Part shown: piece after piece, positions 1 to 64,000 of the stretch
How the letters are laid out: each line of letters opens with the position of its first letter
Numbering within the stretch: position 1 is the first letter of the stretch
DNA from: a virus
Lineage: Duplodnaviria; Caudoviricetes
Reading direction: 5' to 3' (one strand)
IMG/VR virus record: IMGVR_UViG_3300043434_000734
Span: 128,001 to 192,000 of that record
DNA length: 64,000 nt
Position numbers and translations under genes: made by a program
The notes under the pieces: generated by a model
Database searches by the model: none
Told to the model about the DNA's origin: nothing
What the model saw: the letters and a program-made list of their open reading frames with translations, nothing else

Positions 1-2
1 TT

Positions 3-1301
3 TCACATCGTTATATTACGGATAGACAATTTCCTGATAAGGCAATTGATGTATTAGACGAATTAGGTTCAGAAAAACGAGTATCGAGTCGAACACCTGA
101 ATCGATTGAAAAATTAAAACGTGAAGTTGACGAAATTAAGGAGAAAAAAATACAAGTCGTAAAAAATCAAAATTATGAACAAGCGGCAAAACTTCGTGAT
201 GAAGAAAAGAAAGTAATTACCAAACTTGAAGATGAAAAATTAAAATGGGTCGATAAACAAAAGAATAATAAAACACCTGTTAGTGTCAGTGATGTTTACG
301 ATATCATTTCTGATATGACAGGGGTACCTATTACAAAATTAGACACTAAAGAAACTCAAAAGTTATTGAAATTAGAGTCTATTTTATCTACTAAAGTTAT
401 CGGTCAAAATGAAGCAATCACTTCTATTTCAAAATCAATTAGAAGAAATCGAGTTGGTATAAAAGACGGTAATAAACCAATTGGTTCATTTATCTTCATT
501 GGTTCTACCGGTGTTGGTAAAACATTTTTAGCGAAATCAATTGCGGATATTTTATTTGGGGATTCAGAAAAAATTATTCGTGTAGATATGAGTGAATTTA
601 TGGAGAAACATAATGTATCTAAATTGATTGGTTCCCCTCCAGGTTATGTTGGTTATGACGAGGGAGGACAATTAACTGAAAAAGTTAAAAACAATCCATT
701 TTCAGTAATTTTATTTGACGAGATTGAAAAGGCACATAAAGACGTTTTCAATTTATTATTACAAATTTTAGATGAGGGTCATTTGACTGATTCGTTTGGT
801 AGAAAAGTAAACTTTACCAATACAATCATTATTATGACATCTAATATTGGGGCAAAACGAGTTTCCGAATTTGGGGGAGGAGTTGGATTCTCAACTTCAT
901 CAAGCGAACAACAAAAGTATGAAGTCAAAAAAACGATGATTCAGAAATCATTAAAACAACAATTTAATCCTGAATTTTTAAATCGTATTGATGATGTTAT
1001 TTTGTTTAATTCGTTAGATACTGAAACACTTAAAAAAATAATCACAATTGAAATGAGTAAACTAAATTCTCGTTTAATTGACAAGAATTATAAAATTACC
1101 TTTGATAAAACAGTTATTAATAGAATATTCGAATTGAATAGTCAAGAAGAATATGGGGCTCGTCCACTTAAACGAATTATCCAAAATCTTTGCGAAGACT
1201 TTTTAAGTGAAGAAATATTAAAAGGTAATATTGTTGAAAATCAACTATATACCATCAAATATAAAAACGACGAATTAACGATTATTAAAAATTCTAAGTA
1301 G
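3..1301 (+). CDS. clpC: ClpC/ClpB-type AAA+ chaperone, 5'-partial (runs off window start)
   Basis: Frame open from nt 3: SHRYITDRQFPDKAIDVLDE, UVR-like KNQNYEQAAKLRDEEK, second Walker A GSTGVGKT, RVDMSEFMEKH, LIGSPPGYVGYDEGG, YGARPLKR. Confidence 0.93.
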   Translation, partial: SHRYITDRQFPDKAIDVLDELGSEKRVSSRTPESIEKLKREVDEIKEKKIQVVKNQNYEQAAKLRDEEKKVITKLEDEKLKWVDKQKNNKTPVSVSDVYDIISDMTGVPITKLDTKETQKLLKLESILSTKVIGQNEAITSISKSIRRNRVGIKDGNKPIGSFIFIGSTGVGKTFLAKSIADILFGDSEKIIRVDMSEFMEKHNVSKLIGSPPGYVGYDEGGQLTEKVKNNPFSVILFDEIEKAHKDVFNLLLQILDEGHLTDSFGRKVNFTNTIIIMTSNIGAKRVSEFGGGVGFSTSSSEQQKYEVKKTMIQKSLKQQFNPEFLNRIDDVILFNSLDTETLKKIITIEMSKLNSRLIDKNYKITFDKTVINRIFELNSQEEYGARPLKRIIQNLCEDFLSEEILKGNIVENQLYTIKYKNDELTIIKNSK

Positions 1302-1966
1302 TGAATAGTAAAAGAAATCTTTGGGTATTTGGTGATTCATTTTCGGTTCCTTTTAAAAAAATTGAAAATGAACATCCTTATGTCCCTTACAAAGGATATT
1401 GCCCAAAGATTTTTTCGAATATTTTATCCGAAGAATTGGATTTAAACTTAATGGATATGTCAATGGGTGGATGTTCAAATCAATCGATATTCCACACCTA
1501 TATAAAAAACATTAATAAGATAAATGATAATGATATTGTCATTTTTGGTTGGACTCAACCAATTAGATTTAGAATTGCATCTAAACGTAATGATTTTTAT
1601 GATGTAATAATTGCGGTTGCACCTTATATGAGGGAATTTATCGACATATCAATAGATACGTTAAATGAAATAACAATTAATAGATTAACATACTCAATCG
1701 TTTGGGACGAACTAATCGATTACATTAACATAATAGGTAAGTCATCACCCGGATCTCAAATTTTTCATTGGACGTGGGTTGAACCAACAAATAATATCGG
1801 TGTCGACATATACGAACGTAACTTCTTTGAATTATTATTACCCTTCAAAAAGTACAAAACTGTAAAAGAAGAAACTAATGGTGATGTGGACGATTTTCAC
1901 TATGGTGAAATTGGTCATCGTGAATTGGCCAATGATTTATTGATTGAAATTAAAAAAATGTCATAA
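1301..1966 (+). CDS. SGNH/GDSL-hydrolase-like protein
   Basis: VFGDSFS, GGCSN, IVIFGWT, DDFHYGEIGH motifs; GTG start overlapping the clpC stop. Confidence 0.6.
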   Translation: MNSKRNLWVFGDSFSVPFKKIENEHPYVPYKGYCPKIFSNILSEELDLNLMDMSMGGCSNQSIFHTYIKNINKINDNDIVIFGWTQPIRFRIASKRNDFYDVIIAVAPYMREFIDISIDTLNEITINRLTYSIVWDELIDYINIIGKSSPGSQIFHWTWVEPTNNIGVDIYERNFFELLLPFKKYKTVKEETNGDVDDFHYGEIGHRELANDLLIEIKKMS

Positions 1967-1994
1967 ATACTTTACTTTTTGTTAAAAATATATA

Positions 1995-2108
1995 TATTTA
2001 TATTCTCAGAGGTTCTCTTTGTCGATTACCTTTTCGTTTTTTTTCATAAGTAAGTGAAGTTGAATTCACCGAAAGACCTTAAAACCCCGACAAATCGTTG
2101 GGGTTTTT
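1995..2108 (+). ncRNA. Putative short structured leader RNA ending in an intrinsic terminator
   Basis: TATTTATA at 1995-2002; hairpin AAAACCCCGAC..GTTGGGGTTTTT at 2081-2108; TTTGTCG (2018-2024) complementary to CGACAAA (2088-2094). Confidence 0.4.
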
Positions 2109-2152
2109 ACTGCATTTTGTTTTCTCAAAATTATTTAGTATATTTACTTTAT

Positions 2153-2368
2153 ATGAAAAAAGTAACATTTATTTTGACCATTGGTGTATTATTTACATTG
2201 ATGTCTTGTGGTTCAGAGTCTACCACAACTCAAACAACTGACTCCACTACAGTTCAATCTGACACCACCACGGTATCGACTGATTCTACAGTATCGGGAG
2301 TACCGGTAGAAGCAACTGAATTACATTCAGATGTAGAAAACCCAACTTCTAATCAAGAAGTAAAATAA
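2153..2368 (+). CDS. Small Thr/Ser-rich lipoprotein
   Basis: ATG at 2153; MKKVTFILTIGVLFTLMSC lipobox; DST/DTT/DST sequons. Confidence 0.75.
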   Translation: MKKVTFILTIGVLFTLMSCGSESTTTQTTDSTTVQSDTTTVSTDSTVSGVPVEATELHSDVENPTSNQEVK

Positions 2369-2421
2369 GAATTTGGGTCGGTTAATCCGACCCTATTTTC
2401 TTTTCATTTAAATTTAAAGTA

Positions 2422-2844
2422 ATGGAAAATGTATTTACAGGAGATTTAATTTTATTAAGAGGTGTGCCTGGTTCAGGTAAAACCACATTAGCAAATGTTA
2501 TTTTACAACAACCAAATAATAATCCACAAGAAGTTTTGTCTGCGGATGATTTTTTTATAAATAAAGAAGGTGAATATATTTTTGAACCTTCAAAAATAAA
2601 AGAAGCACATAACTATTGTCAATTTAGATGTTCTGAAAGGATGAGACAGGGAATTGGTAGAATAGTCATTGCAAATACGTTCACACAAGAATGGGAAATG
2701 AAAACTTATTTTGATATGGCCGAAAGATATAATTATAGAGTCCATACGGTTGTCGTTGAAAATAGACACGGTAATAATAATGTTCACGGCGTTCCCGATT
2801 TAAAACTTCAACAAATGAAAGATAGATTTGAAATCAAATTGTAA
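2422..2844 (+). CDS. P-loop polynucleotide-kinase-like protein (AAA_33 type)
   Basis: LILLRGVPGSGKTT, SADDFF, IVIANTFTQEWEM, NVHGVP; adjacent to RNA ligase. Confidence 0.85.
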   Translation: MENVFTGDLILLRGVPGSGKTTLANVILQQPNNNPQEVLSADDFFINKEGEYIFEPSKIKEAHNYCQFRCSERMRQGIGRIVIANTFTQEWEMKTYFDMAERYNYRVHTVVVENRHGNNNVHGVPDLKLQQMKDRFEIKL

Positions 2845-2901
2845 ACGGATAATTTTATTTTAAAATCAACTCAATCATAAAAAAAACACTAATCAAATAT
2901 T

Positions 2902-3972
2902 GTGTTAACTACCTTAGAAAAATATCACAAAGATGGTTTGTTACATAAACAAACACACCCGACTCTTGATTTAACTATTTGGAATTACACCCCAAAAGTT
3001 CAGTATGAAAAATTATGGGATGAAATCACAATACAATGTCGTGGATTGGTAACTAATTCTAATGGTGACATTGTTGCTCGACCATTTAAGAAATTCTTTA
3101 ATTATGAAGAACATAAACCAGAAGAGATACCAAACGAAGAATTTGTTGTTTATGAAAAATTAGACGGTTCATTAGGTATTTTATTTAATTACCAAGGGGA
3201 ATGGATATTGTGCACTCGTGGATCATTCACATCACCCCAAGCAATTAAGGGTAAAGAGATTCTTAATAGACACGATATAAGTGCGTTAAGAAAAGATAAT
3301 ACACTTTTATTTGAAATTATTTATCCTGAAAATAGAATTGTTGTTGATTATGGTAACGAAGAAAAATTAGTGGTAATTGGTGGTATACATACTGAAACCG
3401 GCGATGAAATATCCGATGAAGGTTTATCTTTTTTACAACAAGCTGGGTTTGAAGTTGTAACAACATATAAAACTTGGGGTGAAGGTTATGATTTACTTAA
3501 AGAGGATATAAGTAAAGATAAAGAAGGATATGTAATTCGTTTTAAAAGTGGTTTTCGTATGAAAATCAAAGGAGACGAATATGTAAGACTTCATCGTATT
3601 TTAACAAACATATCTAATAGGGATATATGGGAGTATTTAAAGGACAATAGACCGTTTGATGAATTACTCGAAAAAGTACCTGATGAATTTAACGATTGGG
3701 TTAAAAAAACCGTTAGTGATTTAAGATATGGATGTTACCAATTAAGAGAACGCGCAGGTAAATTACACGATGGTTTTAGATATGGTAAATTTGGAGACAG
3801 AGAGGTCGAACCATCTAAAAAAGAATTTGCGGAATTTGTAATGAAACAACAAGAAGTCCTACACGGTATTATGTTTGCTATGTGGGACGGTAATAATAAA
3901 AAAGTAGACGAAATAATTTGGAAATTAGTGAAACCAAAATATTCAAAACCATTTAAGAAAGATGAAAATTGA
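2902..3972 (+). CDS. T4 Rnl1-like RNA ligase
   Basis: CRGLV, RPFKKFFN, motif I EKLDGSLG, TRGSF, FEII, EGYVIRF, KIKG. Confidence 0.88.
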   Translation: MLTTLEKYHKDGLLHKQTHPTLDLTIWNYTPKVQYEKLWDEITIQCRGLVTNSNGDIVARPFKKFFNYEEHKPEEIPNEEFVVYEKLDGSLGILFNYQGEWILCTRGSFTSPQAIKGKEILNRHDISALRKDNTLLFEIIYPENRIVVDYGNEEKLVVIGGIHTETGDEISDEGLSFLQQAGFEVVTTYKTWGEGYDLLKEDISKDKEGYVIRFKSGFRMKIKGDEYVRLHRILTNISNRDIWEYLKDNRPFDELLEKVPDEFNDWVKKTVSDLRYGCYQLRERAGKLHDGFRYGKFGDREVEPSKKEFAEFVMKQQEVLHGIMFAMWDGNNKKVDEIIWKLVKPKYSKPFKKDEN

Positions 3973-4441
3973 AAAAAAAAGAATATATCTCGATGATGTA
4001 AGAACACCATTACAAGATGATTGGGTAGTTGTCAGAAACTATGATGAATTTGTTAGTAAGATTCGTTTAGTGGGGTTAGAAAATATTGAGGTTATTTCAC
4101 TAGATCACGATTTAGGTGATAGTGCAATGATTGAATATTACAATAATGTAAAGGATAATTATGAATTAGACTACTCAAACATTACAGAAAAAACCGGATA
4201 CGACTGCTGTAAATTTTTAGTTAGTGAGAGTATGAGTAAAAATATCCCATTACCCCAAATTTATGTACATTCCGCAAACCCAATTGGGAGTGCAAATATG
4301 ATGGGGTACATAAATAATTATTTTATGAATTCTAAATTACCACAAACTTGTATTCGTGTCAATATTCAACACACAATTGGAGAAGAGTTTATCTTATCAC
4401 CTGAACTTAGAGAAAAAAAATGGAAAAGAAAGGATAATTAA
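3962..4441 (+). CDS. Cyclic-phosphate-processing receiver-domain protein
   Basis: IYLDDVRTP, VVRNYDEF, ISLDHDLG, TGYD, VHSANPIG; operonic with ligase. Confidence 0.8.
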   Translation: MKIEKKRIYLDDVRTPLQDDWVVVRNYDEFVSKIRLVGLENIEVISLDHDLGDSAMIEYYNNVKDNYELDYSNITEKTGYDCCKFLVSESMSKNIPLPQIYVHSANPIGSANMMGYINNYFMNSKLPQTCIRVNIQHTIGEEFILSPELREKKWKRKDN

Positions 4442-4497
4442 TTTTTTTTATTCAAAAAATGATATATTTTTGCTAACCATTTAACTAACTAAACTTT

Positions 4498-4833
4498 ATG
4501 ACTAAAATTGATAACCCAACTAAACAAAAGTACTTCAAAGAATTGAAACTGGAGGGTAAATACAAAGATTTTACGGACTTTTATGATGAAAACAAGGAAA
4601 CCATCTATAAATCAATAATCGACGTTTTTAAAGAGTTTAAAGAGACTAAAAAAACAAAATTAACCTTGAACATATCGGCTAAAATAAAAGGTCTCGAATG
4701 GGATACCGAATTTAATTTCGATAGGTCTGAAACAATAGTTTTAAAAAGAGATGTGATGCCGTATTTTGAAGAAATTGAAGATTACGAGACTTGTGGTGAA
4801 GTATTAAAATTATATGATTGCTTGACTTTTTAA
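4498..4833 (+). CDS. Hypothetical protein with C-terminal UVR-like motif
   Basis: FEEIEDYETCGEV; upstream TATTTTTG promoter-like box. Confidence 0.55.
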   Translation: MTKIDNPTKQKYFKELKLEGKYKDFTDFYDENKETIYKSIIDVFKEFKETKKTKLTLNISAKIKGLEWDTEFNFDRSETIVLKRDVMPYFEEIEDYETCGEVLKLYDCLTF

Positions 4834-5170
4834 AGAAATTTAACTATTATAGTATTGTATCAGGAGAGAGGTACATTTATTTTTGTCATATCCCCGTGGG
4901 TTTTTAATCTTCGGGGATTTTTTATGAATTAAAAATTTAATTGTACTATATAAAGAACTTCTTGTTATTATTATATTTTTCTTGGTATTCTGATATTTTT
5001 GTTGTATTTTTCTAATAGTTATATAAAAAAAATACAATATGTTAAATTTAATTATAGGTTTATTCGTCTTATGTTCCTCATTTGGAATTACACTTTCTAA
5101 AACACAAACTCATTACGGGTTTCGTAAACAACGTCAACACGTTAAACCTTTAACGTTAGATAAAGATGTG

Positions 5171-6478
5171 TTAAAGCATAACTCTTGATCCGACCAAGAA
5201 GTTACTTAACATTGGGGTATTCGGTTCGGTATTTAAATTCAATTTGTAATTAAAACTGAATCCAAAACGTTTAGTTATTTTATAATCAAAACTACTACCC
5301 AATAAAAACCCAATCTGTCTTCCTACCATAGTACCACCAGTAAAGGTGTTGTAACCTAACGGTGACCACATTGTAAAAACTTGTGGAGATATCGTTAATT
5401 TCTTATTATACTGATACGGTTTTGTCCAAAATACTACTGTGGATGTTGACAAACTAGTTGTGTAGGATTCTTCACCTTTCATTAGTAAGGTAATCAACCC
5501 AACATTATATCCGTAAGTCCCCAATTTAGGGTGAGGTTTAATCCAAGTATAACCTAAGAGACCCATATATGTTCCTTTTAAGTACGCTGAGGTAAATGAA
5601 TAACTATTTAATGAATTCAATTGTCCTTTATTTGTCAATTTCATTACAGTTACTCCCGATGAAATTGCAAATTGGTCAAATGTTGAGAAAGCCATTCCAT
5701 TTAAACTATATGATTTATCACCCATCAAAGATGATTTAGACATTCCTACGGTCATAGCTAAAGAATATGTACCGTCGGCCGATTGTGCGGTTGTTAAATC
5801 CGATGCTATTAACATAGGATTTAAATTTTGTTGTTTTCTTTTCTCTTCTTTTTTCTTTTCTTCCTCTTTTTTCTCTTCTTTCTTAGACTCGGATTTTGAC
5901 TCGTCTTTCTTCTTCTCAGTCTTACTTTCTGATTTTGATTCACTCTTACTTTCTGTTTTTGAATCGGTTTTAGATTCTGACGAAGATGAGGTGTTATTTT
6001 TATTATCCGACGATGAGGGTGGTGTTCCACTATTTGATGATGAGGTTGATGGTTGTGTACTTGTTGTTGCACTTGAACTGACGGCTGACGCAGAATTACT
6101 TGCAGCATTCGATGCTGAATTACTAGCAGCATTGGATGCGGCGGTCGATGCTGCCTGACTTGCCGCAGCAGTTGCAGCCGCTGCAACTTGTTGTGTAATT
6201 GTTTGTTGTACTACGGTATTTGTGGGACATCCCATACTATTATATGCCACATATGTTTGTTGTAACCAAACTTGTAATGAACCACCTTGTACTTGTGCTG
6301 GGGTGAATGTTTTTATTTGATTGTAAAATGAAACTACGGCATTACCATTAACATACGTTGTGGTGGCAATTTTAATCTCACCAGAACATTTATCAACAAA
6401 TGTTTGAGTCATAATTGATTGACCCTTTGTGGTAAAACTAAAAAATAATATTAGGAGAGAGATAATTATTTTTTTCAT
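5171..6478 (-). CDS. Exported protein with low-complexity linker and beta-strand-rich C-terminal domain (possible outer-membrane barrel)
   Basis: Signal peptide MKKIIISLLILFFSFTTKG; A/S-rich then K/E-rich linker; alternating aromatic/hydrophobic strands. Confidence 0.6.
   Translation of the reverse strand: MKKIIISLLILFFSFTTKGQSIMTQTFVDKCSGEIKIATTTYVNGNAVVSFYNQIKTFTPAQVQGGSLQVWLQQTYVAYNSMGCPTNTVVQQTITQQVAAAATAAASQAASTAASNAASNSASNAASNSASAVSSSATTSTQPSTSSSNSGTPPSSSDNKNNTSSSSESKTDSKTESKSESKSESKTEKKKDESKSESKKEEKKEEEKKKEEKRKQQNLNPMLIASDLTTAQSADGTYSLAMTVGMSKSSLMGDKSYSLNGMAFSTFDQFAISSGVTVMKLTNKGQLNSLNSYSFTSAYLKGTYMGLLGYTWIKPHPKLGTYGYNVGLITLLMKGEESYTTSLSTSTVVFWTKPYQYNKKLTISPQVFTMWSPLGYNTFTGGTMVGRQIGFLLGSSFDYKITKRFGFSFNYKLNLNTEPNTPMLSNFLVGSRVML
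5821..6186. repeat. Low-complexity coding repeats (ASNAASNS, ESKS/TESK, KKEE)
   Basis: Imperfect tandem codons visible in the sequence and translation. Confidence 0.8.
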
Positions 6479-6488
6479 TATGTTATTT

Positions 6489-7220
6489 CTATTCCATCAA
6501 TTTTAAGTTGTAGTCGTTTATTGTGAATGGACTATATATTGAGTATCTAACATTATTAGATATATTTTTTGTCACTTCGTGAGTGTAATTATATTTTTGA
6601 TGTTCAATTAAAATACATTTTCTAAAATCGGGTAAAAAATCAATAATACCGTTGTTAGTGTATAGCTTTAAGATTGATCCGTCGTCATAACTTCTTTTGT
6701 CGTTTAAAAAAAATAGGATAGTAAATAAACGATTTCCATCTGGATCATTATCCGTATGTTTTCTAATAAACGAACCATTTGGGTAGACGTTAATGTTACC
6801 CATTAAATTTTGTTTAAATTCTTCTTTTACTTTTTTATAAAATAAATCATTTATTATACCTTCATATACCTTTAATAAAATATCATAAATTCCCACATCT
6901 TTTAGGTATTGTATTGGGTGAGTGAGAAAAAAATTAAAATAGTCTTCATCGTAGAATCCAAACTCATCATTTAAATTCTTTAAGAATTGAAAATCGTCAT
7001 ACTTTATTCGATAATTTGAATTGATTTTATTAAATCTTGATAAATCGATTTCTTTTACTTTATTCTGTACATTATCTGACCATTGTAAGAACCCTAATGA
7101 ACTATCTATTTTATTTAAATCAATATTGAAATTATTCACCAACTCACCTAGCCGTGTAAATTCGTCAATATTAAGTAGTTCTTCTAAATTATATATTTTA
7201 TAGTCAAAATTTAAATTCAT
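6489..7220 (-). CDS. 2OG-Fe(II) oxygenase (prolyl-hydroxylase-like)
   Basis: NVYPNGSFIRKHTD, TILFFLN, HEV, RYSI facial triad and Arg. Confidence 0.8.
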   Translation of the reverse strand: MNLNFDYKIYNLEELLNIDEFTRLGELVNNFNIDLNKIDSSLGFLQWSDNVQNKVKEIDLSRFNKINSNYRIKYDDFQFLKNLNDEFGFYDEDYFNFFLTHPIQYLKDVGIYDILLKVYEGIINDLFYKKVKEEFKQNLMGNINVYPNGSFIRKHTDNDPDGNRLFTILFFLNDKRSYDDGSILKLYTNNGIIDFLPDFRKCILIEHQKYNYTHEVTKNISNNVRYSIYSPFTINDYNLKLME

Positions 7221-7282
7221 AATTATAAATATAAAAAAAGGGGTAATTAACCCCTTAATTTAATATTGTTTTAATTGTACGA

Positions 7283-8002
7283 TTATTTTGTAAAAATCCC
7301 CTTTTTAATCATTCTATCAAGAATGTTGGCACAAGCAATATCAAGTGCTTTCTTTGTTGCAATTGATATTGTTGATTGGTTAAATTTAATTGGGTCAATG
7401 GATGCGTCGGATAATAGAGTTAACTCTCTTTTTGTTGTTGCTTCACCTAAACCCGAGGCACCAAACAAAACACCAGTTTCAGCGTCGGTAAACCTAACTT
7501 GTAAACCAATACGAGTTACCATATTATCTTTAATTCCATCTTTAAGATTAATAGTTTCATCTTCAGAAATTGAATAGTCATAACATTCGATAGTCACAAA
7601 GTATTTTGCTAAATTAATTTTACCACGACCATCTAATTTATTTTCGGAAATACCTGATTGAGATGCTTGAAATTGCTTCACCATACGGTTTTTAATTTCG
7701 GTTTTATCTTCAGTAAACTTAAAACGATTTAAATTCTCTAAATACTCCATTGATATGTTGGCAACACCCAAACCAACACGCTTTTCTTTTAGTTCGGGAT
7801 ACATTTCATAAATTTCATCTGAAATACCACATTTAAGAATTTGAATGGGAATTTGTGGACCTTCGTAATCCATATATTGTGAAATGTCTTTTTTCTTCTC
7901 AAAATCGGCTTTATATTGTTCAGTTTTAGTTGACCCTATTGTTTGTGCGTTTCCTAAAAAACCAATTAGGATTAACGATAATAAAAGAAATATTTTTTTC
8001 AT
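7283..8002 (-). CDS. CsgG/HfaB-family exported protein
   Basis: Signal peptide; GLGVANI..EYLENLNRF, AKYFVT, RIGLQVRFTDAETG, C-terminal helix. Confidence 0.7.
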   Translation of the reverse strand: MKKIFLLLSLILIGFLGNAQTIGSTKTEQYKADFEKKKDISQYMDYEGPQIPIQILKCGISDEIYEMYPELKEKRVGLGVANISMEYLENLNRFKFTEDKTEIKNRMVKQFQASQSGISENKLDGRGKINLAKYFVTIECYDYSISEDETINLKDGIKDNMVTRIGLQVRFTDAETGVLFGASGLGEATTKRELTLLSDASIDPIKFNQSTISIATKKALDIACANILDRMIKKGIFTK

Positions 8003-8005
8003 AAA

Positions 8006-8236
8006 TTATTTTGTTTTTGGTTTTTCATACCAAATATTATTTGGGTTATTTTTAAATGTCCCATCTATTTTCCAAGCAATACGGTTTGAAATGTCTAAAG
8101 CTCTGTTTTCTTGATTTGTGAAGTGTAAATAAATGCCGAATCCCTGAAAGGATAGGGCAAAACCTATCCAAATAACTATTAAAATTAAATATACTTTAAA
8201 GAGTGACTCCCCGACGTTTTTTAATGATATTGTCAT
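8006..8236 (-). CDS. Small membrane protein
   Basis: One long hydrophobic segment; upstream TATTTATA on minus strand. Confidence 0.6.
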   Translation of the reverse strand: MTISLKNVGESLFKVYLILIVIWIGFALSFQGFGIYLHFTNQENRALDISNRIAWKIDGTFKNNPNNIWYEKPKTK

Positions 8237-8264
8237 AATCTATTTTATATATAAATACATCGAA

Positions 8265-8291
8265 AAAAAAAGGAGTCATTTGACTCCTTTA
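8265..8291. terminator. Bidirectional intrinsic terminator
   Basis: AAAAGGAGTCA-tt-TGACTCCTTTT. Confidence 0.7.
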
Positions 8292-8293
8292 TA

Positions 8294-8542
8294 TTAACCT
8301 TCAGTTTCTTCTTTCTTTTTATGTGAGAATTTATCCAAAGTATCGGCTCCCATCCCAATACCCGTAATTAACATTACTGCGTTTACCAATTCAGGTGACG
8401 GTGCAAAATCCGAGTGAGAGAACGAATTTAAAACCATTGTTACACATAGGAATAACGCACCTATCATTGCGATTACCGGTTTTACCGATATTGATCCTCT
8501 TTCGTCTTTGAAGAGTTCAATTAACCATTCTTTAAATTTCAT
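8294..8542 (-). CDS. Two-TM small membrane protein (holin-like topology)
   Basis: Two hydrophobic helices, basic/acidic C-tail. Confidence 0.55.
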   Translation of the reverse strand: MKFKEWLIELFKDERGSISVKPVIAMIGALFLCVTMVLNSFSHSDFAPSPELVNAVMLITGIGMGADTLDKFSHKKKEETEG

Positions 8543-8568
8543 AGTTTTTTATTTTTGTCATTTGTTTA

Positions 8569-9180
8569 TTATCCTTCCATATGTATTTCTGCGTATTCAT
8601 CTTTTACTTTACCACACTTCAAACATTCTTCACTTCCGTCACCATCTAAATCCCCCCAAACGTGTTCACATTGTCTATGAGTAAAGTATTCGTCGATTTT
8701 ACCGTCACCATCAAAGTCCAAACCATCCATTACCCCATCACCATCTTCATCAATTTCAGTACCCTTCTTTTCAATTTTTGTTGTCTCATCAATTTCTATT
8801 GTATTTTCAGTTGTCAATTCTGGTAATACTAAAGGAGATACGGACATCGGTACTATCGGATTGTTTGGTCCGTCATTAGTATTACTTAACGATATGCCAT
8901 CTTCCTCATCCATTTTTTGAACTAACATTTTATCTTTATCCGTATCACTAAACCAATAATCAATAATTTTACCGTAACTACCGATAAAGGCACCCAACAA
9001 TAATAAAAGAAGTTCTTTCCACTCTCCCTCTATTGCTGATTTATTTAAAATCGCACCAAATATCCCCATTATAATTATCATAAAACCACCCAATACGATG
9101 GCCGTGATGAACCATCTACGCTTCATCATACTACTCAATAATTCCTTAAATCCACTTGGTGGTTGTTGTTGTTCACTCAT
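8569..9180 (-). CDS. Two-TM membrane protein with DxDxDG Ca-binding-like repeats
   Basis: TM segments, then DEDGDG, DFDGDG, DLDGDG and CEH..CLKC. Confidence 0.6.
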   Translation of the reverse strand: MSEQQQPPSGFKELLSSMMKRRWFITAIVLGGFMIIIMGIFGAILNKSAIEGEWKELLLLLLGAFIGSYGKIIDYWFSDTDKDKMLVQKMDEEDGISLSNTNDGPNNPIVPMSVSPLVLPELTTENTIEIDETTKIEKKGTEIDEDGDGVMDGLDFDGDGKIDEYFTHRQCEHVWGDLDGDGSEECLKCGKVKDEYAEIHMEG

Positions 9181-9263
9181 CTTTTTTTTTGTTTTTTAAA
9201 AGTATGTCTTATTAAGAACGTTAGTGAACATATAAAGAGCACTAACGTTCGAATTTGATAAAA

Positions 9264-9578
9264 TTACCACTTAGGTGCCTCTTCCTTAAACTCATCACCC
9301 TCCTTTTTCTTAGGTTTTGGTTGAGGTTGTGTCGGCTCTGACGATTTTTCTTTAATTATTATAGTCTTTCCACCTGCAGCTTGTTGTTGAGCTTGTTGAT
9401 TTGAGTTTGTAATATTAATCACCGGCGCAGCCTGTTGTACTGGTGTTTCTTCTTTATCACCACCCGTTAATTGTGTTGTGAACCAACCACCTACACCTAG
9501 TGTAATTGTTGATACTAACCCTAATAGAATGTTCTTTAACGAACCTCCTGTACTTTCTGATTTTTCTTCTTCTGCCAT
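9264..9578 (-). CDS. Single-TM protein with Q/P/K-rich tail
   Basis: LKNILLGLVSTITLGVGGWF TM segment. Confidence 0.6.
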   Translation of the reverse strand: MAEEEKSESTGGSLKNILLGLVSTITLGVGGWFTTQLTGGDKEETPVQQAAPVINITNSNQQAQQQAAGGKTIIIKEKSSEPTQPQPKPKKKEGDEFKEEAPKW

Positions 9579-9597
9579 TGTATTTGTTTTTATATAA

Positions 9598-9978
9598 TTA
9601 TTGTATTTTATTAAAATCTGTTATTCCTAATTGTCTATTGTCGGAATTAAATAATCCAATTCTGTATGCTGATTTTGGGAGGGCATTAGTATATACCTTT
9701 AATACATTATCTCCGGCAACAACATTCATAGTTTCTTTTGAGACTACTCGATTTGCGATATCAAATATTTTAACCGTAACCGAACCAGAGGTTTCCATTT
9801 TAAGGTTCATTGCAACTTCTGAAGTTACAAATGCAGTCTGTAATTTAATACCAACTGAGTTATTAATTTTAAGTTCTTCAGATACTGATTGTGGTATTGG
9901 TACAATATCTTCTTTATAACATCCCGTTAATATTGTCGACACAAGTACCAATAAGAGAATTTTTTTCATTTTTGCCAT
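9598..9978 (-). CDS. Lipoprotein consisting of a T9SS C-terminal-domain-like Ig fold
   Basis: Lipobox LTGC followed by YKED; VTVKIFDIANRVV..GDN..TNALPKSAYRIGL. Confidence 0.6.
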   Translation of the reverse strand: MAKMKKILLLVLVSTILTGCYKEDIVPIPQSVSEELKINNSVGIKLQTAFVTSEVAMNLKMETSGSVTVKIFDIANRVVSKETMNVVAGDNVLKVYTNALPKSAYRIGLFNSDNRQLGITDFNKIQ

Positions 9979-9980
9979 TT

Positions 9981-10325
9981 TTAATTTACTATTATTGTTG
10001 TCTTTTTTAATTCTTTCCTATCCACATCTTCGAGTACCAAATATAAATATCCCTTGGGTAGTGAATTAGTGTAAATCTTCTTTACATTTTCACCATTTTG
10101 TCCAATAAATTTTTCTCGACCTATTACCTGATTTGTGTTTTTATCTATTAGTGTTAAATAATGAATAGTATTCGATGTTAAATCAAAGTGTATAGATTGA
10201 CCATTTGAAACACTACTTTCGGTTACACTAAATATATCATCTTTGGCCATAACCTTTGGGTACGGTATTTCAGGTTTAGTACACCCCCAAAGTAAAATAA
10301 CCCATATAAATAATATTCGTTTCAT
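9981..10325 (-). CDS. Lipoprotein, T9SS-CTD-like paralogue
   Basis: Lipobox LWGC; LTLIDKNTNQVI..GEN..IYTNSLPKGYLYLVL..KKTTIIVN. Confidence 0.55.
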   Translation of the reverse strand: MKRILFIWVILLWGCTKPEIPYPKVMAKDDIFSVTESSVSNGQSIHFDLTSNTIHYLTLIDKNTNQVIGREKFIGQNGENVKKIYTNSLPKGYLYLVLEDVDRKELKKTTIIVN

Positions 10326-12262
10326 TATTTTAATTTTACTTTTAACTGTGTCCCACCCTTATTTACGGCATCTGTTGTTGATATCGATGTCAACCCCAAA
10401 ATACTACTTAATCCCATTTTCGGTAGAAATGTTATTTTGTATTCCGTTGTCTTATCTAATATAGTTGAACCATCAGTAATCAATGAACCTAACGTTATAT
10501 TATCACCTTTATCGGTCCCAAAATTAGTAGGATTACCTTTTGTTGTGAATTCTATTTTTTGAAATTCTAAAGCCGCATTATCATAGTTTAATTGAAATTG
10601 TGTACCAACTAATTCTTGTTCTAATGGGTCTACCGAAAGTGTTACAATCAACTTATTACCTACATTTTCGCTCATAACTAACACATTTACTTCATTGGTG
10701 GTTGTTTTACTTACCAAACTCATAGTTCTAATCGAATTACTACCAACACTACTTACACTTTGTTGTGCGGAATGTGATAGATTTATATCCCCTAACCAAG
10801 TGCCTGATATATTAAATACATCCGTTGAATTTGTGGTATTGATATCAAATACATAAGTGTTTCCTATGTATTTTGGAAACGTATTCCAATTGGATTTACC
10901 AATTGTATTATAAGTTTGCGTTGGTACTAATTTCACTAAATTAGGAAAGGTAAATGTATCTACTATATTATTAAATCCTGTCAAATGTTGTAATAATCGA
11001 TATGTATCTGATTCATTAAAAATTCCATCTCCGTTTACGTCGGCATTCATATATTGAACGCCATTTGTGAATTCCAGTCCATTTTGATTTCCTAAGATTC
11101 CACCATTTGATAATTCTTTAAATGCCAAATACACGTCCGATACCGTCACAACACTATTATATAATGTAGATAATGAATTTGTTGTCATTATCACTGATTG
11201 TGGTTTGTATTGTTGAATTTGATTAAATGTAAATTCGGCTTTTGTTCCATACCAACCATTTTGTAAACGAAGATATGATTGATATGTGGATGACGTAATT
11301 TTAGTTGAAATATTTGGAACGATTCGGAATATCTTCCAACCGCCAGCATCTTGTACATAAGTTATTGGTCCGTCGTATATATCAAATAATTGAATTGATT
11401 TAACATCTGATGGTGAAATACCCGTACCATCAAACTCTCTCGCATCTATGTATAATCGATGTCCACCAAATGATGTGGAATACACATCTATAATTGCCCA
11501 TTCAACTGAACCTGGAGTTGTTAGTGATTTGTATCCGTTTGGTATTTTGGTAGTATCTAATGAGTTCGTAACATCCACCACACCAGTTGAACTTAATGTA
11601 GTTCCACTTACTGATAATTTTGTTTTATCTAAATTACTACCAAAATCAAAATTGATTTTTGCTTGTTTGGTTGGAACACTTGCCACATTGGTTACTTCAT
11701 TTGTCCAATATGAATATACTTGTGGTGCGGAAGGTTTTGACCAATGTAAGTAAAATGCTTCTCCACCACCATATTCCTGAAATCTTGCAACCACCGAATA
11801 TCTTCTTCCGGCAATTAAATTTATCTGACCATATTGATACCCACTTGCCCCGTGTCCACCATAATATGATGTTACCACAACCCCATCAATTAATAAATCA
11901 GAAGCATCGTCTGAATTCACACCAAAGGTATATGTTCCGGTTTCTTGTGGTATAAAAAAGAATTCAAATTTATACCCAAAGTAATCACTAGCCCAACGAG
12001 GTACATTAAATGAACCGGTTGCAATATTTTGTAAAGTGGTTTCTCCTGTTCTGAATATTGTTGTGTTTGAATTTGTTGTGTTAAACATCGTAACAAAATC
12101 GGATGAAGTATTGGCAAATGCACTATATTGATTTGTTACACCGTTTCCATTGTGGGTTTTGTAAGAAGTATAATTAACATATCCCCAACCCGATTGAGCT
12201 AAGGATATGTTATATGTTAATACCAATAATAAAAGTACAAGTAATTTTTTCATACTACTCAA
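10325..12262 (-). CDS. Exported PA14 + dockerin + cohesin-like protein
   Basis: Signal peptide; PA14 (FFIPQETGTYTFGVNSDDASDLLIDG..QEYGGG); dockerin ADVNGDGIFNESD; cohesin-like LVGTQFQLNYDNAALEF. Confidence 0.75.
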   Translation of the reverse strand: MSSMKKLLVLLLLVLTYNISLAQSGWGYVNYTSYKTHNGNGVTNQYSAFANTSSDFVTMFNTTNSNTTIFRTGETTLQNIATGSFNVPRWASDYFGYKFEFFFIPQETGTYTFGVNSDDASDLLIDGVVVTSYYGGHGASGYQYGQINLIAGRRYSVVARFQEYGGGEAFYLHWSKPSAPQVYSYWTNEVTNVASVPTKQAKINFDFGSNLDKTKLSVSGTTLSSTGVVDVTNSLDTTKIPNGYKSLTTPGSVEWAIIDVYSTSFGGHRLYIDAREFDGTGISPSDVKSIQLFDIYDGPITYVQDAGGWKIFRIVPNISTKITSSTYQSYLRLQNGWYGTKAEFTFNQIQQYKPQSVIMTTNSLSTLYNSVVTVSDVYLAFKELSNGGILGNQNGLEFTNGVQYMNADVNGDGIFNESDTYRLLQHLTGFNNIVDTFTFPNLVKLVPTQTYNTIGKSNWNTFPKYIGNTYVFDINTTNSTDVFNISGTWLGDINLSHSAQQSVSSVGSNSIRTMSLVSKTTTNEVNVLVMSENVGNKLIVTLSVDPLEQELVGTQFQLNYDNAALEFQKIEFTTKGNPTNFGTDKGDNITLGSLITDGSTILDKTTEYKITFLPKMGLSSILGLTSISTTDAVNKGGTQLKVKLK

Positions 12263-13904
12263 TTATTAAATCGACTTTATTTCCTTTTGAGTCGACAGCA
12301 TCGGATAATACAAAATAGAATAATCCGGCGGTATTTGTTAAAGATGTTTTTGGTGTAAATATTAATTTGTAAGGTGTACCAACTTTAATTCTTGATGTTT
12401 TTAATTGGTCAATGGAACCAAATGTCAATCTACCATTTTCGTGTGTTGAGAAGTTAGTGATTGTCGAACCCGAATCAAATATTACATTATCCAAAGTTAA
12501 TTTAGATTCGTCGTAATTCATTACAACTTGTAAACCCGCTAATTCCGATTTGGTTAATGTTGTTGTTAAAATAACTTTTCCATTTTCTAAGGTAGAAGTG
12601 ATACCCAATGTTACCTTCTCGAGTGATGTTGTTTTATAAGACATTGGTGAAGTGCTCATAGTTTTTAATGAATTGGTGTTTTTATTACTCACCGAATTAG
12701 TATATTGTCCGTCACTTATTTTAGTTGCAATTACTGACGGGTCGGATGAATGTGACCAATTTAAATCCCCACCCCAAGCAAAAACGGCATATACTTCTTT
12801 AATTGGAGAATCAATTATTACCTTATTTTTAACCATACCATCTAACCAACTTTGATTTAATAAACCACTATACCATCTGACCGATGTTGAGGTACTTGTT
12901 GGAATCATAGCCAATGTTGACATATCTTGACCCATTACGTGAGCAAATAAAGTATATGAATCACTTTCACCAAATGAATTACCATTTAGTGTAACCTTAC
13001 CTATCTTTTTTTCTAACTCAGGTAAAGTAAAGTAATTTCCGGTTCCACTAATATCAGTTTGTGAATGACCTAAAAATGCTTTATATGCGTCCGATACCGT
13101 CACAATATTATTCATCCAACTTTTCTGAAATGCTGCACCAACGAATACACCAACTGAATCACCCACTTTAACTTGTGTGGTAAAAAGTACTTCACCACTG
13201 GCATCTAATGGTAATTGTGCAATAGGTTGTTGTGACCAATCAATATCACCACTACCATCCGATTTTAATTTCATCAGTTGAACATTATGGTCTGTGATGT
13301 TATATCCCTGTGGATATAACACTTTTACTTTAAATTGAGAAGTGTTACCTGTCACACTATTCAAAGATGACCACCCACCACCATAAATAGTTCCCACATT
13401 TGAACCATCGATATCGGTACCTGTAGCTAAATCTATTTTGAAAATATTATTGTATGTATTTTGATCTTTTAGAATATATTTCTGAGTTGCAATCAAACCA
13501 CTAATCGAAGCATCCGCTCTTTGAACTGTTAATTGACCAACATTCCAATCTGCATTAACCACATAATTCCAAGGCGTTAAACCATATTGAACATCTAAAT
13601 CATTATCACTTGCACCACCATTGAAATTAAATTTGTAATTGTTCCAACCTGTATAAAAAGTTTGAGCGGAGGAACCTTGATTAAATGTCGTTGAAATATA
13701 TGACAGTGCTTTGTTATTGTACTGATATCTAAACCAAAGATAACGAGGATTTTTAATCACTTGTCCTTTTGATAATGTATATTTGACAGTAATCGTGTCA
13801 CCAACCTTTAATCCGGTTGTGGGTGTTAGTGATTGACTAATTGTTAATTGACCAAATGATGTTAGACTTATTAATAGTAAACATAAGGAGAGAAGTTTTT
13901 TCAT
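12255..13904 (-). CDS. Exported cohesin + degenerate dockerin + cohesin-like protein
   Basis: Signal peptide; GDTITVKY..FRYQYNNKALSY; IVTVSDAY..GESDSY; LAGLQVVMNYDESKLTL; C-terminus paralogous to the neighbouring gene. Confidence 0.65.
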   Translation of the reverse strand: MKKLLSLCLLLISLTSFGQLTISQSLTPTTGLKVGDTITVKYTLSKGQVIKNPRYLWFRYQYNNKALSYISTTFNQGSSAQTFYTGWNNYKFNFNGGASDNDLDVQYGLTPWNYVVNADWNVGQLTVQRADASISGLIATQKYILKDQNTYNNIFKIDLATGTDIDGSNVGTIYGGGWSSLNSVTGNTSQFKVKVLYPQGYNITDHNVQLMKLKSDGSGDIDWSQQPIAQLPLDASGEVLFTTQVKVGDSVGVFVGAAFQKSWMNNIVTVSDAYKAFLGHSQTDISGTGNYFTLPELEKKIGKVTLNGNSFGESDSYTLFAHVMGQDMSTLAMIPTSTSTSVRWYSGLLNQSWLDGMVKNKVIIDSPIKEVYAVFAWGGDLNWSHSSDPSVIATKISDGQYTNSVSNKNTNSLKTMSTSPMSYKTTSLEKVTLGITSTLENGKVILTTTLTKSELAGLQVVMNYDESKLTLDNVIFDSGSTITNFSTHENGRLTFGSIDQLKTSRIKVGTPYKLIFTPKTSLTNTAGLFYFVLSDAVDSKGNKVDLIIE

Positions 13905-13906
13905 TT

Positions 13907-14425
13907 TTACTTTTTGTTAAAAAATGTTTTATTAATTAACGATTCACACGTTTTTTTTATGGCAGACGATAACGCTTGTTGATTAACTTTATCACTACCC
14001 TCATCAGTAATTAACGTTGAGGTGGATATTTCCGAACTGGATTCTTCTGAGGTCGACTCTTTAAGTTTCTTACCTGTGTTATCGGTAAGAATCCCTTTCA
14101 TAATAACCAAAGTTTCCTCAACGTCTGAATGAAATACTGACACATTACGTTTTGTTCTATTAACGTCAAAGTATAAAATAACAGCACCAAATATTAAATC
14201 GGCCTGACTTTTGTCCTCCACGATGAAAAACTCCTTGTCTTGTAAAATTTCTTGAAAAATGTTTTTAACACCAAAAGCGAAGTTTCGGTTACCGGTAAAT
14301 TTACCAATTTTGATTTTGTTCTCAACCTCACCAATATATACTTTTCTCGTTTCCTGAGCATATGAAGAGAGTGCTAGGAATGAAAGTAATAAAAGGAGGA
14401 GAGAGGTTCCCTTTATTTTTGTCAT
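13907..14425 (-). CDS. Second CsgG-like exported protein
   Basis: Likely ATG at 14425, 4-5 nt after TATTTAT; signal peptide; FAFGVKNIFQEIL; C-terminal NQQALSSAIKK resembling NQSTISIATKK of 7283-8002. Confidence 0.5.
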   Translation of the reverse strand: MTKIKGTSLLLLLLSFLALSSYAQETRKVYIGEVENKIKIGKFTGNRNFAFGVKNIFQEILQDKEFFIVEDKSQADLIFGAVILYFDVNRTKRNVSVFHSDVEETLVIMKGILTDNTGKKLKESTSEESSSEISTSTLITDEGSDKVNQQALSSAIKKTCESLINKTFFNKK

Positions 14426-14535
14426 ACCAATAAATACTCCGCATTTAAGTACTGACAAAAATCATATTTAAAAAAATTACTAATATTTTGTTTTGTTATT
14501 AAAATATTGTATATTAGACATATAAACATAAAAAT

Positions 14536-15318
14536 ATGAGTAATTTTAAACATCTTACCGAATTGGAAATCCAACAAATGACATTTGATTGGAGATATAG
14601 AGGTTTCACAGTTTTGGAACTTTTAACCGAAGAAGAATGTGATGAAATAAATGATGAATTGGAAGGATTACGTCAAGCACGTATCGGTACGACTACCGAA
14701 GACGGTAAAGCTTGGGGTGAGTGGGACCCATTCGCATATCCACACAAACTATCTGATAAATTAGCAAAATTATACGTTCACCCTAAACTTATTGAGGCTT
14801 GTGAGTTTTTGATGGAAGGTGAAATCGTAGGTATGCAAAGTTGGGCATATTTTAAACCACCTGGACAATTGGGTAGAGATCAACACCAAAACGCATTTTA
14901 TACTGGATGTAAACATAATGAAATTATCAATACCGCGTTAGCTTTAGATAATCACGACGAGGGTAATGGTGCGGTTTGGAACTATGAGGGTTCACACAGA
15001 TTACCGACATTACCTATTGAGGTGGATGAAGAAAGAACGAAAACGAATCCATCGTTTTGGAGAAATGAAAGAGGTAAACCTTGTATTATGCCCGAAGGAC
15101 ACGATTTCCGTAAAGTGGAAGGTATTTTGAAAAAAGGACAAGTCGTTTTACTTCACTCACACTGTGTACACGGTTCCGAAGCTAACAATTCAAATAGAAT
15201 GAGAAGAAACTATTTGGGTGGATTTTTAAAGAAAGGGGCTTATTACAATCAAGGAAGTCATATGAAACGTGAACCAATTGACGTTTATGAATTAAGAGAT
15301 AAACATTGGGGGAAATAA
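14536..15318 (+). CDS. Phytanoyl-CoA dioxygenase (PhyH)-family 2OG-Fe(II) enzyme
   Basis: YFKPPG, HQN, ALALD, NGAV..YEGSH, LLHSHCVHGS..N.S.R.RR. Confidence 0.85.
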   Translation: MSNFKHLTELEIQQMTFDWRYRGFTVLELLTEEECDEINDELEGLRQARIGTTTEDGKAWGEWDPFAYPHKLSDKLAKLYVHPKLIEACEFLMEGEIVGMQSWAYFKPPGQLGRDQHQNAFYTGCKHNEIINTALALDNHDEGNGAVWNYEGSHRLPTLPIEVDEERTKTNPSFWRNERGKPCIMPEGHDFRKVEGILKKGQVVLLHSHCVHGSEANNSNRMRRNYLGGFLKKGAYYNQGSHMKREPIDVYELRDKHWGK

Positions 15319-15321
15319 ACT

Positions 15322-15708
15322 ATGAAAAAACCAAATGTCATAAACGTTCACGAATGTCCTGAATGTAAAGTACCCAAAGGATGGGGTGAAGAAATTATTA
15401 TTTGCAATCACGAATTATATTGTGGTAAATTAATGTGTTTCAAAAAGGGTGCAATGTTTTCAATGCACTACCATATGATTAAAGATGAGACTTGGTACGT
15501 AAACGAGGGTGAATTTTTATATCGATGGATTGATACTGAGACAGCAGTGGTAAACGAACAACATTTAAAAGTAGGTGATGTTGTGAGACAACTACCAGGA
15601 CAACCTCATCAATTAGAGGCATTAACTGACGGTGTGGTTTTTGAAGTTTCCACGGAACACTTTGATTCTGACTCATATAGAGTTTGGAAAGGAGATTCAC
15701 AAAAATAA
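15322..15708 (+). CDS. Cupin-domain protein (sugar-isomerase-like)
   Basis: PKGWG.E, FSMHYHMIKDETWYV, PGQPHQL, EVSTEHFDSDSYR. Confidence 0.8.
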   Translation: MKKPNVINVHECPECKVPKGWGEEIIICNHELYCGKLMCFKKGAMFSMHYHMIKDETWYVNEGEFLYRWIDTETAVVNEQHLKVGDVVRQLPGQPHQLEALTDGVVFEVSTEHFDSDSYRVWKGDSQK

Positions 15709-15738
15709 AATATATTTAACTTTTCTTGATTATATACA

Positions 15739-15756
15739 TATTTATATGTATCTTTG
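15739..15756 (+). promoter_or_regulatory. Overlapping TATTTATA motif and Bacteroidota -7 box (TATCTTTG) ahead of the tRNA island
   Basis: TATTTATA 15739-15746; TAnnTTTG 15749-15756. Confidence 0.65.
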
Positions 15757-15786
15757 TAAAAAGAAACAAACATTAATAAAAATTCA

Positions 15787-15885
15787 ATGAGACAATTTAC
15801 ACATACAATGTCGTTTACAATCTGTTCAAAATGGGCGGATGAAACTCGTATGTCCAATAGTCTCAGAGATATTAATCACGGTTAA
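15787..15885 (+). CDS. Putative leader peptide (32 aa, MRQFTHTMSFTICSKWADETRMSNSLRDINHG)
   Basis: Short ORF between promoter and terminator; not in the ORF track. Confidence 0.55.
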   Translation: MRQFTHTMSFTICSKWADETRMSNSLRDINHG

Positions 15886-15911
15886 ATGTAAGTTTAACTA
15901 ATAGAATTAAG

Positions 15912-15945
15912 AAACCCTGAGACTTCAAAATCTCAGGGTTTTTTG
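15912..15945 (+). terminator. Intrinsic terminator / attenuator directly before tRNA-Ala
   Basis: AAACCCTGAGA-cttcaaaa-TCTCAGGGTTT plus U-tract. Confidence 0.85.
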
Positions 15946-15950
15946 TTTAT

Positions 15951-16023
15951 GGGCCTGATGTCAACGGCAGACCATCTGATTTGCAATCAGAATGAATGGG
16001 TTCGATTCCCACAGCGTCCACCA
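15951..16023 (+). tRNA. trnA: tRNA-Ala(TGC), CCA encoded
   Basis: tctga-tttgcaa-tcaga; G3:U70; TTCGA loop; one bulge in the acceptor stem. Confidence 0.8.
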
Positions 16024-16026
16024 AAT

Positions 16027-16099
16027 TGGAATGTAGCTCAATGGTGAGAGCATCCGCCTGATACGCGGAAGGTTATAAGTTCGAGTCTTATCATTCCAA
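16027..16099 (+). tRNA. trnI: tRNA-Ile(GAT)
   Basis: tccgc-ctgatac-gcgga; full cloverleaf. Confidence 0.92.
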
Positions 16100-16104
16100 C
16101 ATTG

Positions 16105-16177
16105 GGAACTTTGGTATAGCCGGTGCGTACGTTGGACTGAAAATCCGAAGGAACAAGTTCGATTCTTGTAGGTTCCA
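16105..16177 (+). tRNA. trnF: tRNA-Phe(GAA)
   Basis: ttgga-ctgaaaa-tccga. Confidence 0.9.
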
Positions 16178-16240
16178 CAAATAAAGTAAAATTTGAACGA
16201 TAAAGTTAATCACTTTATTAAACAGAAATAACTTTATTAT

Positions 16241-16314
16241 GACCTCTTAGCTCAGTTGGTTAGAGCACCTCACTTTTAATGAGGGAGTCCCGCGTTCGAG
16301 TCGCGGAGGGGTCA
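16241..16314 (+). tRNA. trnK: tRNA-Lys(TTT)
   Basis: cctca-cttttaa-tgagg. Confidence 0.93.
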
Positions 16315-16319
16315 CACAC

Positions 16320-16392
16320 ACGGGTATGGTGAAAATGGTTATCATTTTAGTCTCCAAAACTAAAGTTCCTGATTCGAGTTCAGGTATCCGTG
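16320..16392 (+). tRNA. trnW: tRNA-Trp(CCA)
   Basis: ttagt-ctccaaa-actaa. Confidence 0.88.
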
Positions 16393-16453
16393 CAAATGTT
16401 CGATTTTTTTAGTCCGTTTCGAACTTTCGTGATATTTATAAATAAAGAACATT

Positions 16454-16993
16454 ATGAAAGAAGAAATATTAAAATTAAGAAATGAAGGTAAAACATTTAA
16501 CCAAATAAAAGAAATAATAAAATGTTCTAAATCTACAATTTCATATTATTGTAGTGAAGGGCAAAAAGAAAAAACAAAAATTAGAACTAAAAAGAGGAGA
16601 GAAAACATTATAATTGATAAATTAGAAAGATTTAAATATAGAAAATCTAAATCGAATAAAGAACGAATTAGAAAATTCAATAAAAGAGATAATCAAATGG
16701 ATGGATTAGTTAACAAAAAAATAGAAATTACATTCACATTTGAAGATGTTATCAAGAAGTTTGGTTATAGTACTGTTTGTTATCTTTCCGGAGAAAAAAT
16801 AAATTTAAATGAAAACACATACCATTTTGACCATATTTTACCATCAAGTAGAGGTGGTGATAACACATTAGAAAATTTAGGTGTTACACACGAAATTGTA
16901 AATAAAATGAAAGGGGACTTAACACCAAAGGAACTTATTCTTTGGTGTGAAAAAATTTTGAAATATAATGGATATGATGTAAATAAAATTTAA
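16454..16993 (+). CDS. HTH + HNH endonuclease (probable homing endonuclease) inside the tRNA array
   Basis: N-terminal HTH (GKTFNQIKEIIKCSKSTISYY); CYLSG..FDHILPSSRGGDNTLENL..VNKMKG; own TATTTATA at 16433. Confidence 0.85.
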   Translation: MKEEILKLRNEGKTFNQIKEIIKCSKSTISYYCSEGQKEKTKIRTKKRRENIIIDKLERFKYRKSKSNKERIRKFNKRDNQMDGLVNKKIEITFTFEDVIKKFGYSTVCYLSGEKINLNENTYHFDHILPSSRGGDNTLENLGVTHEIVNKMKGDLTPKELILWCEKILKYNGYDVNKI

Positions 16994-17039
16994 TATTATG
17001 AAAAAAGAATTCGATATGCATTAGTTAAACTAATCGCAT

Positions 17040-17243
17040 ATGACAAACAAAGAGTACAGAGTAAAGAGAATGAAACAATCACACGATTATTGTTTCATAT
17101 GTCAGAAGAGAAATGGAAGTTGGTATTATGATTGCTCCCCAACTTTTGTTCACGGAAGACACGGTAATGGGAAACCGATTGAATCTCATAAAAGAAGAGA
17201 GTATAGAAGTTGGAAGTACAACAGAAAAACTCAATGGAAGTAA
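17040..17243 (+). CDS. Small basic Cys/His-containing hypothetical protein
   Basis: ORF track; CFIC..C..H. Confidence 0.5.
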   Translation: MTNKEYRVKRMKQSHDYCFICQKRNGSWYYDCSPTFVHGRHGNGKPIESHKRREYRSWKYNRKTQWK

Positions 17244-17272
17244 TGTTTACTATTAACAGTAAACAGTAAACG

Positions 17273-17344
17273 GGTCTCTTGGTGTAACGGATAGCACGAA
17301 ACACTACGGATGTTTTAGTAAGGGTTCAAATCCTTTAGAGACCT
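17273..17344 (+). tRNA. trnR: tRNA-Arg(ACG)
   Basis: aaaca-ctacgga-tgttt. Confidence 0.88.
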
Positions 17345-17405
17345 CAATGTTCACAAATTTTTAATGTTCACGTTCCGTGAACAAACAAAAAAAGTGAACA
17401 AAAAA

Positions 17406-17476
17406 GTCAGGTTGGCCGAGCGGCTAGGTGAAGGTCTGCAAAACCTTTAAGATAGGTTCGACTCCTATACTTGACT
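17406..17476 (+). tRNA. trnC: tRNA-Cys(GCA)
   Basis: aaggt-ctgcaaa-acctt. Confidence 0.92.
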
Positions 17477-17481
17477 CTTAT

Positions 17482-17553
17482 GGTGTTTGAAGCTTTAAGG
17501 TGAAGCACGAGTTTGTGGAGCTCGGGAAGACGGTTCGATACCGTTCATACACC
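17482..17553 (+). tRNA. trnH: tRNA-His(GTG)
   Basis: cgagt-ttgtgga-gctcg; G-1:C73. Confidence 0.88.
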
Positions 17554-17558
17554 CATAT

Positions 17559-17629
17559 TGCGGGGAGGAAGGTTCCCGACCAGTCTCATAAGCTGTGTCT
17601 CCCGAGTTCGATTCTCGGCCCCGCAACCA
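17559..17629 (+). tRNA. trnM: tRNA-Met(CAT) with shortened D-arm, CCA encoded
   Basis: tgcgggg/ccccgca acceptor stem; ctcataa loop. Confidence 0.75.
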
Positions 17630-17680
17630 AAAAGTTTTAAAAATAATTTGAAATAATTTCGGATATTCGTATTTATTTCT

Positions 17681-17688
17681 TACATTTG
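17681..17688 (+). promoter_or_regulatory. Bacteroidota -7 promoter box
   Basis: TACATTTG. Confidence 0.6.
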
Positions 17689-17709
17689 TAAAACAATAAT
17701 GACAGAAAA

Positions 17710-17838
17710 ATGGCGAAAGCACCGAGAACATCGAAAAGAGTTGGTAAAGTGGCAAGTAAAGCATTAAGAAGTAAAAAAAGTAGCAAGACAACAAAAACTC
17801 TTGCGGGAAGTTCTTTGAGACAACGGAGAAAAAAGTAA
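17710..17838 (+). CDS. Small highly basic protein (42 aa, MAKAPRTSKRVGKVASKALRSKKSSKTTKTLAGSSLRQRRKK)
   Basis: Read directly from sequence; promoter upstream; not in the ORF track. Confidence 0.65.
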   Translation: MAKAPRTSKRVGKVASKALRSKKSSKTTKTLAGSSLRQRRKK

Positions 17839-17843
17839 AATAA

Positions 17844-17915
17844 GCCTCTTAAGCATTGCAGGCGATGCGCCAGATTTGTAATCTGGATAACTCGGTTCGA
17901 TTCCGGGCGGAGGCT
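17844..17915 (+). tRNA. trnT: tRNA-Thr(TGT)
   Basis: ccaga-tttgtaa-tctgg. Confidence 0.88.
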
Positions 17916-18376
17916 CAACAAGTGACGACTGTGGTGTAACCCCACGGTATATAAATCCCAAAGAACTGTCTTGATTCGCGATATCAGAGCAGTGAGGGTA
18001 GAGTTTACTATAAGCGGGGAGTAATTAACCCAATGCGAAAATGTAACCACCAAGTGTAGAGATATATTTGGTTATGATGTACAGAAGGGTACAAAAAACT
18101 TGTTAATTTATTAATTTAGATTCTGATAACTTATAACTAAAGTTTTACTTAAACAAAGGTTATGGAGCAATTTGAGAAATGTTGTTATCACTAAGAATGT
18201 AAATTAATAAAGTTTGATTACGTTAGGTATGTAGTTTAAAAAGAACAATGTCCTAATAGATGAAGGTGTGAGTAATCACCTTACTTAACGTAATTTAAAT
18301 TTAAAACTAACTCAACGAGGACTTTGTTAACCAGAGCAAGACTTGGATGGTGCAACTTAAGGTGAGTTAGAATTTT

Positions 18377-18448
18377 GGTCCTGTAGTTAATCGGCTATAA
18401 TATTGCCCTGTCACGGCAAAGTGCCGGGTTCGATTCCCGGTGGGACCG
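18377..18448 (+). tRNA. trnD: tRNA-Asp(GTC)
   Basis: ttgcc-ctgtcac-ggcaa. Confidence 0.92.
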
Positions 18449-18672
18449 CAATGAGTAAGAGATACTCAATAGTCTTTAATCCAAGACTCATTTAACAATG
18501 GATGGTGGTTTGTAGTATCAACCTTAACGACTGCATATTGGGAACAAGGATTGTGGACCTACTCTCCCCCAAGTATTAGGTTGACGTTTTAACAGAGGGA
18601 TGCCTCGCAGGTTTTTGAGACAGACAAAAAACCGAAGTAACTACTCATCAGGAATCTCAAGGTGGGGAAAAT

Positions 18673-18760
18673 GGAGAGATGGTAGAGTTGGTCTATTGCA
18701 CCTGACTTGAAATCAGGAGTACTCGTGAGGGTACCGTGGGTTCGAATCCTACTCTCTCCG
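18673..18760 (+). tRNA. trnS: tRNA-Ser(TGA) copy 1
   Basis: cctga-cttgaaa-tcagg; long variable arm; G73. Confidence 0.93.
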
Positions 18761-18876
18761 CTGTAGAGTTTGCCCGTGGTAACGGTCTGATAAGATACTT
18801 TCAGACTTCTCGCGTCAAAACCCAAAACACTGACCTACTGGTGCTTGGGCTAAATGTAGAAAAAAAACGGGATATT

Positions 18877-18964
18877 GGAGAGATGGCAGAGTTGGTCGAT
18901 TGCGTCAGACTTGAAATCTGAAGAACGGGAAACTGTTCCGTGGGTTCGAATCCTACTCTCTCCG
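18877..18964 (+). tRNA. trnS: tRNA-Ser(TGA) copy 2
   Basis: tcaga-cttgaaa-tctga; long variable arm; G73. Confidence 0.93.
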
Positions 18965-19004
18965 CGAACCAAAAGTCCAATGGGGAGGATCCACTACACG
19001 ATTA

Positions 19005-19204
19005 GCAATCGGAAGAGTAGATTAAGACTAAGGTTGCTTGACACTCCGGAAAGACGAGAAAACAATCAAGTAGAGTGGTGGTACACTCACTATGTATGCA
19101 TCGTAAGATGGACGCCTTCTTCCCGCAGAGCACATAGATATGTCGTTTAGTGATATGGAAGAACACGGGAACGATTTGTAGGTTCGAATCCTATCTTGAT
19201 TGCC
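19005..19204 (+). ncRNA. 200-nt RNA closed by a tRNA-like acceptor stem and T-arm
   Basis: GCAATCGG pairs with TTGATTGC; GTAGG-TTCGAAT-CCTAT; several internal hairpins. Confidence 0.55.
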
Positions 19205-19317
19205 TTTCCTTTCAGGGTAACGACCTGATAAATTTTGAGATACTAAAGTTGTAACACCAGGGACTCAACGAAAGAAAGTCGGAAACTAAACTTGACTGAT
19301 GGAAAGACATCAAATTT

Positions 19318-19447
19318 GGGAAGGTAGCAGAAATGGAAGATGCGTTATACGAAAGCTACGTATAAGACGCGATGACGGACACAAAAGTACAATGTGTTGA
19401 ACTAAAGATTACGCATCGTTATGGGTTCGATTCCCACTCCTGTCCCA
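19318..19447 (+). ncRNA. 130-nt tRNA-like RNA with non-canonical anticodon loop and giant variable arm
   Basis: GGGAAGG/CCTGTCCC, D-arm GCA-gaaatggaaga-TGC, TTATACG-aaagcta-CGTATAA, ATGGG-TTCGATT-CCCAC. Confidence 0.65.
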
Positions 19448-19648
19448 CAGGTCGTCTTTTTATATTGCTCAGTTTGTGGAGTTAACTTTAGAGACGTTAA
19501 ACTTAAAGTAATGAATCCAAGCCCTTTTAAAGTTGTGGTACAACTGGGTCCATTTCCTTACCGAAGGAGGTTTCCGGACCTAAAATAGAAGCCTCAAACG
19601 ACTGAAAAAAGTAGGGACATATGAGACTACCTAATCTCGTCCCGAAAT

Positions 19649-19720
19649 GGCCCTATCGACAAGCGGTTAAGTCACGTCCCTTTCACGGATGAGTCACGGG
19701 TTCGAATCCCGTTGGGGCTA
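19649..19720 (+). tRNA. trnE: tRNA-Glu(TTC)
   Basis: cgtcc-ctttcac-ggatg. Confidence 0.92.
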
Positions 19721-19735
19721 CTAAATGGTTTTACT

Positions 19736-19894
19736 ATGAAGAAGATTGTATTTTTATTGTTAGTAATGGTTACAATGAGTAGTTGTTTATATACAACATA
19801 TAGACGACCTTATTATCAACGATATCCGACTTATCAGAAACATTATCAACCAAATAAAAAATATAAACCTTACTTTAGACCAGGTCGTTGGTAA
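19736..19894 (+). CDS. Small Tyr/Pro/Arg-rich lipoprotein
   Basis: MKKIVFLLLVMVTMSSC lipobox; ATG at 19736. Confidence 0.65.
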   Translation: MKKIVFLLLVMVTMSSCLYTTYRRPYYQRYPTYQKHYQPNKKYKPYFRPGRW

Positions 19895-19948
19895 AAAATA
19901 TTTACTATTAAATTGAATTTTTATATATTTGTATATACTTATTAAGAA

Positions 19949-20053
19949 ATGAAGAACATAAATAACATATTGTCACTTAGTACTAGACCATTAAATAATG
20001 GTAACGGGTATGGTGTGCAACCCGTGAATTTATGTTCGGATACTCATATTTAG
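19949..20053 (+). CDS. Putative leader peptide (34 aa, MKNINNILSLSTRPLNNGNGYGVQPVNLCSDTHI)
   Basis: Between TATATTTG (19924-19931) and a terminator. Confidence 0.5.
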   Translation: MKNINNILSLSTRPLNNGNGYGVQPVNLCSDTHI

Positions 20054-20077
20054 AAATTTAATTAATTAAAATATAGA

Positions 20078-20111
20078 CCCGAACGACTTAAAAAATTGTT
20101 CGGGTTTTTTT
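20078..20111 (+). terminator. Intrinsic terminator / attenuator
   Basis: CCCGAAC..GTTCGGG plus T7. Confidence 0.8.
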
Positions 20112-20128
20112 ATGTTATTTTTTTTCTT

Positions 20129-20154
20129 TATATTTGAAATGTAGTTCTTTGACA
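20129..20154 (+). promoter_or_regulatory. Bacteroidota -7 box followed by boxA-like element
   Basis: TATATTTG 20129-20136; GTTCTTTGACA 20144-20154. Confidence 0.65.
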
Positions 20155-20169
20155 TTGTGGAAATGATTT

Positions 20170-20254
20170 GCTCGGGTGGTGTAATGGTAGCCACGAGGGA
20201 CTTAAAATCCCTTGGACAGAAACGTCCGTGCCGGTTCGAGTCCGGCCCCGAGTA
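20170..20254 (+). tRNA. trnL: tRNA-Leu(TAA)
   Basis: aggga-cttaaaa-tccct; long variable arm. Confidence 0.93.
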
Positions 20255-20369
20255 CAATGTAATGACTTAGAAATAAGTGACGGAACAGACGCTATGTATG
20301 AAATGGAAACGTTTGAAACATTTTAAAGATGTTGATTCGACACAAACCGTACAGACATTACATTAAATT

Positions 20370-20443
20370 GGTCCAATAGCTCAGCTGGATAGAGCAACTC
20401 TCTTCTAAAGAGTAGGTCTCAGGTTCGAATCCTGATTGGATCA
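20370..20443 (+). tRNA. trnR: tRNA-Arg(TCT)
   Basis: actct-cttctaa-agagt. Confidence 0.93.
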
Positions 20444-20588
20444 CGAAGATAATGGTTTTCACCACCTTACGGATGTCGACAATCCACGGTGGAATCTGAA
20501 AACAGCACCCTCTGCCGAGCGCTCGTAAAACTACGATTAAGCAGTTAAGATTGGAACGAGACGGGTATTCCAACATTATCTTTATTTT

Positions 20589-20661
20589 AGAGTAGTTGAC
20601 CAATCGGTAGGTCCCTTGCTTTGGGAGCAAGTGTGTGTAGGTTCGAGTCCTGTCTACTCTA
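20589..20661 (+). tRNA. trnP: tRNA-Pro(TGG)
   Basis: cttgc-tttggga-gcaag. Confidence 0.9.
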
Positions 20662-20668
20662 CAAAAAC

Positions 20669-20740
20669 GTTGGTATAGCTTAATGGTGAAGCATTCGGCT
20701 GTTAACCGAAAGACTGTAGGTTCGAGCCCTACTACCAACG
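20669..20740 (+). tRNA. trnN: tRNA-Asn(GTT)
   Basis: ttcgg-ctgttaa-ccgaa. Confidence 0.92.
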
Positions 20741-20747
20741 CAAAAAT

Positions 20748-20824
20748 ACCCGTATGGCGGAATTGGCATACGCGTCAGATTTAGGATCTGAATTTTGTAG
20801 GTTCGAGTCCTACTATGGGTACCA
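20748..20824 (+). tRNA. trnL: tRNA-Leu(TAG) lacking the long variable arm, CCA encoded
   Basis: tcaga-tttagga-tctga; 5-nt variable loop. Confidence 0.85.
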
Positions 20825-20869
20825 GGGATTGGTTGACACTAAACAACAAAACCAAAAGGAAGTGTAAAA

Positions 20870-20954
20870 TTGGAGGATGGGTGAGTGGCTAAAACCGGCA
20901 GACTGTAAATCTGCTCTCAGAACGGGTACGGGGGTTCGAATCCCTCTCCTCCAA
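20870..20954 (+). tRNA. trnY: tRNA-Tyr(GTA)
   Basis: gcaga-ctgtaaa-tctgc; long variable arm. Confidence 0.93.
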
Positions 20955-20968
20955 CAAAAACAAAAACT

Positions 20969-21616
20969 ATGGCAACATTAGAAACACAGTACAAGAATTA
21001 CTTAAAGTTGAATCCAGATTCAACATTCACATTTGAAGAATGGAAAGAAGATTTCGGTGGTAACGTGCTTAGACAAATGTCCGATATCTTAAAAGAAATC
21101 AAAACTCCTGAATATAAAGAAAGACGTATTAAGGAACACGAAGAACGTCTTAAAAATATTACAATGGATTATCAATTGGGACAATACGTTGGTGAGTACA
21201 TTGTAAGTCACAATCTTCCAACATTATCGACCGATATGATTCACTCTAATCGTGTGATTAAAGTGTCTGACGAAGAACAAACTGAATGTGAAAGATTGGA
21301 TGGTGAATATGTTAAATCATTGGAAGCCAATCAATGGAAAAATGGTGATAGTGAATTATTTGAAGCGTGGAAACAATATCGTAAGGTATTGGAAAAGAAA
21401 TATCTTCCACAAGTTTTAGAGTGTCATCTTAGTTTAATAAGAATTGATGACATAGTAAAATTTAAAGAAGGTTTATCTGATTGTCTTTGGAATTGTGATA
21501 TGTGTTCTTATGACATCAAAGAAGAAAACATCACAATTGAAAATGATTTACTTAACGGATTTACAATTATCAAATTTCAATATGATTCGAGTTGTAATGA
21601 TGAAATGAAAAAATAA
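20969..21616 (+). CDS. Hypothetical protein within the tRNA array
   Basis: 215-aa ORF with phage-like codon usage. Confidence 0.7.
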   Translation: MATLETQYKNYLKLNPDSTFTFEEWKEDFGGNVLRQMSDILKEIKTPEYKERRIKEHEERLKNITMDYQLGQYVGEYIVSHNLPTLSTDMIHSNRVIKVSDEEQTECERLDGEYVKSLEANQWKNGDSELFEAWKQYRKVLEKKYLPQVLECHLSLIRIDDIVKFKEGLSDCLWNCDMCSYDIKEENITIENDLLNGFTIIKFQYDSSCNDEMKK

Positions 21617-21667
21617 AATATCGTTTAAATATACGATATACGATTTTATCGTCTTAATAAACGATAT

Positions 21668-21741
21668 GGACTTGTAGCTCAGTAGGTTAGAGCAACTGAC
21701 TCATAATCAGTAGGTCCCTGGTTCGAGCCCAGGCTGGTCCA
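21668..21741 (+). tRNA. trnI: tRNA-CAT (probably Ile2/lysidine type)
   Basis: actga-ctcataa-tcagt; Ile2-like body. Confidence 0.8.
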
Positions 21742-21802
21742 CAAAGAGATTAGGATATTCCTTACCCGTCGCCTCGGGATGACATCGTCAGTCTCTTTAC
21801 AT

Positions 21803-21877
21803 AGAAGATTAGTTCAGTCGGTTCAGAGCATCTGTTTTACACACAGAAAGTCGGGGGTTCGAATCCCTCATCTTCTA
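21803..21877 (+). tRNA. trnV: tRNA-Val(TAC)
   Basis: tctgt-tttacac-acaga. Confidence 0.92.
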
Positions 21878-21946
21878 CAAAAAAATTGGGATTGGGTTAA
21901 TACTGATATGGAGGCAATTCCTGGTATTATCGCCGCCCAATTAAAT

Positions 21947-22022
21947 GCGAAAGTAGCTCAGTCGGTAGAGCACAACCTTGCCAAGGTTGGGGTCGCGAGT
22001 TCGAATCTCGTCTTTCGCTCCA
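21947..22022 (+). tRNA. trnG: tRNA-Gly(GCC), CCA encoded
   Basis: caacc-ttgccaa-ggttg. Confidence 0.95.
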
Positions 22023-22025
22023 TAT

Positions 22026-22098
22026 GCGAATATAGCTCAATTGGTAGAGCACTAGTTTTCCAAACTGGGGGTTGCAGGATCGTTCCCTGTTATTCGCT
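22026..22098 (+). tRNA. trnG: tRNA-Gly(TCC)
   Basis: ctagt-tttccaa-actgg; variant T-loop. Confidence 0.85.
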
Positions 22099-22192
22099 CA
22101 ACTCAAGTACCCATACCGCTAACGATGGGCTAAGTAAGATACAAATTCGTACCACATTATTGTGGAGGCGGGAAGTAGAATGCTTGAGACAC

Positions 22193-22263
22193 TGTCCTTT
22201 GGTGTAACGGTAACACAATCGTTTTTGGTGCGATTATTTTAGGTTCGAATCCTAAAGGGACAA
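22193..22263 (+). tRNA. trnQ: tRNA-Gln(TTG)
   Basis: atcgt-ttttggt-gcgat. Confidence 0.88.
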
Positions 22264-22278
22264 CTTAAATTTTTAAGT

Positions 22279-22509
22279 ATGAGTATTTTTGCAATTTACT
22301 ACGTAATATGTATTGCGTATTGTTTCTATCAATTAAATAAAAAATATAGAAACAGAGGTGTTGATTATGGAACATCACCAGAGTTAGATTCCATAATGGT
22401 TTTGGTTATGGCTTGGATTTTAGTGCCAATTGATGTGTCGATAACTTGGATACGAATGGTGAAAGAAGCAGAGGAGTCTAAAAGAAGACAAGAGAAACAA
22501 GTACTTTAA
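22279..22509 (+). CDS. Small two-TM membrane protein
   Basis: Two hydrophobic segments. Confidence 0.6.
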   Translation: MSIFAIYYVICIAYCFYQLNKKYRNRGVDYGTSPELDSIMVLVMAWILVPIDVSITWIRMVKEAEESKRRQEKQVL

Positions 22510-22570
22510 CTAGTGGGCCACGGTGGTAGGCCAAAAGAAAAATAGATGTTTTTCATCCACCAAATTTTAT

Positions 22571-22656
22571 AGAGAGTTACCCAAGTTGGTGAAGGGGCCT
22601 GTTTGCTAAACAGGTAGGATGTTAAAGTCGCAAGGGTTCGAGCCCCTTACTCTCTA
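22571..22656 (+). tRNA. trnS: tRNA-Ser(GCT)
   Basis: cctgt-ttgctaa-acagg; long variable arm. Confidence 0.9.
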
Positions 22657-22661
22657 CACAT

Positions 22662-22811
22662 TGTAGTGTGACGAAACTTGGCAGACGTGCCCTCCTGTCT
22701 CGGGGGTGTGGAACAAGAAATAGGTTAATAATATGGGGTAGACCACCAGCCGGCCGGCGAAGTGTTATTAACTGAATCTCCATTTAAGTGGTTCGAATCC
22801 CTTCACTACAG
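22662..22811 (+). ncRNA. 150-nt tRNA-like RNA with ~80-nt variable arm and pyrimidine-37 loop
   Basis: TGTAGTG/CACTACA+G; D-arm ACG-aaacttggcaga-CGT; CCCTC-ctgtctc-GGGGG; GTTAATAATAT/GTGTTATTAAC; GGTTCGAATCC. Confidence 0.7.
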
Positions 22812-22848
22812 CACTAATAAACCAATAATTATAATAAATGAAAAAGTA

Positions 22849-23310
22849 ATGAAAAAATTCAGAACTCTCCACGGAACCCCAATTCCAGATGTAATCAATT
22901 ACATTAGAGAGTATATTTCAACAAGAGAGGATGTGGAAATTCTCATAGGATCAGATTCACAATCATATTCAAACAGGAAAACTGTTTATGGTGTTGTTAT
23001 TGCCCTTTATACAAAAGGTAAGGGTGCACACGTATTATGTACACGTGAGACATTACCTATGGAATATAATGTGGCATCGAGATTACTTGGTGAAGTTTGG
23101 AAATCAATTGAGATTGCTGAATTTTTAAAAGAGAATGGTTTACCAAAACCTACTTGGATTGATATTGACTTAAATCCCGACCCAAAATACAAATCAAATA
23201 ATGTTCTTAGACAAGCAGTTGGTATGGTTGAGGGTATGGGTTATAAAGTAAGGTACAAACACGTAGGTGCGTTAATGACATATGCCGCAAATCATTTAGT
23301 TAGGTTATAA
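22849..23310 (+). CDS. YkuK/DUF458-like RNase H-fold protein
   Basis: ILIGSDSQ, YGVVIAL..KGKGAHV, RLLGEVWKS, IDIDLNPD, AANHL; ATG at 22849. Confidence 0.8.
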   Translation: MKKFRTLHGTPIPDVINYIREYISTREDVEILIGSDSQSYSNRKTVYGVVIALYTKGKGAHVLCTRETLPMEYNVASRLLGEVWKSIEIAEFLKENGLPKPTWIDIDLNPDPKYKSNNVLRQAVGMVEGMGYKVRYKHVGALMTYAANHLVRL

Positions 23311-23347
23311 TTTTGTTTTTTAAAATAATTCAATTACTTTTTATTAT

Positions 23348-23701
23348 ATGGTAAAACAACAAATTATAAATTTAACATATTCTTTAATGTTATTTTTACT
23401 CGGTTCGATAGGACATTGGTACATTATGTATTGGCAATTTAAAATGCCGAATTGGGTTAAGACCCCGTGGCCGTATTTGATATCAGTGGGTTGTACTTTT
23501 TTATGGATTACAGCATCCCATTATGGTGTTAAAGCATTCAACGGTGAAATGTGGAGTAATAGGTTTTTGTTCTTTGTAACAGGTATCATTATTGCGGCAA
23601 TGTTATATCCGTACCATTTCGGTCAACCATTTACAGTTAAAACGATGGTACAATTAATATTGGCATTTACCATAATATTAATTTCACTTTTTTGGAAATA
23701 G
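23348..23701 (+). CDS. Four-TM small membrane protein (SMR/EamA-like), paralogue of 62981-63319
   Basis: Shared AFNGEMWSNR / SFNGEIWPSR and PFTVKT / PLTLKT motifs. Confidence 0.6.
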   Translation: MVKQQIINLTYSLMLFLLGSIGHWYIMYWQFKMPNWVKTPWPYLISVGCTFLWITASHYGVKAFNGEMWSNRFLFFVTGIIIAAMLYPYHFGQPFTVKTMVQLILAFTIILISLFWK

Positions 23702-23752
23702 ATTTTTTTATTTGATTTTTATTTCTTATATTTTAATTATAAAGACAACAAT

Positions 23753-23980
23753 ATGAAATGTATTAAGGCAATTAAAGAAACTAAATCCTATTCATTAGGT
23801 GAAATTCGTAGAACTGATGACGTTGATGCTGACCAAAAAGTGGCTAGTGGTGTATGGACGTTTATTCCTAAATCAGAATGGAAAGTAAGTAAGAAAGGTA
23901 AAAAAGAAGAAGTGGAAATTACTCACGATATGGGTGGTTCTATTGAAGTAAAAAAAGAAAAGAAAAAAAATAAAAAATAA
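23753..23980 (+). CDS. Small Lys-rich hypothetical protein
   Basis: ORF track. Confidence 0.55.
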   Translation: MKCIKAIKETKSYSLGEIRRTDDVDADQKVASGVWTFIPKSEWKVSKKGKKEEVEITHDMGGSIEVKKEKKKNKK

Positions 23981-24015
23981 TTTAATTAATATTTTGTTTT
24001 TATAAAAAGTATTCG

Positions 24016-24052
24016 TACATTTGTAAAACAATAAGAGAAAAAGTTCTTTGAT
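24016..24052 (+). promoter_or_regulatory. Bacteroidota -7 box and boxA-like element
   Basis: TACATTTG 24016-24023; GTTCTTTGAT 24043-24052. Confidence 0.65.
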
Positions 24053-24060
24053 TTAAAAAT

Positions 24061-24870
24061 ATTGGCCGCCTATGGTCGATTAAAATAAACCACGAAAGTG
24101 GGATAAAGTGACGAGTCCTTGGTTGGGACAAGTTGCGGTTTCAGTAATGGAACTTGAGTAGGCAAGTGGAGTATCGTTGAACCTTAAGTACTGAGGGTAA
24201 CACTTTAGGGAAAGTGGTTTGATGACTGAGCAATCCGAGTTGTTTGGTTGAGGTGGGAACACCAATAAGAATAATCCATAGAGTTATTGTGAGAAATATG
24301 GTTATCCGACTATATGATTACGTGATTCAATATGATGGGAATCTTAAAACCGAAAGGTATGGTGAAGTACGAGTGGTGTCGTTATCATCCTTTATTAAAC
24401 TCTACCAAGGGTTTAGTTTTGAAGGGGTCCAAAAATATGGTAGCAGGGATGTTACAGAGAGTAGTTTAGTATCGAGTCGCTCAAAAGGTGGCTTGGCTAG
24501 GTGACGAACCACTACTTTCCAAATTCGGATAACTAAATTTTGTTAATTTTGGTTTAACAACTTAAAATCATACAAGAAAAAGTGTTCGTCAGTCGTTGTA
24601 GACAGGTGGCTACATAGTCGTGAGGGGTTCACGGCCACAAAGGGTCTCAAGCCCAATGTGATTTTTAAAAAAGTTCTCTAAACCCGCAAGGTTGAATCAG
24701 GGAGGCATCTTTGATGAGTAATGAGTATTAAAAGAGTATATAACGACTCAAGGATTGGTTAATCTAATTGACCGCCGCTGATTGGTACTACTCAAAAGGT
24801 AGTGGATATGGGAAGAATCAAATAATGTCCCTAAGTCAATCAAAAAATGGTGTAATCTCAGCCCTTTCTT
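24061..24870 (+). ncRNA. Large (~800 nt) structured ncRNA, GOLLD-like candidate
   Basis: G-rich, no credible ORF, many tetraloop hairpins (CCAC-GAAA-GTGG, ACC-GAAA-GGT, AGTCGC-TCAAAA-GGTGGCT, CTACT-CAAAA-GGTAG); own promoter and boxA; near the tRNA array. Confidence 0.6.
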
Positions 24871-24944
24871 TTTTCAATTTTGTGTAAAATTGAATGGTGG
24901 AATTAAGTACGATATTAAAAAACCGTGCGGCCCTCAACAAAATT

Positions 24945-24970
24945 AGTCAGGAGAAATTCTGACTTTTTTT
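24945..24970 (+). terminator. Intrinsic terminator
   Basis: AGTCAG-gagaaatt-CTGACT plus T-tract. Confidence 0.7.
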
Positions 24971-34208: not shown

Positions 34209-35294
34209 TTAGAGGTCTTTTTTTATGTAATCCAATGCTGAAGATATCACTTGATGCATATCATAATATTTATATTCTGCCAACCTTCCACCAAAATGAA
34301 TATTTTCTAACTTATCAACTTCCGATTTGTATTTTAAATATATATTATTATTAGTCTTATCGTTAACTGGATAATAAGGTTCCGTTTCGTTTACTTTATA
34401 ATCTGTCGGGTATTCAAATGTTATCCAAGTATTTTCGGTAATCACATCTTTTTCGAAATGTTTATGTTCTATTATACGAGTGTACTGAGTTTCTGAATCG
34501 GTATAATTCATAACTGCACAACCTTGATAGTTATCCGTGTCCTTTTTAAAGTGTTCAAATCGAGTTGTCTTATATTCCAATTCACCATATTTGTAGTTAA
34601 AAAACTTATCAATCGGACCAGTATATATTACTTTACTGTGTTTAGGTAATTCATCTTTAAAGTAATCCACACCTAACTTCACATCAATACCATTCAATAA
34701 TTTTTCAAATATTTGTGTATAACCACCAATTGGTATCCCTTGGTATTTGTCATTAAAATAGTTATTATCATATGTTAACCTAAAAGGTAAACGAGTAATA
34801 ATTTCTTTCGGTAGTTCTTTGGGGTCTTTCTTCCATTGTTTAGAGGTATAATGTTTAATTAATTTCTCATACACATCTTTACCCACTAATTTAATTGCCT
34901 GTTCTTCTAAATTGGTTATTTCAGTAATTTCTGAACTTTGTTCCTCAATTATTTTTTTAGCTTCATTAGGGTGAGTAACTCCCCACAATTTATTGAACGT
35001 CCACATATTAAATGGTAAAGCATAAATTTCACCTTTGTAATTGGCGACAATCCTTAAACTAAAATTATTAAATGTAACAAATTGATTTATCCATTCCCAA
35101 ACTTCATCGTTTGATGTATGAAATATATGTGGACCGTATGTGTGTATATTAATACCGTCTTTATTTTCGGTATGACAATTGCCACCAATGTGATTTCTAT
35201 TTTCAATTACACAAACCTTATAACCTTTCTTGGTCAACTCGTGTGCACATATTGAACCGTAAAGTCCCGCACCAACAATTAAATAATCGTACAT
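34209..35294 (-). CDS. glf: UDP-galactopyranose mutase
   Basis: IVGAGLYG, HIGGNC, HTYGPHIFHT, YFNDKYQGIP, EPYYP, GGRLAEYKYYDMH. Confidence 0.96.
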   Translation of the reverse strand: MYDYLIVGAGLYGSICAHELTKKGYKVCVIENRNHIGGNCHTENKDGINIHTYGPHIFHTSNDEVWEWINQFVTFNNFSLRIVANYKGEIYALPFNMWTFNKLWGVTHPNEAKKIIEEQSSEITEITNLEEQAIKLVGKDVYEKLIKHYTSKQWKKDPKELPKEIITRLPFRLTYDNNYFNDKYQGIPIGGYTQIFEKLLNGIDVKLGVDYFKDELPKHSKVIYTGPIDKFFNYKYGELEYKTTRFEHFKKDTDNYQGCAVMNYTDSETQYTRIIEHKHFEKDVITENTWITFEYPTDYKVNETEPYYPVNDKTNNNIYLKYKSEVDKLENIHFGGRLAEYKYYDMHQVISSALDYIKKDL

Positions 35295-35295
35295 A

Positions 35296-36135
35296 TTAAT
35301 TTTTTAAATGAATAAACCCATCTTTCCATATTGTAGGTATTTTAATCCAATCGTCACACCAAATATCTTTTGGGTCATCATTAACATCAGGACCAAACCA
35401 AGTTTCAGGTGAAACAACAACTTTTTTATCTGATCTTGATAGGTATGCTCCCCACCAAGAAAATGAAGAATTGGAAATAATAAAATGATCACATAACGAC
35501 AATAACCATAATGCGTCACAATCAACATAGTTTTCCACAAACACCAAGTTAGGAAACACTAAATTTTCTTTACACCAATTAATATCGTCACTTAGTACCA
35601 TAATTTTATCACAATTTGGTAAATGATTATACGCTTCATTAATATAATCTACAGTTACGACAGGATGTCTTCTTGGTTGTGTTAAATAATCACCTCTACG
35701 CACATTTATTGCCCCAACAGTCGATTTATTTAAAAATGGAAAATCAATCAATGCCCTTTTAACAAATTCTTTAGTTGGTGAAAATAAATCTCTTATCACT
35801 TCACTATAATTTTTAAAAAATTTATCACTTTGAAACCAGCCAGCATAGGCCGTTGGACAATCGTCATATGGCTTTACATTTTCATATGTGAAAGGGACCC
35901 AAACTGTTTTAGTATCTTCAGTTTGATTGGATAAGTTAATGTTAAAATCTAATTTTCTAAATAAGGTTTTTTCTAAATGACCACTAGATGATTCCGTTTT
36001 TGGTACAACAAACTGCCGATTAAATTCAATGGATTTGGCATACGCGTGTGCAATTTGAAACATCATATTACCAGTTCTTCCTTGTAATCTACTTGTTATA
36101 TAATTTGACTGTAACGTTGTACTATTTTTTATCAT
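35296..36135 (-). CDS. GT11 alpha-1,2-fucosyltransferase-like
   Basis: GRTGNMMFQ, GWFQSDKFF, NVRRGDY, LSDD, IISNSSFSWWGAYL. Confidence 0.88.
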   Translation of the reverse strand: MIKNSTTLQSNYITSRLQGRTGNMMFQIAHAYAKSIEFNRQFVVPKTESSSGHLEKTLFRKLDFNINLSNQTEDTKTVWVPFTYENVKPYDDCPTAYAGWFQSDKFFKNYSEVIRDLFSPTKEFVKRALIDFPFLNKSTVGAINVRRGDYLTQPRRHPVVTVDYINEAYNHLPNCDKIMVLSDDINWCKENLVFPNLVFVENYVDCDALWLLSLCDHFIISNSSFSWWGAYLSRSDKKVVVSPETWFGPDVNDDPKDIWCDDWIKIPTIWKDGFIHLKN

Positions 36136-36799
36136 TAATTAAATTATTTTTTTTTACAACTTCATAACTACTTTTAAAAATTTGAACATCGACACTATTA
36201 CCAGATGCGTCTAAATCACTTTTTCCGGCTCGTTGTGGGACTGCAATAGGATAAATTAAATATTTTTTAATATCGTGACGTTGACCCAACCATCCATCGA
36301 TGGCCGAATCTTGAAAAGGAACGTATTCGTCTAAAATTCGTTTTATCGCAGTTCTTCGATATCCGACTGCGTGAGTTGTTAAAACAGTTGGTGCTAACAT
36401 CAGTGTGTTAGATACGATATCAACTTCTCTAATCGGATGTCCACCAAAATATATCATATCCCAATCGGGAAATTGACTCATTTCGTTTAACCCATTTTCA
36501 CATAATGTTATACCGGGTAATTGATTAGTGTCATTATAAAAATATGCGTCATCCTCAAATATAACAACATTATCTAAACCATCATCATATATTTTTTTAA
36601 ATAATTTAAAATATGTTAAACCACAATAACCGTGTTTTTTTATTGGGTCTGGTTCGTTAATCGAATCTTCTGCGGAGACCCGCTCAAAAAATTCTTTTAA
36701 ACCATATTTTGACATTTCATTTTCAAACTCCTCACGTCTATCTGGTCGTCTATCTAAATTAATATAGTACCCCTTGGAAAAATATTTATCAATTCTCAT
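36122..36799 (-). CDS. GT25-family glycosyltransferase
   Basis: YYINLDRRPDRR, ERVSA, IFEDDA, WDMIYFGG, THAVGY, IDGW. Confidence 0.85.
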   Translation of the reverse strand: MRIDKYFSKGYYINLDRRPDRREEFENEMSKYGLKEFFERVSAEDSINEPDPIKKHGYCGLTYFKLFKKIYDDGLDNVVIFEDDAYFYNDTNQLPGITLCENGLNEMSQFPDWDMIYFGGHPIREVDIVSNTLMLAPTVLTTHAVGYRRTAIKRILDEYVPFQDSAIDGWLGQRHDIKKYLIYPIAVPQRAGKSDLDASGNSVDVQIFKSSYEVVKKNNLINDKK

Positions 36800-37472
36800 T
36801 TAATATTTTTTTACAATAATCAATAAAAACTTGTTGTTTATCCCAAACCCTTATTTGGAAATTATGAAATGTCCCACTTTCAAATTCGGTCCCATTACCG
36901 TAACCAAATGGTTTATAACCAAAGTCACCACCATATTGCCAAGTAATGTTGGTTAATGTTTTTGTGGGATATGATAATACAATTTTCCTACCTTGTTTTT
37001 CATTCTCTCTTATAAATTGTTCCGCAACATCAACCTCTGTCATATAACCATCGGGATTTGGGTAATGTGTAAATTTAAAATTTTTACAATTAGACTCCTC
37101 CCATAGTTTTCTGGTAAAACTTAGAAAACTTGGAGCTATAAATGGTGGTGTTTTATGTGGATTCACATCAAAAACGTTAGATGCTTGTGCATTACCATAT
37201 AACGTATTATTATCGGAAATGATTTGAATTGCCCTTGTAACACAATCGTGACTAATAGGTATACTATCGACATCAAAAAAAGTAATTGAATCCCAATCTT
37301 TTCTGTTTACTAAATATTCTTCAATTGCCTCAGCGTGCCTATCACTTCTCAGATTATCTTTAAATTGAATCTGTTCCAATTCAATTCCAAAAAAATCAAA
37401 TACTTTTTTTTGTAAGTTGACAATTTCAAATGGTAAATCATTACCGTAAAAACTAACTACATTGTGTTTCAT
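36789..37472 (-). CDS. Probable GT-A-fold glycosyltransferase
   Basis: FFDVD.IP DxD motif; cluster context. Confidence 0.5.
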   Translation of the reverse strand: MKHNVVSFYGNDLPFEIVNLQKKVFDFFGIELEQIQFKDNLRSDRHAEAIEEYLVNRKDWDSITFFDVDSIPISHDCVTRAIQIISDNNTLYGNAQASNVFDVNPHKTPPFIAPSFLSFTRKLWEESNCKNFKFTHYPNPDGYMTEVDVAEQFIRENEKQGRKIVLSYPTKTLTNITWQYGGDFGYKPFGYGNGTEFESGTFHNFQIRVWDKQQVFIDYCKKILNEN

Positions 37473-38654
37473 CTATAATTTACTTATTAAATCAACCCAC
37501 ATTTGGCCAATTTTATTAACATTAAAATTAGATATGATGTGATTCTTACCTCTATTTCTAATATCCTCTTTTATTTGTGGATTTGATTCCAAGAATTTTA
37601 TCTTTTCAACTATATTGTCGGTTATAGTGAATTTCCCTTCTAAATCTTTTGTTAAAGGTTCATTTTGCATTTTTTCCACATCAACCCCTTCAGGGAAATC
37701 TAACCACACACAATAGTTTTCAAAATTTTCAGGTAACGCACCTAACGGATAAGTTACAACAATTGCACCTAAAGCTATGGCTTCCGCAACAACACAAGAG
37801 AATGTGTCTTTATGTACATCTTGATATGGCGTATATAACGGGTAAATAAAATATTCACTTTCGGCGATATTTGTAAAAAGTGTCTTCTTATCTACACCAT
37901 TGTGTAAATTAAAAAAACTATCTTGGTGATGATGAGTTGCCATTAAATAATCAAAAGCGTGAAACTCACTATCCTCAAAATTTAACTTCCTAACTGCTTC
38001 TATTGAAACATTACCACCTCTAGCCCAAGCTGCGTGAAAAACAAATTTGTGTGGTTTTCTTTTTGGTTTAGAATATAAAACTTCTTGAATCATTTCATCC
38101 ATAACAGGATTAGGAATTAAAGAAATTTGTACATTTTTAATTGATGTTTCATTATTTTTTATTGAACTTGTTAAAGGACCGGTCATATTTTTTTCCCATT
38201 CGGAAATATGCACAAACCCTAACGATAAATTGTTTTGTTTTACGTAATCCTTAATATGGTCAATGCCGTATATCCATTGCATATGTGACCAATATATTAA
38301 ACCTTTAGTAACTTTGATTGGTAATTTATCATAATCCTGAAACCATAACATACTAATGAGGATATCAAACTCTTTATTTTCAATTCCGTCAAAGTTAATA
38401 TTTGTGTACTTAACACCATAAAATTCTTCTCCGGGTGTGTAAACTCTACCCTTTTCTTTATATTCAATTTCAAGTTTTTCTTCCAATTTATCGGCAACAA
38501 ATACAACATCGTGCCCTTGCTTGGATAAGTATTCAGCGACTAATACTGAACTAGTGTCAGTCCCTGAACCGCCCCCATTTCCATATCTTAAATTGTACCC
38601 ATTCAGGTAATTACTTCTTCTACTGTTACCAATTACTATTAATGCTATTCTCAT
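37473..38654 (-). CDS. GT-B (GT4-like) glycosyltransferase
   Basis: GGGSGTDTS, IPNP, DTFSCVVAEAIALG..LGALPE. Confidence 0.8.
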   Translation of the reverse strand: MRIALIVIGNSRRSNYLNGYNLRYGNGGGSGTDTSSVLVAEYLSKQGHDVVFVADKLEEKLEIEYKEKGRVYTPGEEFYGVKYTNINFDGIENKEFDILISMLWFQDYDKLPIKVTKGLIYWSHMQWIYGIDHIKDYVKQNNLSLGFVHISEWEKNMTGPLTSSIKNNETSIKNVQISLIPNPVMDEMIQEVLYSKPKRKPHKFVFHAAWARGGNVSIEAVRKLNFEDSEFHAFDYLMATHHHQDSFFNLHNGVDKKTLFTNIAESEYFIYPLYTPYQDVHKDTFSCVVAEAIALGAIVVTYPLGALPENFENYCVWLDFPEGVDVEKMQNEPLTKDLEGKFTITDNIVEKIKFLESNPQIKEDIRNRGKNHIISNFNVNKIGQMWVDLISKL

Positions 38655-39907
38655 TAGATTGTTTTTTCGTATCTGTCACTCCATTGTTTATCCTCATCAA
38701 ATAAATACATCACAATTTTATTCGGTTTTTCGATTGTTTCTAAAGTTAAAGTGGTTTTATTCATTTCTAAGTTAACATATTGTGGTTCCGATTCAATTGT
38801 AAAATCTTTACGATACAATTCAAGACCTGATAACGTATGAACAGCAAAAGTCATAAACTTAGGTTTTTTAAAGTCAAATCGTTTAAAAAATTCAACATCC
38901 CATTCTAATGATAATTCATATTTATTTTTAATAAATTGGTTTTCCCAATCCGAAGGGTTAGGTGGTTCGTTAACCTTTAATGTATAATCTTGGATTACAC
39001 ATTTTTTAAAATCAAAACCTCCATAAACTTCATAATCGTGTAATGTCCTAACCGTACCTAAACCATATTCACCCATATCAATTCCATATTCTTGGGTTCC
39101 GAATAGTTGTCTAGTTTTATTACGTGCAAAAACGTCACGTTCCCCACTCGTTTTTTTAGTTTCACTATTCACCCCGTGATCATCCCAATGTTTTACACGA
39201 TAATTTCTAGTGTATTCGTGCCACATAATCATACGGTATGGACTATAAAAATCATAACCATTAGTGAATGCTCTAACACTTAATGTCGTTTCTTCGGTAT
39301 ACCCACCAAAATAAATGTCAGGGTCGTACGGTACTTCTTTAATGAATTCACCTGAAGTAAAATAGAAGTGACCACTAATTGTTCTTGCCTTTATTACCCT
39401 ATTTCTCGACTTGTAATCTTGTATATACCAAGGCATACTCATCAATAATCTATCACCACTAAATTCATATTGTGACATTAAACAAGGTGTAGGTATCCAA
39501 GTACTTTCTTCTGATTTGGGGTCAAATGGTGTACAATATGTTGAAATAACCGGTTTTTCCGATGTCCCCAATGCTTGGTTATAATCTTCTAAAACCATAA
39601 CATCCCAATCTTGGACAAATCTATGGTGAGAGTCAATTTGTAACGTATACTCCTCATCATCGTACAATGTATTAGTGATATGACGTGCCCAACCAAGACC
39701 CTCACTTTCACTATAATGATGTTTACTTACCCTAAATTGTGGATTACCATCAAACATATCAATTGGTTCACTACTATCGTATTGCCAACAAATACCAAAC
39801 ACTAAATTTTTAGGGTTTTTAGCTTTTTTTATCATATCCTCGATTGTGGGAACCAATTCAGGATCACGATATGAGGCTATTTGTACGAAAATTTTTTCTT
39901 TCTTCAT
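38654..39907 (-). CDS. GT60/Gnt1-like GlcNAc transferase
   Basis: IFVQIASYRDPEL, GLGWAR, YTLQIDSHHRF..DWD, ISTY, SGHFYF, EVPYDP, EETTLS.RA.T.GYD. Confidence 0.8.
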   Translation of the reverse strand: MKKEKIFVQIASYRDPELVPTIEDMIKKAKNPKNLVFGICWQYDSSEPIDMFDGNPQFRVSKHHYSESEGLGWARHITNTLYDDEEYTLQIDSHHRFVQDWDVMVLEDYNQALGTSEKPVISTYCTPFDPKSEESTWIPTPCLMSQYEFSGDRLLMSMPWYIQDYKSRNRVIKARTISGHFYFTSGEFIKEVPYDPDIYFGGYTEETTLSVRAFTNGYDFYSPYRMIMWHEYTRNYRVKHWDDHGVNSETKKTSGERDVFARNKTRQLFGTQEYGIDMGEYGLGTVRTLHDYEVYGGFDFKKCVIQDYTLKVNEPPNPSDWENQFIKNKYELSLEWDVEFFKRFDFKKPKFMTFAVHTLSGLELYRKDFTIESEPQYVNLEMNKTTLTLETIEKPNKIVMYLFDEDKQWSDRYEKTI

Positions 39908-40017
39908 TTTATAGTTATTTTTTAATAATATAGTTAAAAATGACCAAATAAAAAAGACTCGATTTCGTTTTATGGATTTTTTTTGGTATATTTTATAGTA
40001 GATAATTGAGATACTTA

Positions 40018-40374
40018 ATGAGAAAAATTTACCAACCTATTGTCATCGAAAAGGCTAACGAAATTCTTTACGTGTTAGAAGAGACCAACTTCTTTAAAGA
40101 TTATGAGATTGAAAATTTTGATTTTGCAATAACTTATATAAATGACAAATTAACTGAAAAGTTTATTGACGGAAAATTAGATGAAGATTCTGAAAATTTA
40201 TTTACCGAAGATGAATTTGATGTGATATTACGTGAAATTGTTGCGGGGAGTATATTATATGAATTAAAAGAAAAAGGATATGTTAATTCTTATGAAGACG
40301 ATCAAACCGAAGAGACCTTTTTCTTAACTGAAATAGGTCGTAAAATGATAGACGAAAAAGGGACTCTTAGATAG
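40018..40374 (+). CDS. Acidic hypothetical protein
   Basis: ORF; ATG at 40018. Confidence 0.6.
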   Translation: MRKIYQPIVIEKANEILYVLEETNFFKDYEIENFDFAITYINDKLTEKFIDGKLDEDSENLFTEDEFDVILREIVAGSILYELKEKGYVNSYEDDQTEETFFLTEIGRKMIDEKGTLR

Positions 40375-40378
40375 TCCC

Positions 40379-40723
40379 TTATTTTTTCTTTTCGTCAATT
40401 GGTTGTTGTGAATATAATGTACGTTTGTGTTGTTTGATTTTTTCTTTAAGTTGGGAAATCAACTTTTGTGAATTTGATAAATCGGAGAATATTGTTGAAA
40501 TTCTACCTCCCATCATTGTTTTTAATCCTGACGGCGTAGAATCTTGCAACTTTCTTAATTCCTTAATAGTCTCATTTAAGGAATTTTGTAATTCTTCAAT
40601 TTTAAATTGTACTCTACTGAATTCATATCTGGAAACCTTAGATGATTCCTCTATTAAAATCTTACCTATAACTTCCTTTATGTGATTTTCGTTTATTAAT
40701 GGTTTTTCCATATTAGATACCAA
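40379..40723 (-). CDS. Coiled-coil hypothetical protein (putative head protein)
   Basis: LINENHIKEVIGKILIEE. Confidence 0.55.
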   Translation of the reverse strand: MVSNMEKPLINENHIKEVIGKILIEESSKVSRYEFSRVQFKIEELQNSLNETIKELRKLQDSTPSGLKTMMGGRISTIFSDLSNSQKLISQLKEKIKQHKRTLYSQQPIDEKKK

Positions 40724-40958
40724 ATTCTTTTTCTTCTCTATCTGTTAATTCACCGTCTTTTTTCATACCTTCTTTAATATACGTTCTGATTAATTTAGAA
40801 ACGGTCATATCCTTATGATTTGCCACCTTTTCAATTTCTTTAAGGTATGCCGGAACAACTCTAAATGTTAACATTTTAATAAGTTGTTTATGTTTTGGTT
40901 GGTCAGAATGTGGCTTTTCACCAGATGCCTGCAATTCTTTATAAGCCTTTGATGCCAT
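40713..40958 (-). CDS. Ribbon-helix-helix DNA-binding protein
   Basis: MLTFRV..YLKEIEKVA...TVSKLIRTYIKEG. Confidence 0.7.
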   Translation of the reverse strand: MASKAYKELQASGEKPHSDQPKHKQLIKMLTFRVVPAYLKEIEKVANHKDMTVSKLIRTYIKEGMKKDGELTDREEKEFGI

Positions 40959-41032
40959 TTTAAAATATATTTTTATATAAATATTTGGTTTATGGGTTAT
41001 TTTTATCTATATTTTAATAAATAGAATAAAAT

Positions 41033-41392
41033 ATGTCAGAAGATAGAGAACAAACAATCGACCCAATTAAAATGTGTGAGGAAAAGTATCCTGAGACAAC
41101 TAAAGAATTTAAAAAAATCCTTAAAGAACAGTATGAGGTTTTTTGTAGAAAACAAATGAATTACGGTCCCGATAATATATCTGTAGGAACACGTTTGGAG
41201 ACCCCTGAAGAGGTTAAATTATCACAAACAGGGTTGTGGTTCAGAATGAATGATAAGATACAGAGATTGAAGCAATTAGTTTTATTGGGTAAACCCGATA
41301 CGGTTGGAGAGGCAATCGAGGATACATATCAAGATTTATCCGTATATAACATCATCGCTCAAATTGTAATTCGAGGAAAGTGGGCTAAATAA
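41033..41392 (+). CDS. DUF1599 / nucleotide-modification-associated alpha-helical domain
   Basis: RKQMNYG..NI, RMNDKIQRL, EDTYQDLSVYNII. Confidence 0.75.
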   Translation: MSEDREQTIDPIKMCEEKYPETTKEFKKILKEQYEVFCRKQMNYGPDNISVGTRLETPEEVKLSQTGLWFRMNDKIQRLKQLVLLGKPDTVGEAIEDTYQDLSVYNIIAQIVIRGKWAK

Positions 41393-41494
41393 GTTGAAAT
41401 TTAGTAATAATATTAAGGGATGAAACTAATTATTTTATCCCTTTTTACATTTTATAATGATATTGACGACTATTTATTTTAAAGAAAAAAAACG

Positions 41495-41854
41495 ATGAAA
41501 GTAAACATAAACCACCCAACATTTGTGTCATTTTTAGATAATGTGACGACAAACATATTATCAAATGTCACGGTAGATAATTATTTCTCACTATCACAGG
41601 ATAAGAAATTAGGTACCCAATATATGGTATATAAATTAATGAAAAATTCTGTAAAAGTTAGAGCAAAATTAACCGACGATGAATTAAGGAGTTTTGTTGA
41701 CGTTTTATGGAAAAAAAATGAAGAATTGGAAAACTACGAATTTGCAGCAGTCCTAAACGATATTTCTAATAATTTTGATGTGGTTAATGAGGTCACTAAA
41801 CCCGTTAAAAGAACCACAAGAAGAATAAAAACAGATACTACCGAAAATGGCTAG
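41495..41854 (+). CDS. Hypothetical protein with UVR-like motif
   Basis: NEELENYEFAAVLND. Confidence 0.55.
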   Translation: MKVNINHPTFVSFLDNVTTNILSNVTVDNYFSLSQDKKLGTQYMVYKLMKNSVKVRAKLTDDELRSFVDVLWKKNEELENYEFAAVLNDISNNFDVVNEVTKPVKRTTRRIKTDTTENG

Positions 41855-42239
41855 AACTATAGACATAGAATCCAAAAAACGGTATGCCTTATTGACATTA
41901 AAGTGGTGTGAAGGGTATTTTGGACTATGTTATAGGAAAAAAAGAAAGTTACTTTTTAGATTTAGTGAAAGGAGTAGAAAAATGGACAAATTTAAAGTTT
42001 TCGGTAACTATTGTTTTTATCGAAACGAAATTGTTATTTATTTACCAAATTGCGAGACAATTCACGATATTGTCTCAACAGTAATTCACGAATATACTCA
42101 CTATTTACAAGTTCGTAGAAAGTATAGGGAATATGAGTTATCTAGATACTATTCACAAAATCCAATGGAGCGACAGGCGAAAAGAAATGAAGATAAATAC
42201 ACCAAATTATGTTTAAAAGAAATTAGGAAACTATTTTAG
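41847..42239 (+). CDS. HExxH metallopeptidase-like protein
   Basis: TVIHEYTHYLQ..NPMERQA. Confidence 0.7.
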   Translation: MARTIDIESKKRYALLTLKWCEGYFGLCYRKKRKLLFRFSERSRKMDKFKVFGNYCFYRNEIVIYLPNCETIHDIVSTVIHEYTHYLQVRRKYREYELSRYYSQNPMERQAKRNEDKYTKLCLKEIRKLF

Positions 42240-42423
42240 CTTCCCCAATTTCCCTCAAAAACAATAAAGTGCTATCATTTTGATTTCTACTTTTAATTAC
42301 AATATCACACATCCAAAAATCTTTTAAATTACTTACCGAATCTTCTTTTACTTGTGTTTGATTAACTTTACGATAAACCCAATAGAGTTTATCTTGATAA
42401 TTTATATACTCTCTGGGTAACAT
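42223..42423 (-). CDS. Small hypothetical protein
   Basis: ORF track; coupled to the upstream gene. Confidence 0.5.
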   Translation of the reverse strand: MLPREYINYQDKLYWVYRKVNQTQVKEDSVSNLKDFWMCDIVIKSRNQNDSTLLFLREIGEAKIVS

Positions 42424-43058
42424 TATTTAAATTTAATTCCTGTTAATTTTTCAATATCGACCAAATCGACCTTATTGTTATTTATCCCATCAGGATTTGA
42501 TAAATCGTTCTCAAATAAAAACGCCATCCACTCTTTAGTTTTTACTGTATAAACAACTTTCCAACATTGTTTTGGAACTGCGACCTTACCAATTCTTTTT
42601 AATTCTCCAAGATTACCGGCCCAAATATGAACAGAATCTTCTCTCGTTGATATTTCTCTAGTTAAAGTTTCCAAAGATTTCCAATCACCCGCATTTAATC
42701 TATGGTATTGTGCCGCCATATTACTAAAATAAAAACATTCGTTTTGCACTTCAGGTGTTTGGCATTGATTCGATTTTGCGGGCATTAAATGTCCTCTATC
42801 GAACCCACTTTTTACATAATCTTGATCTAAATCAGTTTCTTTTGGTAATAACGGATCAGGTTTAAAACGGTCAACTCTAGGTAGTGGTTTTTCACAAGCA
42901 ACTTTCGCTTTAGTCTCCCACCACTCAACCATTATCGGGTATTTTTTTGATTTACTATAATGTGATGTGTAATTGGTGTGTTTTAAAATTACCACGTCTT
43001 GTGCAATTGTTACAAAACTAATAATAAGTATTGTAATCAATAATAACCCTTTTTTCAT
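42423..43058 (-). CDS. Exported DNA/RNA non-specific endonuclease (NucA/EndA type)
   Basis: Signal peptide; SGFDRGHLMPA, FYFSNMAAQ...LN.G.WK.LE, VAVPKQCWKVV. Confidence 0.9.
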   Translation of the reverse strand: MKKGLLLITILIISFVTIAQDVVILKHTNYTSHYSKSKKYPIMVEWWETKAKVACEKPLPRVDRFKPDPLLPKETDLDQDYVKSGFDRGHLMPAKSNQCQTPEVQNECFYFSNMAAQYHRLNAGDWKSLETLTREISTREDSVHIWAGNLGELKRIGKVAVPKQCWKVVYTVKTKEWMAFLFENDLSNPDGINNNKVDLVDIEKLTGIKFK

Positions 43059-43609
43059 ATTTGTTTTTCTTTTATATAGTTAAATATATCCAAAGGGGTG
43101 TTTTGATTAACTTTAAACTCAATAAAATCTATGTTGTTATTTATCAATTTTTCTTTAATCTCCAAGTCAATTTGCTTCGATTCACTAAGGTTTTGAAATC
43201 TACCATTCTGATCATAAGTTTCATCGTTACGGTTTAAAAAAATGTTCAGACTATTATACTTCTTAAATAAATCCAAAATAAACTTATCGTATGATTCACC
43301 ATAAAATGTTGCAGGATACTCAGGTTGGTCGTTGTACCGTTCTTTGTACACCAAACCCAATATAATTGGGGAATCGACTATAATATATTTCACCTTACCG
43401 TACAAACGACTTATATTACGATGTTGATTCGCGGTGATATAAAATTGATCCTTTATGGCTGAAAAATTCTCCTCCCAAGCAACCACCTTAGGAAATTCAT
43501 AAGTTAACTCAACATCCATATGTTGTTTTTTCATTTCAGTAAATAAACCTGCCGATTGTGTTGATTTACCGATACCGGGCCCACCAAAAAAATTTATAAT
43601 TAAAGTCAT
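43055..43609 (-). CDS. P-loop nucleotide kinase-like protein (AAA_28/NadR type)
   Basis: FGGPGIGKST, YEFPK, IVDSP, RFQNLSESKQID. Confidence 0.75.
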   Translation of the reverse strand: MTLIINFFGGPGIGKSTQSAGLFTEMKKQHMDVELTYEFPKVVAWEENFSAIKDQFYITANQHRNISRLYGKVKYIIVDSPIILGLVYKERYNDQPEYPATFYGESYDKFILDLFKKYNSLNIFLNRNDETYDQNGRFQNLSESKQIDLEIKEKLINNNIDFIEFKVNQNTPLDIFNYIKEKQI

Positions 43610-43610
43610 T

Positions 43611-44309
43611 TTATTGTATTTTTAAATTATTAACACTTATTTTTTGATTTATATATTCAGCAATGAACCGATTACCGTCTTCGTTCGGGTGCCCGTATTG
43701 GTCACAACTAAACCCATTTTCAACCATAAAATTTAACAACCCATTAAATATAAAATTTTCACCTAAATTAAAATCTAAAAAAAAGTTAAAGTCAATTTTT
43801 TTATATATGTTTAAATCTTTGATTGAATAATCTAAACCAAAGTAATTAAAAAAATAATATTTTATGTTGTTATTTTTAAAGAATTCTTGTAACGAAAACA
43901 TATAATGTATTGTATGTTCACTCGCCATAGGTTCAAACTTAACCCCTAAGTCAACATTATCAAATAAATTAACGTAAACAACATTACCGTCAGGAGTACA
44001 ATGTTGCCTTCTATTAGGACCCGACCATTGAATAAAAACATAATCAGGTTTTTTGTTTTCATTTATTAATAGGTTAACGTTTTCTAACGTTTTATGGAAA
44101 ATATAATCATTACCGGCACCACAAACCGAATCATTTATGAATATATCACTAACACCCACTAATAAATCTGATTTTAAACCGACGAACTCAGTCCCAAATT
44201 TTTTATAATCACAACTTAGGTTATCCATTATAATATTTGACCAAACTAATTTCTTATCAGTTAAACAATGACCGTATGTGTGTGAACATCCTATTGAATA
44301 AATTACCAT
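43611..44309 (-). CDS. SGNH-like protein
   Basis: IGCSHT, GAGND, FIQWS, YGHPNEDG. Confidence 0.6.
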   Translation of the reverse strand: MVIYSIGCSHTYGHCLTDKKLVWSNIIMDNLSCDYKKFGTEFVGLKSDLLVGVSDIFINDSVCGAGNDYIFHKTLENVNLLINENKKPDYVFIQWSGPNRRQHCTPDGNVVYVNLFDNVDLGVKFEPMASEHTIHYMFSLQEFFKNNNIKYYFFNYFGLDYSIKDLNIYKKIDFNFFLDFNLGENFIFNGLLNFMVENGFSCDQYGHPNEDGNRFIAEYINQKISVNNLKIQ

Positions 44310-44528
44310 AACTACGTTTAATATAGATAAAAAAAGGGAGAATATAAAATTCTTCCCTCGTTTTTAATAATGCCCCCAACATTAAAAATAAATAACAATT
44401 ATGTTCGTAAAAACCCATATAATGTGACGACTATTTGTTTGTTTAAAATTAATTTCAGTTTATTATGTGGTAAACGTCATAAATTTTGATATTTTATTTT
44501 ATATATTAATATTTATAGAATTATTACT

Positions 44529-45161
44529 ATGGAACAACAGACAATTGAATTAATTGGCACGGTTTTGGTCGCAATGATCACAGCTTTACTCGGACCCGCA
44601 GCGGTGGAATACATTAAAATAAAAACATCTAAAAATGTTAAAGATGAATCGGATCCTGTTAAAAAAGAATTGGAACAATCTTGTGTAATAGTTGAGGAAA
44701 TTGAAGATATTAGACAACATTTAAATGCCGACCGAGTTTGGATAACGGTAATACATAATGGTGGACATTATTTACATTCCAATAAATCAATACAAAAATT
44801 TTCAGTGATGCACGAGGTTTCTAAACCTGGCGTTTCAAATATTGGGATGGTTTTTAAGAATATACCCATTTCGTTATTTAGTAAATCAGTACAAGAACAA
44901 ATTGAAGGTAAAACAATCTACATACCTGATGTTGATAACCCTAAAGTTTGTACTTTTGGGTTAAAATCGGCTTTTGAGTCTGTTGGGACCAAGGCCGCAG
45001 TTTCAAAAGGTTTAGTTGACATTGTAACAGACTCTTTAATTGGAACGATTGGTGCCGATTTTTTACAACCACATAAATTAACTAACGAAGAGTTAGAATA
45101 CTTTAAACTAAAGGCAGATAGAATGTCTGGTTACATATCAACGTTCATAAAAGATTTTTAA
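44529..45161 (+). CDS. Single-TM protein with GAF-like domain (T4 T-holin-like architecture)
   Basis: N-terminal TM; ADRVW..IHNGG..QKFSVMHE. Confidence 0.5.
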   Translation: MEQQTIELIGTVLVAMITALLGPAAVEYIKIKTSKNVKDESDPVKKELEQSCVIVEEIEDIRQHLNADRVWITVIHNGGHYLHSNKSIQKFSVMHEVSKPGVSNIGMVFKNIPISLFSKSVQEQIEGKTIYIPDVDNPKVCTFGLKSAFESVGTKAAVSKGLVDIVTDSLIGTIGADFLQPHKLTNEELEYFKLKADRMSGYISTFIKDF

Positions 45162-45175
45162 ACTATTTATACAAT

Positions 45176-45598
45176 ATGAAATATATATTTACGGAAAATC
45201 AGATTAAGAAAATCATTGATTCACAATTAAACGAACAAATCTCACCAAAAACGAAAGTTTCTGGAGCTATTAAAGACGCTGTAACAATACAAGGTAACAT
45301 CGATATAATAAAACGTTTAAAAACACAAAAAGTTAAATTAGTCGTTTTAGGTTTTCGTTCAGACGTTAACGATAGAAATTCTAAAACACCTACAGTCGTT
45401 GGTTCAATTGCCGGTACTCCGATTGATAAAAATGCTAAGGGTAAGCAATTTGACAATAACACTGTCATTACATTAAATAGTGGTTCGACATTAGTATTTG
45501 GTGTTGTTGGAGCTGAACCTCATCTTGCAATGGCAAATGGTGGTTTAACCGTAAAAAATGACAATGGTAAATTGACATTAGACTTTGCTTGGGACTAA
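45176..45598 (+). CDS. Putative head-packaged protein
   Basis: MKYIFTENQIKKIIDSQLNEQ. Confidence 0.6.
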   Translation: MKYIFTENQIKKIIDSQLNEQISPKTKVSGAIKDAVTIQGNIDIIKRLKTQKVKLVVLGFRSDVNDRNSKTPTVVGSIAGTPIDKNAKGKQFDNNTVITLNSGSTLVFGVVGAEPHLAMANGGLTVKNDNGKLTLDFAWD

Positions 45599-46164
45599 CA
45601 ATTTTTAGTTAAGTCATCAAAAATATTTAATATCTCATCCAAACACAAATAATCAAAACATTCGGAATAACCGGAAAAAGATTCTAAAATTGGTCTGTAT
45701 TTTTTTACAGACCTTTTTTTATTAAGTTTTTCTTTAATATCACTTTCTAATTTTTCGGCATTTGGAGTATCAATCCTTCTTAATATGGTTTCCACAATAT
45801 AACCTTCATAACCGTATGCTTTACTAAAACGCCTCATTATAAATCGTTTAGAAGTTATACCCACTTTCACAAATGTTTTATTTGTTATTTCCTCTTTAAT
45901 GAGTACCAAATAGAGAGATTTAGGTAGTTCATCAATTTTTTTCTTTTTATCTTGTGATTTCTTAACTAATTTTAACCCAACATAATCCTTCGCCTTCTCT
46001 AAAGACGGAAACTCTTTTAAATCTCTATAAGGGTTCATTATTGTTTTCTTAAACCTCCCAATGAAAATTGTTTTACCACTGTCTACAACATATTTCACCC
46101 CTCGACTTGTTCTTTTTAAATAAATTGAGTAGTACCCAATTTTCATAAGTAATTCATCTGACAT
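45595..46164 (-). CDS. GIY-YIG/T5orf172-like endonuclease
   Basis: LYLVLI..FVKVGITSK..RR..LESDI..GYSECF. Confidence 0.65.
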   Translation of the reverse strand: MSDELLMKIGYYSIYLKRTSRGVKYVVDSGKTIFIGRFKKTIMNPYRDLKEFPSLEKAKDYVGLKLVKKSQDKKKKIDELPKSLYLVLIKEEITNKTFVKVGITSKRFIMRRFSKAYGYEGYIVETILRRIDTPNAEKLESDIKEKLNKKRSVKKYRPILESFSGYSECFDYLCLDEILNIFDDLTKNC

Positions 46165-46257
46165 ATAATATTAATTAAGTTATACACAAATATTTTTCAC
46201 GATATTTGGAATATATTCATAATATACATACTTTTGTTCCATAAATAAATCGAAATT

Positions 46258-46608
46258 ATGATTGAAGAAAAAAACGAAAAGAAGTGTTCAGGGTGTAAGA
46301 CACTCAAACCGATGAGTCAATTTTACAAAAATAAGTTAGTTCTTGACGGTCATAGTAACTATTGTACCTCTTGTACGAAAGAAAATTCTAAGAGATATTT
46401 CCAACGAAAAAAAGAAAAAATCGCCAAGATTGAGAGTGATAATTTAATTAAAATGACCTTTTTGTCTAGTGACACGATTAAAGACGGGTCCACAAATGCC
46501 GACAATTTAATGAAAATCTTGATGATAGAAAGGATGATTAAATCTATTTCAGACGAATTAAATGACTTGAAAACGAACTTCATAAAGACCGAAAATATGA
46601 TATCTTAA
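46258..46608 (+). CDS. Zn-finger protein (HNH N-terminal-type CxxC..CxxC)
   Basis: KKCSGCK..QFYKNK..DG...YCTSC. Confidence 0.65.
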   Translation: MIEEKNEKKCSGCKTLKPMSQFYKNKLVLDGHSNYCTSCTKENSKRYFQRKKEKIAKIESDNLIKMTFLSSDTIKDGSTNADNLMKILMIERMIKSISDELNDLKTNFIKTENMIS

Positions 46609-46662
46609 GAAAATCCCACATTTTGGTATTTTCAAAAGGTATTTATTATATATTTATGTAGT

Positions 46663-48237
46663 ATGAGAATACAAGATTTGGTTTTTGACGTATTAGTTGA
46701 AGAAGTTAAGAATAAGAAACTTTTTAACTATCTATTAGAAAAATGGTATGGTAATAAACCAACCGACGAACAAATAAAACAGTGTGAAGAAATCATCGAG
46801 GATTTTAATAGATTAAAAGATGGTTTTTCAACTAAGAAGTCCCAAATACTCACATTTTTAACAATGTTTGATGGACTTCACGGGTCTGAAAAATTTGATG
46901 AGAATAATTTAAAAGATATTACCAAATACTCGTTCACACAAATTTTAGCTCTATTAGACGAATATGATGAAGATGGGGCAAACGAAGAATCCGAAGATAG
47001 TATTTTTGCAGGGTCAGATAAAAAAGCAACACCTGAAAGAATTCAAGCGTCAAAGGACCTTTGGAATGGTGATGAATATAAAATAATTGACGAAGGAGAT
47101 TTAAGAGTGTATGCCATACCTGACCAAAGAGTTTCAATGAATTTTGGTTATTATGAACAATATATTGCAAGAAAACAAGGTGGTGAACAGTGGTGTGTAA
47201 CTGGTAGAAATTCAAGTGATTCACGCTCAAATTTGTGGGGGTCATATAGAAATAGAAGAACTTTCTATTTTGTTATTGATGACACCAAAGATGAAAATAA
47301 CAAACACCACGTAAGTGCACTTCAAAAAACCGAAGGAGACAGCCCAACTGGTTTTAGATTAACCAATGCTAGAAATGATGGTGACCACCCACTTACTTGG
47401 GAAGATATTGTTACCATTTATCCAAAATTATCCGAACACCGAGATTTAATCGTCACCGTTAAATACGATGAAGAATCTGAATTGGAAAATAAAGATCTTG
47501 TTAACCGAATCAACGAAAGAGAGGGGGATAAACTTGAATTTAGAAGAATGTCAAGGCCCTATAAAAAGGCATACATTGAAAGAGGTTCGGTCATTAGTAA
47601 AGCGCGTTCTTGGGAATCTATAGACAGAACGTTGAGAAATTTATATATATTAACCACAACTGATAGAAACGCATTAGATAGATTTCAAACTTTTGAATTG
47701 ATGTCGGAAATCAAAAAAGTCGGTAGTGAATTTAATTTATTAAATAATAGATTAAAGCAAGTTGGTTTGAACGGAGTCTCGATAATTTATGACAATTTGA
47801 TGAAAACCGAATTTGATGTTGCTAGAACTAGTATCGACAACAGGGCAATCAAAATGTATAAAAGTAGAAGAACCCATAAAATGGGTTTATATAATGGTCA
47901 ACAAGCCTCTTGGGTAAATTCAAACGGTGTAACATTTGAACCACATTATTCTGAAAGTGACACGTCACTTTATGTTGATGACGCTGGAAATATGTACGTT
48001 GTTGAGACATTTACAACGGGAGGACAACCAGATAACACAAGTTTCTATTGTGTATACCCAATTGTTGAAACTAATGAATTAGCTAGCGGTCATTTCATAG
48101 ATGCTCAAATGTTCGAACAGTTAAAAACCAAATTACACCCAAAAGATGAAGGTCAAGAAGATGATGACGTTGTAAGAATATCGGATTTTAATCCCGAAAC
48201 GGATGTTAATATTAAAGAAATGAAAAAGGGACTATAA
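46663..48237 (+). CDS. Large hypothetical protein (putative virion protein; WCV motif)
   Basis: MRIQDLVFDVLVEE; GEQWCVTG; TATTTAT upstream. Confidence 0.6.
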   Translation: MRIQDLVFDVLVEEVKNKKLFNYLLEKWYGNKPTDEQIKQCEEIIEDFNRLKDGFSTKKSQILTFLTMFDGLHGSEKFDENNLKDITKYSFTQILALLDEYDEDGANEESEDSIFAGSDKKATPERIQASKDLWNGDEYKIIDEGDLRVYAIPDQRVSMNFGYYEQYIARKQGGEQWCVTGRNSSDSRSNLWGSYRNRRTFYFVIDDTKDENNKHHVSALQKTEGDSPTGFRLTNARNDGDHPLTWEDIVTIYPKLSEHRDLIVTVKYDEESELENKDLVNRINEREGDKLEFRRMSRPYKKAYIERGSVISKARSWESIDRTLRNLYILTTTDRNALDRFQTFELMSEIKKVGSEFNLLNNRLKQVGLNGVSIIYDNLMKTEFDVARTSIDNRAIKMYKSRRTHKMGLYNGQQASWVNSNGVTFEPHYSESDTSLYVDDAGNMYVVETFTTGGQPDNTSFYCVYPIVETNELASGHFIDAQMFEQLKTKLHPKDEGQEDDDVVRISDFNPETDVNIKEMKKGL

Positions 48238-48249
48238 GTCCCTTTTTTT
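48223..48249. terminator. Bidirectional terminator
   Basis: AAAAAGGGACT-ata-AGTCCCTTTTTTT. Confidence 0.8.
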
Positions 48250-49087
48250 ATGATAGTAATGAATAATATTCTTTAAAGTGTTTAATTCGGTCCGCTAACC
48301 CTATCGTCCCACCATTAACTCTTTTTGTAATTTTGGTAACTACTGTGTCGGTAGCACCCTCATCCGCCATTTTATGTAATCCATTTTTACTAAAAAACCA
48401 AGCTGCGGATAATAATGCGTAATCTGAAGCAACTTTATCAGGATTTGATAAAATATCTTCGTTTATTGACTTTCCGAATGCCGTGTAATTTTCTTTACCA
48501 GTTAATTGAATATAACCACGTCCACAGAATTTAGCACCTTCCCCTGACGATTCAGGACCATTACCCATTCTATTTCCGTAAACTCTGTTTGCAATTTTTA
48601 TTGGTTGTCTTTCATATGGTTTTGCGGCAGCCTCAGTTGGAAAGTACTTCTTAAATGTACCGGTTAATCCTTTAGCCGAATAATTGAGATTTTCCTTTGT
48701 TAGTCTAAAACCACCCGATTCGTGACCACATTGTGCTAAAAAATGTGCTAACCTTAACGGTGTATTAATTTGAAATTTTGCAGCAGTATCGGGAATTTGT
48801 CTTATAACAGCATCGGGAATGTGACCTTTTAATTTTTCCAATTTTAACCCACCGAGTGATGACACAGGTGCCGGTTCAGTGATTAATGACGATGATTCAG
48901 TTACAACTGAAAACATTTTATTCCACGTCCCATCACCAACGATTCCGTCAGGTGTTAACCCATTTGCGGATTGCCAAGATTTAACTGCGACATCCGTTTT
49001 AGGGCCAAATTTACCAATTGGGTCCACACCTAATTTAACTTGAAGTTTTTTAACATCTTCACCTTCTGATCCTAATTTAAGTAACAT
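48248..49087 (-). CDS. Endolysin: peptidoglycan-binding domain + GH19 catalytic domain
   Basis: LKLGSEGEDVKKLQ..GIVGDGTW; AHFLAQCGHESGG, FCGRGYIQLTGKENY, VNGGTIGLADR. Confidence 0.92.
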   Translation of the reverse strand: MLLKLGSEGEDVKKLQVKLGVDPIGKFGPKTDVAVKSWQSANGLTPDGIVGDGTWNKMFSVVTESSSLITEPAPVSSLGGLKLEKLKGHIPDAVIRQIPDTAAKFQINTPLRLAHFLAQCGHESGGFRLTKENLNYSAKGLTGTFKKYFPTEAAAKPYERQPIKIANRVYGNRMGNGPESSGEGAKFCGRGYIQLTGKENYTAFGKSINEDILSNPDKVASDYALLSAAWFFSKNGLHKMADEGATDTVVTKITKRVNGGTIGLADRIKHFKEYYSLLS

Positions 49088-49157
49088 ACTTTCTTTCTGT
49101 TTAATAGTTTATATATTAATAAATACAACTTATCTTTTTAAAGTATTTATATTAGAT

Positions 49158-50210
49158 ATGAAGAAATTAATATTAACGGAAGAACAACTTAAAAGAGTTA
49201 TTGATAATATTGTTACAGAACAAACGTTATCAAAAAACGGTGAAGAAACGACTCAAAATAAATGGAATTTATGTGGTTATAAGGTAATCGAAGAAGAAGG
49301 TCGTTATTTTGTTGAGGACAGGTCTGGAAGAGTAGAGATTCCGTTTTTAGACCAATTACAAGGCGTAATTAGAGGTAGAGGAAATAACGCAACGTTGGAG
49401 TTAGATGAATTAACCGAGAATGCCGTTAATGTTGGTAAACGTATGAAAGAAGGGGGTATGTGTGATAATAACCGTCCGATGCAATATAGAAATGCTGACG
49501 GTTGGATTTGTTGTGTTAATCGAAATAATAAATCATTAAGGAAAAACCCTCAAACCGGAAAAGACGAATTAATTGACGTTGGTCCATACCCTATTTATAC
49601 ATCATATTCATATAGGGGTCGATTGGGTATTGAAAGGTATCCCGATGAAAGTGTGTCACCCGCAAAAACGGTAAAACAAAAAGAGGGTTCTATCGTTCAA
49701 TATAGAAAAACAAGAACTGAAAATTTTGTTTTTGAGGTGTCTCCCGAAATAATACCGAATGCGGTGTTTATTGAAACACAACCAACGCCCTTACCACCGA
49801 CTAAAAACCCAACCGTTTTTCAATTAAATATTGAAAAACCTTTTGAATTCGATAAACTAACGTTAACTTCAGAAGCTGAAGAACAATTTAGTGAATTTAT
49901 TCAAAAAATGAAAAATGAATATCAGGGGGTAACGGGAAATGTTGAGGTAATATGTTCAGCATCTATCGATGCTGACCCCTCGAAAAAGGCCGATTACAAC
50001 AAAAAATTATCTGAAAATCGTGCATTAACGATAGTTAACAGATTAAAAAACGAAACGGGTATCACCACAATGAATTATATACCTAAAGGTATTGGGCAAA
50101 CGGACCAATTTGCTCCCGGATTAAAATGGCCCGAAGTCACCGATGAAAATAAAACGGCCCCCAATAGACGACTTATTATTAATTTACCGAAAATAATAAA
50201 AAAACAATAA
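49158..50210 (+). CDS. Putative virion protein with C-terminal OmpA-like peptidoglycan-binding domain
   Basis: MKKLILTEEQL; FEFDK, YNKKLSENRA, KGIG, NRR. Confidence 0.75.
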   Translation: MKKLILTEEQLKRVIDNIVTEQTLSKNGEETTQNKWNLCGYKVIEEEGRYFVEDRSGRVEIPFLDQLQGVIRGRGNNATLELDELTENAVNVGKRMKEGGMCDNNRPMQYRNADGWICCVNRNNKSLRKNPQTGKDELIDVGPYPIYTSYSYRGRLGIERYPDESVSPAKTVKQKEGSIVQYRKTRTENFVFEVSPEIIPNAVFIETQPTPLPPTKNPTVFQLNIEKPFEFDKLTLTSEAEEQFSEFIQKMKNEYQGVTGNVEVICSASIDADPSKKADYNKKLSENRALTIVNRLKNETGITTMNYIPKGIGQTDQFAPGLKWPEVTDENKTAPNRRLIINLPKIIKKQ

Positions 50211-50229
50211 CATACTATTAATTGGGTTT

Positions 50230-50640
50230 TTAATATATAACAAATAGTGTTATATCGTCGACATTTTTACCTGATGAGTGATATAACACTACTTTACGTT
50301 TATCCCCAACGATTGGACCGCTGAAATTTTGATAAACCTCTTTATTTAATTTACCTCCCGAATTGGAATAATAAACATACTGATATTTTTGTGTCGATAG
50401 GTATTTTGAATCCATATACCGAATTATATCTTTTTTCTCAACTCTATCACATTTTGATAAGTCAATTTTTGAAACTGACAATACAGAATCTAATAAGATT
50501 TTACCATTAGTTGTTAACACATTATTAAAGTTTTGTTCTGAATTGTTCCAATAATAAAGTTTCATTTTTATTGCTTCATTTTGGGAAAAACCCCAAAAAC
50601 TAATGAGTGATAGTAATATAGTGACAATTATTCTTTTCAT
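50230..50640 (-). CDS. Exported hypothetical protein
   Basis: Signal peptide. Confidence 0.6.
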   Translation of the reverse strand: MKRIIVTILLSLISFWGFSQNEAIKMKLYYWNNSEQNFNNVLTTNGKILLDSVLSVSKIDLSKCDRVEKKDIIRYMDSKYLSTQKYQYVYYSNSGGKLNKEVYQNFSGPIVGDKRKVVLYHSSGKNVDDITLFVIY

Positions 50641-50825
50641 AATGTTTTTTATTGTGATACAAATATCACAACTATTTTTATAATATCCAAATTAATCTTT
50701 ACATTTTTTTAAATTTTTAATATACTTATAAAAGACCTTGTGGTTGAAGTCGAAGTGTCCTTGAGACATTTGAGTTGGAATTGATACCAACGAATTCGGG
50801 TTCAAATACAAAAAAATATAAGGAA

Positions 50826-51626
50826 ATGAACAGAAGAATTTCAGTTACCACTGGTTCAGCCGTACCACAATCTTTCGTTACCAAAGGTAAACAAAGATTA
50901 AAACAGCACATTGACGCCGTATATCTTAATAACGGTGATGAGTTCGAAATCGAACTTTTTAATCCAACACACAATAAAGTTTTAGCCAAAATCGAGATGA
51001 ATGGTAATTCCATCGGTACGGGTATTATACTTCGTCCTGGTGAACGTGTATTCCTTGAAAGGTACCTTGATGAGGCAAAGAAGTTTTTGTTTGAAACGTA
51101 CACCGTAAATGGAAATAACGAGGAAGTTCAACAAGCCATCGCAAACAATGGAGATGTGACCGTTAAATTCTACGATGAAGTTATTTTACCCACACGTACA
51201 ATTTATAATGGAAATAATACCACATTAACCGTCAATAACCCATTTACATACACAACACATAATACTGGTACATATGTCCCAACAAGTTTTACTACAACAG
51301 GAACAAATGCGACTTATTTTTCCAATTCATCATTAACAAGTGGTACGTTTAGTACTTCAAATACTATCTTAAAAACTAGTTCGACAAGTCCAAAAAGACA
51401 GGTTGAGACGGGTAGAGTTGAAAGGGGTTCCAATTCTGACCAATCTTTTACATATGATAATTCATCATTCAGAAGTTATCCATCAGTAACAAATTGGTGG
51501 AAGATTAAACCTCAATCAACAAAACCTTTGGTAAGAGAAGATTTAGTGACTTACTGTACAGAGTGTGGTTCTAAAAAGAAAAAAGACACACATAAGTTCT
51601 GTCCACATTGTGGAACAAAATTTTAA
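50826..51626 (+). CDS. Hypothetical protein with Ig-like N-terminus, Thr-rich linker and C-terminal Zn ribbon
   Basis: YLNNGDEFEIELFN, ERVFLERY, YCTECG..FCPHCG; ATG at 50826. Confidence 0.7.
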   Translation: MNRRISVTTGSAVPQSFVTKGKQRLKQHIDAVYLNNGDEFEIELFNPTHNKVLAKIEMNGNSIGTGIILRPGERVFLERYLDEAKKFLFETYTVNGNNEEVQQAIANNGDVTVKFYDEVILPTRTIYNGNNTTLTVNNPFTYTTHNTGTYVPTSFTTTGTNATYFSNSSLTSGTFSTSNTILKTSSTSPKRQVETGRVERGSNSDQSFTYDNSSFRSYPSVTNWWKIKPQSTKPLVREDLVTYCTECGSKKKKDTHKFCPHCGTKF

Positions 51627-51649
51627 TAATAAACTAATCACAAGGTCAT

Positions 51650-51678
51650 AAAAGGGAAACAATTAGTTTCCCTTTTTT
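51650..51678. terminator. Bidirectional terminator
   Basis: AAAAGGGAAAC-aatta-GTTTCCCTTTT. Confidence 0.8.
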
Positions 51679-51889
51679 AATAATATCTTTTTTTTATTGA
51701 TTTACTGAAAAATACCGAAAAATCCCCCACCATTTTTTCTTTAACCTCGTGTATATGTTCGTAACATTTATCACATAATAAAACTTTAAATGAATATAAG
51801 TTAAAGTCGTTATCTAAAACCTTATAGATTTCTTTCTTTTCAAATGGGTTATTACATCCCCGAGAGTCACATATCTTTGTCATAAGCAT
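51677..51889 (-). CDS. Small Zn-binding hypothetical protein
   Basis: CDSRGC..CDKC. Confidence 0.5.
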   Translation of the reverse strand: MLMTKICDSRGCNNPFEKKEIYKVLDNDFNLYSFKVLLCDKCYEHIHEVKEKMVGDFSVFFSKSIKKRYY

Positions 51890-51924
51890 AAAAAAACCTC
51901 GATAGTACGAGGTTTAAAAAATTA

Positions 51925-52371
51925 TTAATTATGTTTCCCACACCAAGGACAAATTGGTAAAGACTTCTTTTTCTTGTGCGTTGTCTGAGTGTATAATTTT
52001 TTACAAGCTTTACACTTCAAGAATTTGGCGTCTTTATTTAAGTCATCGATGCTTTTAACTTGTTTATCTGTAAGTGAACCTAATCTAATTTCATCATTTT
52101 CTTCTAATCTATCCGTTACTTTAAATCTAAGTGGATTTGACAATCTTTCAGGTTTACTAAATAATCTTTTTTTTCGTGTAAATGCAAAACTCCGACTTCT
52201 TTCATCTATTTCTTCCTCTTTATTGACGTGTCCACATTTGTGACAAGTAAAAGAGTCGTCACCCCCGTCCGACAAGTCCCACCCCCAACCGCATTTTTCA
52301 CATTGAATCTTTTCAGATTTAATTGATTTTTTTAGAATGCCCAATTGACTCTCTGTCAAGATTATTTTCAT
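51925..52371 (-). CDS. Putative head protein with Zn ribbons
   Basis: MKIILTESQL; CEKC..CHKC; CKAC..CPWC. Confidence 0.6.
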   Translation of the reverse strand: MKIILTESQLGILKKSIKSEKIQCEKCGWGWDLSDGGDDSFTCHKCGHVNKEEEIDERSRSFAFTRKKRLFSKPERLSNPLRFKVTDRLEENDEIRLGSLTDKQVKSIDDLNKDAKFLKCKACKKLYTQTTHKKKKSLPICPWCGKHN

Positions 52372-52416
52372 ACGGATTTCTTGTTTATTATAAATATTTC
52401 AGTTATATTTAAAATT

Positions 52417-53910
52417 ATGAGTTGGAGAAAATTCGATACTATATACGTAAATGGTTGTTCCCATACCGCGGGTGGTGGTCTATATGACGTCGGCACCAAA
52501 GATTTATATAAAGAACTTTATAATTTGGAATGGGAGACTGAAAGAGAGATCAATTATCCACGATTATTATCTAACCACTTCAACTGTAGTTTAGTTGATG
52601 ATTCAAGATGTGGTTCGGGAGCGCCGAGATTGGTGAGGAAAACATTCGAATATATCTTTAAAGTTGGGTTAGAAAGGGCAAAAAAAACTTTATTTATTTT
52701 TCAAATCAACACACCAGTACATAGGTTGGAGTATTATTGTTCGGAAATTAATGACTATCTGATTGTTAACGTACAATATGAAAATGACGGATCATTCAAA
52801 TATGTTACCGCAGTTGACAGCCACTCACCAAATGAACAAATTAATAATCCTAAATTTTATGAGGGTAAAATAACTGAGAATATTAAAGAACAATTAAAGA
52901 ATTATCACAATCCATTTACGTACTTAGATAAAATACATAACGAAGTTGTTGGTCTTTTTTCTTATCTTGAATTACACGGAATTGAATATTTTTTTGGGTT
53001 CGACACTGGAAACATTATGAAGCCGGTTAATGAGGATAGAAGGATTAACATCGAGGGGGACCAAAGTATCATTGAATATTGTACTAGAAAAAAATTAAGA
53101 ATTTGTGAAGAAACGAACAATCGAAATATAGACGGTCATCCAGGGTATTTTGGTAATAAAGAATATTCTGAAAAATTAATTACGTTTTTGGAACAAAAAC
53201 TTAAACCAACCATTTGGGTATTTGGGGATTCATATTCATCACCGTCTAAACCACCTTACGATGAAACACATCATCTTTATTCAAATGATTTTAGGGTTAA
53301 GTATTCGAAAATTAAAGGTTATTACCCAAAACATTATCCTGAAATTTTATCTGAAAATTTAAATTGTGATTTAATTAATTTAGCTGTACCATCCACCTCT
53401 AATGATCAAATATTTCACAGTTACGTTGAAAACATCGACAAAATTAAACCTAACGATATTTTGATTTTTGGATGGACGTATGTGTCTAGGTATAATTTAG
53501 CAAATAGGGACAACGAATTAGAGAATATTAATATTAATAGAGAAGGTTTAAACACGATTGACGATTTCACAAGTAATCAATCTATTAATGAAATTTTATT
53601 AAATAGGGGGTCACATACCATATTTTATAAATGGGTCATTAACTACATAAAAAGTGTTAATAAAACATTTGAAAAAAATATAGTTTTACATTTTGATTTT
53701 TTTCCTCACGGTAACATAGATAATTACGTCCAAGAATATTTGAGTTTGCTAACTCCTCGTAAAAAAACATATCAAACAATATCGGATGATATTGGTAGAG
53801 GAACTGATATTCATTATTCAGAAGCTGGTCATCTTAATTTTGCTGACGACATTACTAAAGTCATTTTGGGTAAGTTAGAGACCGGTAAGAAAAGTCAAAA
53901 CATTATTTAA
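52417..53910 (+). CDS. Tandem two-domain SGNH-like protein, paralogue of 27852-29603
   Basis: NGCSHTAGGG..CGSGAPRLVRKT..DGHPG; FGDSYS..SN..FGWT..DIHYS..GH. Confidence 0.65.
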   Translation: MSWRKFDTIYVNGCSHTAGGGLYDVGTKDLYKELYNLEWETEREINYPRLLSNHFNCSLVDDSRCGSGAPRLVRKTFEYIFKVGLERAKKTLFIFQINTPVHRLEYYCSEINDYLIVNVQYENDGSFKYVTAVDSHSPNEQINNPKFYEGKITENIKEQLKNYHNPFTYLDKIHNEVVGLFSYLELHGIEYFFGFDTGNIMKPVNEDRRINIEGDQSIIEYCTRKKLRICEETNNRNIDGHPGYFGNKEYSEKLITFLEQKLKPTIWVFGDSYSSPSKPPYDETHHLYSNDFRVKYSKIKGYYPKHYPEILSENLNCDLINLAVPSTSNDQIFHSYVENIDKIKPNDILIFGWTYVSRYNLANRDNELENININREGLNTIDDFTSNQSINEILLNRGSHTIFYKWVINYIKSVNKTFEKNIVLHFDFFPHGNIDNYVQEYLSLLTPRKKTYQTISDDIGRGTDIHYSEAGHLNFADDITKVILGKLETGKKSQNII

Positions 53911-55209
53911 ATTTTTTGTGTGGTTGGTTTCATCGTATTTTAAAAATAAATCTTGATTATGTAGACATATGTCTTTAACATTTTCTAAAAATAAGATTTT
54001 TTCGCTTTTTGTTTTTTTACTGAATTTTTCTATTTCAGTTTCTATCATTTTAATTCGTTTAATGTCATTTAACTCATTGTCGTACGATTCATCAATATAC
54101 GGGTGAAACGTTTTAAAACCATAACTTTCTTTGATGTGTTTTAATGATTGTGACGGACCTGCCAATATAAACGGTTGACAATGGCCAACAGGTTTCCAAA
54201 TTTTTTCTGATAAAAATCCCGTATGAAAATCACTATCCTCTTGAAAAAAAATGGATTCAGTTACTAAACTCATATATGTGTTCAAATACATCTCCTTATC
54301 CTCAAACCCAATCCCCGATACATTAACTAAATCTTCAACATCGATATATTTTGATGTGTTAATAAGTAAATCGATAAACTCCTCATTATTATCGTGTTCT
54401 TTTAAGTCCTCAATAAATGTGTGATTGTAATAACTTTTTTCCCAAGAGACCATATTATTATCTAACCCCAATCTGTGTAATTTATTCAATAAAAAAATAC
54501 GATGTTTTTTCCAATGTCTAGTCAATAACAAAAAATCTTTTTTTTCTGACCCGAGTCTATTGATGAATTCATCTTTTGTTACAATTGTGGAATTATTGTC
54601 ATTTTTTAAGATTGTTTTGTTAAATTCGTGTGATTTATAACGTAGGTAAAAATTATAGTCCATAACATTATAATTGACACCCATTTTTTTTAAATTATCT
54701 TTTAATTTAAAATCAGAAAAAATTAAATAAACTTTCTCATCAGGTATATCATTTTGACGAGTAAAGTTGATTAAGGTATTAAAATTTTCGGTGTTTATAC
54801 CCAACCCTCCATCTATTACGTAATTAATTAATAATTTACCGTTAAAATTTACAATTTCATTTATAGCACTTTCGGATATAAAATTCATAATAAATTTATT
54901 GTGAATCGGGTGTTTACCAAAAAATAAGTCAAAACCTGAATGTGGTTCAATAATATAAAACCAATCGTAATTTATGTTTTTTTCCCTATCTTTTATTATC
55001 TCATATATTGATTTATTAATTGATATGTTTCCATATTCACGACTATTAAACACCGCATAATCAACCCCCCATTCTTTTGTGAAGTCTTGACCACATTTTG
55101 AATAGTTAAATTTTGACGATTCGTACAATGAAGGTAAAAATTTTGGGTCTAAACAATTCGGTATGACCCCGTTTGCAGTGACAATATCGTAACCAAAAAT
55201 TATTTTCAT
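53875..55209 (-). CDS. Probable glycosyltransferase (GT-B-like)
   Basis: FLLLTRHWKKHR, SLVTES, LSEKIWKP...QPFILAG, GFKTF..IDESYD. Confidence 0.55.
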   Translation of the reverse strand: MKIIFGYDIVTANGVIPNCLDPKFLPSLYESSKFNYSKCGQDFTKEWGVDYAVFNSREYGNISINKSIYEIIKDREKNINYDWFYIIEPHSGFDLFFGKHPIHNKFIMNFISESAINEIVNFNGKLLINYVIDGGLGINTENFNTLINFTRQNDIPDEKVYLIFSDFKLKDNLKKMGVNYNVMDYNFYLRYKSHEFNKTILKNDNNSTIVTKDEFINRLGSEKKDFLLLTRHWKKHRIFLLNKLHRLGLDNNMVSWEKSYYNHTFIEDLKEHDNNEEFIDLLINTSKYIDVEDLVNVSGIGFEDKEMYLNTYMSLVTESIFFQEDSDFHTGFLSEKIWKPVGHCQPFILAGPSQSLKHIKESYGFKTFHPYIDESYDNELNDIKRIKMIETEIEKFSKKTKSEKILFLENVKDICLHNQDLFLKYDETNHTKNLNNVLTFLTGL

Positions 55210-55269
55210 ATCTAAGTAAAAGTAAGTATAAACTATTTCTTTTTAAAGATTTAAATTCTATATTTTAAT

Positions 55270-56061
55270 ATGAAAATAACTGTAATTGGAGAATTATGTA
55301 CTGACATTTTCGTTTATGGTGAAACTAAACGATTAAGTCCTGAGGCACCCGTACCCGTGTTCAATCCATTATTTACCGAAGAAAATCCAGGTATGGCAGG
55401 TAATGTGGTTGAAAATCTAAAACCGATGGGTTTGGATGTTCAAATCAATTTCATTCACCAAACTAAAAACATAACTAAAACTCGTTATGTTGACTATAAG
55501 TCAAATCATATGTTTATCAGGGTTGATGATGGGGAAGATTCTATTGATGAATTAATTTTAACAGACGAAATCATTCGACAGATAAAAGATTCTGATGCCG
55601 TAATTGTGAGTGATTATAATAAAGGGTTTTTAACTGAGAAAACACTAAGATTGATTACGGACAATTCTAAGTTTTCCATAATGGACACTAAGAAGAAAAT
55701 AACCACCGATATATTAGAGTATTTTGATTTTGTCAAATTAAACGAATCGGAATTTAATAAACACGATTTTAACCGACATTGGTTAAATCGTATAATTGTA
55801 ACATTAGGTTCTAAAGGGGCAAAATATATTGATGAGATTTTCCCTTCGCCCGACCCTAAAGAAACAATTGATGTTAGTGGTGCCGGTGATACATTTACAG
55901 CATCATTCACATTAAAATACTTAGAAACTAAAGACATAAAACAATCAATAATTTATGCTAATAAAATGGCATCTATTGTTGTATCAAAAAGAGGAGTAAC
56001 AACACCGTGGAAAAAGCAATTATCACTGGAACAAAGGGATTTGTTGCCAAAAATTTATTAA
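55270..56061 (+). CDS. rfaE: D-glycero-D-manno-heptose-7-phosphate kinase (RfaE/HldE kinase domain, PfkB)
   Basis: RLSPEAPVPV, GMAGNV..NL, TKTRY, SDYNKG, DVSGAGDTF. Confidence 0.9.
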   Translation: MKITVIGELCTDIFVYGETKRLSPEAPVPVFNPLFTEENPGMAGNVVENLKPMGLDVQINFIHQTKNITKTRYVDYKSNHMFIRVDDGEDSIDELILTDEIIRQIKDSDAVIVSDYNKGFLTEKTLRLITDNSKFSIMDTKKKITTDILEYFDFVKLNESEFNKHDFNRHWLNRIIVTLGSKGAKYIDEIFPSPDPKETIDVSGAGDTFTASFTLKYLETKDIKQSIIYANKMASIVVSKRGVTTPWKKQLSLEQRDLLPKIY

Positions 56062-56822
56062 ACGAAATAAAAGATAAATTCGAAGTTTTAGAAATTAACG
56101 AAGATATTTTTGATAATCCGAAATGGTACGATGAAATTTTATTCATACTAAATGAGTTTCTACCGGATGTGATATTTCACGTCGGGGCTTGTTCTGATAC
56201 GTTAGAAACCGACGTTAACTATATGATGACGAGGAATTACGAATTTACTCGTTGTTTGTCCGAGTGGTCGAATTCACTTAATAAAAAATTAATTTACTCA
56301 TCATCAGCCGCCAACTACGGTATCAACGGTGTTTATCCATCTAATCTTTATGGATGGAGTAAATATGTTGCGGAACAATTGGTTATTAAAAATGGCGGAA
56401 TCGGATTAAGATACTTCAATGTGTACGGTCCATTAGAGGACCATAAAGGTAGAATGGCCTCGGTTGCGTATCAAATGTTAGAAAAACAAAAAAAAGGTCA
56501 GGAAATCAAACTATACCCCCTTAAACCACACCGCGATTTTGTTTACGTGAAAGATGTTGTCGATGCTAATCTTTTTGCTTATGAATTCTACAACCAACAT
56601 TCAGGTGATTGGTATGAAGTGGGTAGTGGGGAATCAAGAACATTTGAGGATGTTTTGGATATTTTAAAAATTGATTACACCTACTTTGATGAAAAAGACA
56701 TCCCTAAAGGTTATCAGTTTAACACTAAAAGCAAGTCAATGCATTGGATGTTGGAGTGGGAGCCGAAATGGAATTTAGAAAATGGGTTGAGGGATTATAT
56801 GGATTTTCTACGAACCAAATAA
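56007..56822 (+). CDS. hldD: ADP-L-glycero-D-manno-heptose 6-epimerase
   Basis: ITGTKGFVA, FHVGACSDT, YSSSAANYG, P.NLYGWSK, LRYFNVYGP.E.HKGRMASV, RDFVYVKD. Confidence 0.88.
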   Translation: MEKAIITGTKGFVAKNLLNEIKDKFEVLEINEDIFDNPKWYDEILFILNEFLPDVIFHVGACSDTLETDVNYMMTRNYEFTRCLSEWSNSLNKKLIYSSSAANYGINGVYPSNLYGWSKYVAEQLVIKNGGIGLRYFNVYGPLEDHKGRMASVAYQMLEKQKKGQEIKLYPLKPHRDFVYVKDVVDANLFAYEFYNQHSGDWYEVGSGESRTFEDVLDILKIDYTYFDEKDIPKGYQFNTKSKSMHWMLEWEPKWNLENGLRDYMDFLRTK

Positions 56823-57425
56823 ATTAAGTTCGTCGGATCTTCTTTTAACTAACCCTTGTGAAATACCACTACCGTCCATTCTAAATTCAGACCAATTTCT
56901 TCTTAATGATTTAAGATTACCCGAATTTATATCTTCTAAAAGTTTTGAATTAATAAATCGTTTTCTACCAATGTTGTATATTAACGACACTAATGCATCA
57001 AATTCATTTTGAGTTAGTGGTACTTTGACATATTCGTTTATTGCACTTACGGCAATTTTATTTATATCGTTTTTTAATATTTGTAAAGCGGTTGGTTCAC
57101 TCACTCGTTTGTTCTCTAATTCGGGGTGAAAATCAATTCTAGTGCCATAACCAATTGTTTTCTTACCACTTGGACATATATATGTGGTTGGGCTAAACTT
57201 CTCAAATTTCTTAATCATATCAACGGCTCTTTGACTAAACGTCTTAGCACTTCTAATTGGGTTTTTATCCAACTGTAAACCTTGTCTTGCACGTTGATTT
57301 CTTTCGAATTCACCACCTTTACCTAAATAATCACTTTTGGGTACATTATCCACTGGTGGGACATACTTAAACTGCTGCTCCTTTATTATTTTTTTTAATT
57401 GATTTTCCGTGATTATGATATTCAT
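56808..57425 (-). CDS. GH24 lysozyme with head-protein-type N-terminus
   Basis: MNIIITENQL; IKKFE.F...YICPSGKKTIGYG, QNEFDALVS..YNIG, GLVKRR.DE. Confidence 0.9.
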   Translation of the reverse strand: MNIIITENQLKKIIKEQQFKYVPPVDNVPKSDYLGKGGEFERNQRARQGLQLDKNPIRSAKTFSQRAVDMIKKFEKFSPTTYICPSGKKTIGYGTRIDFHPELENKRVSEPTALQILKNDINKIAVSAINEYVKVPLTQNEFDALVSLIYNIGRKRFINSKLLEDINSGNLKSLRRNWSEFRMDGSGISQGLVKRRSDELNLFGS

Positions 57426-57444
57426 ACCTTAATAAATACCAATA

Positions 57445-57693
57445 TTATTCAAATGGGACGTAAAGGTTTTTGATTTTTTGGAAAAAGACCAATTCATAAC
57501 CATCAGGATTATCCGATTTCATTTTAAATTGCAATTGTCCGTTTTCGTTTTTGTACATTCCGATAAACCCTAAACCATCGCAAGCAATGTCTGATGTGTC
57601 ACCAGGTCTCATATTATGTGAAACCTCTTTAATTTCAAACGACGGTTCAACGTCGGAACCTGTCCACTCTTTGTATTCTAATGAAAATGCCAT
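57445..57693 (-). CDS. Hypothetical protein, tandem paralogue B
   Basis: SLEYKEWTG..EVS.N..CDG.GF..GQL..KMKS. Confidence 0.65.
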   Translation of the reverse strand: MAFSLEYKEWTGSDVEPSFEIKEVSHNMRPGDTSDIACDGLGFIGMYKNENGQLQFKMKSDNPDGYELVFFQKIKNLYVPFE

Positions 57694-57764
57694 AATGTGT
57701 TTTTTTAAAACATAAACAAAAAACCCCTCATTGTGGAGGGGTTTTTAAAATTAGTATGTTTTTT

Positions 57765-58031
57765 TTATTCAGTAGGAGGTGTAACGCTGTGTACGTTGTA
57801 CTTCGATAAAATATCAAAATAGGATACAATTTCACTTGGCTCACCGTTAATAGATTTCATTTTAGCTTTTAATTGACCATCTGAGTCCTTCAACAATGCA
57901 ACGAAACCGATTCCGTCACAAGTAAATTCTTTTTCCATATCAGGTCCTAAATTTGAAGAAACTTCAGTAATTGAAAATTCAACATCGACATTCTCTCCTG
58001 TCCATTCTTTGTATTCTAATGAGTATCCCAT
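57765..58031 (-). CDS. Hypothetical protein, tandem paralogue A
   Basis: Same motifs as 57445-57693. Confidence 0.65.
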   Translation of the reverse strand: MGYSLEYKEWTGENVDVEFSITEVSSNLGPDMEKEFTCDGIGFVALLKDSDGQLKAKMKSINGEPSEIVSYFDILSKYNVHSVTPPTE

Positions 58032-58072
58032 AGTATTTTGTTTTTATATAAATATCAAGATAATGTGGAAAA

Positions 58073-59296
58073 TTAATATTTTAAACTTTTCTTTTGGGTG
58101 ACAGCATCATCAAAATTATAAAACAAGTCCCACCAATTGTTAATTTTAGTTGACCCATCAACAATATCATTATTAAAACCTGGTACCGACTGCCACCAAA
58201 AAATAAACCATTTAGTTTGTGAATCTGTTGAATAATCCACATTACCGGTTAATCCGGCACTTGGGGATATCATACTAATTTTAGTCTCAAATTGGTATTT
58301 TTTATTTAACCACGTATCTACATTTACGTCGACATAGGTCCCACCCGAAGGTTTCCAAGTCATAATATCCGACTTCGCGGGTATTTTATTTGAATAGTCG
58401 TAATCTTTTGTTGAATTAGGACACCAATGTGTATTGCCACCCCTACCTACTTTTGCAAATTGATTACTCCAAGTTGAGTTATCGAAAAACATCATTTGTC
58501 TCTCCAATTGATGACCTCTATTATGTAAATCGGTATCGACCCCTCTCCAACCATTATCACCATACACCACATACGTTTTATTGTATCTTGGTAAATCGGT
58601 CATTTCACCACCACCGTTTGACACGTCGTAATAACTTGCCCCTTTTTTTGGTGACATATTGGATTCAGGTACATTGTAACTAAGGTACCCGTGTTCTCTT
58701 GGAAATGATGTGAACCACACTTCTTTTACCCCTAAAGAGTCAACGTATTTTTCTAAACCGACTCTCCCCATCAATTCATTAAAATCGATATTCCACCAAT
58801 CTCTTTTATAATTCGGACTAATTCCAATATAGTTATATTTGACGTCATATACGTTAATGTACGCTACCACATCAATTGTTACATATTGTTTTACGGTGTT
58901 CGTGGCATAATCTCTAAATTTAGTCCCCTCCTCGATTGCGTTTTTCTCAATTATTTTATCTTTGAGTATTTTTTCTTTTGCTCTTTCTAATGTGTAATAA
59001 GGACCCGTCATATTTTGACCAACAGAGTCTTGTGTCCTATTTCTATCTAATTCGATACCGTCTTTAGTTGGTAAATAATTTATAATAACAATCGGTACCA
59101 CTATTTTACCAACATCTAATGATGCCTTTAATCTTGAATCAATCGGAACAATTTCAACACCGGTCGGTATCTTAGGCACTATCGGATTTGAACTTACCGT
59201 ATCAATTTTCCCAACAACCACAGGTTGTGGTTCAATAACCTCCTTAGTACAACCGAATAATAGTATAGATAATACGAGACACTTAAAATTTGTCAT
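58073..59296 (-). CDS. Lipoprotein with degenerate zincin-like motif
   Basis: LFGC lipobox; VKEVW; HNRGHQLE; upstream TATCTTTG on minus strand. Confidence 0.6.
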   Translation of the reverse strand: MTNFKCLVLSILLFGCTKEVIEPQPVVVGKIDTVSSNPIVPKIPTGVEIVPIDSRLKASLDVGKIVVPIVIINYLPTKDGIELDRNRTQDSVGQNMTGPYYTLERAKEKILKDKIIEKNAIEEGTKFRDYATNTVKQYVTIDVVAYINVYDVKYNYIGISPNYKRDWWNIDFNELMGRVGLEKYVDSLGVKEVWFTSFPREHGYLSYNVPESNMSPKKGASYYDVSNGGGEMTDLPRYNKTYVVYGDNGWRGVDTDLHNRGHQLERQMMFFDNSTWSNQFAKVGRGGNTHWCPNSTKDYDYSNKIPAKSDIMTWKPSGGTYVDVNVDTWLNKKYQFETKISMISPSAGLTGNVDYSTDSQTKWFIFWWQSVPGFNNDIVDGSTKINNWWDLFYNFDDAVTQKKSLKY

Positions 59297-59398
59297 AATT
59301 TTTTATTTATAGGACAAAGATATATGTATATTTAGAATATACCAAAAATATTTTAGTATTTTTTTTATAAATTTTAAAATATATTGAAAATCAGTAAG

Positions 59399-60955
59399 TT
59401 ACATTCTAATGTCCCCTAAATAATCATTAAGGATTTCATTAAAATAATCTTCGTTTACGTCAGGTGTCCACCTATCATCAACTCGGAAATTGGGCTTACC
59501 GTAATAATCACCCATTAATTCATCAAATACACATTCGTAACTATCGTCGCACCTCTCGAAGTAATCATCTAAATCATCTAAATCATCCTCACTAACTCCG
59601 TGACCATCAATTATTGTCTGTAAATTAATTTTAATGGTTACACCTTCGTCATTTAATTGAGTTACTTCACCATATTCTTCAAGTGCATTTCTTAGTGAAT
59701 TTTTATAGTATACATAATATGAATCATTTTCAGCTGAGGATAATGCATTACCTAAGGCGCTTCTTATTTCATAATTATTATCAAATTCCTGAATTAGTTC
59801 ATTTAAAGATTTACCCTCAATCTCATCTGGATTTGTAAACCCCTTTATTAAATCCCAAATAATTTGAATATTCTCATCGTCGGCGTAATATTCTAAAGCC
59901 AAACTCCATTCACCATTACCCTCAAACAAATCAAAATAATCACCACTTAATAACGTTTCAAACATTCCTGTAGATCGTTGATTACCACGACTATCTTTCC
60001 ATTTTCTTACCGTCCAATCACCATCAACATAACGTGAAATATATGACGGCTCAATATGTAAATCAAAATACATTTCTTCTTTAGATCTATTGGCAACTAA
60101 ACCAATCTTTTGTAGTGCACGTCTACCTTTTCTACCTTCAAATAAATCAGGTTTCTCTTCGTATATTTCTTTAATCTTTTCCTCGGGTAAATCAGTTAAT
60201 TGAAAATCTTCTTCGGACGCATATTCTGAACCAAACTTCTCAACAATATCACTCATTATAAATGGAATGATATAAGGGTGAGTTTCCGATGTTGGTTTCT
60301 TATTACGTGGACCCTTCATTTGTAAAAGTACACCGTCATCATTAACTGATGCAGTAACAAAACTTCTATTCTTAGTGAATTTGGTATTTTCTATAGGTGA
60401 GGTAAACCTCAATGAATAAAGATTACCCGAACTTCTACCACAATGACCCATTCTTTTGGATTCTTCATCACAATCTCTAGTTTCAAGATCCACCCAATAA
60501 TAACCAAATCCTTTATCGTTTCTAAAATCAACAACAACAGGATGTTCTTCTTTGTAATCTATTGTAGAATCCCCCACACCTAATTCATCGTGCCATTTTT
60601 TAGATTCGGCAACTAGTTGGTCAAATGTTAAATTTTGATATGGTTTAACATTACCATTTAATCCTACACGAATCCAATCCATAACAGATGTAATGTGTTG
60701 TCTTGATGTTTGTAATGTATAACCTTGATTTAAATAATTGATTGTATCTTGTCTACTTGTTTCCAACCCTTCTCTTTGTTTTGAGAATTGTATGTGTACA
60801 ATGTCAATTAATTTATTTGCCATAAAAACGGAAAGAGGTCCACATAACGATGTTAAAAAGTCGGCATTCTTCTCACTTAATCCCAACTTTTCAATTAGAA
60901 CATCTTTTTTACTGGCTTCAACAATTAAATTATATAGTATGTTGTTAAATTTCAT
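59399..60955 (-). CDS. Large acidic hypothetical protein (PcfJ-like segment; putative virion protein)
   Basis: MKFNNILYNLIVEA; EESKRMGHC..YSLR..VTA..LLQMKGPRN. Confidence 0.55.
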   Translation of the reverse strand: MKFNNILYNLIVEASKKDVLIEKLGLSEKNADFLTSLCGPLSVFMANKLIDIVHIQFSKQREGLETSRQDTINYLNQGYTLQTSRQHITSVMDWIRVGLNGNVKPYQNLTFDQLVAESKKWHDELGVGDSTIDYKEEHPVVVDFRNDKGFGYYWVDLETRDCDEESKRMGHCGRSSGNLYSLRFTSPIENTKFTKNRSFVTASVNDDGVLLQMKGPRNKKPTSETHPYIIPFIMSDIVEKFGSEYASEEDFQLTDLPEEKIKEIYEEKPDLFEGRKGRRALQKIGLVANRSKEEMYFDLHIEPSYISRYVDGDWTVRKWKDSRGNQRSTGMFETLLSGDYFDLFEGNGEWSLALEYYADDENIQIIWDLIKGFTNPDEIEGKSLNELIQEFDNNYEIRSALGNALSSAENDSYYVYYKNSLRNALEEYGEVTQLNDEGVTIKINLQTIIDGHGVSEDDLDDLDDYFERCDDSYECVFDELMGDYYGKPNFRVDDRWTPDVNEDYFNEILNDYLGDIRM

Positions 60956-61060
60956 ATTCTATAAATATCAAAAAAAAGGATATGAGTAGCGAATTCATAT
61001 CCTCAAACGGGAAAAGTAACTAGTCCCGGTCCTAAGCAGGGTCTTCAAACCCTGGGTATC

Positions 61061-61393
61061 TTATAAAAATCTATTAAATTCAGATTTTATTTTATTAACT
61101 GATTCATTGATTTCGTATTCAACACTTTCATCAAATTCAACATCAACGGACTCATTGTCGTTTGAAACTTCCTCACCGTTGGTTGATAATTTATTTGAAA
61201 GGTCAACCATTAACTTATCGATTAACTCTTGATTGTCACCAACCAATTCTTTGAATTGACTAACGAAACTATCTGTCATTCTTTCGGCCTCACTAGCAAC
61301 ATCCATTGGTTCAACACCGTCGGCTTGTTCATTAAGATTTTTAGTCATAATTCTTTTTAATTGTTCTTCGGTGATTTTAAGTTTCTTTGACAT
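61061..61393 (-). CDS. Acidic putative head/scaffold protein
   Basis: KLKITEEQLKRI..LNEQ; C-terminal INESVNKIK. Confidence 0.6.
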   Translation of the reverse strand: MSKKLKITEEQLKRIMTKNLNEQADGVEPMDVASEAERMTDSFVSQFKELVGDNQELIDKLMVDLSNKLSTNGEEVSNDNESVDVEFDESVEYEINESVNKIKSEFNRFL

Positions 61394-61467
61394 TTTTGTG
61401 TATTTGTATATAAATATCGGTTATTTATTTAAAACGTTTTATTTACCGTTAATTAGTTATATTCTCA

Positions 61468-61581
61468 TTACTTCTTCAATAACTTTTTTAAGATTGCAAG
61501 ATTACTTTTATATAATTCCATTTTCTTTCTTCCTGAACGTACACTTCTCATTGCACGTGGTTTTTTTAATTTTGTCCCCAT
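61468..61581 (-). CDS. Small basic protein (37 aa, MGTKLKKPRAMRSVRSGRKKMELYKSNLAILKKLLKK)
   Basis: Read directly; TATTTAT upstream. Confidence 0.5.
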   Translation of the reverse strand: MGTKLKKPRAMRSVRSGRKKMELYKSNLAILKKLLKK

Positions 61582-61681
61582 AATAAATGTCTTTTATATA
61601 AATACATAAAATCCCACAAATTTCAACGGGGGTTCCGGCGTGCGAAAACAAAACCGTGAAAGGGGCTTCCGGTCATCAAAA

Positions 61682-61915
61682 TTATACGGGAAGAACACAT
61701 AAACGTTCAAACTCATCATTTCTTAACGCAAATGTTTGTTCGTGATTACCACCATCCGATTTAAGATGAACCAAATATAGACCCAAGTTTGTTTTCTCCA
61801 CGTCGATTTTTTGTCCGGGTATAAATCCCATATCCATCAACCTTAATCTTAGACAAGGTTTACAGTTATAACAGGGATTATTCTCAATGACGTCCGATAT
61901 TTCGTAGTGTTTCAT
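61682..61915 (-). CDS. FeoA-like SH3 protein
   Basis: LRLRLMDMGFIPGQKI..FALRNDE. Confidence 0.75.
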   Translation of the reverse strand: MKHYEISDVIENNPCYNCKPCLRLRLMDMGFIPGQKIDVEKTNLGLYLVHLKSDGGNHEQTFALRNDEFERLCVLPV

Positions 61916-61916
61916 A

Positions 61917-62648
61917 CTAAGGTTGTTTATCGTACCACTTCTTTAACGACTCAATATAACTGGCGGTCATATGGTCCTTAATTGTCTTTCCCGTCACCAC
62001 AGATTTAATATAATTCCAGACACGTTCCCAATCAATCATATACTTCTTAATATTACCCTCGTAGTCGATTCGTAACATATGGTTAACGTGATAGTATCCA
62101 ATGTTCGGAGAACGTGTCACCAGGTCGTTATTATGGACGATTCTGAGGGTTTTAATGTTCATCTTATCATAGTTATCCTTAAAGGTCTTATTACCAACTC
62201 TGGGACTCCCTATGGTACAACATTCAATAGGTGTATTTGTAAACACGTGTGAAAGATTATATGCACACAAGGTAGCAACCGCAGCACCAAGACTATGACC
62301 ACACACAACAATCTTATCATACCCACTCATCTTAGTGATATCTTTAAGAACGATGTTCTTAACGGCATCCCAAGAAGATAGGAAACCAATATGTACTTTA
62401 TCACCAGGATTTATGAATGGAACCTTATCGATTGATGCATCGTTCTGAGCATCCTTCTTGGATGACGTTCCTCTGAAGACCACATAGAGTGACTTCCCTT
62501 TCATTGCAACAAATCCCTGTGTATCGGTTTTCTTATCATCAACCCATTTAACAGACGTTAGTCCGTATTCACCGAAGTCAATGTCTTTTTGGTCTTTGTA
62601 TACAACGTCACATAAGTGGACATTGTAGAGTATGTCGTCTTTTGTCAT
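61917..62648 (-). CDS. Class 3 lipase
   Basis: VVFRGT, VHIGF, CGHSLGAAVA, IGSPRVGN, VHNNDLV.R.P, DH. Confidence 0.92.
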   Translation of the reverse strand: MTKDDILYNVHLCDVVYKDQKDIDFGEYGLTSVKWVDDKKTDTQGFVAMKGKSLYVVFRGTSSKKDAQNDASIDKVPFINPGDKVHIGFLSSWDAVKNIVLKDITKMSGYDKIVVCGHSLGAAVATLCAYNLSHVFTNTPIECCTIGSPRVGNKTFKDNYDKMNIKTLRIVHNNDLVTRSPNIGYYHVNHMLRIDYEGNIKKYMIDWERVWNYIKSVVTGKTIKDHMTASYIESLKKWYDKQP

Positions 62649-62652
62649 ATGT

Positions 62653-62964
62653 TTAAATCGGTCTATTACCACGGAACGCACGTTCCACGTCGTGTTTGGT
62701 GCAACCAAACCATTTGGCAATGTCCCTCATCATTGGGTACAATGCCTTATCGGATAGATGTGTTGGTCTACATTGGTCCTTAACATAGTCAGGAGGACAC
62801 AGTTTAATCCCATCAGTTGATTCCGTATAGTAACAACCCATATGTTTCATTGACCACGCAATAAGTTTCTTAACCTCCTTACTTGAGTGTTTGTCTTCGT
62901 TGAGGGTTTCAGTAGTGTTAGATATTAAAGTCCTTAATTGTTCTTCTGTTATAAGAATGTTCAT
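62653..62964 (-). CDS. Putative head-packaged small protein
   Basis: MNILITEEQL..TLNE. Confidence 0.6.
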   Translation of the reverse strand: MNILITEEQLRTLISNTTETLNEDKHSSKEVKKLIAWSMKHMGCYYTESTDGIKLCPPDYVKDQCRPTHLSDKALYPMMRDIAKWFGCTKHDVERAFRGNRPI

Positions 62965-62980
62965 AACATATAAATATATT

Positions 62981-63319
62981 CTAACGCCAAAGAATTTGAA
63001 TTCCGAGAATCACCATACCGAGTATAAGACACACAACGGTTTTTAATGTTAACGGTTCTTTGAAGATATAATAACTCATTAGACCAAAGACAATAATACC
63101 TATGGAGAACCCTATTAGACGACTTGGCCATATCTCACCGTTAAAGGATTTAACAAGATATTCTACCGATTTGAGAAACATATAACTAAGTGGTATTGAT
63201 GACAATAATGTTAGTATTGGGTATTTTTGTAAAAATCCCCATTTAACATTCCCCTGTAGTTGAAGAAAGGTTAATATTTGTGCTGCAATTCCATATAGTA
63301 TTCCGATTATTAAGTCCAT
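62981..63319 (-). CDS. Four-TM small membrane protein
   Basis: Paralogue of 23348-23701. Confidence 0.6.
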   Translation of the reverse strand: MDLIIGILYGIAAQILTFLQLQGNVKWGFLQKYPILTLLSSIPLSYMFLKSVEYLVKSFNGEIWPSRLIGFSIGIIVFGLMSYYIFKEPLTLKTVVCLILGMVILGIQILWR

Positions 63320-63350
63320 AGAATAGAATATACGAAATATAGTTGAAATA

Positions 63351-63376
63351 AAAAACCCTCCATTAGGAGGGTTTTT
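63351..63376. terminator. Bidirectional terminator
   Basis: AAAAACCCTCC-atta-GGAGGGTTTTT. Confidence 0.8.
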
Positions 63377-63383
63377 GTATTAT

Positions 63384-63998
63384 TTAGTTTAATCTCTCGT
63401 TGTAAAATTGGAAGAATTCCTGAAGATGTTTCTCTGACATTATACTTTTACCTTTTGGGATATTTTCACCTCTCATAAACGCATCAAAACAATATAGAGC
63501 TGTAGTACATATAACATTCTTTGCTATATTATAACAATCCGCTTTTGACCATATCTCTGAATATCTACCATATAATGTGGTATACACATAACTAACCCCA
63601 TCAATTACCTTATCGTTATTTATTTGAGTTATACCATTTTTAAAATTTTGGTACATTAAATCAAAACGTTTGTGGTTTACCCCATATTTTTTACCCACCA
63701 TTAATAAACAACCAAACATAACGGGACTATATCTCGTATCGGGATTTTGTTTTTTTGTGTTTTGGATACCCATTTTATCAATATGTGTGATAACATCCCA
63801 ATAGTATGGTAATTGTATATCCTCAAAACTTGAAGTCTGTAGGTAATTTCCTTTGTCGTCGTTACCATATCTACACGCAATTTCAACTGCTCTCTTGTAT
63901 TTTCCATCCTTTATAACCGGACTTTGTGGAACGTAGTCTTTATATCTGTGAATTCCTGTAATCTTTTCATTTGACTTTTCAACTGAATTATGACTATC
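63384..63998 (-). CDS. Hypothetical protein, 5'-partial (runs off window end)
   Basis: Frame of the 63384-63773 ORF stays open to the window edge (DSHNSVEKSNEK..YYWDVITHIDKMGIQ). Confidence 0.7.
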   Translation of the reverse strand, partial: DSHNSVEKSNEKITGIHRYKDYVPQSPVIKDGKYKRAVEIACRYGNDDKGNYLQTSSFEDIQLPYYWDVITHIDKMGIQNTKKQNPDTRYSPVMFGCLLMVGKKYGVNHKRFDLMYQNFKNGITQINNDKVIDGVSYVYTTLYGRYSEIWSKADCYNIAKNVICTTALYCFDAFMRGENIPKGKSIMSEKHLQEFFQFYNERLN

Positions 63999-64000
63999 AA

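What the first reader, a model, noticed from the sequence alone, without database searches (positions are those of the whole stretch)
5171..14425. Phage-encoded cell-surface assembly operon (CsgG-like x2, cohesin/dockerin x2, T9SS-CTD-like lipoproteins x2, membrane proteins)
Seen: twelve co-oriented, tightly packed genes, nearly all with signal peptides, lipoboxes or TM helices, starting 4-5 nt after a TATTTAT motif. Known: CsgG forms outer-membrane secretion pores, cohesin-dockerin pairs assemble cellulosome-type complexes, PA14 binds glycans, and CTDs direct Bacteroidota T9SS export. Inference: the phage builds its own modular adhesin or scaffold, probably with its own export channel, on the infected cell. 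Possible roles are superinfection exclusion, aggregation, anti-grazing or virion release. I know of no functional description of such a phage module.
Basis: partly seen in the sequence, partly recalled or inferred. Interest (0 to 1): 0.88.

Follow-up and report, generated by a model that had tools for sequence, protein, structure and literature searches.

The report
Phage-encoded host cell-envelope module
A giant freshwater phage, probably of Flavobacterium-like bacteria, carries a widely conserved block of about eleven exported proteins that looks built to remodel the infected cell's outer surface. The block has two CsgG-type ring proteins, an outer-membrane barrel, sugar-binding cohesin/dockerin proteins, lipoproteins and small membrane proteins, and I found no description of such a phage module.

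Summary
Twelve co-oriented minus-strand ORFs lie at 5171-14425, and eleven carry a signal peptide, lipobox or TM helix. Gene order is kept in 86 of 86 IMG/VR loci that span the block.

Domain calls largely hold:
- g10 belongs to the CsgG/HfaB superfamily (Z 13.2 to CsgG; distant homologues carry PF03783), but it has no lipobox.
- g1 is its distant paralogue, with a PelC/CsgG/LptE-type fold.
- g2 and g3 end in cohesin-like domains preceded by a dockerin-like module.
- The g3 head is PA14 here and is swapped for C-type lectin or LCCL in relatives.
- g4 and g5 are paralogous lipoproteins. g5 carries the Bacteroidota surface-export signal C-X-K-(D/E)2. Their likeness to T9SS CTDs is sub-threshold.
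- g12 has an autotransporter-like layout: small N-domain, long linker, C-terminal barrel.
- g11 (2OG oxygenase) is a variable insert.
- Predicted terminators split the block into three transcription units.

Reduced versions occur in a marine phage lineage and in cultured Flavobacterium phage vB_FspM_immuto.

Best reading: a host-envelope module that anchors glycan-binding scaffolds at the outer membrane. An own export channel, cohesin-dockerin binding and the biological role remain unproven.

I found no published description. First readers of this scan noted the same module on other genomes, and none had been followed up.

The parts
13907..14425 (-). g1: secreted 172-aa protein with a PelC/CsgG/LptE-type alpha/beta fold. 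It is a distant paralogue of g10 and has no lipobox.
   Evidence: AF2 model pLDDT 74. VIA Z 12.7 to PelC, 12.4 to CsgG, 10.7 to TraT, 9.6 to LptE. Foldseek hits to the same fold class. hhalign against the g10 profile: 92.6%, E 4.6e-7.
12255..13904 (-). g2: secreted 549-aa protein. It has a degenerate dockerin-like segment (about 12915-13121) and a C-terminal cohesin-like domain (12258-12632).
   Evidence: Pfam Cohesin scores 17.6 bits here. 15 of 40 orthologues match, best E 4e-6. Conserved helix motifs are seen in the alignment.
10325..12253 (-). g3: secreted protein of about 642 aa. It has a PA14 head (about 11735-11992), a dockerin-like module (10928-11200) and a cohesin-like C-terminus (10328-10720).
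   Evidence: PA14 scores 30.7 bits, above the cut-off of 24. The dockerin profile hits only dockerins in PDB, E 2.5e-5 to 7e-3. The cohesin profile hits cellulosomal cohesins, E 7e-5. Orthologues swap the head for C-type lectin or LCCL.
9981..10325 (-). g4: 114-aa lipoprotein with a small beta-sandwich. It is a paralogue of g5.
   Evidence: An N-terminal Cys in 85 of 85 family members, lipobox pattern in 71. Aligns with g5 at 27% identity. DUF3244 and Por_Secre_tail hits in the family are sub-threshold.
9598..9978 (-). g5: 126-aa lipoprotein with the Bacteroidota surface-export signal C-Y-K-E-D.
   Evidence: Lipobox plus C-X-K-(D/E)2 in 24 of 52 family members. The motif is defined experimentally in PMC5080379. 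DUF3244 E 0.0024, Por_Secre_tail E 0.15.
9264..9578 (-). g6: 104-aa protein with a weak N-terminal TM segment, a Q/P/K-rich tail and an invariant C-terminal Trp.
   Evidence: Sequence. The last residue is W in 90 of 90 loci and in immuto gp016. g6-like genes are present in the marine and immuto modules.
8569..9180 (-). g7: 203-aa two-TM protein. The N-terminal 100 aa are extremely conserved. The tail is acidic and rich in DGDG, with CxH...CxxC.
   Evidence: 66% identity to the marine 104-aa copy. 1883 homologues, the best 120 at 75-100% identity to that copy. TM prediction.
8294..8542 (-). g8: 82-aa small membrane protein, highly conserved (median 87%).
   Evidence: It is followed by a terminator-like hairpin at 8290-8269.
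8269..8290 (-). Terminator-like hairpin that ends the g1-g8 unit.
   Evidence: 9-bp stem followed by a T-run.
8006..8236 (-). g9: 76-aa TM protein. Its position within the module varies among relatives.
   Evidence: TATTTAT lies 15 nt upstream.
7283..8002 (-). g10: secreted 239-aa CsgG/HfaB-superfamily protein. It is among the most conserved genes of the module (median 86-87% identity) and has no lipobox.
   Evidence: phmmer reaches lipoproteins, of which 18 of 37 carry PF03783. AF2 model pLDDT 78. CsgG Z 12-13.2 over 170-196 residues. Foldseek top hits are CsgG. Best Swiss-Prot structural match is NMB1126/1164, E 2e-12. Atlas TM 0.72 to a PF03783 cluster.
7238..7256 (-). Terminator-like hairpin that ends the g9-g10 unit.
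   Evidence: 7-bp GC-rich stem followed by a T-run.
6489..7220 (-). g11: cytoplasmic 2OG-Fe(II) oxygenase. It is a variable insert, not a core part.
   Evidence: PF13640 at 34.6 bits. Present in only 4 of 86 spanning loci.
5171..6478 (-). g12: signal peptide, a conserved two-Cys N-domain of about 75 aa (6194-6421), a low-complexity S/T/A then K/E linker of about 125 aa (5816-6193), and a C-terminal outer-membrane beta-barrel (5174-5815).
   Evidence: The Atlas model of residues 222-435 matches autotransporter barrels at TM 0.80-0.83, and also OMP_b-brl and DUF481. Marine and immuto orthologues end in ...RVFF and ...KLTF. The barrel is 54-62% conserved while total length varies from 275 to 552 aa.

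Best explanation
This is a conserved accessory module by which a jumbo myovirus of Flavobacteriia-type hosts installs its own protein complex in the envelope of the infected cell.

Shown: eleven of the twelve products are Sec-exported or membrane-inserted.

Inferred assembly:
- g10 is a CsgG/HfaB-family protein and g1 is its small PelC/LptE-like paralogue. Together they form a periplasm-facing ring or platform at the outer membrane.
- They sit next to g12, whose C-terminal barrel inserts in the outer membrane. Like a type Va autotransporter, g12 presents a small N-domain on a long flexible stalk.
- g5, and probably g4, is lipid-anchored and flipped to the cell surface by the host's lipoprotein export signal pathway.
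- g2 and g3 carry a variable lectin head (PA14 here), a dockerin-like module and a cohesin-like end. They are held by this platform, may link to each other, and bind surface glycans.
- The small inner-membrane proteins g6 to g9 couple or regulate the assembly.

The closest working analogy is the CsgG/HfaB-plus-lipoproteins cluster that anchors holdfast or PNAG polysaccharide and adhesins to the cell surface.

The most likely pay-off for the phage is remodelling or masking of the infected cell's glycan surface, either to exclude superinfecting phages and avoid losing progeny to infected cells, or to change adhesion. That last step is inference only.
For: Export signals are present on 11 of 12 products.

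Synteny:
- All module genes lie on one strand in 86 of 86 spanning loci.
- The g10 query matched 517 IMG/VR stretches, 502 of which encode a relative.
- g10 has a median identity of 86% against about 50% for g1, g3 and g9.

The same core is present in two other lineages, a marine phage (L154/L155) and cultured Flavobacterium phage immuto gp013-gp019. The core is a lectin and/or cohesin protein, a g6-like gene, a g10-like gene, a g12-like barrel and a g1-like gene. There the cohesin protein carries a T9SS Por_Secre_tail (marine, 30.8 bits; a CTD-like ending in immuto, by eye), which points to a cell-surface destination.

- g10 is CsgG-family.
- g1 has a PelC/CsgG/LptE/GNA1162-type fold and is a paralogue of g10.
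- The g12 barrel matches autotransporter barrels.
- g5 carries the experimentally defined surface-export signal C-X-K-(D/E)2.
- Cohesin and dockerin profiles hit only cohesins and dockerins in PDB.
- The lectin heads are swapped among orthologues between PA14, C-type lectin and LCCL, as expected for a ligand-facing tip.
- In A. baumannii, the bacterial CsgG/HfaB cluster with a GNA1162-like lipoprotein is needed for PNAG and pili, and it is compared there with HfaB holdfast anchoring.
- The module lies next to early/replication-type genes in immuto and the marine phage. In relative G002 it is about 45 kb from the endolysin homologue.
- The window also encodes a glycan-synthesis cluster and a secreted nuclease.
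Against: - Nothing here shows localisation, assembly or expression.
- In this lineage g2 and g3 have no T9SS tail, so their route across the outer membrane is unknown. They could remain periplasmic.
- g10 lacks the lipid anchor of CsgG. Its long hairpin (about residues 141-167) is rich in charged residues, so a membrane pore is doubtful.
- No CsgA/B/E/F-like partner was seen.
- Only one dockerin repeat is canonical.
- The orientation of g12 (N-domain outside or in the periplasm) is not determined.
- The biological role is pure inference.
Confidence: 0.5

Rival explanations
1. Periplasmic blockade or superinfection exclusion without surface display. The CsgG/PelC/LptE/TraT-fold proteins (g10, g1), the CTD-like lipoproteins (g4, g5) and the barrel stay at the inner face of the outer membrane. 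There they plug or divert host machines such as the T9SS translocon, gliding adhesin export or LptD-type receptors, so that later phages cannot adsorb or inject.
For: - The g1 and g10 models also match the decameric exclusion lipoprotein TraT (Z 10.7 and 7.9) and LptE, which plugs LptD.
- g4 and g5 show sub-threshold CTD/DUF3244 likeness and so could mimic T9SS cargo tails.
- Flavobacterium phage resistance maps to gliding and T9SS genes, so these systems control receptor display (10.1101/2020.10.02.323337, PMC9804748).
- A secreted non-specific nuclease sits inside the module in relatives.
Against: - The g5 export signal predicts surface exposure.
- Swapped lectin heads and T9SS tails on the relatives' cohesin proteins point outward.
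- TraT and LptE matches score lower than CsgG and PelC matches.
- Known exclusion systems are one or two genes, not eleven (from memory).
Confidence: 0.2
2. An exopolysaccharide export and anchoring system. g1 (PelC-like ring) with the g12 barrel, helped by g10, exports or anchors a glycan made by the phage's own glycosyltransferase cluster. The lectin proteins g2 and g3 hold that glycan on the cell.
For: - The best g1 match is PelC (Z 12.7), the ring partner of the PelB barrel.
- Atlas neighbours of the g12 barrel include a TPR-plus-barrel cluster, TM 0.67.
- The window carries glf, GT11, GT25 and two more glycosyltransferases at 34209-39907.
- The CsgG-cluster knockout in A. baumannii loses PNAG.
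Against: - No polymerase, flippase or inner-membrane exporter was recognised in the module.
- g1 is not lipidated, unlike PelC.
- The g12 barrel is small (about 210 aa, autotransporter-sized), not a 16-strand porin.
- The glycan cluster is 20 kb away, and its linkage to the module was not tested in relatives.
Confidence: 0.15
3. A lysis or egress cassette. g7, g8 and g9 act as holins or antiholins, g6 with g4/g5 acts as spanin-like components, and the outer-membrane proteins help disrupt the envelope.
For: - g7 and g8 have two TM segments and charged tails, as holins do.
- g6 is a small N-anchored protein followed, in relatives, by a lipoprotein.
- There were weak spanin PHROG hits (E about 0.06-0.07) for g5, covering only its signal peptide and lipobox region.
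Against: - No endolysin lies in or next to the block. The endolysin homologue in relative G002 is about 45 kb away, and in immuto it is a separate gene.
- The g7 N-terminal part (66% identical to a marine copy, against 36% for g10) and g8 (median 87%) are far more conserved than holins usually are.
- The lectin, cohesin and CsgG parts have no role in known lysis systems.
- The module sits beside replication genes in relatives.
Confidence: 0.07
4. Virion-associated decoration or fibre proteins (lectin and Ig-like domains on particles) rather than host-envelope proteins.
For: Phage capsids and fibres often carry lectin-like or Ig-like domains (from memory). There were weak PHROG 'virion structural protein' hits with E 0.01-0.04.
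Against: - Cleavable signal peptides, lipoboxes and an outer-membrane barrel are incompatible with cytoplasmic virion assembly.
- No structural PHROG match was significant.
Confidence: 0.03

Closest known systems
Bacterial CsgG/HfaB-family three-gene 'curli-like' cluster (A. baumannii D1G37_12595-12605; N. meningitidis NMB1124-1126, including GNA1162)
   Same: - A CsgG-family protein is paired with a small TolB-N/GNA1162-fold protein. The best Swiss-Prot structural match of g10 is NMB1126/1164, and g1 matches GNA1162 (4hrv) among others.
- The cluster is implicated in holding polysaccharide and fibres on the cell surface.
   Different: - Here the genes are phage-encoded.
- Neither protein is lipidated.
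- They are joined by a barrel protein, lectin-cohesin-dockerin proteins, two lipoproteins and four inner-membrane proteins.
- No DUF4810-type partner was recognised.
Caulobacter HfaA/HfaB/HfaD holdfast anchor
   Same: A CsgG-like outer-membrane component serves surface adhesin and anchor proteins that hold a glycan (as described). HfaB appears among the fold hits for g10.
   Different: - No HfaA/HfaD homologues are present.
- The glycan-binding parts here are PA14 or C-type lectin heads on cohesin/dockerin proteins.
Curli secretion channel CsgG-CsgF-CsgE
   Same: The fold matches, with Z 12-13.2 over 170-196 residues, including the membrane-bound form 4uv3.
   Different: - No lipobox.
- No direct PF03783 hit.
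- The hairpin is polar.
- No CsgA/B/E/F-like genes.
- A nonameric pore has not been shown.
PelBC exopolysaccharide exporter (PelC ring plus PelB barrel) and LptDE
   Same: A small alpha/beta protein of this fold is encoded beside an outer-membrane barrel. The best g1 match is PelC.
   Different: - g1 lacks the lipid anchor.
- The g12 barrel is autotransporter-sized, has no TPR domain and carries a long disordered linker.
Cellulosomal and non-cellulosomal cohesin-dockerin scaffolds
   Same: The C-terminal domains match cohesin profiles and PDB cohesins. A module with a DxNxDGxxxxxD calcium loop and a following helix matches dockerins.
   Different: - Both modules sit in the same polypeptide.
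- The first dockerin repeat is degenerate.
- The context is a phage of a Gram-negative host.
- The cargo is a lectin rather than an enzyme.
- Binding has not been shown.
Type Va autotransporters
   Same: The order is signal peptide, N-terminal passenger, linker and C-terminal barrel of about 210 aa. Barrel TM 0.80-0.83 to autotransporter clusters.
   Different: - No PF03797 hit.
- The passenger is only about 75 aa.
- The linker is low-complexity S/T/A then K/E.
- The last residue is Leu here.
Single-gene phage or plasmid surface-exclusion lipoproteins (TraT; T5 Llp, from memory)
   Same: These are exported envelope proteins made by a mobile element. TraT shares the fold class with g1 and g10.
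   Different: This is a multi-gene module with lectin and cohesin parts, and exclusion has not been tested.

Membership tests
CsgG/HfaB family (PF03783), g10 | Sequence match to the family model | tested here: inconclusive
   g10 itself has no Pfam hit at E<=1. However, phmmer links it (E 1e-8 to 1e-40) to 220-245-aa lipoproteins, of which 18 of 37 scanned carry PF03783, best E 1.9e-17. Membership therefore holds at superfamily level through intermediates.
CsgG/HfaB family (PF03783), g10 | CsgG protomer fold | tested here: met
   AF2 model pLDDT 78. CsgG chains take the top 8 ranks at Z 12.0-13.2, rmsd 3.0-4.0, 170-196 residues aligned. The next family is PelC at Z 10. Atlas TM 0.72 to a cluster that is 100% PF03783.
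CsgG/HfaB family (PF03783), g10 | N-terminal lipobox Cys (lipoprotein) | tested here: not met
   The signal peptide ends ...GNAQ-T with no Cys. Only 2 of 96 clade members show a lipobox pattern, whereas the distant homologues have L-x-G-C.
CsgG/HfaB family (PF03783), g10 | Nonameric ring with transmembrane beta-hairpins forming a pore | not testable with these tools
   The model has long strands at 134-152, 156-173 and 179-194, but the hairpin tip is rich in D, E and K. No oligomer model was run.
Curli system | CsgA/B amyloid subunits and CsgE/F partners nearby | tested here: not met
   Pfam, NCBIfam and PHROG scans of all twelve products found none.
PelC/LptE/GNA1162-type small outer-membrane-associated alpha/beta proteins, g1 | Fold | tested here: met
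   PelC Z 12.7 (113 aa, rmsd 2.7), CsgG 12.4, CT253 12.3, TraT 10.7, LptE 9.6. The top rows are tied, so no single family can be assigned. The profile is related to g10.
PelC/LptE/GNA1162-type small outer-membrane-associated alpha/beta proteins, g1 | Lipid anchor | tested here: not met
   Signal peptide ...SSYAQ-E. Lipobox pattern in 1 of 81 family members.
Cohesin (PF00963), g2 and g3 C-termini | Match to the cohesin model | tested here: met
   Window g2 scores 17.6 bits, below the cut-off of 24.1. Orthologues and relatives pass it: L130 34.0, L152 27.5, L154 43.4 bits. 15 of 40 g2 orthologues match, and Cohesin is the only family hit. The g3/g2 C-terminal profile hits cellulosomal cohesins, 3l8q 7e-5 and 4ums 1.7e-4.
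Dockerin type I (PF00404), g3 355-445 and the g2 equivalent | Two tandem calcium-loop/helix repeats | tested here: inconclusive
   Pfam scores 16.2 bits, below 22.9. The profile's significant PDB hits are all dockerin modules, 8x39 2.5e-5 and 3ul4_B 2e-3, but all align to the second repeat. The first repeat (..VTVSDVYLAFKEL..) lacks the DxNxDG loop.
Cohesin-dockerin pair | Physical binding of the two modules | not testable with these tools
   No usable computational verdict was obtained (see Tried and rejected). This needs ITC or pull-down with calcium.
PA14 (PF07691), g3 head | Match above the Pfam gathering score | tested here: met
   30.7 bits against a cut-off of 24, residues 91-176. Also found in orthologue L035.
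T9SS cargo with C-terminal sorting domain (PF18962), g4 and g5 | CTD model match at the C-terminus of a larger cargo | tested here: not met
   g5 scores 12.8 bits against a cut-off of 27. 10 of 92 family members reach E<=0.01, best 3.4e-4, and 35 of 92 hit DUF3244. The proteins are 114-126-aa lipoproteins that consist of this one domain. True CTDs do occur on the cohesin proteins of marine relatives (30.8 bits).
Bacteroidota surface-exposed lipoproteins | Lipoprotein export signal C-X-K-(D/E)2 after the lipidated Cys | tested here: met
   g5 has C-Y-K-E-D. 24 of 52 orthologues match exactly and 41 of 52 match loosely. g4 (C-T-K-P-E) matches only loosely. The motif is defined in PMC5080379.
Type Va autotransporter, g12 | C-terminal 12-strand-type barrel with an N-terminal passenger | tested here: inconclusive
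   The Atlas model of 222-435 matches PF03797 clusters at TM 0.80-0.83 over 200-207 residues. There is no Pfam Autotransporter hit, and I could not model the barrel myself.
Tailed jumbo phage | Terminase, tail sheath and a large genome in close relatives | tested here: met
   G001 (324 kb, 97% complete) and G002 (336 kb, 100% complete) carry PF03237 and PF04984 matches above their cut-offs. The window has 24 tRNAs plus a tmRNA.

The most novel reading that the evidence does not exclude
The phage builds, on the living infected cell, a calcium-dependent 'cellulosome-style' lectin scaffold. It anchors the scaffold with its own CsgG/HfaB-type platform, an autotransporter-like stalk and surface lipoproteins. 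The lectin head is swapped to match the host's glycans. The structure masks or captures surface glycans that serve as phage receptors, so it would be a multi-protein, virus-made cell-surface organelle.
Probability: 0.3. Interest if true: 0.85.

Novelty: new variant of a known kind. Interest (0 to 1): 0.72.

Why it matters
Phage genes known to alter the host surface are mostly single lipoproteins, inner-membrane exclusion proteins or O-antigen-modifying enzymes. Here a block of 10-11 exported proteins is kept in order across at least 86 large aquatic phage contigs. One component, g10, has relatives at 502 viral-contig loci. Reduced forms occur in marine phages and in a cultured Flavobacterium phage.

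The block joins protein kinds that are not known to work together in phages: CsgG/HfaB-type ring proteins, an autotransporter-like barrel, cohesin/dockerin modules and interchangeable lectin heads.

If it assembles on the cell surface, this would be a new way for viruses to reprogramme the envelope, adhesion or phage susceptibility of abundant freshwater and marine Bacteroidota. It would also give a function to the poorly understood non-curli CsgG/HfaB clusters.

The cultured pair vB_FspM_immuto and Flavobacterium sp. LMO8 makes the question directly testable.

Tried and rejected
Searches that gave nothing:
- Megablast of the block against 50,697 phage records: no match. tblastn of g7: no match.
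- Direct Pfam, PHROG and NCBIfam scans of g1, g10, g6, g8 and g9: nothing usable.
- phmmer of g1 and g10 against PDB sequences: no hits.
- Profile searches against PDB for g1 (A1), full-length g2 (A2) and g4/g5 (A7): only chance-level hits.
- The last homology search on the g12 barrel returned only unannotated phage proteins.
- Literature: no paper with CsgG plus huge or jumbo phages, cohesin/dockerin plus phage, cohesin domain plus Flavobacterium phage genome, or phage lectin plus exclusion. The papers that mention immuto concern DNA modification, polymerases or ecology.

Tests with no verdict or not possible:
- Complex prediction of the g3 dockerin-like module against the g2 and g3 cohesin-like domains gave no verdict. 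The score was 0.02 against a mark of 0.32, and the partner itself folded poorly (pLDDT 34-40). This is no evidence either way.
- The look-up of sequencing runs: no RNA holder is listed. The DNA holders are freshwater metagenomes, most of them possibly the source sample.
- No whole genome is held for the window.
- Contigs encoding the distant g10 homologues P0152, P0185 and P0225 were too short to show their context.

Readings considered and rejected:
- Lysis cassette. A PHROG scan of 62 g6-g9 family members found no holin or spanin family, there is no adjacent endolysin, and these small membrane proteins are very highly conserved.
- Virion proteins, because of the signal peptides, lipoboxes and barrel.
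- A true curli system, because there are no subunits and no CsgE/F.
- g4 and g5 as T9SS cargo, because they are whole-protein lipoproteins with only sub-threshold CTD likeness.

Full report
**What is there.** Twelve ORFs, here called g1 to g12, lie on the minus strand from 14425 down to 5171. Gaps between them run from -8 to 83 nt.
- g1, g2, g3, g10 and g12 begin with signal peptides that end in A/S-Q and contain no cysteine.
- g4 and g5 have a lipobox cysteine that is present in every family member checked.
- g6 to g9 are small membrane proteins.
- g11 is a cytoplasmic 2OG-Fe(II) oxygenase (PF13640).

TATTTAT sits 4 nt before the ATG of g1 and g11 and 15 nt before g9. Across the window, 13 of the 60 motif copies lie 4-7 nt before the ATG of an ORF of at least 50 aa. 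Two terminator-like hairpins, at 8290-8269 and 7256-7238, follow g8 and g10. The 'operon' is therefore more likely three units: g1-g8, g9-g10 and g11-g12.

**Context.** The window carries 24 tRNA genes and a tmRNA. It also has a ClpB-like ATPase, a T4-type RNA ligase, HNH endonucleases and a glycan-synthesis cluster. No whole genome is held for it, and the DNA is found in freshwater metagenomes. Two close relatives are near-complete viral contigs of 324 and 336 kb. Both have a terminase large subunit and a tail sheath, so this is a jumbo myovirus.

**Conservation.**
- A g3 query found 73 IMG/VR loci. A g10 query matched 517 stretches, of which 502 encode a relative.
- In the 86 loci that contain both g1 and g12, all module genes are on one strand.
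- Each of g1-g7, g10 and g12 is present in 79-86 of the 86 loci. g11 is present in only 4.
- g10 (median 86% identity) and g8 (87%) are far more conserved than g1, g3 and g9 (about 50%).

So the block is a core feature of a large phage clade, and g11 is a variable insert.

**g10 and g1.** Neither gene hits Pfam, PHROGs, NCBIfam or PDB sequences directly.

For g10:
- An exhaustive phmmer search found 220 cluster representatives, reaching 220-245-aa lipoproteins at 24-35% identity.
- 18 of 37 scanned sequences carry PF03783 CsgG, best E 1.9e-17.
- The AF2 model (pLDDT 78) is matched first by CsgG structures: Foldseek E about 1e-7 and VIA Z 12.0-13.2 over 170-196 residues. PelC follows at Z 10.
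- The best Swiss-Prot structural match is the Neisseria lipoprotein NMB1126/1164, E 2e-12.
- ESM Atlas neighbours are PF03783 clusters, TM 0.72.

For g1:
- The model (pLDDT 74) has the same fold class. PelC scores Z 12.7, CsgG 12.4, TraT 10.7 and LptE 9.6, and GNA1162 is among the Foldseek hits.
- The g1 and g10 profiles are related (hhalign 92.6%, E 4.6e-7).

'CsgG-like x2' therefore holds at superfamily level. However, both phage proteins lack the lipobox that their cellular relatives have, and the long g10 hairpin is rich in charged residues. No curli subunit or CsgE/F gene is present. A pore is therefore not shown.

**g2 and g3.**
- Cohesin. Window g2 is below the Pfam cut-off at 17.6 bits. 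Still, 15 of 40 orthologues match Cohesin and nothing else. Relatives pass the cut-off at 27.5-43.4 bits. A profile of the C-terminal domain hits cellulosomal cohesins in PDB at 7e-5 and 1.7e-4.
- Dockerin. A profile of g3 residues 355-445 gives significant PDB hits only to dockerin modules, E 2.5e-5 to 7e-3. All of them align to the second repeat. The first repeat is degenerate.
- PA14 in g3 passes the Pfam threshold.
- Orthologues of g3 come in about 640-, 760- and 865-aa classes. Their N-terminal heads are PA14, C-type lectin, or C-type lectin plus LCCL. This is modular swapping of a glycan-binding tip on a conserved dockerin-cohesin body.

**g4 and g5.** These are paralogous lipoproteins of 114-126 aa. 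Their family shows only sub-threshold matches to DUF3244 (35 of 92) and Por_Secre_tail (10 of 92). They are not T9SS cargo tails. After its lipidated Cys, g5 carries C-Y-K-E-D. This is the optimal Bacteroidota lipoprotein export signal C-X-K-(D/E)2, defined experimentally in Capnocytophaga and transferable from Flavobacterium (PMC5080379). That predicts surface exposure and a Bacteroidota host.

**g12.** The protein has a signal peptide, a conserved two-Cys domain of about 75 aa, a low-complexity linker of about 125 aa (S/T/A-rich, then K/E-rich) and a C-terminal domain of 214 aa. The Atlas model of that last domain matches autotransporter barrels (TM 0.80-0.83) and other outer-membrane barrels. 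Orthologues in other lineages end in the usual aromatic residue. The barrel is conserved while the linker length varies. The layout is that of a type Va autotransporter, although there is no Pfam hit.

**g6 to g9.**
- g6 ends in an invariant Trp (90 of 90 loci).
- The first 100 residues of g7 belong to a very large family: 1883 proteins, with the best 120 at 75-100% identity to a marine copy.
- No holin or spanin family matches any of 62 family members.

**Other lineages.** A marine phage (TARA contigs L154-L157), reached through a 36%-identical g10 homologue, carries a reduced module next to RecA-like, exonuclease and DnaB genes. It consists of:
- a 646-aa protein with Cohesin (43 bits) plus a T9SS Por_Secre_tail (31 bits);
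- a g7-like protein;
- a secreted non-specific nuclease;
- a g6-like protein;
- a lipidated g10-like protein;
- a g12-like barrel;
- a g1-like protein.

Cultured Flavobacterium phage vB_FspM_immuto (160 kb, host Flavobacterium sp. LMO8) has the same set at gp012-gp019:
- gp012, a secreted nuclease;
- gp013, a C-type lectin protein;
- gp015, a cohesin protein with a CTD-like end;
- gp016, g6-like;
- gp017, g10 at 55% identity;
- gp018, a g12-like barrel;
- gp019, g1-like.

It again sits beside replication genes and far from its annotated endolysin. In relative G002 the endolysin homologue is about 45 kb from the module.

**Interpretation.** The conserved core is a lectin and/or cohesin protein, a g6-like protein, a CsgG-like protein, a barrel and a small CsgG paralogue. 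Several features point to a complex at the outer membrane and cell surface of the infected cell:
- the T9SS tails on relatives' cohesin proteins;
- the surface-export signal on g5;
- the swapping of lectin heads.

The nearest functional analogue is the widespread but poorly studied bacterial cluster of a CsgG/HfaB protein with two lipoproteins. In A. baumannii this cluster is required for PNAG and pili. The authors compare it with HfaB-dependent anchoring of the Caulobacter holdfast (10.1101/2021.05.19.444899).

I therefore favour, at about 0.5, a phage-made anchoring platform for glycan-binding scaffolds. The likely benefit is receptor masking, superinfection exclusion or altered adhesion. 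Flavobacterium phage resistance maps to gliding and T9SS genes, which makes surface display a plausible battleground.

Rivals:
- a periplasmic blockade of host machines (0.2);
- a Pel-like exopolysaccharide exporter or anchor linked to the phage's glycosyltransferases (0.15);
- a lysis cassette (0.07);
- virion proteins (0.03).

**Limits.**
- No localisation, expression or binding data exist.
- The single complex prediction gave no verdict.
- g2, g3, g4, g5 and g12 were not modelled here.
- How g2 and g3 would cross the outer membrane in this lineage, which lacks CTDs, is unknown.

**Novelty.** I found no paper describing such a module. The immuto record annotates only 'lectin' and 'cohesin' domains and otherwise hypothetical proteins. 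First readers of this scan noted the same module on several other genomes, and none had been followed up. The parts belong to known families. Their combination in a phage, and their conservation, are new.

Noticed in passing
window 16027-22657 and 27436-27837: An array of 24 tRNA genes, interrupted by HNH-type and other small ORFs, followed by a phage tmRNA with the unusual tag GNVYNNMEIAGLLATSKVAA.
   Followed up: no
window 34209-39907 (-): A phage-encoded glycan-synthesis cluster: UDP-galactopyranose mutase (glf), GT11 fucosyltransferase-like, GT25 and two further glycosyltransferases. It could supply or modify the glycans that the module's lectins bind. Co-occurrence with the module was not tested.
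   Followed up: partly
window 42423-43058 (-): A secreted non-specific nuclease (Endonuclease_NS, 131 bits, signal peptide ending ...IAQ-D). Its counterparts sit inside the envelope module in the marine (L154) and immuto (gp012) lineages.
   Followed up: partly
window-wide, e.g. 14425, 7220, 31606, 32628, 46663, 49158, 57425, 60955: TATTTAT lies 4-7 nt before the ATG of 13 ORFs of at least 50 aa, out of 60 motif copies. This suggests a phage promoter that yields leaderless or near-leaderless mRNAs.
   Followed up: partly
window 8569-9180 (-); L154:5499-5813: The N-terminal two-TM part of g7 belongs to a very large environmental family of unknown function: 1883 proteins, the best 120 at 75-100% identity to the marine copy. 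It has no Pfam or PHROG model.
   Followed up: partly
window 9264-9578 (-): g6 ends in a Trp that is invariant in 90 of 90 related loci and in immuto gp016. It may be a C-terminal docking residue.
   Followed up: no
L047, L061, L063, L139 (g3 orthologues): The g3 head is exchanged among relatives between PA14, C-type lectin, and C-type lectin plus LCCL, on a conserved dockerin-cohesin body.
   Followed up: yes
window 6489-7220 (-), 14536-15318 (+), 15322-15708 (+): Three oxygenase or cupin genes (2OG-Fe(II) oxygenase, PhyH dioxygenase, cupin) lie in or beside the block. Each is found in only about 10 of 153 related loci, so they are variable accessory genes.
   Followed up: partly
window 2902-4441 (+): A T4 Rnl1-type RNA ligase is followed by a cREC_REC (cyclic-phosphate-processing receiver) protein, which may be an RNA-repair pair. 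It is syntenic with the module's downstream flank in many relatives.
   Followed up: no

What the first reader, a model, noticed from the sequence alone, without database searches (positions are those of the whole stretch)
15739..15950. Leader-peptide attenuator gating the tRNA array
Seen: a promoter (TATCTTTG), a 32-codon ORF (15787-15885), then a strong terminator (15912-15945) only 5 nt before tRNA-Ala, with no room for another promoter. AGTCTCAG (15859-15866) inside the ORF is the exact complement of CTGAGACT (15917-15924) in the terminator 5' arm. Known: this is the layout of ribosome-coupled attenuators. Inference: tRNA transcription is switched on by translation state, for example stalling when host tRNAs are depleted or cleaved. 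I know of no described phage tRNA operon controlled this way.
Basis: partly seen in the sequence, partly recalled or inferred. Interest (0 to 1): 0.8.

Follow-up and report, generated by a model that had tools for sequence, protein, structure and literature searches.

The report
Codon-matched leader-peptide attenuator before phage tRNAs
An uncultured giant freshwater phage puts its tRNA genes behind a tiny translated "test" gene, written in the codons those tRNAs read and wired to a switchable transcription stop, so it probably makes the tRNAs only when those codons are decoded slowly; I found no published account of such control for tRNA genes.

Summary
They are a Bacteroidota-type promoter, a 32-codon ORF, a strong intrinsic terminator 5 nt before the first tRNA, and an 8-nt ORF segment complementary to the terminator's 5' arm (chance about 0.5-1%).

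In 62 distinct relatives:
- The ORF is always intact and its indels are multiples of 3.
- The terminator keeps pairing through compensatory changes.
- The ORF segment pairs with the 5' arm in 93.5% of cells and changes with it.

A second cassette with the same layout but an unrelated stem sequence (19901-20113) precedes the second tRNA block.

The new result is that each leader is written in the codons read by the tRNAs behind it:
- 40 of 46 leader codons upstream of the antiterminator segment match their own block. None of 500,000 random partitions of the codon families reaches this.
- A relative with a different tRNA block has a correspondingly rewritten leader.
- The number of Thr codons follows the position of the tRNA-Thr gene.

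The best reading is a trp-type ribosome-mediated attenuator that senses decoding speed and tunes tRNA supply.

There are no expression data, and a likely extra promoter follows the second terminator. This scan has reported the same arrangement in other giant phages. I found no publication describing it.

The parts
15725..15756 (+). Promoter of cassette 1: -33-like CTTG (15725-28), a 20-nt spacer, and the -7 box TATCTTTG (15749-56). The predicted transcription start is about 15761.
   Evidence: This is the only CTTG-N18-22-TAnnTTTG match in the window. CTTTTCTTG...TAYMTTTG is conserved in the relatives. The Flavobacterium sigma-A -7 box is TAnnTTTG at -12 to -5 (PMC9723704).
15787..15885 (+). 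Leader ORF 1 (32 codons, MRQFTHTMSFTICSKWADETRMSNSLRDINHG). Codons 4-21 are all read by block-1 tRNAs.
   Evidence: The ORF is intact in 62 of 62 distinct relatives (29-34 codons), and every indel is a multiple of 3.
15788..15793 (+). Segment 0 (protector, like trp segment 1): UGAGAC in the start-codon region. It can pair with segment A.
   Evidence: 96.8% of cells are paired in 62 sequences. One column covaries (G-C 46, A-U 11, mismatch 5). It is used in the minimum-free-energy fold of the leader without the 3' arm.
15859..15866 (+). Segment A (antiterminator 5' strand, like trp segment 2): AGUCUCAG, inside codons 25-27.
   Evidence: It is the exact complement of 15917-24. 93.5% of cells are paired in register, against 9-52% when slid. 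Two columns show compensatory changes. It is the RNAalifold consensus helix when the 3' arm is left out.
15881..15898 (+). Hairpin H2, which holds the stop codon (15883-85). It forms the tip of the antiterminator structure.
   Evidence: A hairpin at this place is kept in nearly all variants although the sequences differ. The stop codon lies fully in a stem in 46 of 62, with mean z -2.05.
15912..15949 (+). Intrinsic terminator T1: 5' arm B (15912-22), loop, 3' arm C (15931-41), and the T-tract.
   Evidence: All cells are paired in 62 sequences, and two pairs are kept through changes on both sides in 17 and 22 sequences.
15951..16020 (+). First gated gene: a tRNA-Ala(UGC)-like gene with G3:U70 and a mismatched acceptor stem.
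   Evidence: Rfam tRNA 32 bits. It is conserved in more than 60 relatives. A canonical tRNA-Ala sits at the same place in L087, L094 and L099.
16027..19721 (+). Rest of tRNA block 1: Ile GAT, Phe GAA, Lys TTT, Trp CCA, Arg ACG, Cys GCA, His GTG, Met-like CAT (17559-17629), Thr TGT, Asp GTC, Ser TGA x2, Glu TTC.
   Evidence: The Met-like gene is found only at the lowered ARAGORN threshold. No strong + strand terminator lies inside the block.
19901..19931 (+). Promoter of cassette 2 (TTTACT, N17, then -7 box TATATTTG at 19924-31).
19949..20053 (+). Leader ORF 2 (34 codons, MKNINNILSLSTRPLNNGNGYGVQPVNLCSDTHI). Segment 0 is at 19954-63 and segment A (UGUUCGG) at 20033-39.
   Evidence: It is conserved in about 32 distinct relatives. 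The 0:A pairing covaries. Codon matching to block 2 is.
20075..20113 (+). Intrinsic terminator T2 (12-bp stem; the 5' arm holds ACCCGAACGA and the 3' arm UUGUUCGGGU) with its T-tract.
20170..22657 (+). tRNA block 2: Leu TAA, Arg TCT, Pro TGG, Asn GTT, Leu TAG, Tyr GTA, Met/Ile2 CAT, Val TAC, Gly GCC, Gly TCC, Gln TTG, Ser GCT.

Best explanation
This is a ribosome-mediated (leader-peptide) transcription attenuator of the trp/his/ilv type, but it controls a block of phage tRNA genes.

How it is proposed to work:
1. Host RNA polymerase starts at the Bacteroidota-type promoter and transcribes a 32-codon leader.
2. The part of the leader before segment A is written almost entirely in codons read by the tRNAs encoded just downstream.
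3. Four segments can pair in alternative ways: 0:A (protector), A:B (antiterminator, tipped by a hairpin that holds the stop codon) and B:C (terminator).
4. If the ribosome moves quickly through the leader, it covers A and melts the stop-codon hairpin before B appears. B:C then forms and transcription stops 5 nt before the first tRNA.
5. If the ribosome lags on any of the sampled codons, because the matching charged tRNAs are scarce, A pairs with B. The polymerase then reads through and makes the tRNA block.
6. With no translation at all, 0:A may sequester A and allow termination.

A second cassette (19901-20113) does the same for the second block. Together the two leaders divide the codon families between the two blocks. 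The result would be a self-tuning supply of tRNA.

Shown: the anatomy, its conservation, the covariation, and the codon matching.
Inferred: that the leader is translated, the direction of the switch, and the natural trigger.
For: Anatomy in the window.

The leader is coding:
- It is intact in 62 of 62 distinct relatives, with conserved start and stop.
- All indels in the ORF are multiples of 3. Indels of 1-2 nt occur only downstream of the stop.

Terminator: 100% of cells are paired, and two pairs are kept through changes on both sides in 17 and 22 sequences.

Antiterminator A:B:
- 93.5% of cells are paired in register, against 9-52% when slid.
- Two columns switch A-U to G-C, with G-U intermediates.
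- It is the RNAalifold consensus helix once the 3' arm is removed.
- The codon that covers the covarying bases varies as an amino acid (R, G, D, E, S, K, V). The constraint is therefore on the RNA.

Independent replicate: cassette 2 has a different stem (CCGAAC/GUUCGG), and the ORF again carries the matching A segment at the same distance from its stop. It also has a 10-bp 0:A helix, and it folds through the same three states.

Codon matching:
- Before segment A, leader 1 has 18 codons read by block-1 tRNAs and 5 read by block-2 tRNAs. This becomes 20 and 3 once the Met-like tRNA is counted.
- Leader 2 has 3 and 22. Fisher p = 5.7e-6.
- Each leader covers 12 of 12 codon families of its own block (random expectation 7e-5 and 0.0017).
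- 40 of 46 codons are own-block, and none of 500,000 random partitions of the families reaches that.
- Arg (CGT versus AGA) and Ser (TCR versus AGT) split as the anticodons predict.

Natural experiments:
- In L081 the homologous leader reads MRQLTNMLSFSNQPNWNEQP..., and its terminator is followed by Pro, Asn, Trp, Leu, Gln, Thr, Asp and Ser tRNAs (Fisher p = 0.0033).
- Thr codon counts in the two leaders follow the block that holds tRNA-Thr (15 loci, Mann-Whitney p = 0.0012).

Only these two strong + strand terminators lie inside the tRNA array.

Leader-peptide attenuation has been suggested in Flavobacterium, which also lacks Shine-Dalgarno sites and uses the TAnnTTTG box (PMC9723704).
Against: - No transcript ends, read-through or ribosome data are available. 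The public RNA runs are held only as contigs.
- The leaders have no runs of one regulatory codon, so how strongly a single slow codon would switch the structure is unknown.
- The terminator is much more stable than the antiterminator (-49.9 versus -37.3 kcal/mol for the whole leader). Read-through would therefore have to be kinetic, as in trp.
- The phylogeny-aware test of A:B covariation is underpowered. Only 2 independent pairs lie on well-supported branches. A, B and C are about 80 nt apart and could move together by recombination.
- The 0:A pairing in cassette 1 has only one covarying column and 5 mismatches.
- Some codons do not fit. Codons 2-3 of leader 1 (AGA, CAA) belong to block 2. 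The L109/L125 leaders have Val codons but no Val tRNA in the visible block.
- Promoter-like boxes inside or behind the cassettes could feed part of the arrays without the attenuators. These are TACATTTG at 17681, and TATATTTG at 20129 followed by a boxA-like motif, exact in 19 of 33 relatives.
- Transcription-translation coupling in the unknown host is not established.
- A phage polymerase could behave differently at these signals.
Confidence: 0.72

Rival explanations
1. The ORF is an ordinary small phage gene with its own promoter and terminator. The tRNAs are made by leaky read-through or from other promoters. The complement to the terminator arm and the codon match have no regulatory role.
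For: The N-terminal two thirds of the peptide are well conserved. The terminator is strong and looks like a normal gene end. Promoter-like boxes exist behind T2 and inside block 1.
Against: - The ORF segment changes together with the terminator arm, while the encoded residue varies freely.
- A second cassette with an unrelated stem repeats the same geometry.
- The leader codons match the downstream tRNAs far beyond chance, and they follow changes in the tRNA block.
- Second and third codon positions vary about equally (13 and 15 variable sites against 6 at position 1). This is not the pattern of a protein kept for its fold.
- The peptide matches no Pfam family.
Confidence: 0.12
2. The leader is an untranslated RNA switch that senses something directly, for example uncharged tRNA as a T-box does, or a protein factor. 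The open frame is incidental.
For: Alternative terminator and antiterminator helices with covariation are also what a riboswitch or T-box would show. The leader body is structured.
Against: - The frame is open in 62 of 62 and about 32 of 33 variants, with in-frame indels only.
- Composition matches at the level of codons and anticodons.
- No Rfam family, T-box included, matches 15709-15950 even at E up to 1.
- The leader is only about 150 nt and has no conserved ligand-pocket-like core.
Confidence: 0.05
3. The leader is translated and coupled to termination, but with the opposite or a different logic. For example, it may simply link tRNA transcription to overall ribosome availability, or stabilise and process the leader mRNA, and not sense the particular tRNAs of the block.
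For: The 0:A helix occludes the start-codon region in the minimum-free-energy folds of both cassettes. Initiation itself could therefore be the regulated step. RNase P cleavage at the abutting tRNA would leave the hairpin as a protective 3' end (inference).
Against: A general sensor would not need block-specific codons, yet the leaders divide the codon families and follow changes in the tRNA block.
Confidence: 0.08

Closest known systems
Multivalent leader-peptide attenuators of enterobacterial amino-acid operons (ilvGMEDA/ilvBN, thr; also trpL, hisL, leuL, pheL). Named from established knowledge.
   Same: - A short translated leader lies upstream of an intrinsic terminator.
- The protector, antiterminator and terminator helices are mutually exclusive, and the antiterminator strand lies in the ORF end.
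- The regulatory codons match the product being controlled.
- More than one amino acid is sensed, as in the ilv and thr leaders.
   Different: - The controlled genes are tRNA genes, not biosynthetic enzymes.
- The system belongs to a phage of a Bacteroidota-type host.
- The leader samples about 12 codon families once or a few times each, and has no runs of one to three kinds.
- Two cassettes divide the codon table between them.
- There is no sequence similarity to any Rfam leader family.
pheM leader attenuator of pheST (phenylalanyl-tRNA synthetase). Named from established knowledge.
   Same: Leader-peptide attenuation is applied to a component of the translation apparatus, and it senses charged tRNA through ribosome speed.
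   Different: It controls a synthetase and senses only Phe. Here the product is the tRNA itself, which gives a direct feedback loop.
T-box riboswitches
   Same: They sense tRNA status and switch between a terminator and an antiterminator upstream of translation-related genes.
   Different: A T-box binds uncharged tRNA directly and needs no ORF. Here a conserved ORF with codon matching is present, and no T-box model matches.
Codon-matched leader cassettes before tRNA arrays in other giant phages, reported earlier by this scan (e1-5381190, e1-5326844, e1-3450868 and others)
   Same: The logic is the same: promoter, mini-ORF written in the codons of the block, a terminator/antiterminator switch, then tRNAs, in uncultured giant phages with Bacteroidota-type signals.
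   Different: Those are unpublished AI notes on other genomes, most with four or five cassettes. I did not test them. Here I found two cassettes, plus the L081 variant and the Thr relocation as natural experiments.

Membership tests
Leader-peptide (ribosome-mediated) transcription attenuator | A short translated ORF in the 5' leader of the controlled genes | tested here: met
   32 codons in the window. The ORF is intact in 62 of 62 distinct relatives, start and stop are conserved, and indels are multiples of 3. Translation itself is inferred, not measured.
Leader-peptide (ribosome-mediated) transcription attenuator | An intrinsic terminator between the leader ORF and the controlled genes | tested here: met
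   An 11-bp hairpin with a U-tract ends 5 nt before the first tRNA. 100% of cells are paired, with compensatory changes.
Leader-peptide (ribosome-mediated) transcription attenuator | An antiterminator helix that excludes the terminator, with its 5' strand in or near the ORF end so that a ribosome can mask it | tested here: met
   A:B (15859-66 with 15917-24) has 93.5% of cells paired, with two covarying columns. It is the consensus helix without the 3' arm. A lies in codons 25-27, 17-24 nt before the stop. It is replicated in cassette 2.
Leader-peptide (ribosome-mediated) transcription attenuator | A protector (1:2-type) helix that sequesters the antiterminator strand when the leader is not translated | tested here: inconclusive
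   0:A has 96.8% of cells paired but only one covarying column and 5 mismatches in cassette 1. Cassette 2 has a 10-bp helix with compensatory changes. RNAalifold prefers A:B over 0:A.
Leader-peptide (ribosome-mediated) transcription attenuator | Regulatory codons in the leader that correspond to the controlled product | tested here: met
   40 of 46 pre-A codons are read by tRNAs of their own block, and none of 500,000 random partitions reaches this. 12 of 12 families are covered in each leader. The L081 variant and the Thr relocation agree.
Leader-peptide (ribosome-mediated) transcription attenuator | Read-through that depends on leader translation and on supply of the cognate charged tRNA | not testable with these tools
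   This needs reporter, Term-seq or Ribo-seq work. The public RNA runs are contigs only.
Described Rfam leader and riboswitch families (Trp_leader, His_leader, Bacteroid-trp, T-box and others) | A match to the family's covariance model | tested here: not met
   cmscan of 15000-28500 at E up to 1 gives no hit between 15709 and 15950.
rrn-type boxA antitermination leader | A boxA-like element (GCUCUUUAACAA type, recalled from memory) in the transcribed leader of stable-RNA genes | tested here: inconclusive
   There is none in cassette 1. GTTCTTTGACAT lies at 20144-55 behind T2, and GTTCTTTAACAT at 27422-33 before the tmRNA. Each lies 7 nt after a TAnnTTTG box. No binding or function was tested.

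The most novel reading that the evidence does not exclude
Giant phages of Bacteroidota-type hosts run an on-demand tRNA supply. Each tRNA block is switched on by its own codon-matched leader peptide when ribosomes decode that block's codons slowly. The phage can thereby detect and repair a mismatch, a depletion or a defence-driven cleavage of host tRNAs, block by block. This would be the first case of leader-peptide attenuation that controls tRNA genes themselves.
Probability: 0.6. Interest if true: 0.85.

Novelty: new variant of a known kind. Interest (0 to 1): 0.8.

Why it matters
Leader-peptide attenuation is a textbook mechanism, but it is known for amino-acid biosynthesis and a synthetase operon, not for tRNA genes. 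How phages regulate their tRNA arrays is largely unknown.

A leader that samples exactly the codons served by the genes it gates would be a direct feedback sensor of decoding capacity. It would explain three things:
- why these arrays are split into blocks;
- why tiny conserved ORFs sit in front of them;
- how a phage could respond to codon-usage mismatch, host shut-off or anticodon-nuclease defences.

It also offers a simple, testable design: a promoter, about 30 codons and a terminator.

The conserved alignment, two paralogous cassettes and natural variants give ready-made mutants for experiments.

Tried and rejected
- **GenBank phages:** a megablast search found no close relative, and blastn found only tRNA matches.
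- **Relatives through the upstream cupin gene:** this gave 80 loci, but almost none has the tRNA array next to it. The PhyH and cupin genes are an insertion peculiar to this window.
- **Exact search with the hairpin:** it found two relatives, but it biases the hairpin to be invariant. I replaced it with searches anchored on the neighbouring 183-aa gene and on the tRNA-Ala-like element.
- **Whole genome:** none is held for this window.
- **Bacteroidota promoter consensus:** on its own it is not enriched in the window.
- **Tree-based test of A/B covariation:** only 2 independent pairs lie on supported branches, so it gives no significance.
- **Stop-codon hairpin:** my first register was off by one, as the slid control showed. 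I re-did the test by folding each sequence.
- **Public runs:** the stretch occurs in freshwater DNA metagenomes. The RNA or possibly-RNA runs are held as contigs with small shares. One contig of a relative spans 15817-16021 in libraries whose RNA nature is a guess, so nothing can be said about transcript ends or read-through.
- **Resemblance to TnaC:** I recalled from memory a similarity between the peptide core (ICSKW.D) and TnaC. I did not test it and do not use it.
- **Literature:** five searches found no paper on attenuator control of phage tRNA genes.

Full report
**Context.** The window is about 31% G+C. It carries 24 tRNA genes called by ARAGORN, a tmRNA and a GOLLD RNA. No whole genome is held for it, and GenBank phages hold no close relative. 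Its relatives are uncultured IMG/VR and metagenome contigs of up to 476 kb. The stretch itself is held by freshwater and lake metagenome runs. Promoter signals are of the Bacteroidota type (TAnnTTTG), and the genes lack Shine-Dalgarno sites. This fits what is described for Flavobacterium (PMC9723704).

**Observation.**
- TATCTTTG at 15749-56, with CTTG 20 nt upstream;
- a 32-codon ORF at 15787-15885;
- an 11-bp hairpin at 15912-41 followed by a T-tract;
- a tRNA-Ala(UGC)-like gene from 15951 (Rfam 32 bits, missed by ARAGORN);
- AGTCTCAG at 15859-66, the exact complement of CTGAGACT at 15917-24.

An 8-nt complement of this kind arises in 0.5% of shuffles and in 1% of real windows of the same size.

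**Relatives.** Searches anchored outside the element gave 62 distinct versions of the leader. The anchors were the divergent 183-aa gene and the tRNA-Ala-like gene. In most relatives found through the 183-aa gene, the leader lies directly next to that divergent gene. The PhyH and cupin genes at 14536-15708 are therefore an insertion in this window, and the conserved CTTTTCTTG-N20-TAYMTTTG must be the leader's own promoter.

**The ORF is a coding unit.**
- It is open in 62 of 62 versions (29-34 codons), with conserved start and stop.
- The three kinds of indel inside it are 3, 6 and 3 nt long. Indels of 1-2 nt occur only after the stop.
- Second and third codon positions vary about equally. This fits a leader better than a folded protein.

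**Alternative structures.**
- The terminator is paired in every cell of the alignment. Two pairs are kept through changes on both sides.
- The ORF segment A pairs with the terminator's 5' arm B in 93.5% of cells, against 9-52% in slid registers.
- The two variable pairs switch between A-U and G-C through G-U intermediates. Meanwhile the codon that holds these bases encodes R, G, D, E, S, K or V.
- With the 3' arm removed, RNAalifold returns A:B as the consensus helix.
- Between A and B, a hairpin holding the stop codon is kept in nearly all variants despite very different sequences. It forms the tip of the antiterminator.
- The start-codon region (UGAGAC) can pair with A. This 0:A helix is used in the minimum-free-energy fold of the untranslated leader. 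Its comparative support in cassette 1 is thin.
- The terminator is the most stable state (-49.9 against -37.3 kcal/mol), as in the trp leader (from established knowledge).
- A tree-based test of the A/B covariation lacked power, and linked recombination cannot be excluded.

**A second cassette.**
- It has a promoter, a 34-codon ORF at 19949-20053, and a terminator at 20075-20107 with a different stem.
- Its ORF carries UGUUCGG at 20033-39, complementary to its own 5' arm, at the same distance from the stop.
- It has a 10-bp 0:A helix (19954-63 with 20028-37). It folds through the same three states.
- It is conserved in about 32 distinct relatives, and its 0:A pairing shows compensatory changes.
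- These two are the only strong + strand terminators inside the tRNA array.
- The two leader families share C-terminal tails (DTHI, DINKG, ILG).

**Codon matching (the main new result).** Block 1, behind T1, encodes tRNAs for Ala, Ile, Phe, Lys, Trp, Arg(ACG), Cys, His, Met-like, Thr, Asp, Ser(TGA) and Glu. Block 2, behind T2, encodes Leu(TAA), Arg(TCT), Pro, Asn, Leu(TAG), Tyr, Met/Ile2(CAT), Val, Gly(GCC), Gly(TCC), Gln and Ser(GCT).
- Before segment A, leader 1 has 18 block-1 and 5 block-2 codons, and leader 2 has 3 and 22 (Fisher p = 5.7e-6). Two of the five block-2 codons in leader 1 are Met codons, which the Met-like tRNA of block 1 may serve.
- Each leader contains all 12 codon families of its own block (chance 7e-5 and 0.0017).
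- Arg and Ser codons split as the anticodons predict.
- None of 500,000 random partitions of the codon families gives as good a match as the observed 40 of 46.

**Natural experiments.**
- In L081 the homologous leader has changed by point substitutions to MRQLTNMLSFSNQPNWNEQP.... Its terminator is followed by Pro, Asn, Trp, Leu, Gln, Thr, Asp and Ser tRNAs (p = 0.0033).
- tRNA-Thr lies in block 1 in some relatives and in block 2 in others. The Thr codon counts of the two leaders follow it (p = 0.0012, not corrected for relatedness).
- I defined these tests after seeing the pattern, but the effects are large and they agree with each other.

**Mechanism.** The anatomy is that of a classical four-segment attenuator. 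A ribosome that reaches codons 25-27 and the stop-codon hairpin before B is made prevents A:B, so B:C terminates. A ribosome that lags on the sampled codons leaves A free, so the polymerase reads into the tRNAs. The direction of the switch, the role of 0:A and any pausing are inferred.

**Caveats.**
- No expression data are available.
- There are no runs of regulatory codons.
- Some codons do not fit.
- Possible extra promoters lie at 17681 and, behind T2, at 20129, where a boxA-like motif follows. The same box-and-motif pair precedes the tmRNA. Gating may therefore be partial, especially for block 2. For cassette 1 in this window, the 5-nt gap leaves no room for a promoter.

**Comparison and novelty.** The closest known systems are the multivalent leader-peptide attenuators (ilv, thr) and the pheM-pheST attenuator. 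The present element meets the defining sequence features of that kind but matches no Rfam family. It differs in three ways: its target is the tRNA genes themselves, its host is a giant phage, and its leader samples many codon families. Literature searches found no description. This scan has reported the same logic in other giant phages. I reached the codon-matching result here before reading those notes, and I did not test them.

Noticed in passing
window 24457-24864 (promoter-like 23993-24023, terminator 24945-24964): A full-length GOLLD RNA (Rfam 314 bits) lies just downstream of the tRNA array. It sits between a -33/-7 promoter-like site and a terminator.
   Followed up: partly
window 27372-27433 and 20075-20155: The same signal order occurs twice: a strong terminator, then a TAnnTTTG box, then 7 nt later GTTCTTT(G/A)ACAT. 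That motif resembles an rrn boxA (from memory). One copy precedes the tmRNA (27436) and the other precedes tRNA-Leu, the first gene of block 2 (20170). It suggests a dedicated promoter and leader for stable RNAs.
   Followed up: partly
window 17559-17629: A tRNA-Met(CAT)-like gene with a reduced D-arm and an encoded CCA abuts tRNA-His. ARAGORN finds it only at a lowered threshold, and Rfam gives only a weak tmRNA-model hit. Relatives have a regular tRNA-Met after His.
   Followed up: partly
window 15951-16020: The first gene of the array is an odd tRNA-Ala(UGC). It has G3:U70 but two acceptor-stem mismatches and a 4-bp T-stem. It is nearly invariant in more than 60 relatives. A few relatives (L087, L094, L099) have a canonical tRNA-Ala at the same place.
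   Followed up: partly
window 14536-15708: PhyH-family dioxygenase and cupin genes are inserted between the divergent 183-aa gene and the leader in this phage only. The cupin gene occurs in at least 176 IMG/VR loci, mostly away from tRNA arrays.
   Followed up: partly
window 16454-16993: An HNH endonuclease ORF with an N-terminal helix-turn-helix sits inside tRNA block 1. It is probably a mobile homing element.
   Followed up: no
window 17681-17838: TACATTTGTAAAACAATAA is the same -7 box and downstream sequence as in front of GOLLD (24016). Here it precedes a 42-codon, very basic ORF that ends 5 nt before tRNA-Thr.
   Followed up: no
L089, L110, L112, L123, L128, L154, L167, L182, L185 (between terminator T1 and the tRNA-Ala-like gene): An insert of 50-80 nt containing an inverted repeat (TTTGGC...GCCAAA type) separates the terminator from the first tRNA in nine relatives. 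It may be a small mobile element. It holds no consensus -7 box.
   Followed up: no
leader ORFs of cassettes 1 and 2 in the window and relatives: The two leader families share interchangeable C-terminal tails and stop-codon hairpin modules (…DTHI, …DINKG, …ILG). This suggests exchange of the 3' module between cassettes.
   Followed up: no
window 22762-23310: An RNaseH-like (PF04308) protein gene lies directly after the last tRNA of the array.
   Followed up: no

What the first reader, a model, noticed from the sequence alone, without database searches (positions are those of the whole stretch)
19318..19447. tRNA-like RNA with an extended anticodon stem, no U33 and a ~55-nt variable arm
Seen: recognisable acceptor, class II D-arm and T-arm, but the anticodon arm is 7 bp with loop AAAGCTA, and the variable arm is closed by ACGCGATG/CATCGT. 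Inference: it cannot decode normally. It could be a decoy for anticodon nucleases, T-box or stringent-response sensors, or synthetases (LeuRS and SerRS ignore the anticodon).
Basis: partly seen in the sequence, partly recalled or inferred. Interest (0 to 1): 0.72.

Follow-up and report, generated by a model that had tools for sequence, protein, structure and literature searches.

The report
Non-decoding leucine-tRNA-shaped phage RNA
This 130-base stretch is a real, conserved phage gene for an RNA built on a leucine-tRNA frame that cannot read codons and carries an almost unchanging 50-base extra domain, found in giant and small uncultured lake phages; what it does is unknown.

Summary
Window 19318-19447 folds as a class II cloverleaf with a 7-bp anticodon stem, loop AAAGCUA (A, not U, at position 33) and a 51-nt branched variable arm. 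ARAGORN and Rfam's tRNA model do not call it.

It is not a decaying pseudogene. I found 12 distinct full-length relatives in 20 other phage contigs. In that alignment 96% of pair cells form standard pairs, and 17 of 33 pairs show changes on both sides. Against its nearest relative it is 83% identical, while the neighbouring spacer is 48%.

The variable-arm domain is the best-kept part (41 of 57 columns invariant). The anticodon arm is the least kept. Discriminator A and an encoded C74 never vary. The frame is tRNA-Leu-like.

The gene is an optional cassette:
- it is cleanly absent from one relative that otherwise shares this stretch;
- it stands without tRNA neighbours in four other contigs, at least one from a small phage;
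- two copies are broken chimeras.

In other contigs the same frame carries unrelated interiors.

My best reading is a tRNA-processed scaffold RNA whose variable domain binds a partner. The decoy and leucine-charging ideas remain untested.

The scan noted this RNA (e1-5342704) and the frame family (e1-5376318, e1-5376335) before, on other DNA.

The parts
19312..19317 (+). AAATTT leader directly 5' of the RNA, with U at -1
   Evidence: Invariant in every window-clade copy, whatever lies upstream: tRNA-Ser, element A or a spacer. It is lost together with the RNA in the clean indel of L014.
19318..19324 (+). Acceptor stem, 5' strand (GGGAAGG)
   Evidence: Pairs with 19439-19441 and 19443-19446. 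Pair 4 is A-U here, U-A in L009 and U.G in L140 and L144.
19327..19343 (+). D-arm, class II type: 3-bp stem GCA/UGC and an 11-nt loop with G18 G19
   Evidence: The stem covaries across the family: GCA/UGC, GCG/CGC, GUG/CAC. The main-group D-arm matches tRNA-Leu genes best.
19345..19365 (+). Extended anticodon arm: 7-bp stem (19345-19351 / 19359-19365) and 7-nt loop AAAGCTA (19352-19358), with A at position 33 and U at 37
   Evidence: Four of the 7 pairs differ on both sides from L009, and the seventh pair (34:42) changes on both sides in L144; the seventh pair shows G-C, A.C and A-U. All 7 pairs change on both sides across the family.
19369..19419 (+). Variable-arm domain: outer helix GCGATG/CATCGT (19369-19374 / 19414-19419), bulged A 19375, predicted CG/CG pairs (never varying), inner hairpin 19378-19398 with loop AAAGTACAA (19384-19392), single-stranded linker 19399-19411
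   Evidence: The most conserved region of the family: 85.7% mean identity and 41 of 57 columns invariant. The helices are supported by changes on both sides.
19422..19436 (+). T-arm: TGGG / TTCGATT / CCCA
   Evidence: Canonical T-loop. The stem covaries across the family, A-U against G-C at the second pair.
19439..19448 (+). Acceptor 3' strand (CCT, bulged G19442, TCCC), discriminator A19447 and encoded C19448
   Evidence: The bulged register is chosen by unguided RNAalifold. The discriminator A is invariant in all 12 full-length variants, and a C follows it in the window and all 12 newly found contigs and in the aligned clade copies.
19203..19317 (+). Spacer between tRNA-like element A and this RNA
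   Evidence: Absent in L009, where only AAATTT lies between A and B. A sequencing-run contig skips 19204-19316 and has AAA in its place.
19064..19202 (+). Neighbouring, independent tRNA-like element A (context only)
   Evidence: 81% identical to L009. It occurs without B in L014, and B occurs without it in L144.

Best explanation
This is a functional gene for a non-decoding RNA built on a class II tRNA-Leu frame.

Shown: the cloverleaf is under purifying selection. The anticodon arm has no U33 and is lengthened to 7 layers. The roughly 50-nt variable-arm domain is the most conserved part. The gene is a discrete, optional cassette found in different phage types. In other contigs the same frame carries unrelated interiors.

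Inferred:
1. The RNA is cut out of the tRNA-array transcript, or its own transcript, by the host tRNA maturation enzymes. RNase P cuts at the U(-1)/G(+1) junction, 3' trimming stops after A73, and CCA is completed.
2. The tRNA elbow gives it tRNA-like stability.
3. The frame serves as a scaffold and handle.
4. The invariant variable domain is the working part. Its hairpin loop reads RAAGUACAA and its linker holds GAAGAUUACG. It docks a conserved partner, most likely a host or phage protein, in phage-host conflict.

Because the frame keeps tRNA-Leu marks, including A73 and the Leu-type D-arm, the RNA may also be leucylated. This reading does not depend on that.
For: Structure and selection:
- RNAalifold finds the cloverleaf without guidance.
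- 96.2% of pair cells are paired, 17 of 33 pairs change on both sides, and 0 of 500 shuffles match the observed values.
- All 15 stem substitutions between the window and L009 keep pairing.
- Window against L009: this RNA is 83% identical, the adjacent spacer 48%, tRNA-Leu 72% and tRNA-Glu 93%.

Non-decoding: neither ARAGORN nor Rfam's tRNA model calls it. No member of the family has U at position 33: it is A in the AAAGCUA and GAGGCUA loops and G in the AGCAAGA loop.

Conservation by region: variable domain 41 of 57 columns invariant, anticodon arm 1 of 22, discriminator A invariant. C74 is encoded in the window and all 12 newly found contigs, and the leader is A/U-rich with U at -1 in most.

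tRNA-Leu origin: the best hits of model R1 outside the family are tRNA-Leu genes, 32.6 bits in relatives and 27 bits in T4. The D-arm matches Leu genes best.

Cassette behaviour:
- A clean indel in L014 compared with L009.
- No tRNA within 3 kb in L148, L155, L156 and L158. In L155 it lies between replication genes and the terminase gene.
- L156 and L148 have flanking proteins 77-100% identical (most 95-100%) but different anticodon arms.

Shared frame: frame RNAs with the same or near-identical ends carry unrelated interiors in L149, L157, L158, L025 and L040.

Weak support for expression: a 152-nt contig from a freshwater metatranscriptome covers 19232-19383 with 3 differences.
Against: - No partner has been identified.
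- No protein gene is consistently adjacent to it.
- I found no tRNA-dependent enzyme in the window.
- Processing, CCA addition and stability are inferred from sequence only.
- RNA-library contigs can contain DNA, so transcription is not shown.
- Two of the 15 distinct variants (L141, L143) have lost the 3' acceptor strand through fusion to another tRNA's 3' end. One relative that shares this stretch lacks the gene altogether. It is therefore dispensable, at least in some settings.
- The invariant single-stranded segments could serve tertiary folding rather than partner binding.
Confidence: 0.5

Rival explanations
1. Counter-defence decoy or sponge. The RNA imitates a class II host tRNA and soaks up, or is cut in place of, a host tRNA-directed immune nuclease or tRNA-sensing protein.
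For: The distribution is patchy and cassette-like, and one sub-module varies quickly between near-identical phages. That pattern is typical of arms-race genes. The phage carries an Rnl1-type RNA ligase (window 2902-3972). In T4, from my own knowledge, that enzyme repairs tRNA cut by an anticodon nuclease. Published defence systems (Septu, retron-Eco7) cut the variable loop of class II tRNA-Tyr, and phage tRNA-Tyr copies counter them (PMC13096335).
Against: The anticodon loop does not mimic a real one: it has no U33 and the stem is lengthened. The arm is the least conserved part. The conserved variable domain is far larger than any host class II variable arm, so it is a poor look-alike. RNA ligases also occur in relatives that lack this RNA.
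Confidence: 0.2
2. Leucine-charged non-ribosomal tRNA. Host LeuRS, which does not read the anticodon, charges the RNA. The Leu-RNA then either ties up LeuRS or feeds a non-ribosomal aminoacyl-transfer reaction, with the variable domain recruiting the transferase.
For: The frame is tRNA-Leu-type, A73 is invariant, G18 G19 and the class II D-arm are present, and C74 is encoded. Established knowledge: bacterial LeuRS identity rests on A73 and core tertiary features, not on the anticodon or the variable arm.
Against: No aminoacyl-transferase, Fem-type, L/F-transferase or synthetase gene turned up among the window ORFs scanned or beside solitary copies. The window clade has a bulge in the acceptor stem and an A.C pair in the T-stem, which may hinder synthetase or EF-Tu binding. 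Charging was not tested.
Confidence: 0.15
3. A decaying tRNA-Leu pseudogene or selfish remnant with no function.
For: Two chimeric copies have lost the 3' acceptor strand. The gene is absent from one relative that shares this stretch. The acceptor and T-stem of the window clade are irregular.
Against: All stem substitutions are compensatory. The RNA is 83% identical where the adjacent spacer is 48%. In the variable domain 41 of 57 columns are invariant across different phage types. Sequences also spread across unrelated genome contexts.
Confidence: 0.05
4. An unusual decoding tRNA, for example an alanine reader (positions 34-36 read AGC or GGC) or an amber or four-base reader using the CUA in the loop.
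For: Positions 34-36 read AGC in the window and GGC in the L009 clade, and both are alanine anticodons. CUA lies at the 3' end of the loop.
Against: No member has U33. Most have U37. The stem is two layers too long, so the loop sits out of register with the acceptor end. The G3:U70 alanine mark is not conserved. The L153 and L156 members carry a different loop, AGCAAGA. The window's ORFs read normally under table 11.
Confidence: 0.03

Closest known systems
Phage T4 species 1 and species 2 RNAs (rnaC 139 nt, rnaD 119 nt)
   Same: Both are stable RNAs of about 120-140 nt encoded inside the tRNA gene cluster of a T4-type phage. They are annotated 'small, stable RNA'. rnaC has a T-arm and a paired-end frame. 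Their function is unknown.
   Different: I detected no homology: model R1 matches only the rnaC T-arm, at 7.5 bits. The T4 RNAs lack the Leu-type D-arm and the conserved variable-arm domain. This family also occurs outside tRNA clusters and in small phages.
Class II bacterial or phage tRNA-Leu (Rfam RF00005)
   Same: Shared features are a 7-bp acceptor, U8, a 3-bp D-stem with a Leu-type D-loop, a canonical T-arm, discriminator A73 and a long variable arm. tRNA-Leu genes are the best hits of the family model outside the family.
   Different: It has no U33 and most members have U37. The anticodon arm has 7 layers. The variable arm is about 51 nt against roughly 13-21 nt. RF00005 and ARAGORN do not call it.
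Engineered 'tRNA scaffold' chimeras
   Same: A tRNA frame gives an inserted structured RNA correct processing and stability. Here one constant frame carries many different interiors.
   Different: Those are laboratory constructs with the insert placed in the anticodon stem. Here the system is natural, the conserved insert sits at the variable arm, and an anticodon-like arm is kept.
YrlA (bacterial and phage Y RNA-like tRNA mimic, Rfam RF02553) and the tRNA-like domain of tmRNA
   Same: Both are non-decoding RNAs that mimic the tRNA elbow and acceptor and are handled by tRNA enzymes.
   Different: No Rfam match to either at E up to 10. I found no Ro or RtcB gene among the window ORFs scanned. 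Unlike tmRNA, there is no mRNA-like reading frame.
allo-tRNAs (Mukai et al. 2017, PMC5389517; abstract seen)
   Same: Both are non-canonical cloverleaf tRNAs found in bacteria and phages through metagenomics.
   Different: allo-tRNAs are defined by 8/4 or 9/3 acceptor/T branches. This family is 7/5 in the main group, and 7 plus a bulge over 4 plus an A.C pair in the window clade.

Membership tests
Canonical decoding tRNA (Rfam RF00005 / ARAGORN) | Scores at or above the RF00005 gathering threshold (29 bits), or is called by ARAGORN | tested here: not met
   Absent from ARAGORN's 24 tRNA calls and Rfam's 25 tRNA matches in the window. At E up to 10 there is only a 16.6-bit partial tRNA-Sec match.
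Canonical decoding tRNA (Rfam RF00005 / ARAGORN) | 5-bp anticodon stem with a 7-nt loop, U33 and a purine at 37 | tested here: not met
   The stem has 7 bp or layers, kept by compensatory change. Position 33 is never U, and U is at 37 in most members.
Canonical decoding tRNA (Rfam RF00005 / ARAGORN) | Acceptor stem, D-arm with G18 G19, and a T-arm with the TTCRA loop | tested here: met
   All three are present and covary. The window clade has one bulged base in the acceptor 3' strand.
Class II tRNA-Leu | Discriminator A73, 3-bp D-stem with a Leu-type D-loop, long variable arm | tested here: met
   A73 is invariant. The D-arm matches Leu genes best. The best outside hits of R1 are tRNA-Leu genes.
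Class II tRNA-Leu | A leucine anticodon in a functional loop, and aminoacylation by LeuRS | not testable with these tools
   Only L153 and L156 keep CAA at positions 34-36, and they have G33. Charging needs an experiment.
Phage T4 rnaC/rnaD | Sequence or structure homology to T4 species 1 or species 2 RNA | tested here: not met
   With filters off, R1 gives 7.5 bits on the rnaC T-arm only.
Phage tRNA-Leu-frame RNAs with exchangeable interiors (a class noted by this scan; I found no published description) | Constant acceptor, D and T frame (AGUCAGG...CCUGACU-A type) around an unrelated interior | tested here: met
   Main-group members of this family use exactly that frame. The same frame holds other interiors in L149, L157, L158 and L025; L040 holds another on a related frame (GGUUAGG...CCUAACC-A). 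The window clade's frame has diverged.
tRNA pseudogene | Neutral decay: no compensatory change, and divergence like that of the spacers | tested here: not met

The most novel reading that the evidence does not exclude
Uncultured lake phages, and per earlier notes of this scan many other phages, may run a natural 'tRNA display' platform. One constant, probably leucine-chargeable tRNA-Leu frame is matured by host tRNA enzymes. It carries exchangeable structured payloads that recombine between phages through the constant ends. This RNA would be the payload type with an invariant 50-nt aptamer-like domain that captures a conserved host factor during infection.
Probability: 0.3. Interest if true: 0.85.

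Novelty: new variant of a known kind. Interest (0 to 1): 0.64.

Why it matters
Phage tRNA clusters are usually explained by codon supply or by replacing tRNAs that host defences destroy. The two tRNA-like 'stable RNAs' of T4 have had no known role since the 1970s.

This gene shows that tRNA-shaped RNAs which cannot decode are under strong selection. It also shows that they move between unrelated phages, and that what they conserve is an added domain rather than the anticodon.

If the variable domain binds a host factor, or if the frame is charged, this would be a new way for viruses to exploit the tRNA machinery. It would also be a natural counterpart of the tRNA scaffolds used in RNA engineering.

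The strongly conserved 50-nt domain gives a concrete handle for pull-down experiments and structure determination.

Tried and rejected
- **Exact-word scans of IMG/VR** with window-specific ends found nothing.
- **Protein-anchored scan of metagenome contigs** found no relative.
- **Cultured phage genomes (INPHARED):** only tRNA-Ser matches for the region, and no match for the main-group member.
- **GTDB species genomes:** the one pattern match was chance, with no model hit.
- **No whole genome is held** for the window.
- **Single-sequence fold energy** is not significant (z = -1.03).
- **Complementarity search:** I looked for complements of the loop and linker segments in the window's RNA cluster. 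Only 7-9-nt matches came up, which I judge to be about the chance level.
- **Intramolecular pairings:** candidates between the linker and the loops were inspected by eye. None is supported by covariation.
- **Self-pairing loops:** AGCU in the anticodon loop is not conserved. GUAC in the variable hairpin is invariant, so it cannot be tested by covariation.
- **RNA ligase association:** a ligase lies about 460 nt from the RNA in L153, but the same ligases occur in relatives without it.
- **Conserved neighbouring protein:** none found.
- **tRNA-dependent transferase, synthetase, CCA enzyme, Ro or RtcB:** none among the window ORFs scanned.
- **L040 6008-6141:** it looked like a distant homologue, with a similar acceptor and an AAGUAUAC loop, but has no relative in the loci and only 14 bits with R1. 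I left it out of the family.
- **VIPR guide RNAs (bioRxiv 10.64898/2026.10.15.759431)** were checked as a possible class. They are GGYNN repeat arrays with no tRNA element.
- **Terminator:** the terminator-like hairpin 19439-19451 plus T-run is not conserved in the L009 clade.
- **Sequencing runs:** all word shares were low. Stretches of the window without contig cover say nothing.
- **MAFFT-based RNAalifold on 11 sequences** lost the acceptor and anticodon helices because indels were misaligned. The model-guided alignment keeps them.

Full report
**Setting.** The window comes from a large uncultured phage.
- A + strand RNA cluster holds 24 ARAGORN tRNAs between 16027 and 22657, a GOLLD RNA (24457-24864) and a tmRNA (27436-27839).
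- An HNH endonuclease gene sits inside the array.
- An Rnl1-type RNA ligase gene lies at 2902-3972.
- No whole genome is held for the window.

The finding lies between tRNA-Ser(UGA) 18877-18965 and tRNA-Glu(UUC) 19649-19721. Another odd tRNA-like element, A (19064-19202), precedes it.

**The observation.**
- Acceptor: GGGAAGG against 19439-19446.
- D-arm: 3-bp stem and an 11-nt loop with GG.
- Anticodon arm: a perfect 7-bp stem with loop AAAGCTA.
- Variable arm: 51 nt, closed by GCGATG/CATCGT.
- T-arm: canonical.
- Discriminator: A.

Two details were missed. The acceptor 3' strand has a bulged G (19442). The T-stem has 4 pairs plus an A.C mismatch, with one extra U before the acceptor. ARAGORN and Rfam's tRNA model do not call the element. 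On its own its fold energy is unremarkable.

**Relatives, first round.**
- Protein-anchored searches of IMG/VR fetched 135 related loci.
- BLAST and nhmmer found the element in only three of them, at about 83% identity.
- Looser patterns added copies from IMG/VR and from metagenomes.
- A pattern built only on the variable domain and T-loop then brought 12 more IMG/VR contigs, scoring 67-101 bits with model R1.
- The total is 12 distinct full-length variants, two chimeras and one truncated copy.
- Nothing was found in cultured phage genomes or in GTDB species genomes.

**Selection on structure.**
- Between the window and L009 there are 22 differences. Fifteen lie in stems and all 15 keep the pairing: seven double changes and one A-U to G.U.
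- The seventh pair of the anticodon stem runs G-C (L009), A.C (L013) and A-U (L144).
- RNAalifold, given five unaligned sequences, returns the same cloverleaf including the bulged acceptor register. It adds two pairs to the variable helix.
- On the full model-guided alignment (15 distinct rows), 96.2% of cells pair and 17 of 33 pairs change on both sides. No shuffle in 500 reaches the observed values, and slid controls pair at 27-47%.
- MFE folding of individual members gives the cloverleaf in most cases.
- Window against L009: this RNA 83%, the spacer to tRNA-Glu 48%, tRNA-Leu(UAA) 72%, tRNA-Ser 90%, tRNA-Glu 93%.

The element is therefore a selected gene.

**What is conserved.** Across the 12 full-length variants:

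| Region | Mean pairwise identity | Invariant columns |
|---|---|---|
| Variable domain | 85.7% | 41 of 57 |
| T-arm | 85.9% | 14 of 18 |
| Acceptor | 69% | 5 of 14 |
| Positions 8-9 and D-arm | 71% | 5 of 19 |
| Anticodon arm | 52% | 1 of 22 |
| Discriminator A | 100% | 1 of 1 |

- The invariant parts of the variable domain include its single-stranded pieces: the hairpin loop RAAGUACAA and the linker holding GAAGAUUACG.
- The anticodon arm always has 7 layers, made of 5-7 Watson-Crick pairs plus A.A or A.G. Its loop is AAAGCUA (window, L149, L155, L148, L157), GAGGCUA (L009 clade) or AGCAAGA (L153, L156).
- No member has U at position 33.
- A C follows the discriminator in the window and all 12 newly found contigs. 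The 5' leader is A/U-rich, mostly with U at -1. The phage's ordinary tRNA genes look the same in this respect.

These are the marks of an RNA matured like a tRNA but unable to place an anticodon in the ribosome.

**Origin.**
- Main-group members have a regular 7/5 frame: AGUCAGG, UG, a GCGGAAUUGGUAGACGC D-arm, an ACAGG/CCUGU T-stem, CCUGACU and A.
- That D-arm matches the tRNA-Leu genes of these phages best.
- The best hits of R1 outside the family are tRNA-Leu(UAA) genes (32.6 bits) and T4 tRNA-Leu (27 bits).
- L153 and L156 still read CAA, a leucine anticodon, at positions 34-36, followed by G37 A38 but preceded by G33.

The family therefore descends from a class II tRNA-Leu. The window clade is a derived branch, with a changed D-arm, the acceptor bulge and the A.C pair in the T-stem.

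**Cassette behaviour.**
- The Ser(UGA)-Glu(UUC) interval is 4-5 nt in L002, L007, L030 and L039. In other relatives it holds 140-750 nt of unrelated inserts.
- L009 has A, then AAATTT, then this RNA.
- The window and L015 have an extra spacer of about 110 nt between A and this RNA.
- L144 has this RNA directly after tRNA-Ser, without A.
- L014 and L011 have A followed directly by the sequence that follows this RNA elsewhere. That is a clean indel of leader plus RNA.
- L141 and L143 are chimeras. The RNA runs to the 3' half of its T-stem, just past the T-loop, and then continues as another tRNA's 3' end, so the acceptor cannot form.
- In L148, L155, L156 and L158 there is no tRNA within 3 kb.
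- In L155 it lies between a DnaB-type helicase, a Mom-like gene and small ORFs on one side, and a glycosyltransferase and the large terminase on the other. That is a compact small-phage layout.
- L156 and L148 share flanking proteins at 77-100% identity (most 95-100%), yet carry different anticodon arms.

**A wider class.**
- A simple scan for the frame ends found the AGUCAGG...CCUGACU-A frame around unrelated interiors of 94-203 nt in L149 (four more), L157 (two more), L158 and L025, and L040 on a related frame (GGUUAGG...CCUAACC-A).
- Rfam's tRNA model picks up 11 weak tRNA matches in 5 kb of L149; the 4 also caught by my frame scan and the 2 shown as alignments have the frame ends.
- This agrees with earlier notes of this scan on other genomes (e1-5376318, e1-5376335), which I checked only to this extent.
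- This RNA is the member type that keeps an anticodon-like arm and carries the conserved variable domain.

**Expression.** Contigs laid from four public runs give weak support.
- A 152-nt contig from a freshwater metatranscriptome covers 19232-19383 with three differences.
- A second freshwater metatranscriptome (X2) has low depth over 19363-19449.
- A contig from a run of uncertain type joins the end of A to this RNA with AAA in between, skipping the window's 113-nt spacer.
- RNA libraries can contain DNA, and contigs show neither ends nor strand.

**Mechanism.** The firmest statement is negative: this RNA does not decode. My best positive reading (confidence 0.5) has three parts.
1. The tRNA-Leu frame is a handle that secures RNase P and 3' processing, CCA addition and tRNA-like stability.
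2. The invariant variable domain is the working surface and binds a conserved partner.
3. The anticodon arm is a structural strut that may tune specificity.

The accessory, mobile and patchy distribution points to phage-host or phage-phage conflict.

[quoted passage not shown] It fits poorly with which part is conserved.

The leucine-charging reading (0.15) fits the frame. No transferase or other partner gene supports it.

GOLLD is often encoded near tRNA islands, and its cage has been proposed to hold phage tRNAs (PMC12286853). Solitary copies in L148, L155, L156 and L158, at least one of them in a small phage, suggest this RNA does not depend on a neighbouring tRNA array; I did not check whether those contigs carry GOLLD.

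**Comparison and novelty.**
- The nearest described things are T4 species 1 and 2 RNAs. The setting and size class are the same and the function is equally unknown, but I detected no homology.
- Ordinary tRNA-Leu is the ancestor, but the defining anticodon features are not met.
- I found no description of this family in four targeted searches of the open literature, two of which addressed this RNA class directly.
- I rate it a new variant of a known kind, namely phage non-decoding tRNA-like RNAs.

Noticed in passing
L149:7100-12300 (also L157:5271-5364 and 8584-8698, L025:7107-7309, L158, L040:6008-6141): A dense run of tRNA-Leu-frame RNAs. L149, L157, L158 and L025 have the same ends (AGUCAGG...CCUGACU-A) and L040 a related pair (GGUUAGG...CCUAACC-A), with unrelated interiors of 94-203 nt. 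Rfam's tRNA model scores 11 of them at 27-42 bits within 5 kb of L149.
   Followed up: partly
L042:1298-1409: A tRNA-Leu(UAA)-like gene with an insertion of about 26 nt inside the anticodon loop. It is far too short for a group I intron. R1 scores it 25.7 bits.
   Followed up: no
L141:1458-1588 and L143:2644-2758 (minus strand): Copies of this RNA whose 3' end, from the 3' half of the T-stem just past the T-loop, is replaced by another tRNA's 3' end. They look like deletions made by recombination between T-loops.
   Followed up: partly
window 19203-19317: A 113-115-nt spacer between element A and this RNA. It is absent in L009 and in one sequencing-run contig. Its last hairpin (TGATG/CATCA) reads GCTG/CAGC in L013, a compensatory change.
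   Followed up: partly
window 19448-19610: The stretch just downstream of this RNA is covered at depth 44 by a freshwater metatranscriptome contig with 15 differences. In that relative it follows a different tRNA-like 3' end. The whole B-to-Glu spacer (19448-19648) is only about 48% identical to L009.
   Followed up: no
window 15951-16020: Rfam calls a tRNA here (32 bits) that ARAGORN misses. It is 70 nt, the loop holds TGC (alanine), the CCA is encoded, and its T-arm shares 17 bases with this RNA's T-arm.
   Followed up: no
window 2902-3972: An Rnl1-type RNA ligase gene (phrog_562, E = 1e-71), the enzyme class that T4 uses to repair cut tRNA. A second ligase type (PF09414) lies beside this RNA in L153, and also in relatives that lack it.
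   Followed up: partly
L015:6392-6487 (= L013:615-710): ARAGORN calls a 96-nt 'tRNA-Val(GAC)' just upstream of element A. Its size suggests yet another oversized tRNA-like RNA.
   Followed up: no
L157:5378-5545: This family member carries a 37-nt insertion inside its D-loop, while the rest of the RNA is conserved.
   Followed up: no
window 22762-23310: An RNase H-like (PF04308) gene sits at the 3' end of the tRNA array. It is conserved in that position in 55 related IMG/VR loci.
   Followed up: no

What the first reader, a model, noticed from the sequence alone, without database searches (positions are those of the whole stretch)
22662..22811. Giant tRNA-like RNA ending the array: Leu/Ser-type body, GTC loop with U37, ~80-nt variable arm
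Seen: a perfect 7-bp acceptor stem with G73, a class II D-arm, a 5-bp anticodon stem with loop CTGTCTC, and an 11-bp helix GTTAATAATAT/GTGTTATTAAC capped by a GC-rich branched tip. Known: G73 plus a long arm are SerRS identity elements. Inference: either a Ser-charged RNA bearing an Asp anticodon (programmed mistranslation) or a tRNA scaffold displaying an aptamer-like domain. With 19005 and 19318, this makes a family of three oversized tRNA mimics.
Basis: partly seen in the sequence, partly recalled or inferred. Interest (0 to 1): 0.75.

Follow-up and report, generated by a model that had tools for sequence, protein, structure and literature searches.

The report
Giant-armed, non-decoding tRNA-Asp-like phage RNA
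A family of uncultured giant freshwater phages encodes a conserved 150-170-base RNA that folds like a tRNA and keeps the marks read by the aspartate-charging enzyme, but has a broken anticodon loop and a 76-base folded extra domain ending in a self-complementary hairpin, so it is very probably a tRNA-shaped tool, not a decoder.

Summary
It is a real RNA gene. I found 128 copies (97 distinct) in IMG/VR jumbo-phage contigs and five small Bacteroidota MAG contigs. On these, 97.4% of cells pair in the proposed structure, and 36 of 47 pairs show compensatory changes.

The frame is a full cloverleaf with the tertiary tRNA pairs. ARAGORN calls tRNA-Asp(GUC) once the 76-nt domain is deleted in silico.

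It is not a decoder. Position 33 is U in only 53 of 97 copies and position 37 is a purine in 1 of 97. In 282 ordinary tRNAs from the same contigs both are 282 of 282. A normal tRNA-Asp coexists.

G34-U35-C36, C38 and G73, the five strong aspartate identity determinants, are invariant, so host AspRS is my best candidate reader (inferred). The acceptor top U1-A72/G2-C71/U3-A70 is the tRNA-Gln type.

The variable domain is a covarying three-way junction. One hairpin is a perfect palindrome in 96 of 97 copies (19 different palindromes), which points to RNA homodimers (inferred).

No Rfam family matches, and T4 rnaC/rnaD are not homologues. The 'Ser-charged Asp decoder' reading is not supported; 'tRNA scaffold carrying a domain' fits.

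First readers of this scan noted the same family in other genomes.

The parts
22662..22668 (+). Acceptor stem, 5' strand (U1 G2 U3 A4 G5 U6 G7). The upstream base (-1) is U.
   Evidence: All 7 pairs covary and 99.9% of cells pair. UGU/ACA is present in 121 of 128 copies.
22669..22688 (+). U8 G9 and a class II-type D arm. The 3-bp stem is 22671-22673 with 22686-22688. The loop AAACUUGGCAGA holds A14, A15 and the GG elbow bases.
   Evidence: T8, G9, G12, A14, A15, G19, G20 and C25 are invariant, and two of the three stem pairs covary. About three-quarters of relatives (76 of 97) carry an extra hairpin inserted here. The model's best ordinary-tRNA matches are mostly class II tRNA-Leu.
22690..22706 (+). 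Anticodon-like arm. The 5-bp stem encloses loop CUGUCUC (22695-22701). G34 U35 C36 lie at 22697-22699, U37 at 22700 and C38 at 22701.
   Evidence: All 5 stem pairs covary and 100% of cells pair. GUC and C38 are invariant in 97 of 97, while positions 32, 33 and 37 vary.
22708..22783 (+). The 76-nt variable-arm domain as a whole.
- Pv1: 22708-22711 with 22780-22783, and 22716-22717 with 22778-22779.
- Invariant internal loop: AAAUA (22718-22722) opposite GAAU (22774-22777).
- Pv2: 12 bp, 22723-22734 with 22762-22773.
- Three-way junction at the tip.
   Evidence: Pv1 and Pv2 covary strongly. Domain length stays within 72-79 nt in all 97 copies. The domain was never found outside a tRNA frame.
22735..22747 (+). 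Pv3 hairpin GGGGUAGACCACC, almost invariant in sequence. Its loop U(A/U)GA contains GAC, the complement of GUC.
   Evidence: G75-T78 and G80-C85 are invariant. Only the outer pair covaries, G-C in 78 copies and U-A in 7.
22749..22758 (+). Pv4, a perfectly palindromic hairpin GCCGGCCGGC and the candidate dimerisation site.
   Evidence: 96 of 97 copies hold a perfect even palindrome here, in 19 different sequences. The 'loop' positions covary as U-A 57 and G-C 21. The hairpin is worth -1.4 to -4 kcal/mol against -17 to -27 kcal/mol for the self-duplex.
22786..22803 (+). T arm. The stem is AAG(U)GG/CCCUU with one bulged U (22789), and the loop is UUCGAAU.
   Evidence: The T loop is invariant in its GUUCGA core and four of five stem pairs covary. 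The bulge is present in 28 of 97 copies.
22804..22812 (+). Acceptor stem 3' strand CACUACA, discriminator G73 (22811) and encoded C74 (22812). C75 and A76 are not encoded.
   Evidence: G73 is present in 127 of 128 copies, C74 in all but one, and CCA is encoded in only 11 of 128. All 25 ordinary tRNA genes of the window follow the same N73-C74 grammar.
22571..22657 (+). tRNA-Ser(GCU), the immediate upstream neighbour in the same transcription unit.
   Evidence: ARAGORN and Rfam both call it. A tRNA-Ser is the nearest upstream tRNA in 49 of 102 independent loci, and lies within 15 nt in 28 of them.
18377..18449 (+). Canonical tRNA-Asp(GUC) of the same array. It has G1-C72, G73 and loop CUGUCAC.
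   Evidence: It shows that the element is not needed to decode Asp codons.

Best explanation
The element is a gene for a stable, non-decoding, tRNA-shaped RNA.

Shown:
- It has a conserved, covarying cloverleaf with the tRNA core tertiary pairs.
- It carries a 76-nt three-way-junction domain in place of the variable arm.
- Its anticodon-type loop has lost the two features needed for ribosomal decoding, U33 and a purine at 37.
- It keeps G34, U35, C36, C38 and G73.
- It follows the same N73-C74 gene grammar as the phage's real tRNAs.

Inferred, step 1: it is transcribed with the tRNA array, cut out by RNase P and the 3' tRNA-maturation enzymes, and completed with CCA by the host enzyme.

Inferred, step 2: the invariant GUC, C38 and G73 are kept because host aspartyl-tRNA synthetase, a homodimer, reads them. 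The RNA would then dock on AspRS and may be aspartylated.

Inferred, step 3: two RNA molecules pair through the palindromic Pv4 hairpin into a symmetric dimer, so the invariant parts of the domain (internal loop and Pv3) are displayed in pairs.

The net proposal is a phage RNA that uses a tRNA chassis for maturation and stability, uses an aspartate identity set to engage AspRS, and carries a dimerising effector domain. What the complex achieves downstream is not known. Candidates are titrating or re-tasking AspRS, or carrying an activated aspartate.
For: Conservation and structure:
- 128 copies, 97 distinct.
- 97.4% of cells pair, 36 of 47 pairs have double changes, and 0 of 500 shuffles reach this.
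- The tertiary set is invariant or covaries: U8, A14, A15 with U48, G18G19, the T loop, and positions 26 with 44.
- ARAGORN calls tRNA-Asp(gtc) once 22708-22783 is removed in silico.

Not a decoder:
- U33 in 53 of 97 and R37 in 1 of 97, against 282 of 282 for both in ordinary tRNAs of the same contigs.
- A T-stem bulge in 28 of 97.
- A canonical tRNA-Asp is present in the window and in a complete 288.7-kb relative.

Aspartate identity:
- PMC9976931 names G73, G34, U35, C36 and C38 as the five strong, conserved determinants, with G2-C71 as a minor one.
- All five are invariant here, and G2-C71 is present in 96 of 97, while the neighbours 32, 33 and 37 drift.

Maturation like a tRNA:
- C74 is encoded and CA is not, as in all 25 tRNA genes of the window.
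- The element starts 4 nt after tRNA-Ser, and no + strand terminator-like site lies in the scanned 21600-24200.

Expression:
- RNA-library contigs from two studies cover the element. Depths are 85 and 13 at 22677, and 10 and 20 over 22710-22820.
- The flanking coding DNA laid in the same call has about 0 depth.

Dimer:
- Perfect palindrome in 96 of 97 copies, as 19 variants.
- The central 4 nt covary although they cannot pair within one hairpin.
- Cofolding two copies of the whole RNA gains about 19 kcal/mol through this site.
Against: - No aminoacylation, binding or dimerisation has been measured.
- G1-C72, strictly conserved in bacterial tRNA-Asp and said to position the 3' end in AspRS (PMC9976931), is U1-A72 here.
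- G10 is present in only 58 of 97 copies.
- From established structural knowledge, class II synthetases approach tRNA from the variable-loop side, so a 76-nt arm could clash with AspRS.
- A few divergent members have A38 or lack the palindrome: the L015 group, L057, L132, L079 and L116.
- The invariance of GUC could instead reflect an RNA-RNA contact or another protein.
- The RNA evidence comes from assembled contigs, so it gives no ends and no CCA.
Confidence: 0.4

Rival explanations
1. Scaffold only. The tRNA frame is just a processing and stability chassis, and the 76-nt domain is the whole function, as a protein-binding or ligand-binding module. On this view the invariant GUC(U)C loop is not read by a synthetase. 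It pairs with the invariant (A)GAC of the Pv3 loop, within one molecule or across the dimer.
For: - GUC (22697-22699) and GAC in Pv3 are both invariant and complementary.
- The domain's internal loop and Pv3 are as invariant as the anticodon.
- Positions 32 and 79 co-vary as C/A and U/U.
- Phage tRNA clusters hold other tRNA-framed RNAs without any anticodon (scan note e1-5404973).
Against: - It does not explain why G73 and G2-C71 are kept together with C38.
- C82 is needed to close the Pv3 hairpin.
- The 32/79 signal is one subfamily split, not repeated covariation.
- No covariation can test the contact, because both partners are invariant.
Confidence: 0.25
2. Decoy or sponge. The RNA mimics tRNA-Asp for a host anticodon-loop nuclease or other tRNA-directed defence or modification enzyme, and protects the real tRNA-Asp pool.
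For: - The anticodon triplet and C38 are preserved while decoding features are lost.
- tRNA-targeting immunity and phage tRNA countermeasures are well documented (PMC10264068 and PMC12409363, listed).
Against: - No defence nuclease specific for tRNA-Asp was identified here.
- A loop-directed nuclease would not require G73, the UGU/ACA acceptor top, or a conserved 76-nt dimerising domain.
Confidence: 0.15
3. The RNA is a SerRS-charged tRNA (G73 plus a long arm) that decodes GAY codons as Ser, giving programmed mistranslation.
For: G73, G2-C71 and a long helical variable arm are serine identity elements, and serine identity is independent of the anticodon (PMC9976931 and PMC7609411).
Against: - U33 is not conserved and position 37 is a pyrimidine in 96 of 97 copies, against 282 of 282 in real tRNAs.
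- The T stem is bulged in 28 of 97 copies.
- C11-G24 is present in only 32 of 97 copies.
- An anticodon that SerRS ignores and the ribosome cannot use would not stay invariant.
Confidence: 0.05
4. A tRNA-Asp gene interrupted by an intron or mobile insertion that is removed, or a decaying pseudogene.
For: Deleting 22708-22783 in silico restores an ARAGORN tRNA-Asp call.
Against: - The insert sits in the variable region, not the anticodon loop.
- It has no match to any intron or ribozyme family, even at E up to 10.
- It is itself under strong structural selection.
- The remaining tRNA would still lack U33 and R37.
- 97 distinct intact copies argue against decay.
Confidence: 0.03

Closest known systems
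Phage T4 species 1 and species 2 RNAs (rnaC 139 nt, rnaD 119 nt)
   Same: They are stable RNAs of unknown function, larger than tRNAs, encoded at the end of a T4-type phage tRNA cluster and matured with the tRNAs. rnaC has a tRNA-type T arm.
   Different: There is no detectable homology: the family model R1 gives no hit on rnaC or rnaD at E up to 1, although it finds T4's tRNA-Leu. The T4 RNAs have no GUC loop and no 76-nt variable-arm junction.
Class II bacterial tRNAs, especially tRNA-Leu
   Same: They share a 3-bp D stem, a large D loop with the GG elbow, the A15-U48 pair and a helical variable arm that starts right after position 44. Most of the best-scoring ordinary tRNAs under the family model are tRNA-Leu, at about 37 bits.
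   Different: The variable arm is 76 nt and branched, against roughly 13-21 nt. The element has G73, an antideterminant for LeuRS (PMC9976931). Its loop is GUC and non-decoding.
Bacterial tRNA-Asp (aspartate identity set)
   Same: G73, G34, U35, C36, C38 and G2-C71 are all present and invariant.
   Different: The element has U1-A72 in place of G1-C72. It has a class II body, lacks conserved U33 and R37, and carries a giant variable domain.
Aminoacylatable viral tRNA-like structures (TYMV, BMV and TMV 3' ends) and the tRNA-like domain of tmRNA
   Same: These are non-decoding RNAs that keep synthetase identity elements and a CCA-type end in order to engage the host translation machinery.
   Different: The viral structures are 3' ends of RNA genomes, and tmRNA is an alanine-specific domain without an anticodon arm. 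This element is a free-standing DNA-phage gene with a complete cloverleaf. The window has its own separate tmRNA at 27436-27839.
Palindromic dimerisation hairpins (HIV-1 DIS) and self-assembling phage RNAs (phi29 pRNA; GOLLD and ROOL cages)
   Same: A self-complementary loop or hairpin is conserved as a palindrome while its sequence changes. A GOLLD RNA lies 1.3-1.6 kb downstream on the same strand.
   Different: Dimerisation is only inferred here. The palindrome is a 3-bp stem plus a 4-nt loop inside a three-way junction, so an extended duplex is more likely than a kissing loop.

Membership tests
Canonical decoding tRNA (Rfam RF00005) | Cloverleaf with a 7-bp acceptor stem, D, anticodon and 5-bp T arms, plus the core tertiary pairs | tested here: met
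   All four stems covary. U8, A14, A15 with U48, GG and the T loop are invariant. ARAGORN calls a tRNA once the extra domain is deleted.
Canonical decoding tRNA (Rfam RF00005) | U33 and a purine at position 37 in a 7-nt anticodon loop | tested here: not met
   U33 in 53 of 97 and R37 in 1 of 97. The control is 282 of 282 for both.
Canonical decoding tRNA (Rfam RF00005) | Reaches the Rfam gathering score or is called by ARAGORN; variable region of normal length | tested here: not met
   No Rfam hit even at E up to 10. ARAGORN finds nothing on the full sequence. The variable domain is 72-79 nt.
tRNA-Asp identity (AspRS substrate) | Strong determinants G73, G34, U35, C36 and C38 | tested here: met
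   GUC and C38 in 97 of 97 and G73 in 127 of 128. The determinants are as listed in PMC9976931. A38 occurs only in a few divergent members.
tRNA-Asp identity (AspRS substrate) | G1-C72 and G2-C71 in the acceptor stem; G10 | tested here: inconclusive
   G2-C71 in 96 of 97. Position 1-72 is U-A in 96 of 97, not G-C. G10 in 58 of 97.
tRNA-Asp identity (AspRS substrate) | Actual aspartylation by AspRS | not testable with these tools
   This needs an in vitro charging assay. No RNA-protein modelling tool was available.
tRNA-Ser / SerRS substrates | G73, G2-C71 and a long helical variable arm | tested here: met
   The first 4 bp of the arm start one base after the anticodon stem.
tRNA-Ser / SerRS substrates | C11-G24 and a serine-type arm length and orientation; serine anticodons in decoders | tested here: not met
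   Position 11-24 is U-A in 64 copies and C-G in 32. The arm is 76 nt and branched. The anticodon is invariably GUC.
T4 species 1 / species 2 RNA | Sequence and structure homology to rnaC or rnaD | tested here: not met
   Model R1 finds T4 tRNA-Leu, Ser, Gln and Thr in L044, but finds neither rnaC (2909-3047) nor rnaD (3054-3172) at E up to 1.
T4 species 1 / species 2 RNA | Oversized stable RNA encoded at the end of a phage tRNA cluster | tested here: met
tmRNA | tRNA-Ala-like domain without an anticodon arm, plus a tag reading frame and pseudoknots | tested here: not met
   ARAGORN and Rfam place the tmRNA at 27436-27839 and nothing here. This element has a complete anticodon-type arm and G73.
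Intron-containing bacterial tRNA (group I intron in the anticodon loop) | Insert in the anticodon loop with a group I or other ribozyme core | tested here: not met
   The insert is in the variable region. No intron or ribozyme family matches at E up to 10. ARAGORN's intron mode does not call it.
allo-tRNA / tRNA-Sec | 8/4, 9/3 or 8/5 acceptor/T-stem geometry with a long variable arm | tested here: not met
   The geometry is 7/5 in all members.

The most novel reading that the evidence does not exclude
The RNA is a chimera of identity marks. It combines the aspartate anticodon, C38 and G73 with the U1-A72 first pair. In these phages that first pair is the hallmark of tRNA-Gln, and it is the published positive determinant for the tRNA-dependent amidotransferase GatCAB (PMC9976931).

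All four Bacteroidota MAGs that hold contigs with the element encode GatB. The RNA could therefore be aspartylated by dimeric AspRS as a palindrome-linked RNA dimer, and then converted to an asparaginyl-RNA. This would make it a phage-made mimic of a transamidosome substrate, or an off-ribosome carrier of an activated amino acid, held on a non-decoding tRNA chassis.
Probability: 0.12. Interest if true: 0.9.

Novelty: new variant of a known kind. Interest (0 to 1): 0.72.

Why it matters
Oversized tRNA-like RNAs in phage tRNA clusters have been known since T4's species 1 and 2 RNAs, about fifty years ago, and their function is still unknown.

This family is abundant, at well over 100 jumbo-phage contigs, and it is structurally resolved by covariation. 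It also offers a concrete handle on function:
- its decoding features have decayed;
- exactly the five strong aspartate identity determinants have been frozen;
- a tightly length-constrained three-way-junction domain with an always-palindromic hairpin has been added.

That makes three bench tests immediately possible: charging by AspRS, dimerisation, and partner pull-down. If AspRS recognition holds, this would be the first DNA-phage RNA shown to exploit a synthetase identity set for something other than decoding. The 76-nt branched variable arm would extend the known limits of tRNA architecture.

It also matters for annotation, because neither ARAGORN nor Rfam sees this gene.

Tried and rejected
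- The single-sequence fold is uninformative: the MFE is no better than shuffles (z = -0.19) and is not the cloverleaf.
- GenBank phages hold no homologue. Distant blastn of 22560-22830 matched only the tRNA-Ser part, and megablast of 16 kb found only tRNA fragments. No cultured relative was found.
- An exact 31-mer from the domain gave no hit in IMG/VR. The degenerate motif worked.
- In genome contigs, 75 motif hits is within the chance expectation, about 175 by my own estimate. Only five small Bacteroidota MAG contigs carry the full element. One archaeal hit, L182, with 6 of 7 acceptor pairs, was discarded as chance.
- Linkage to the downstream RNase H-like gene (PF04308) was rejected: only 14 of 102 independently found loci have that gene nearby.
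- Phage-encoded partners were not found. AspRS/AsnRS/LysRS (PF00152), the CCA-adding enzyme (PF01743) and GatB (PF02934) are absent from three related genomes, two of them at least 97% complete.
- A mutual-information scan for extra tertiary pairs recovered only the 26-44 pair and a single subfamily split at positions 32/79. No convincing pseudoknot emerged.
- I tried by eye to read the invariant internal loop as a K-turn, loop E, UAA/GAN motif or 11-nt receptor. None fits cleanly.
- GOLLD lies within a few kb on the same strand in 25 of 121 loci. I regard this as shared synteny of the structured-RNA island, not evidence of partnership.
- The metatranscriptome contigs cannot give RNA ends, strand or CCA status.
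- The whole genome of the window is not held.

Full report
**Observation.** The window belongs to an uncultured freshwater jumbo phage. It carries 24 ARAGORN tRNAs at 16027-22657, a GOLLD RNA at 24457-24864 (314 bits) and a tmRNA at 27436-27839. Neither ARAGORN nor Rfam calls anything at 22662-22811, and Rfam still finds nothing at E up to 10.

- a perfect 7-bp acceptor stem, UGUAGUG/CACUACA, followed by G73;
- U8 G9 and a 3-bp D stem with a 12-nt loop containing GG;
- a 5-bp stem with the 7-nt loop CUGUCUC;
- a 76-nt insert in the variable region;
- a T arm with loop UUCGAAU.

The single-sequence fold is not informative (z = -0.19).

**Conservation.** I used the downstream RNase H-like gene (PF04308) to fetch 43 related IMG/VR loci. 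BLAST found the element in 20 of them at 69-89% identity.

The same motif gave 75 hits in genome contigs. That is within the chance expectation, which I estimate at about 175. Only five of those hits carry the whole element, and all five are small contigs of Bacteroidota MAGs: Algoriphagus, Flectobacillus, and uncultured Bacteroidetes and Bacteroidia.

In all I recovered 128 full copies, 97 of them distinct (alignment A2). A covariance model built from them scores the window copy at 152.9 bits, the copy in a complete 288.7-kb relative at 142.7 bits, and a divergent subgroup at 97.1 bits. The next hits, at 38 bits and below, are ordinary tRNAs, most of the top ones class II tRNA-Leu at about 37 bits. 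There is one copy per genome.

**Structure.** On A2, 97.4% of the 4506 cells form standard pairs. 36 of 47 pairs show changes on both sides, no shuffle out of 500 reaches any observed measure, and slid controls pair at only 42-50%. All of the following covary:
- the acceptor stem (7 of 7 pairs);
- the D stem (2 of 3 pairs);
- the anticodon-type stem (5 of 5 pairs);
- the T stem (4 of 5 pairs);
- both helices of the variable domain, Pv1 and the 12-bp Pv2.

The tRNA core is intact. U8, A14, A15, the GG of the D loop, U48 and the T loop are invariant, and positions 26 and 44 co-vary. When 22708-22783 is deleted in silico, ARAGORN calls tRNA-Asp(gtc).

The domain length is held to 72-79 nt. Its tip is a three-way junction made of Pv2, a nearly invariant hairpin GGGGU(A/U)GACCACC (Pv3), and a short hairpin (Pv4). 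An internal loop, AAAUA opposite GAAU, is invariant in 97 and 92 of 97 copies respectively. About three-quarters of the relatives (76 of 97), but not this window, carry a further hairpin inserted in the D loop.

**Not a decoder.** In the 7-nt loop, G34, U35, C36 and C38 are identical in all 97 sequences. Position 33, however, is U/C/A/G in 53/33/10/1 copies, and position 37 is U/C/A in 85/11/1. As an internal control, 282 distinct ordinary tRNAs from the same contigs have U33 and a purine at 37 in 282 of 282 cases. ARAGORN's scoring may favour these features, so that control is somewhat circular.

Other points agree:
- 28 of 97 members, including this one, have a bulged base in the T stem.
- A normal tRNA-Asp(GUC) is present in the window (18377-18449) and in the complete relative.
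- With the tRNA-Ala(UGC) that ARAGORN missed at 15951-16020, the array already covers all twenty amino acids.

**What reads it.** The review PMC9976931 states that aspartate identity rests on five strong, evolutionarily conserved determinants: G73, G34, U35, C36 and C38. G2-C71 is a minor determinant, and G1-C72 is strictly conserved in bacteria. The element keeps exactly those five invariant, and also G2-C71 in 96 of 97 copies, while the loop neighbours drift.

Selection on a protein that reads both the anticodon loop and the discriminator explains this pattern most simply, and AspRS is the obvious candidate. Serine identity (G73 plus a long arm) is independent of the anticodon, so it cannot explain the invariant GUC and C38.

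Three facts count against a simple AspRS substrate:
- the first pair is U1-A72;
- G10 is present in only 58 of 97 copies;
- from established structural knowledge, a class II enzyme approaches from the variable-loop side, where the 76-nt arm sits.

The conserved acceptor top UGU/ACA (121 of 128 copies) is the signature of tRNA-Gln in these phages, found as TGT or TGC in 17 of 18 tRNA-Gln genes and in almost no other isoacceptor. U1-A72 is the published positive determinant of the tRNA-dependent amidotransferase. GatB is encoded in all four Bacteroidota MAGs that hold element-bearing contigs. It is not encoded in the phages, which also lack AspRS and a CCA-adding enzyme. I treat the amidotransferase idea as the speculative 'novel case' only.

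**Maturation and expression.** All 25 tRNA genes of the window encode N73-C74 and, with two exceptions, not the final CA. The element has the same grammar, G73-C74-A, and C74 is kept in 127 of 128 copies. It starts 4 nt after tRNA-Ser(GCU). A tRNA-Ser is the nearest upstream tRNA in 49 of 102 independently found loci. No + strand terminator-like site lies in the scanned 21600-24200.

Contigs of metatranscriptome libraries from two studies cover the element. Depths are 85 and 13 at position 22677, and 10 and 20 across 22710-22820. The coding DNA on either side, laid in the same call, has about zero depth, and GOLLD is very strongly covered. These are contigs, so RNA ends and CCA status remain unknown.

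**Palindrome.** In 96 of 97 sequences Pv4 is a perfect even palindrome of 6-12 nt (at least 8 nt in 95), in 19 different versions. Examples are GCUUGCAAGC, GCCGGCCGGC, UCCUGCAGGA, GCAUGCAUGC, GGCGGCCGCC and AGCCGGCU.

A hairpin needs only its stem to be complementary. Here the four 'loop' bases are also self-complementary, and their outer pair covaries as U-A in 57 copies and G-C in 21. Those bases cannot pair within one hairpin. The hairpin alone is worth -1.4 to -4 kcal/mol, the self-duplex -17 to -27 kcal/mol, and cofolding two whole molecules gains about 19 kcal/mol through this site.

I infer an RNA homodimer, which has not been shown. One class of the D-loop inserts in relatives is also fully palindromic. 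A DNA-level explanation, such as a binding site for a dimeric protein, cannot be excluded.

**Comparison with known families.** Nothing in Rfam 15 matches. T4's species 1 and 2 RNAs are the closest in kind: oversized, stable RNAs at the end of a T4-type tRNA cluster. They are not homologues, because the family model finds T4's tRNAs but not rnaC or rnaD.

The two other oversized tRNA-like genes of this window, 19064-19204 and 19318-19446, are real and conserved. They do not share this domain: the first scores 17.9 bits and the second gives no hit.

The review of non-canonical natural tRNAs (PMC7609411) describes nothing with a variable arm of this size. First readers of this scan flagged the same family in other genomes and also noted the Asp marks. 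Those are unchecked notes, and I verified the claims on my own alignment.

**Verdict.** This is a real, widespread and previously uncatalogued tRNA-derived RNA of Bacteroidota jumbo phages. The structural claims and the 'non-decoder' claim are well supported. AspRS recognition (about 0.4) and homodimerisation (about 0.5-0.6) are inferences with clear tests. The ultimate role is open.

Noticed in passing
window 15951-16020 (+): ARAGORN misses a tRNA that Rfam scores at 32 bits. By eye it is tRNA-Ala(UGC), with G3-U70, A73 and an encoded CCA, and its D arm is odd. With it the array covers all 20 amino acids.
   Followed up: partly
window 19064-19204 and 19318-19446 (+): Two further oversized tRNA-like genes. 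ARAGORN calls them only in intron mode. They are conserved in some relatives (L006, L008-L011, L067), with covariation in the acceptor and inner stems. Their inserted domains are unrelated to this family.
   Followed up: partly
window 24085-24882 (+): Single metatranscriptome contigs span 24109-24882, so the GOLLD transcript is about 800 nt and begins some 370 nt upstream of the Rfam hit (24457-24864). A homologous ~800-nt RNA lies on the same strand within a few kb of the element in 25 of 121 loci.
   Followed up: partly
relatives, D-loop columns 16-43 of alignment A2 (e.g. L049:2645-2814, L013:7803-7972): About three-quarters of family members (76 of 97) have a hairpin inserted in the D loop. 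One class has a 7-nt loop CUC(A/U)GUU that echoes the GUCUC word. Another class is a perfect palindrome of 8-20 nt, such as GCGUACGC, GACCUAGGUC or GAUUGACACGCGUGUCAAUC.
   Followed up: no
window 16027-22657, all tRNA genes: Every tRNA gene encodes N73-C74 but, apart from tRNA-Leu(UAG) and tRNA-Gly(GCC), not C75-A76. Related phage genomes encode no CCA-adding enzyme, so the phage depends on the host enzyme.
   Followed up: partly
L239:5501-5627, L238:727-839, L029:4005-4138, L017:4839-4939: Other tRNA-like hits of odd length (101-134 nt) to the family model, at 30-34 bits, in related phages. They may be further families of oversized tRNA-like RNAs.
   Followed up: no
window 16454-16993 (+): An HNH endonuclease ORF with an N-terminal helix-turn-helix sits inside the tRNA array. 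This recalls segB inside T4's tRNA cluster.
   Followed up: no
window 17562-17629 (+): A weak partial tmRNA-model match (18 bits, E = 0.00036) right after tRNA-His. It is far below the gathering score.
   Followed up: no
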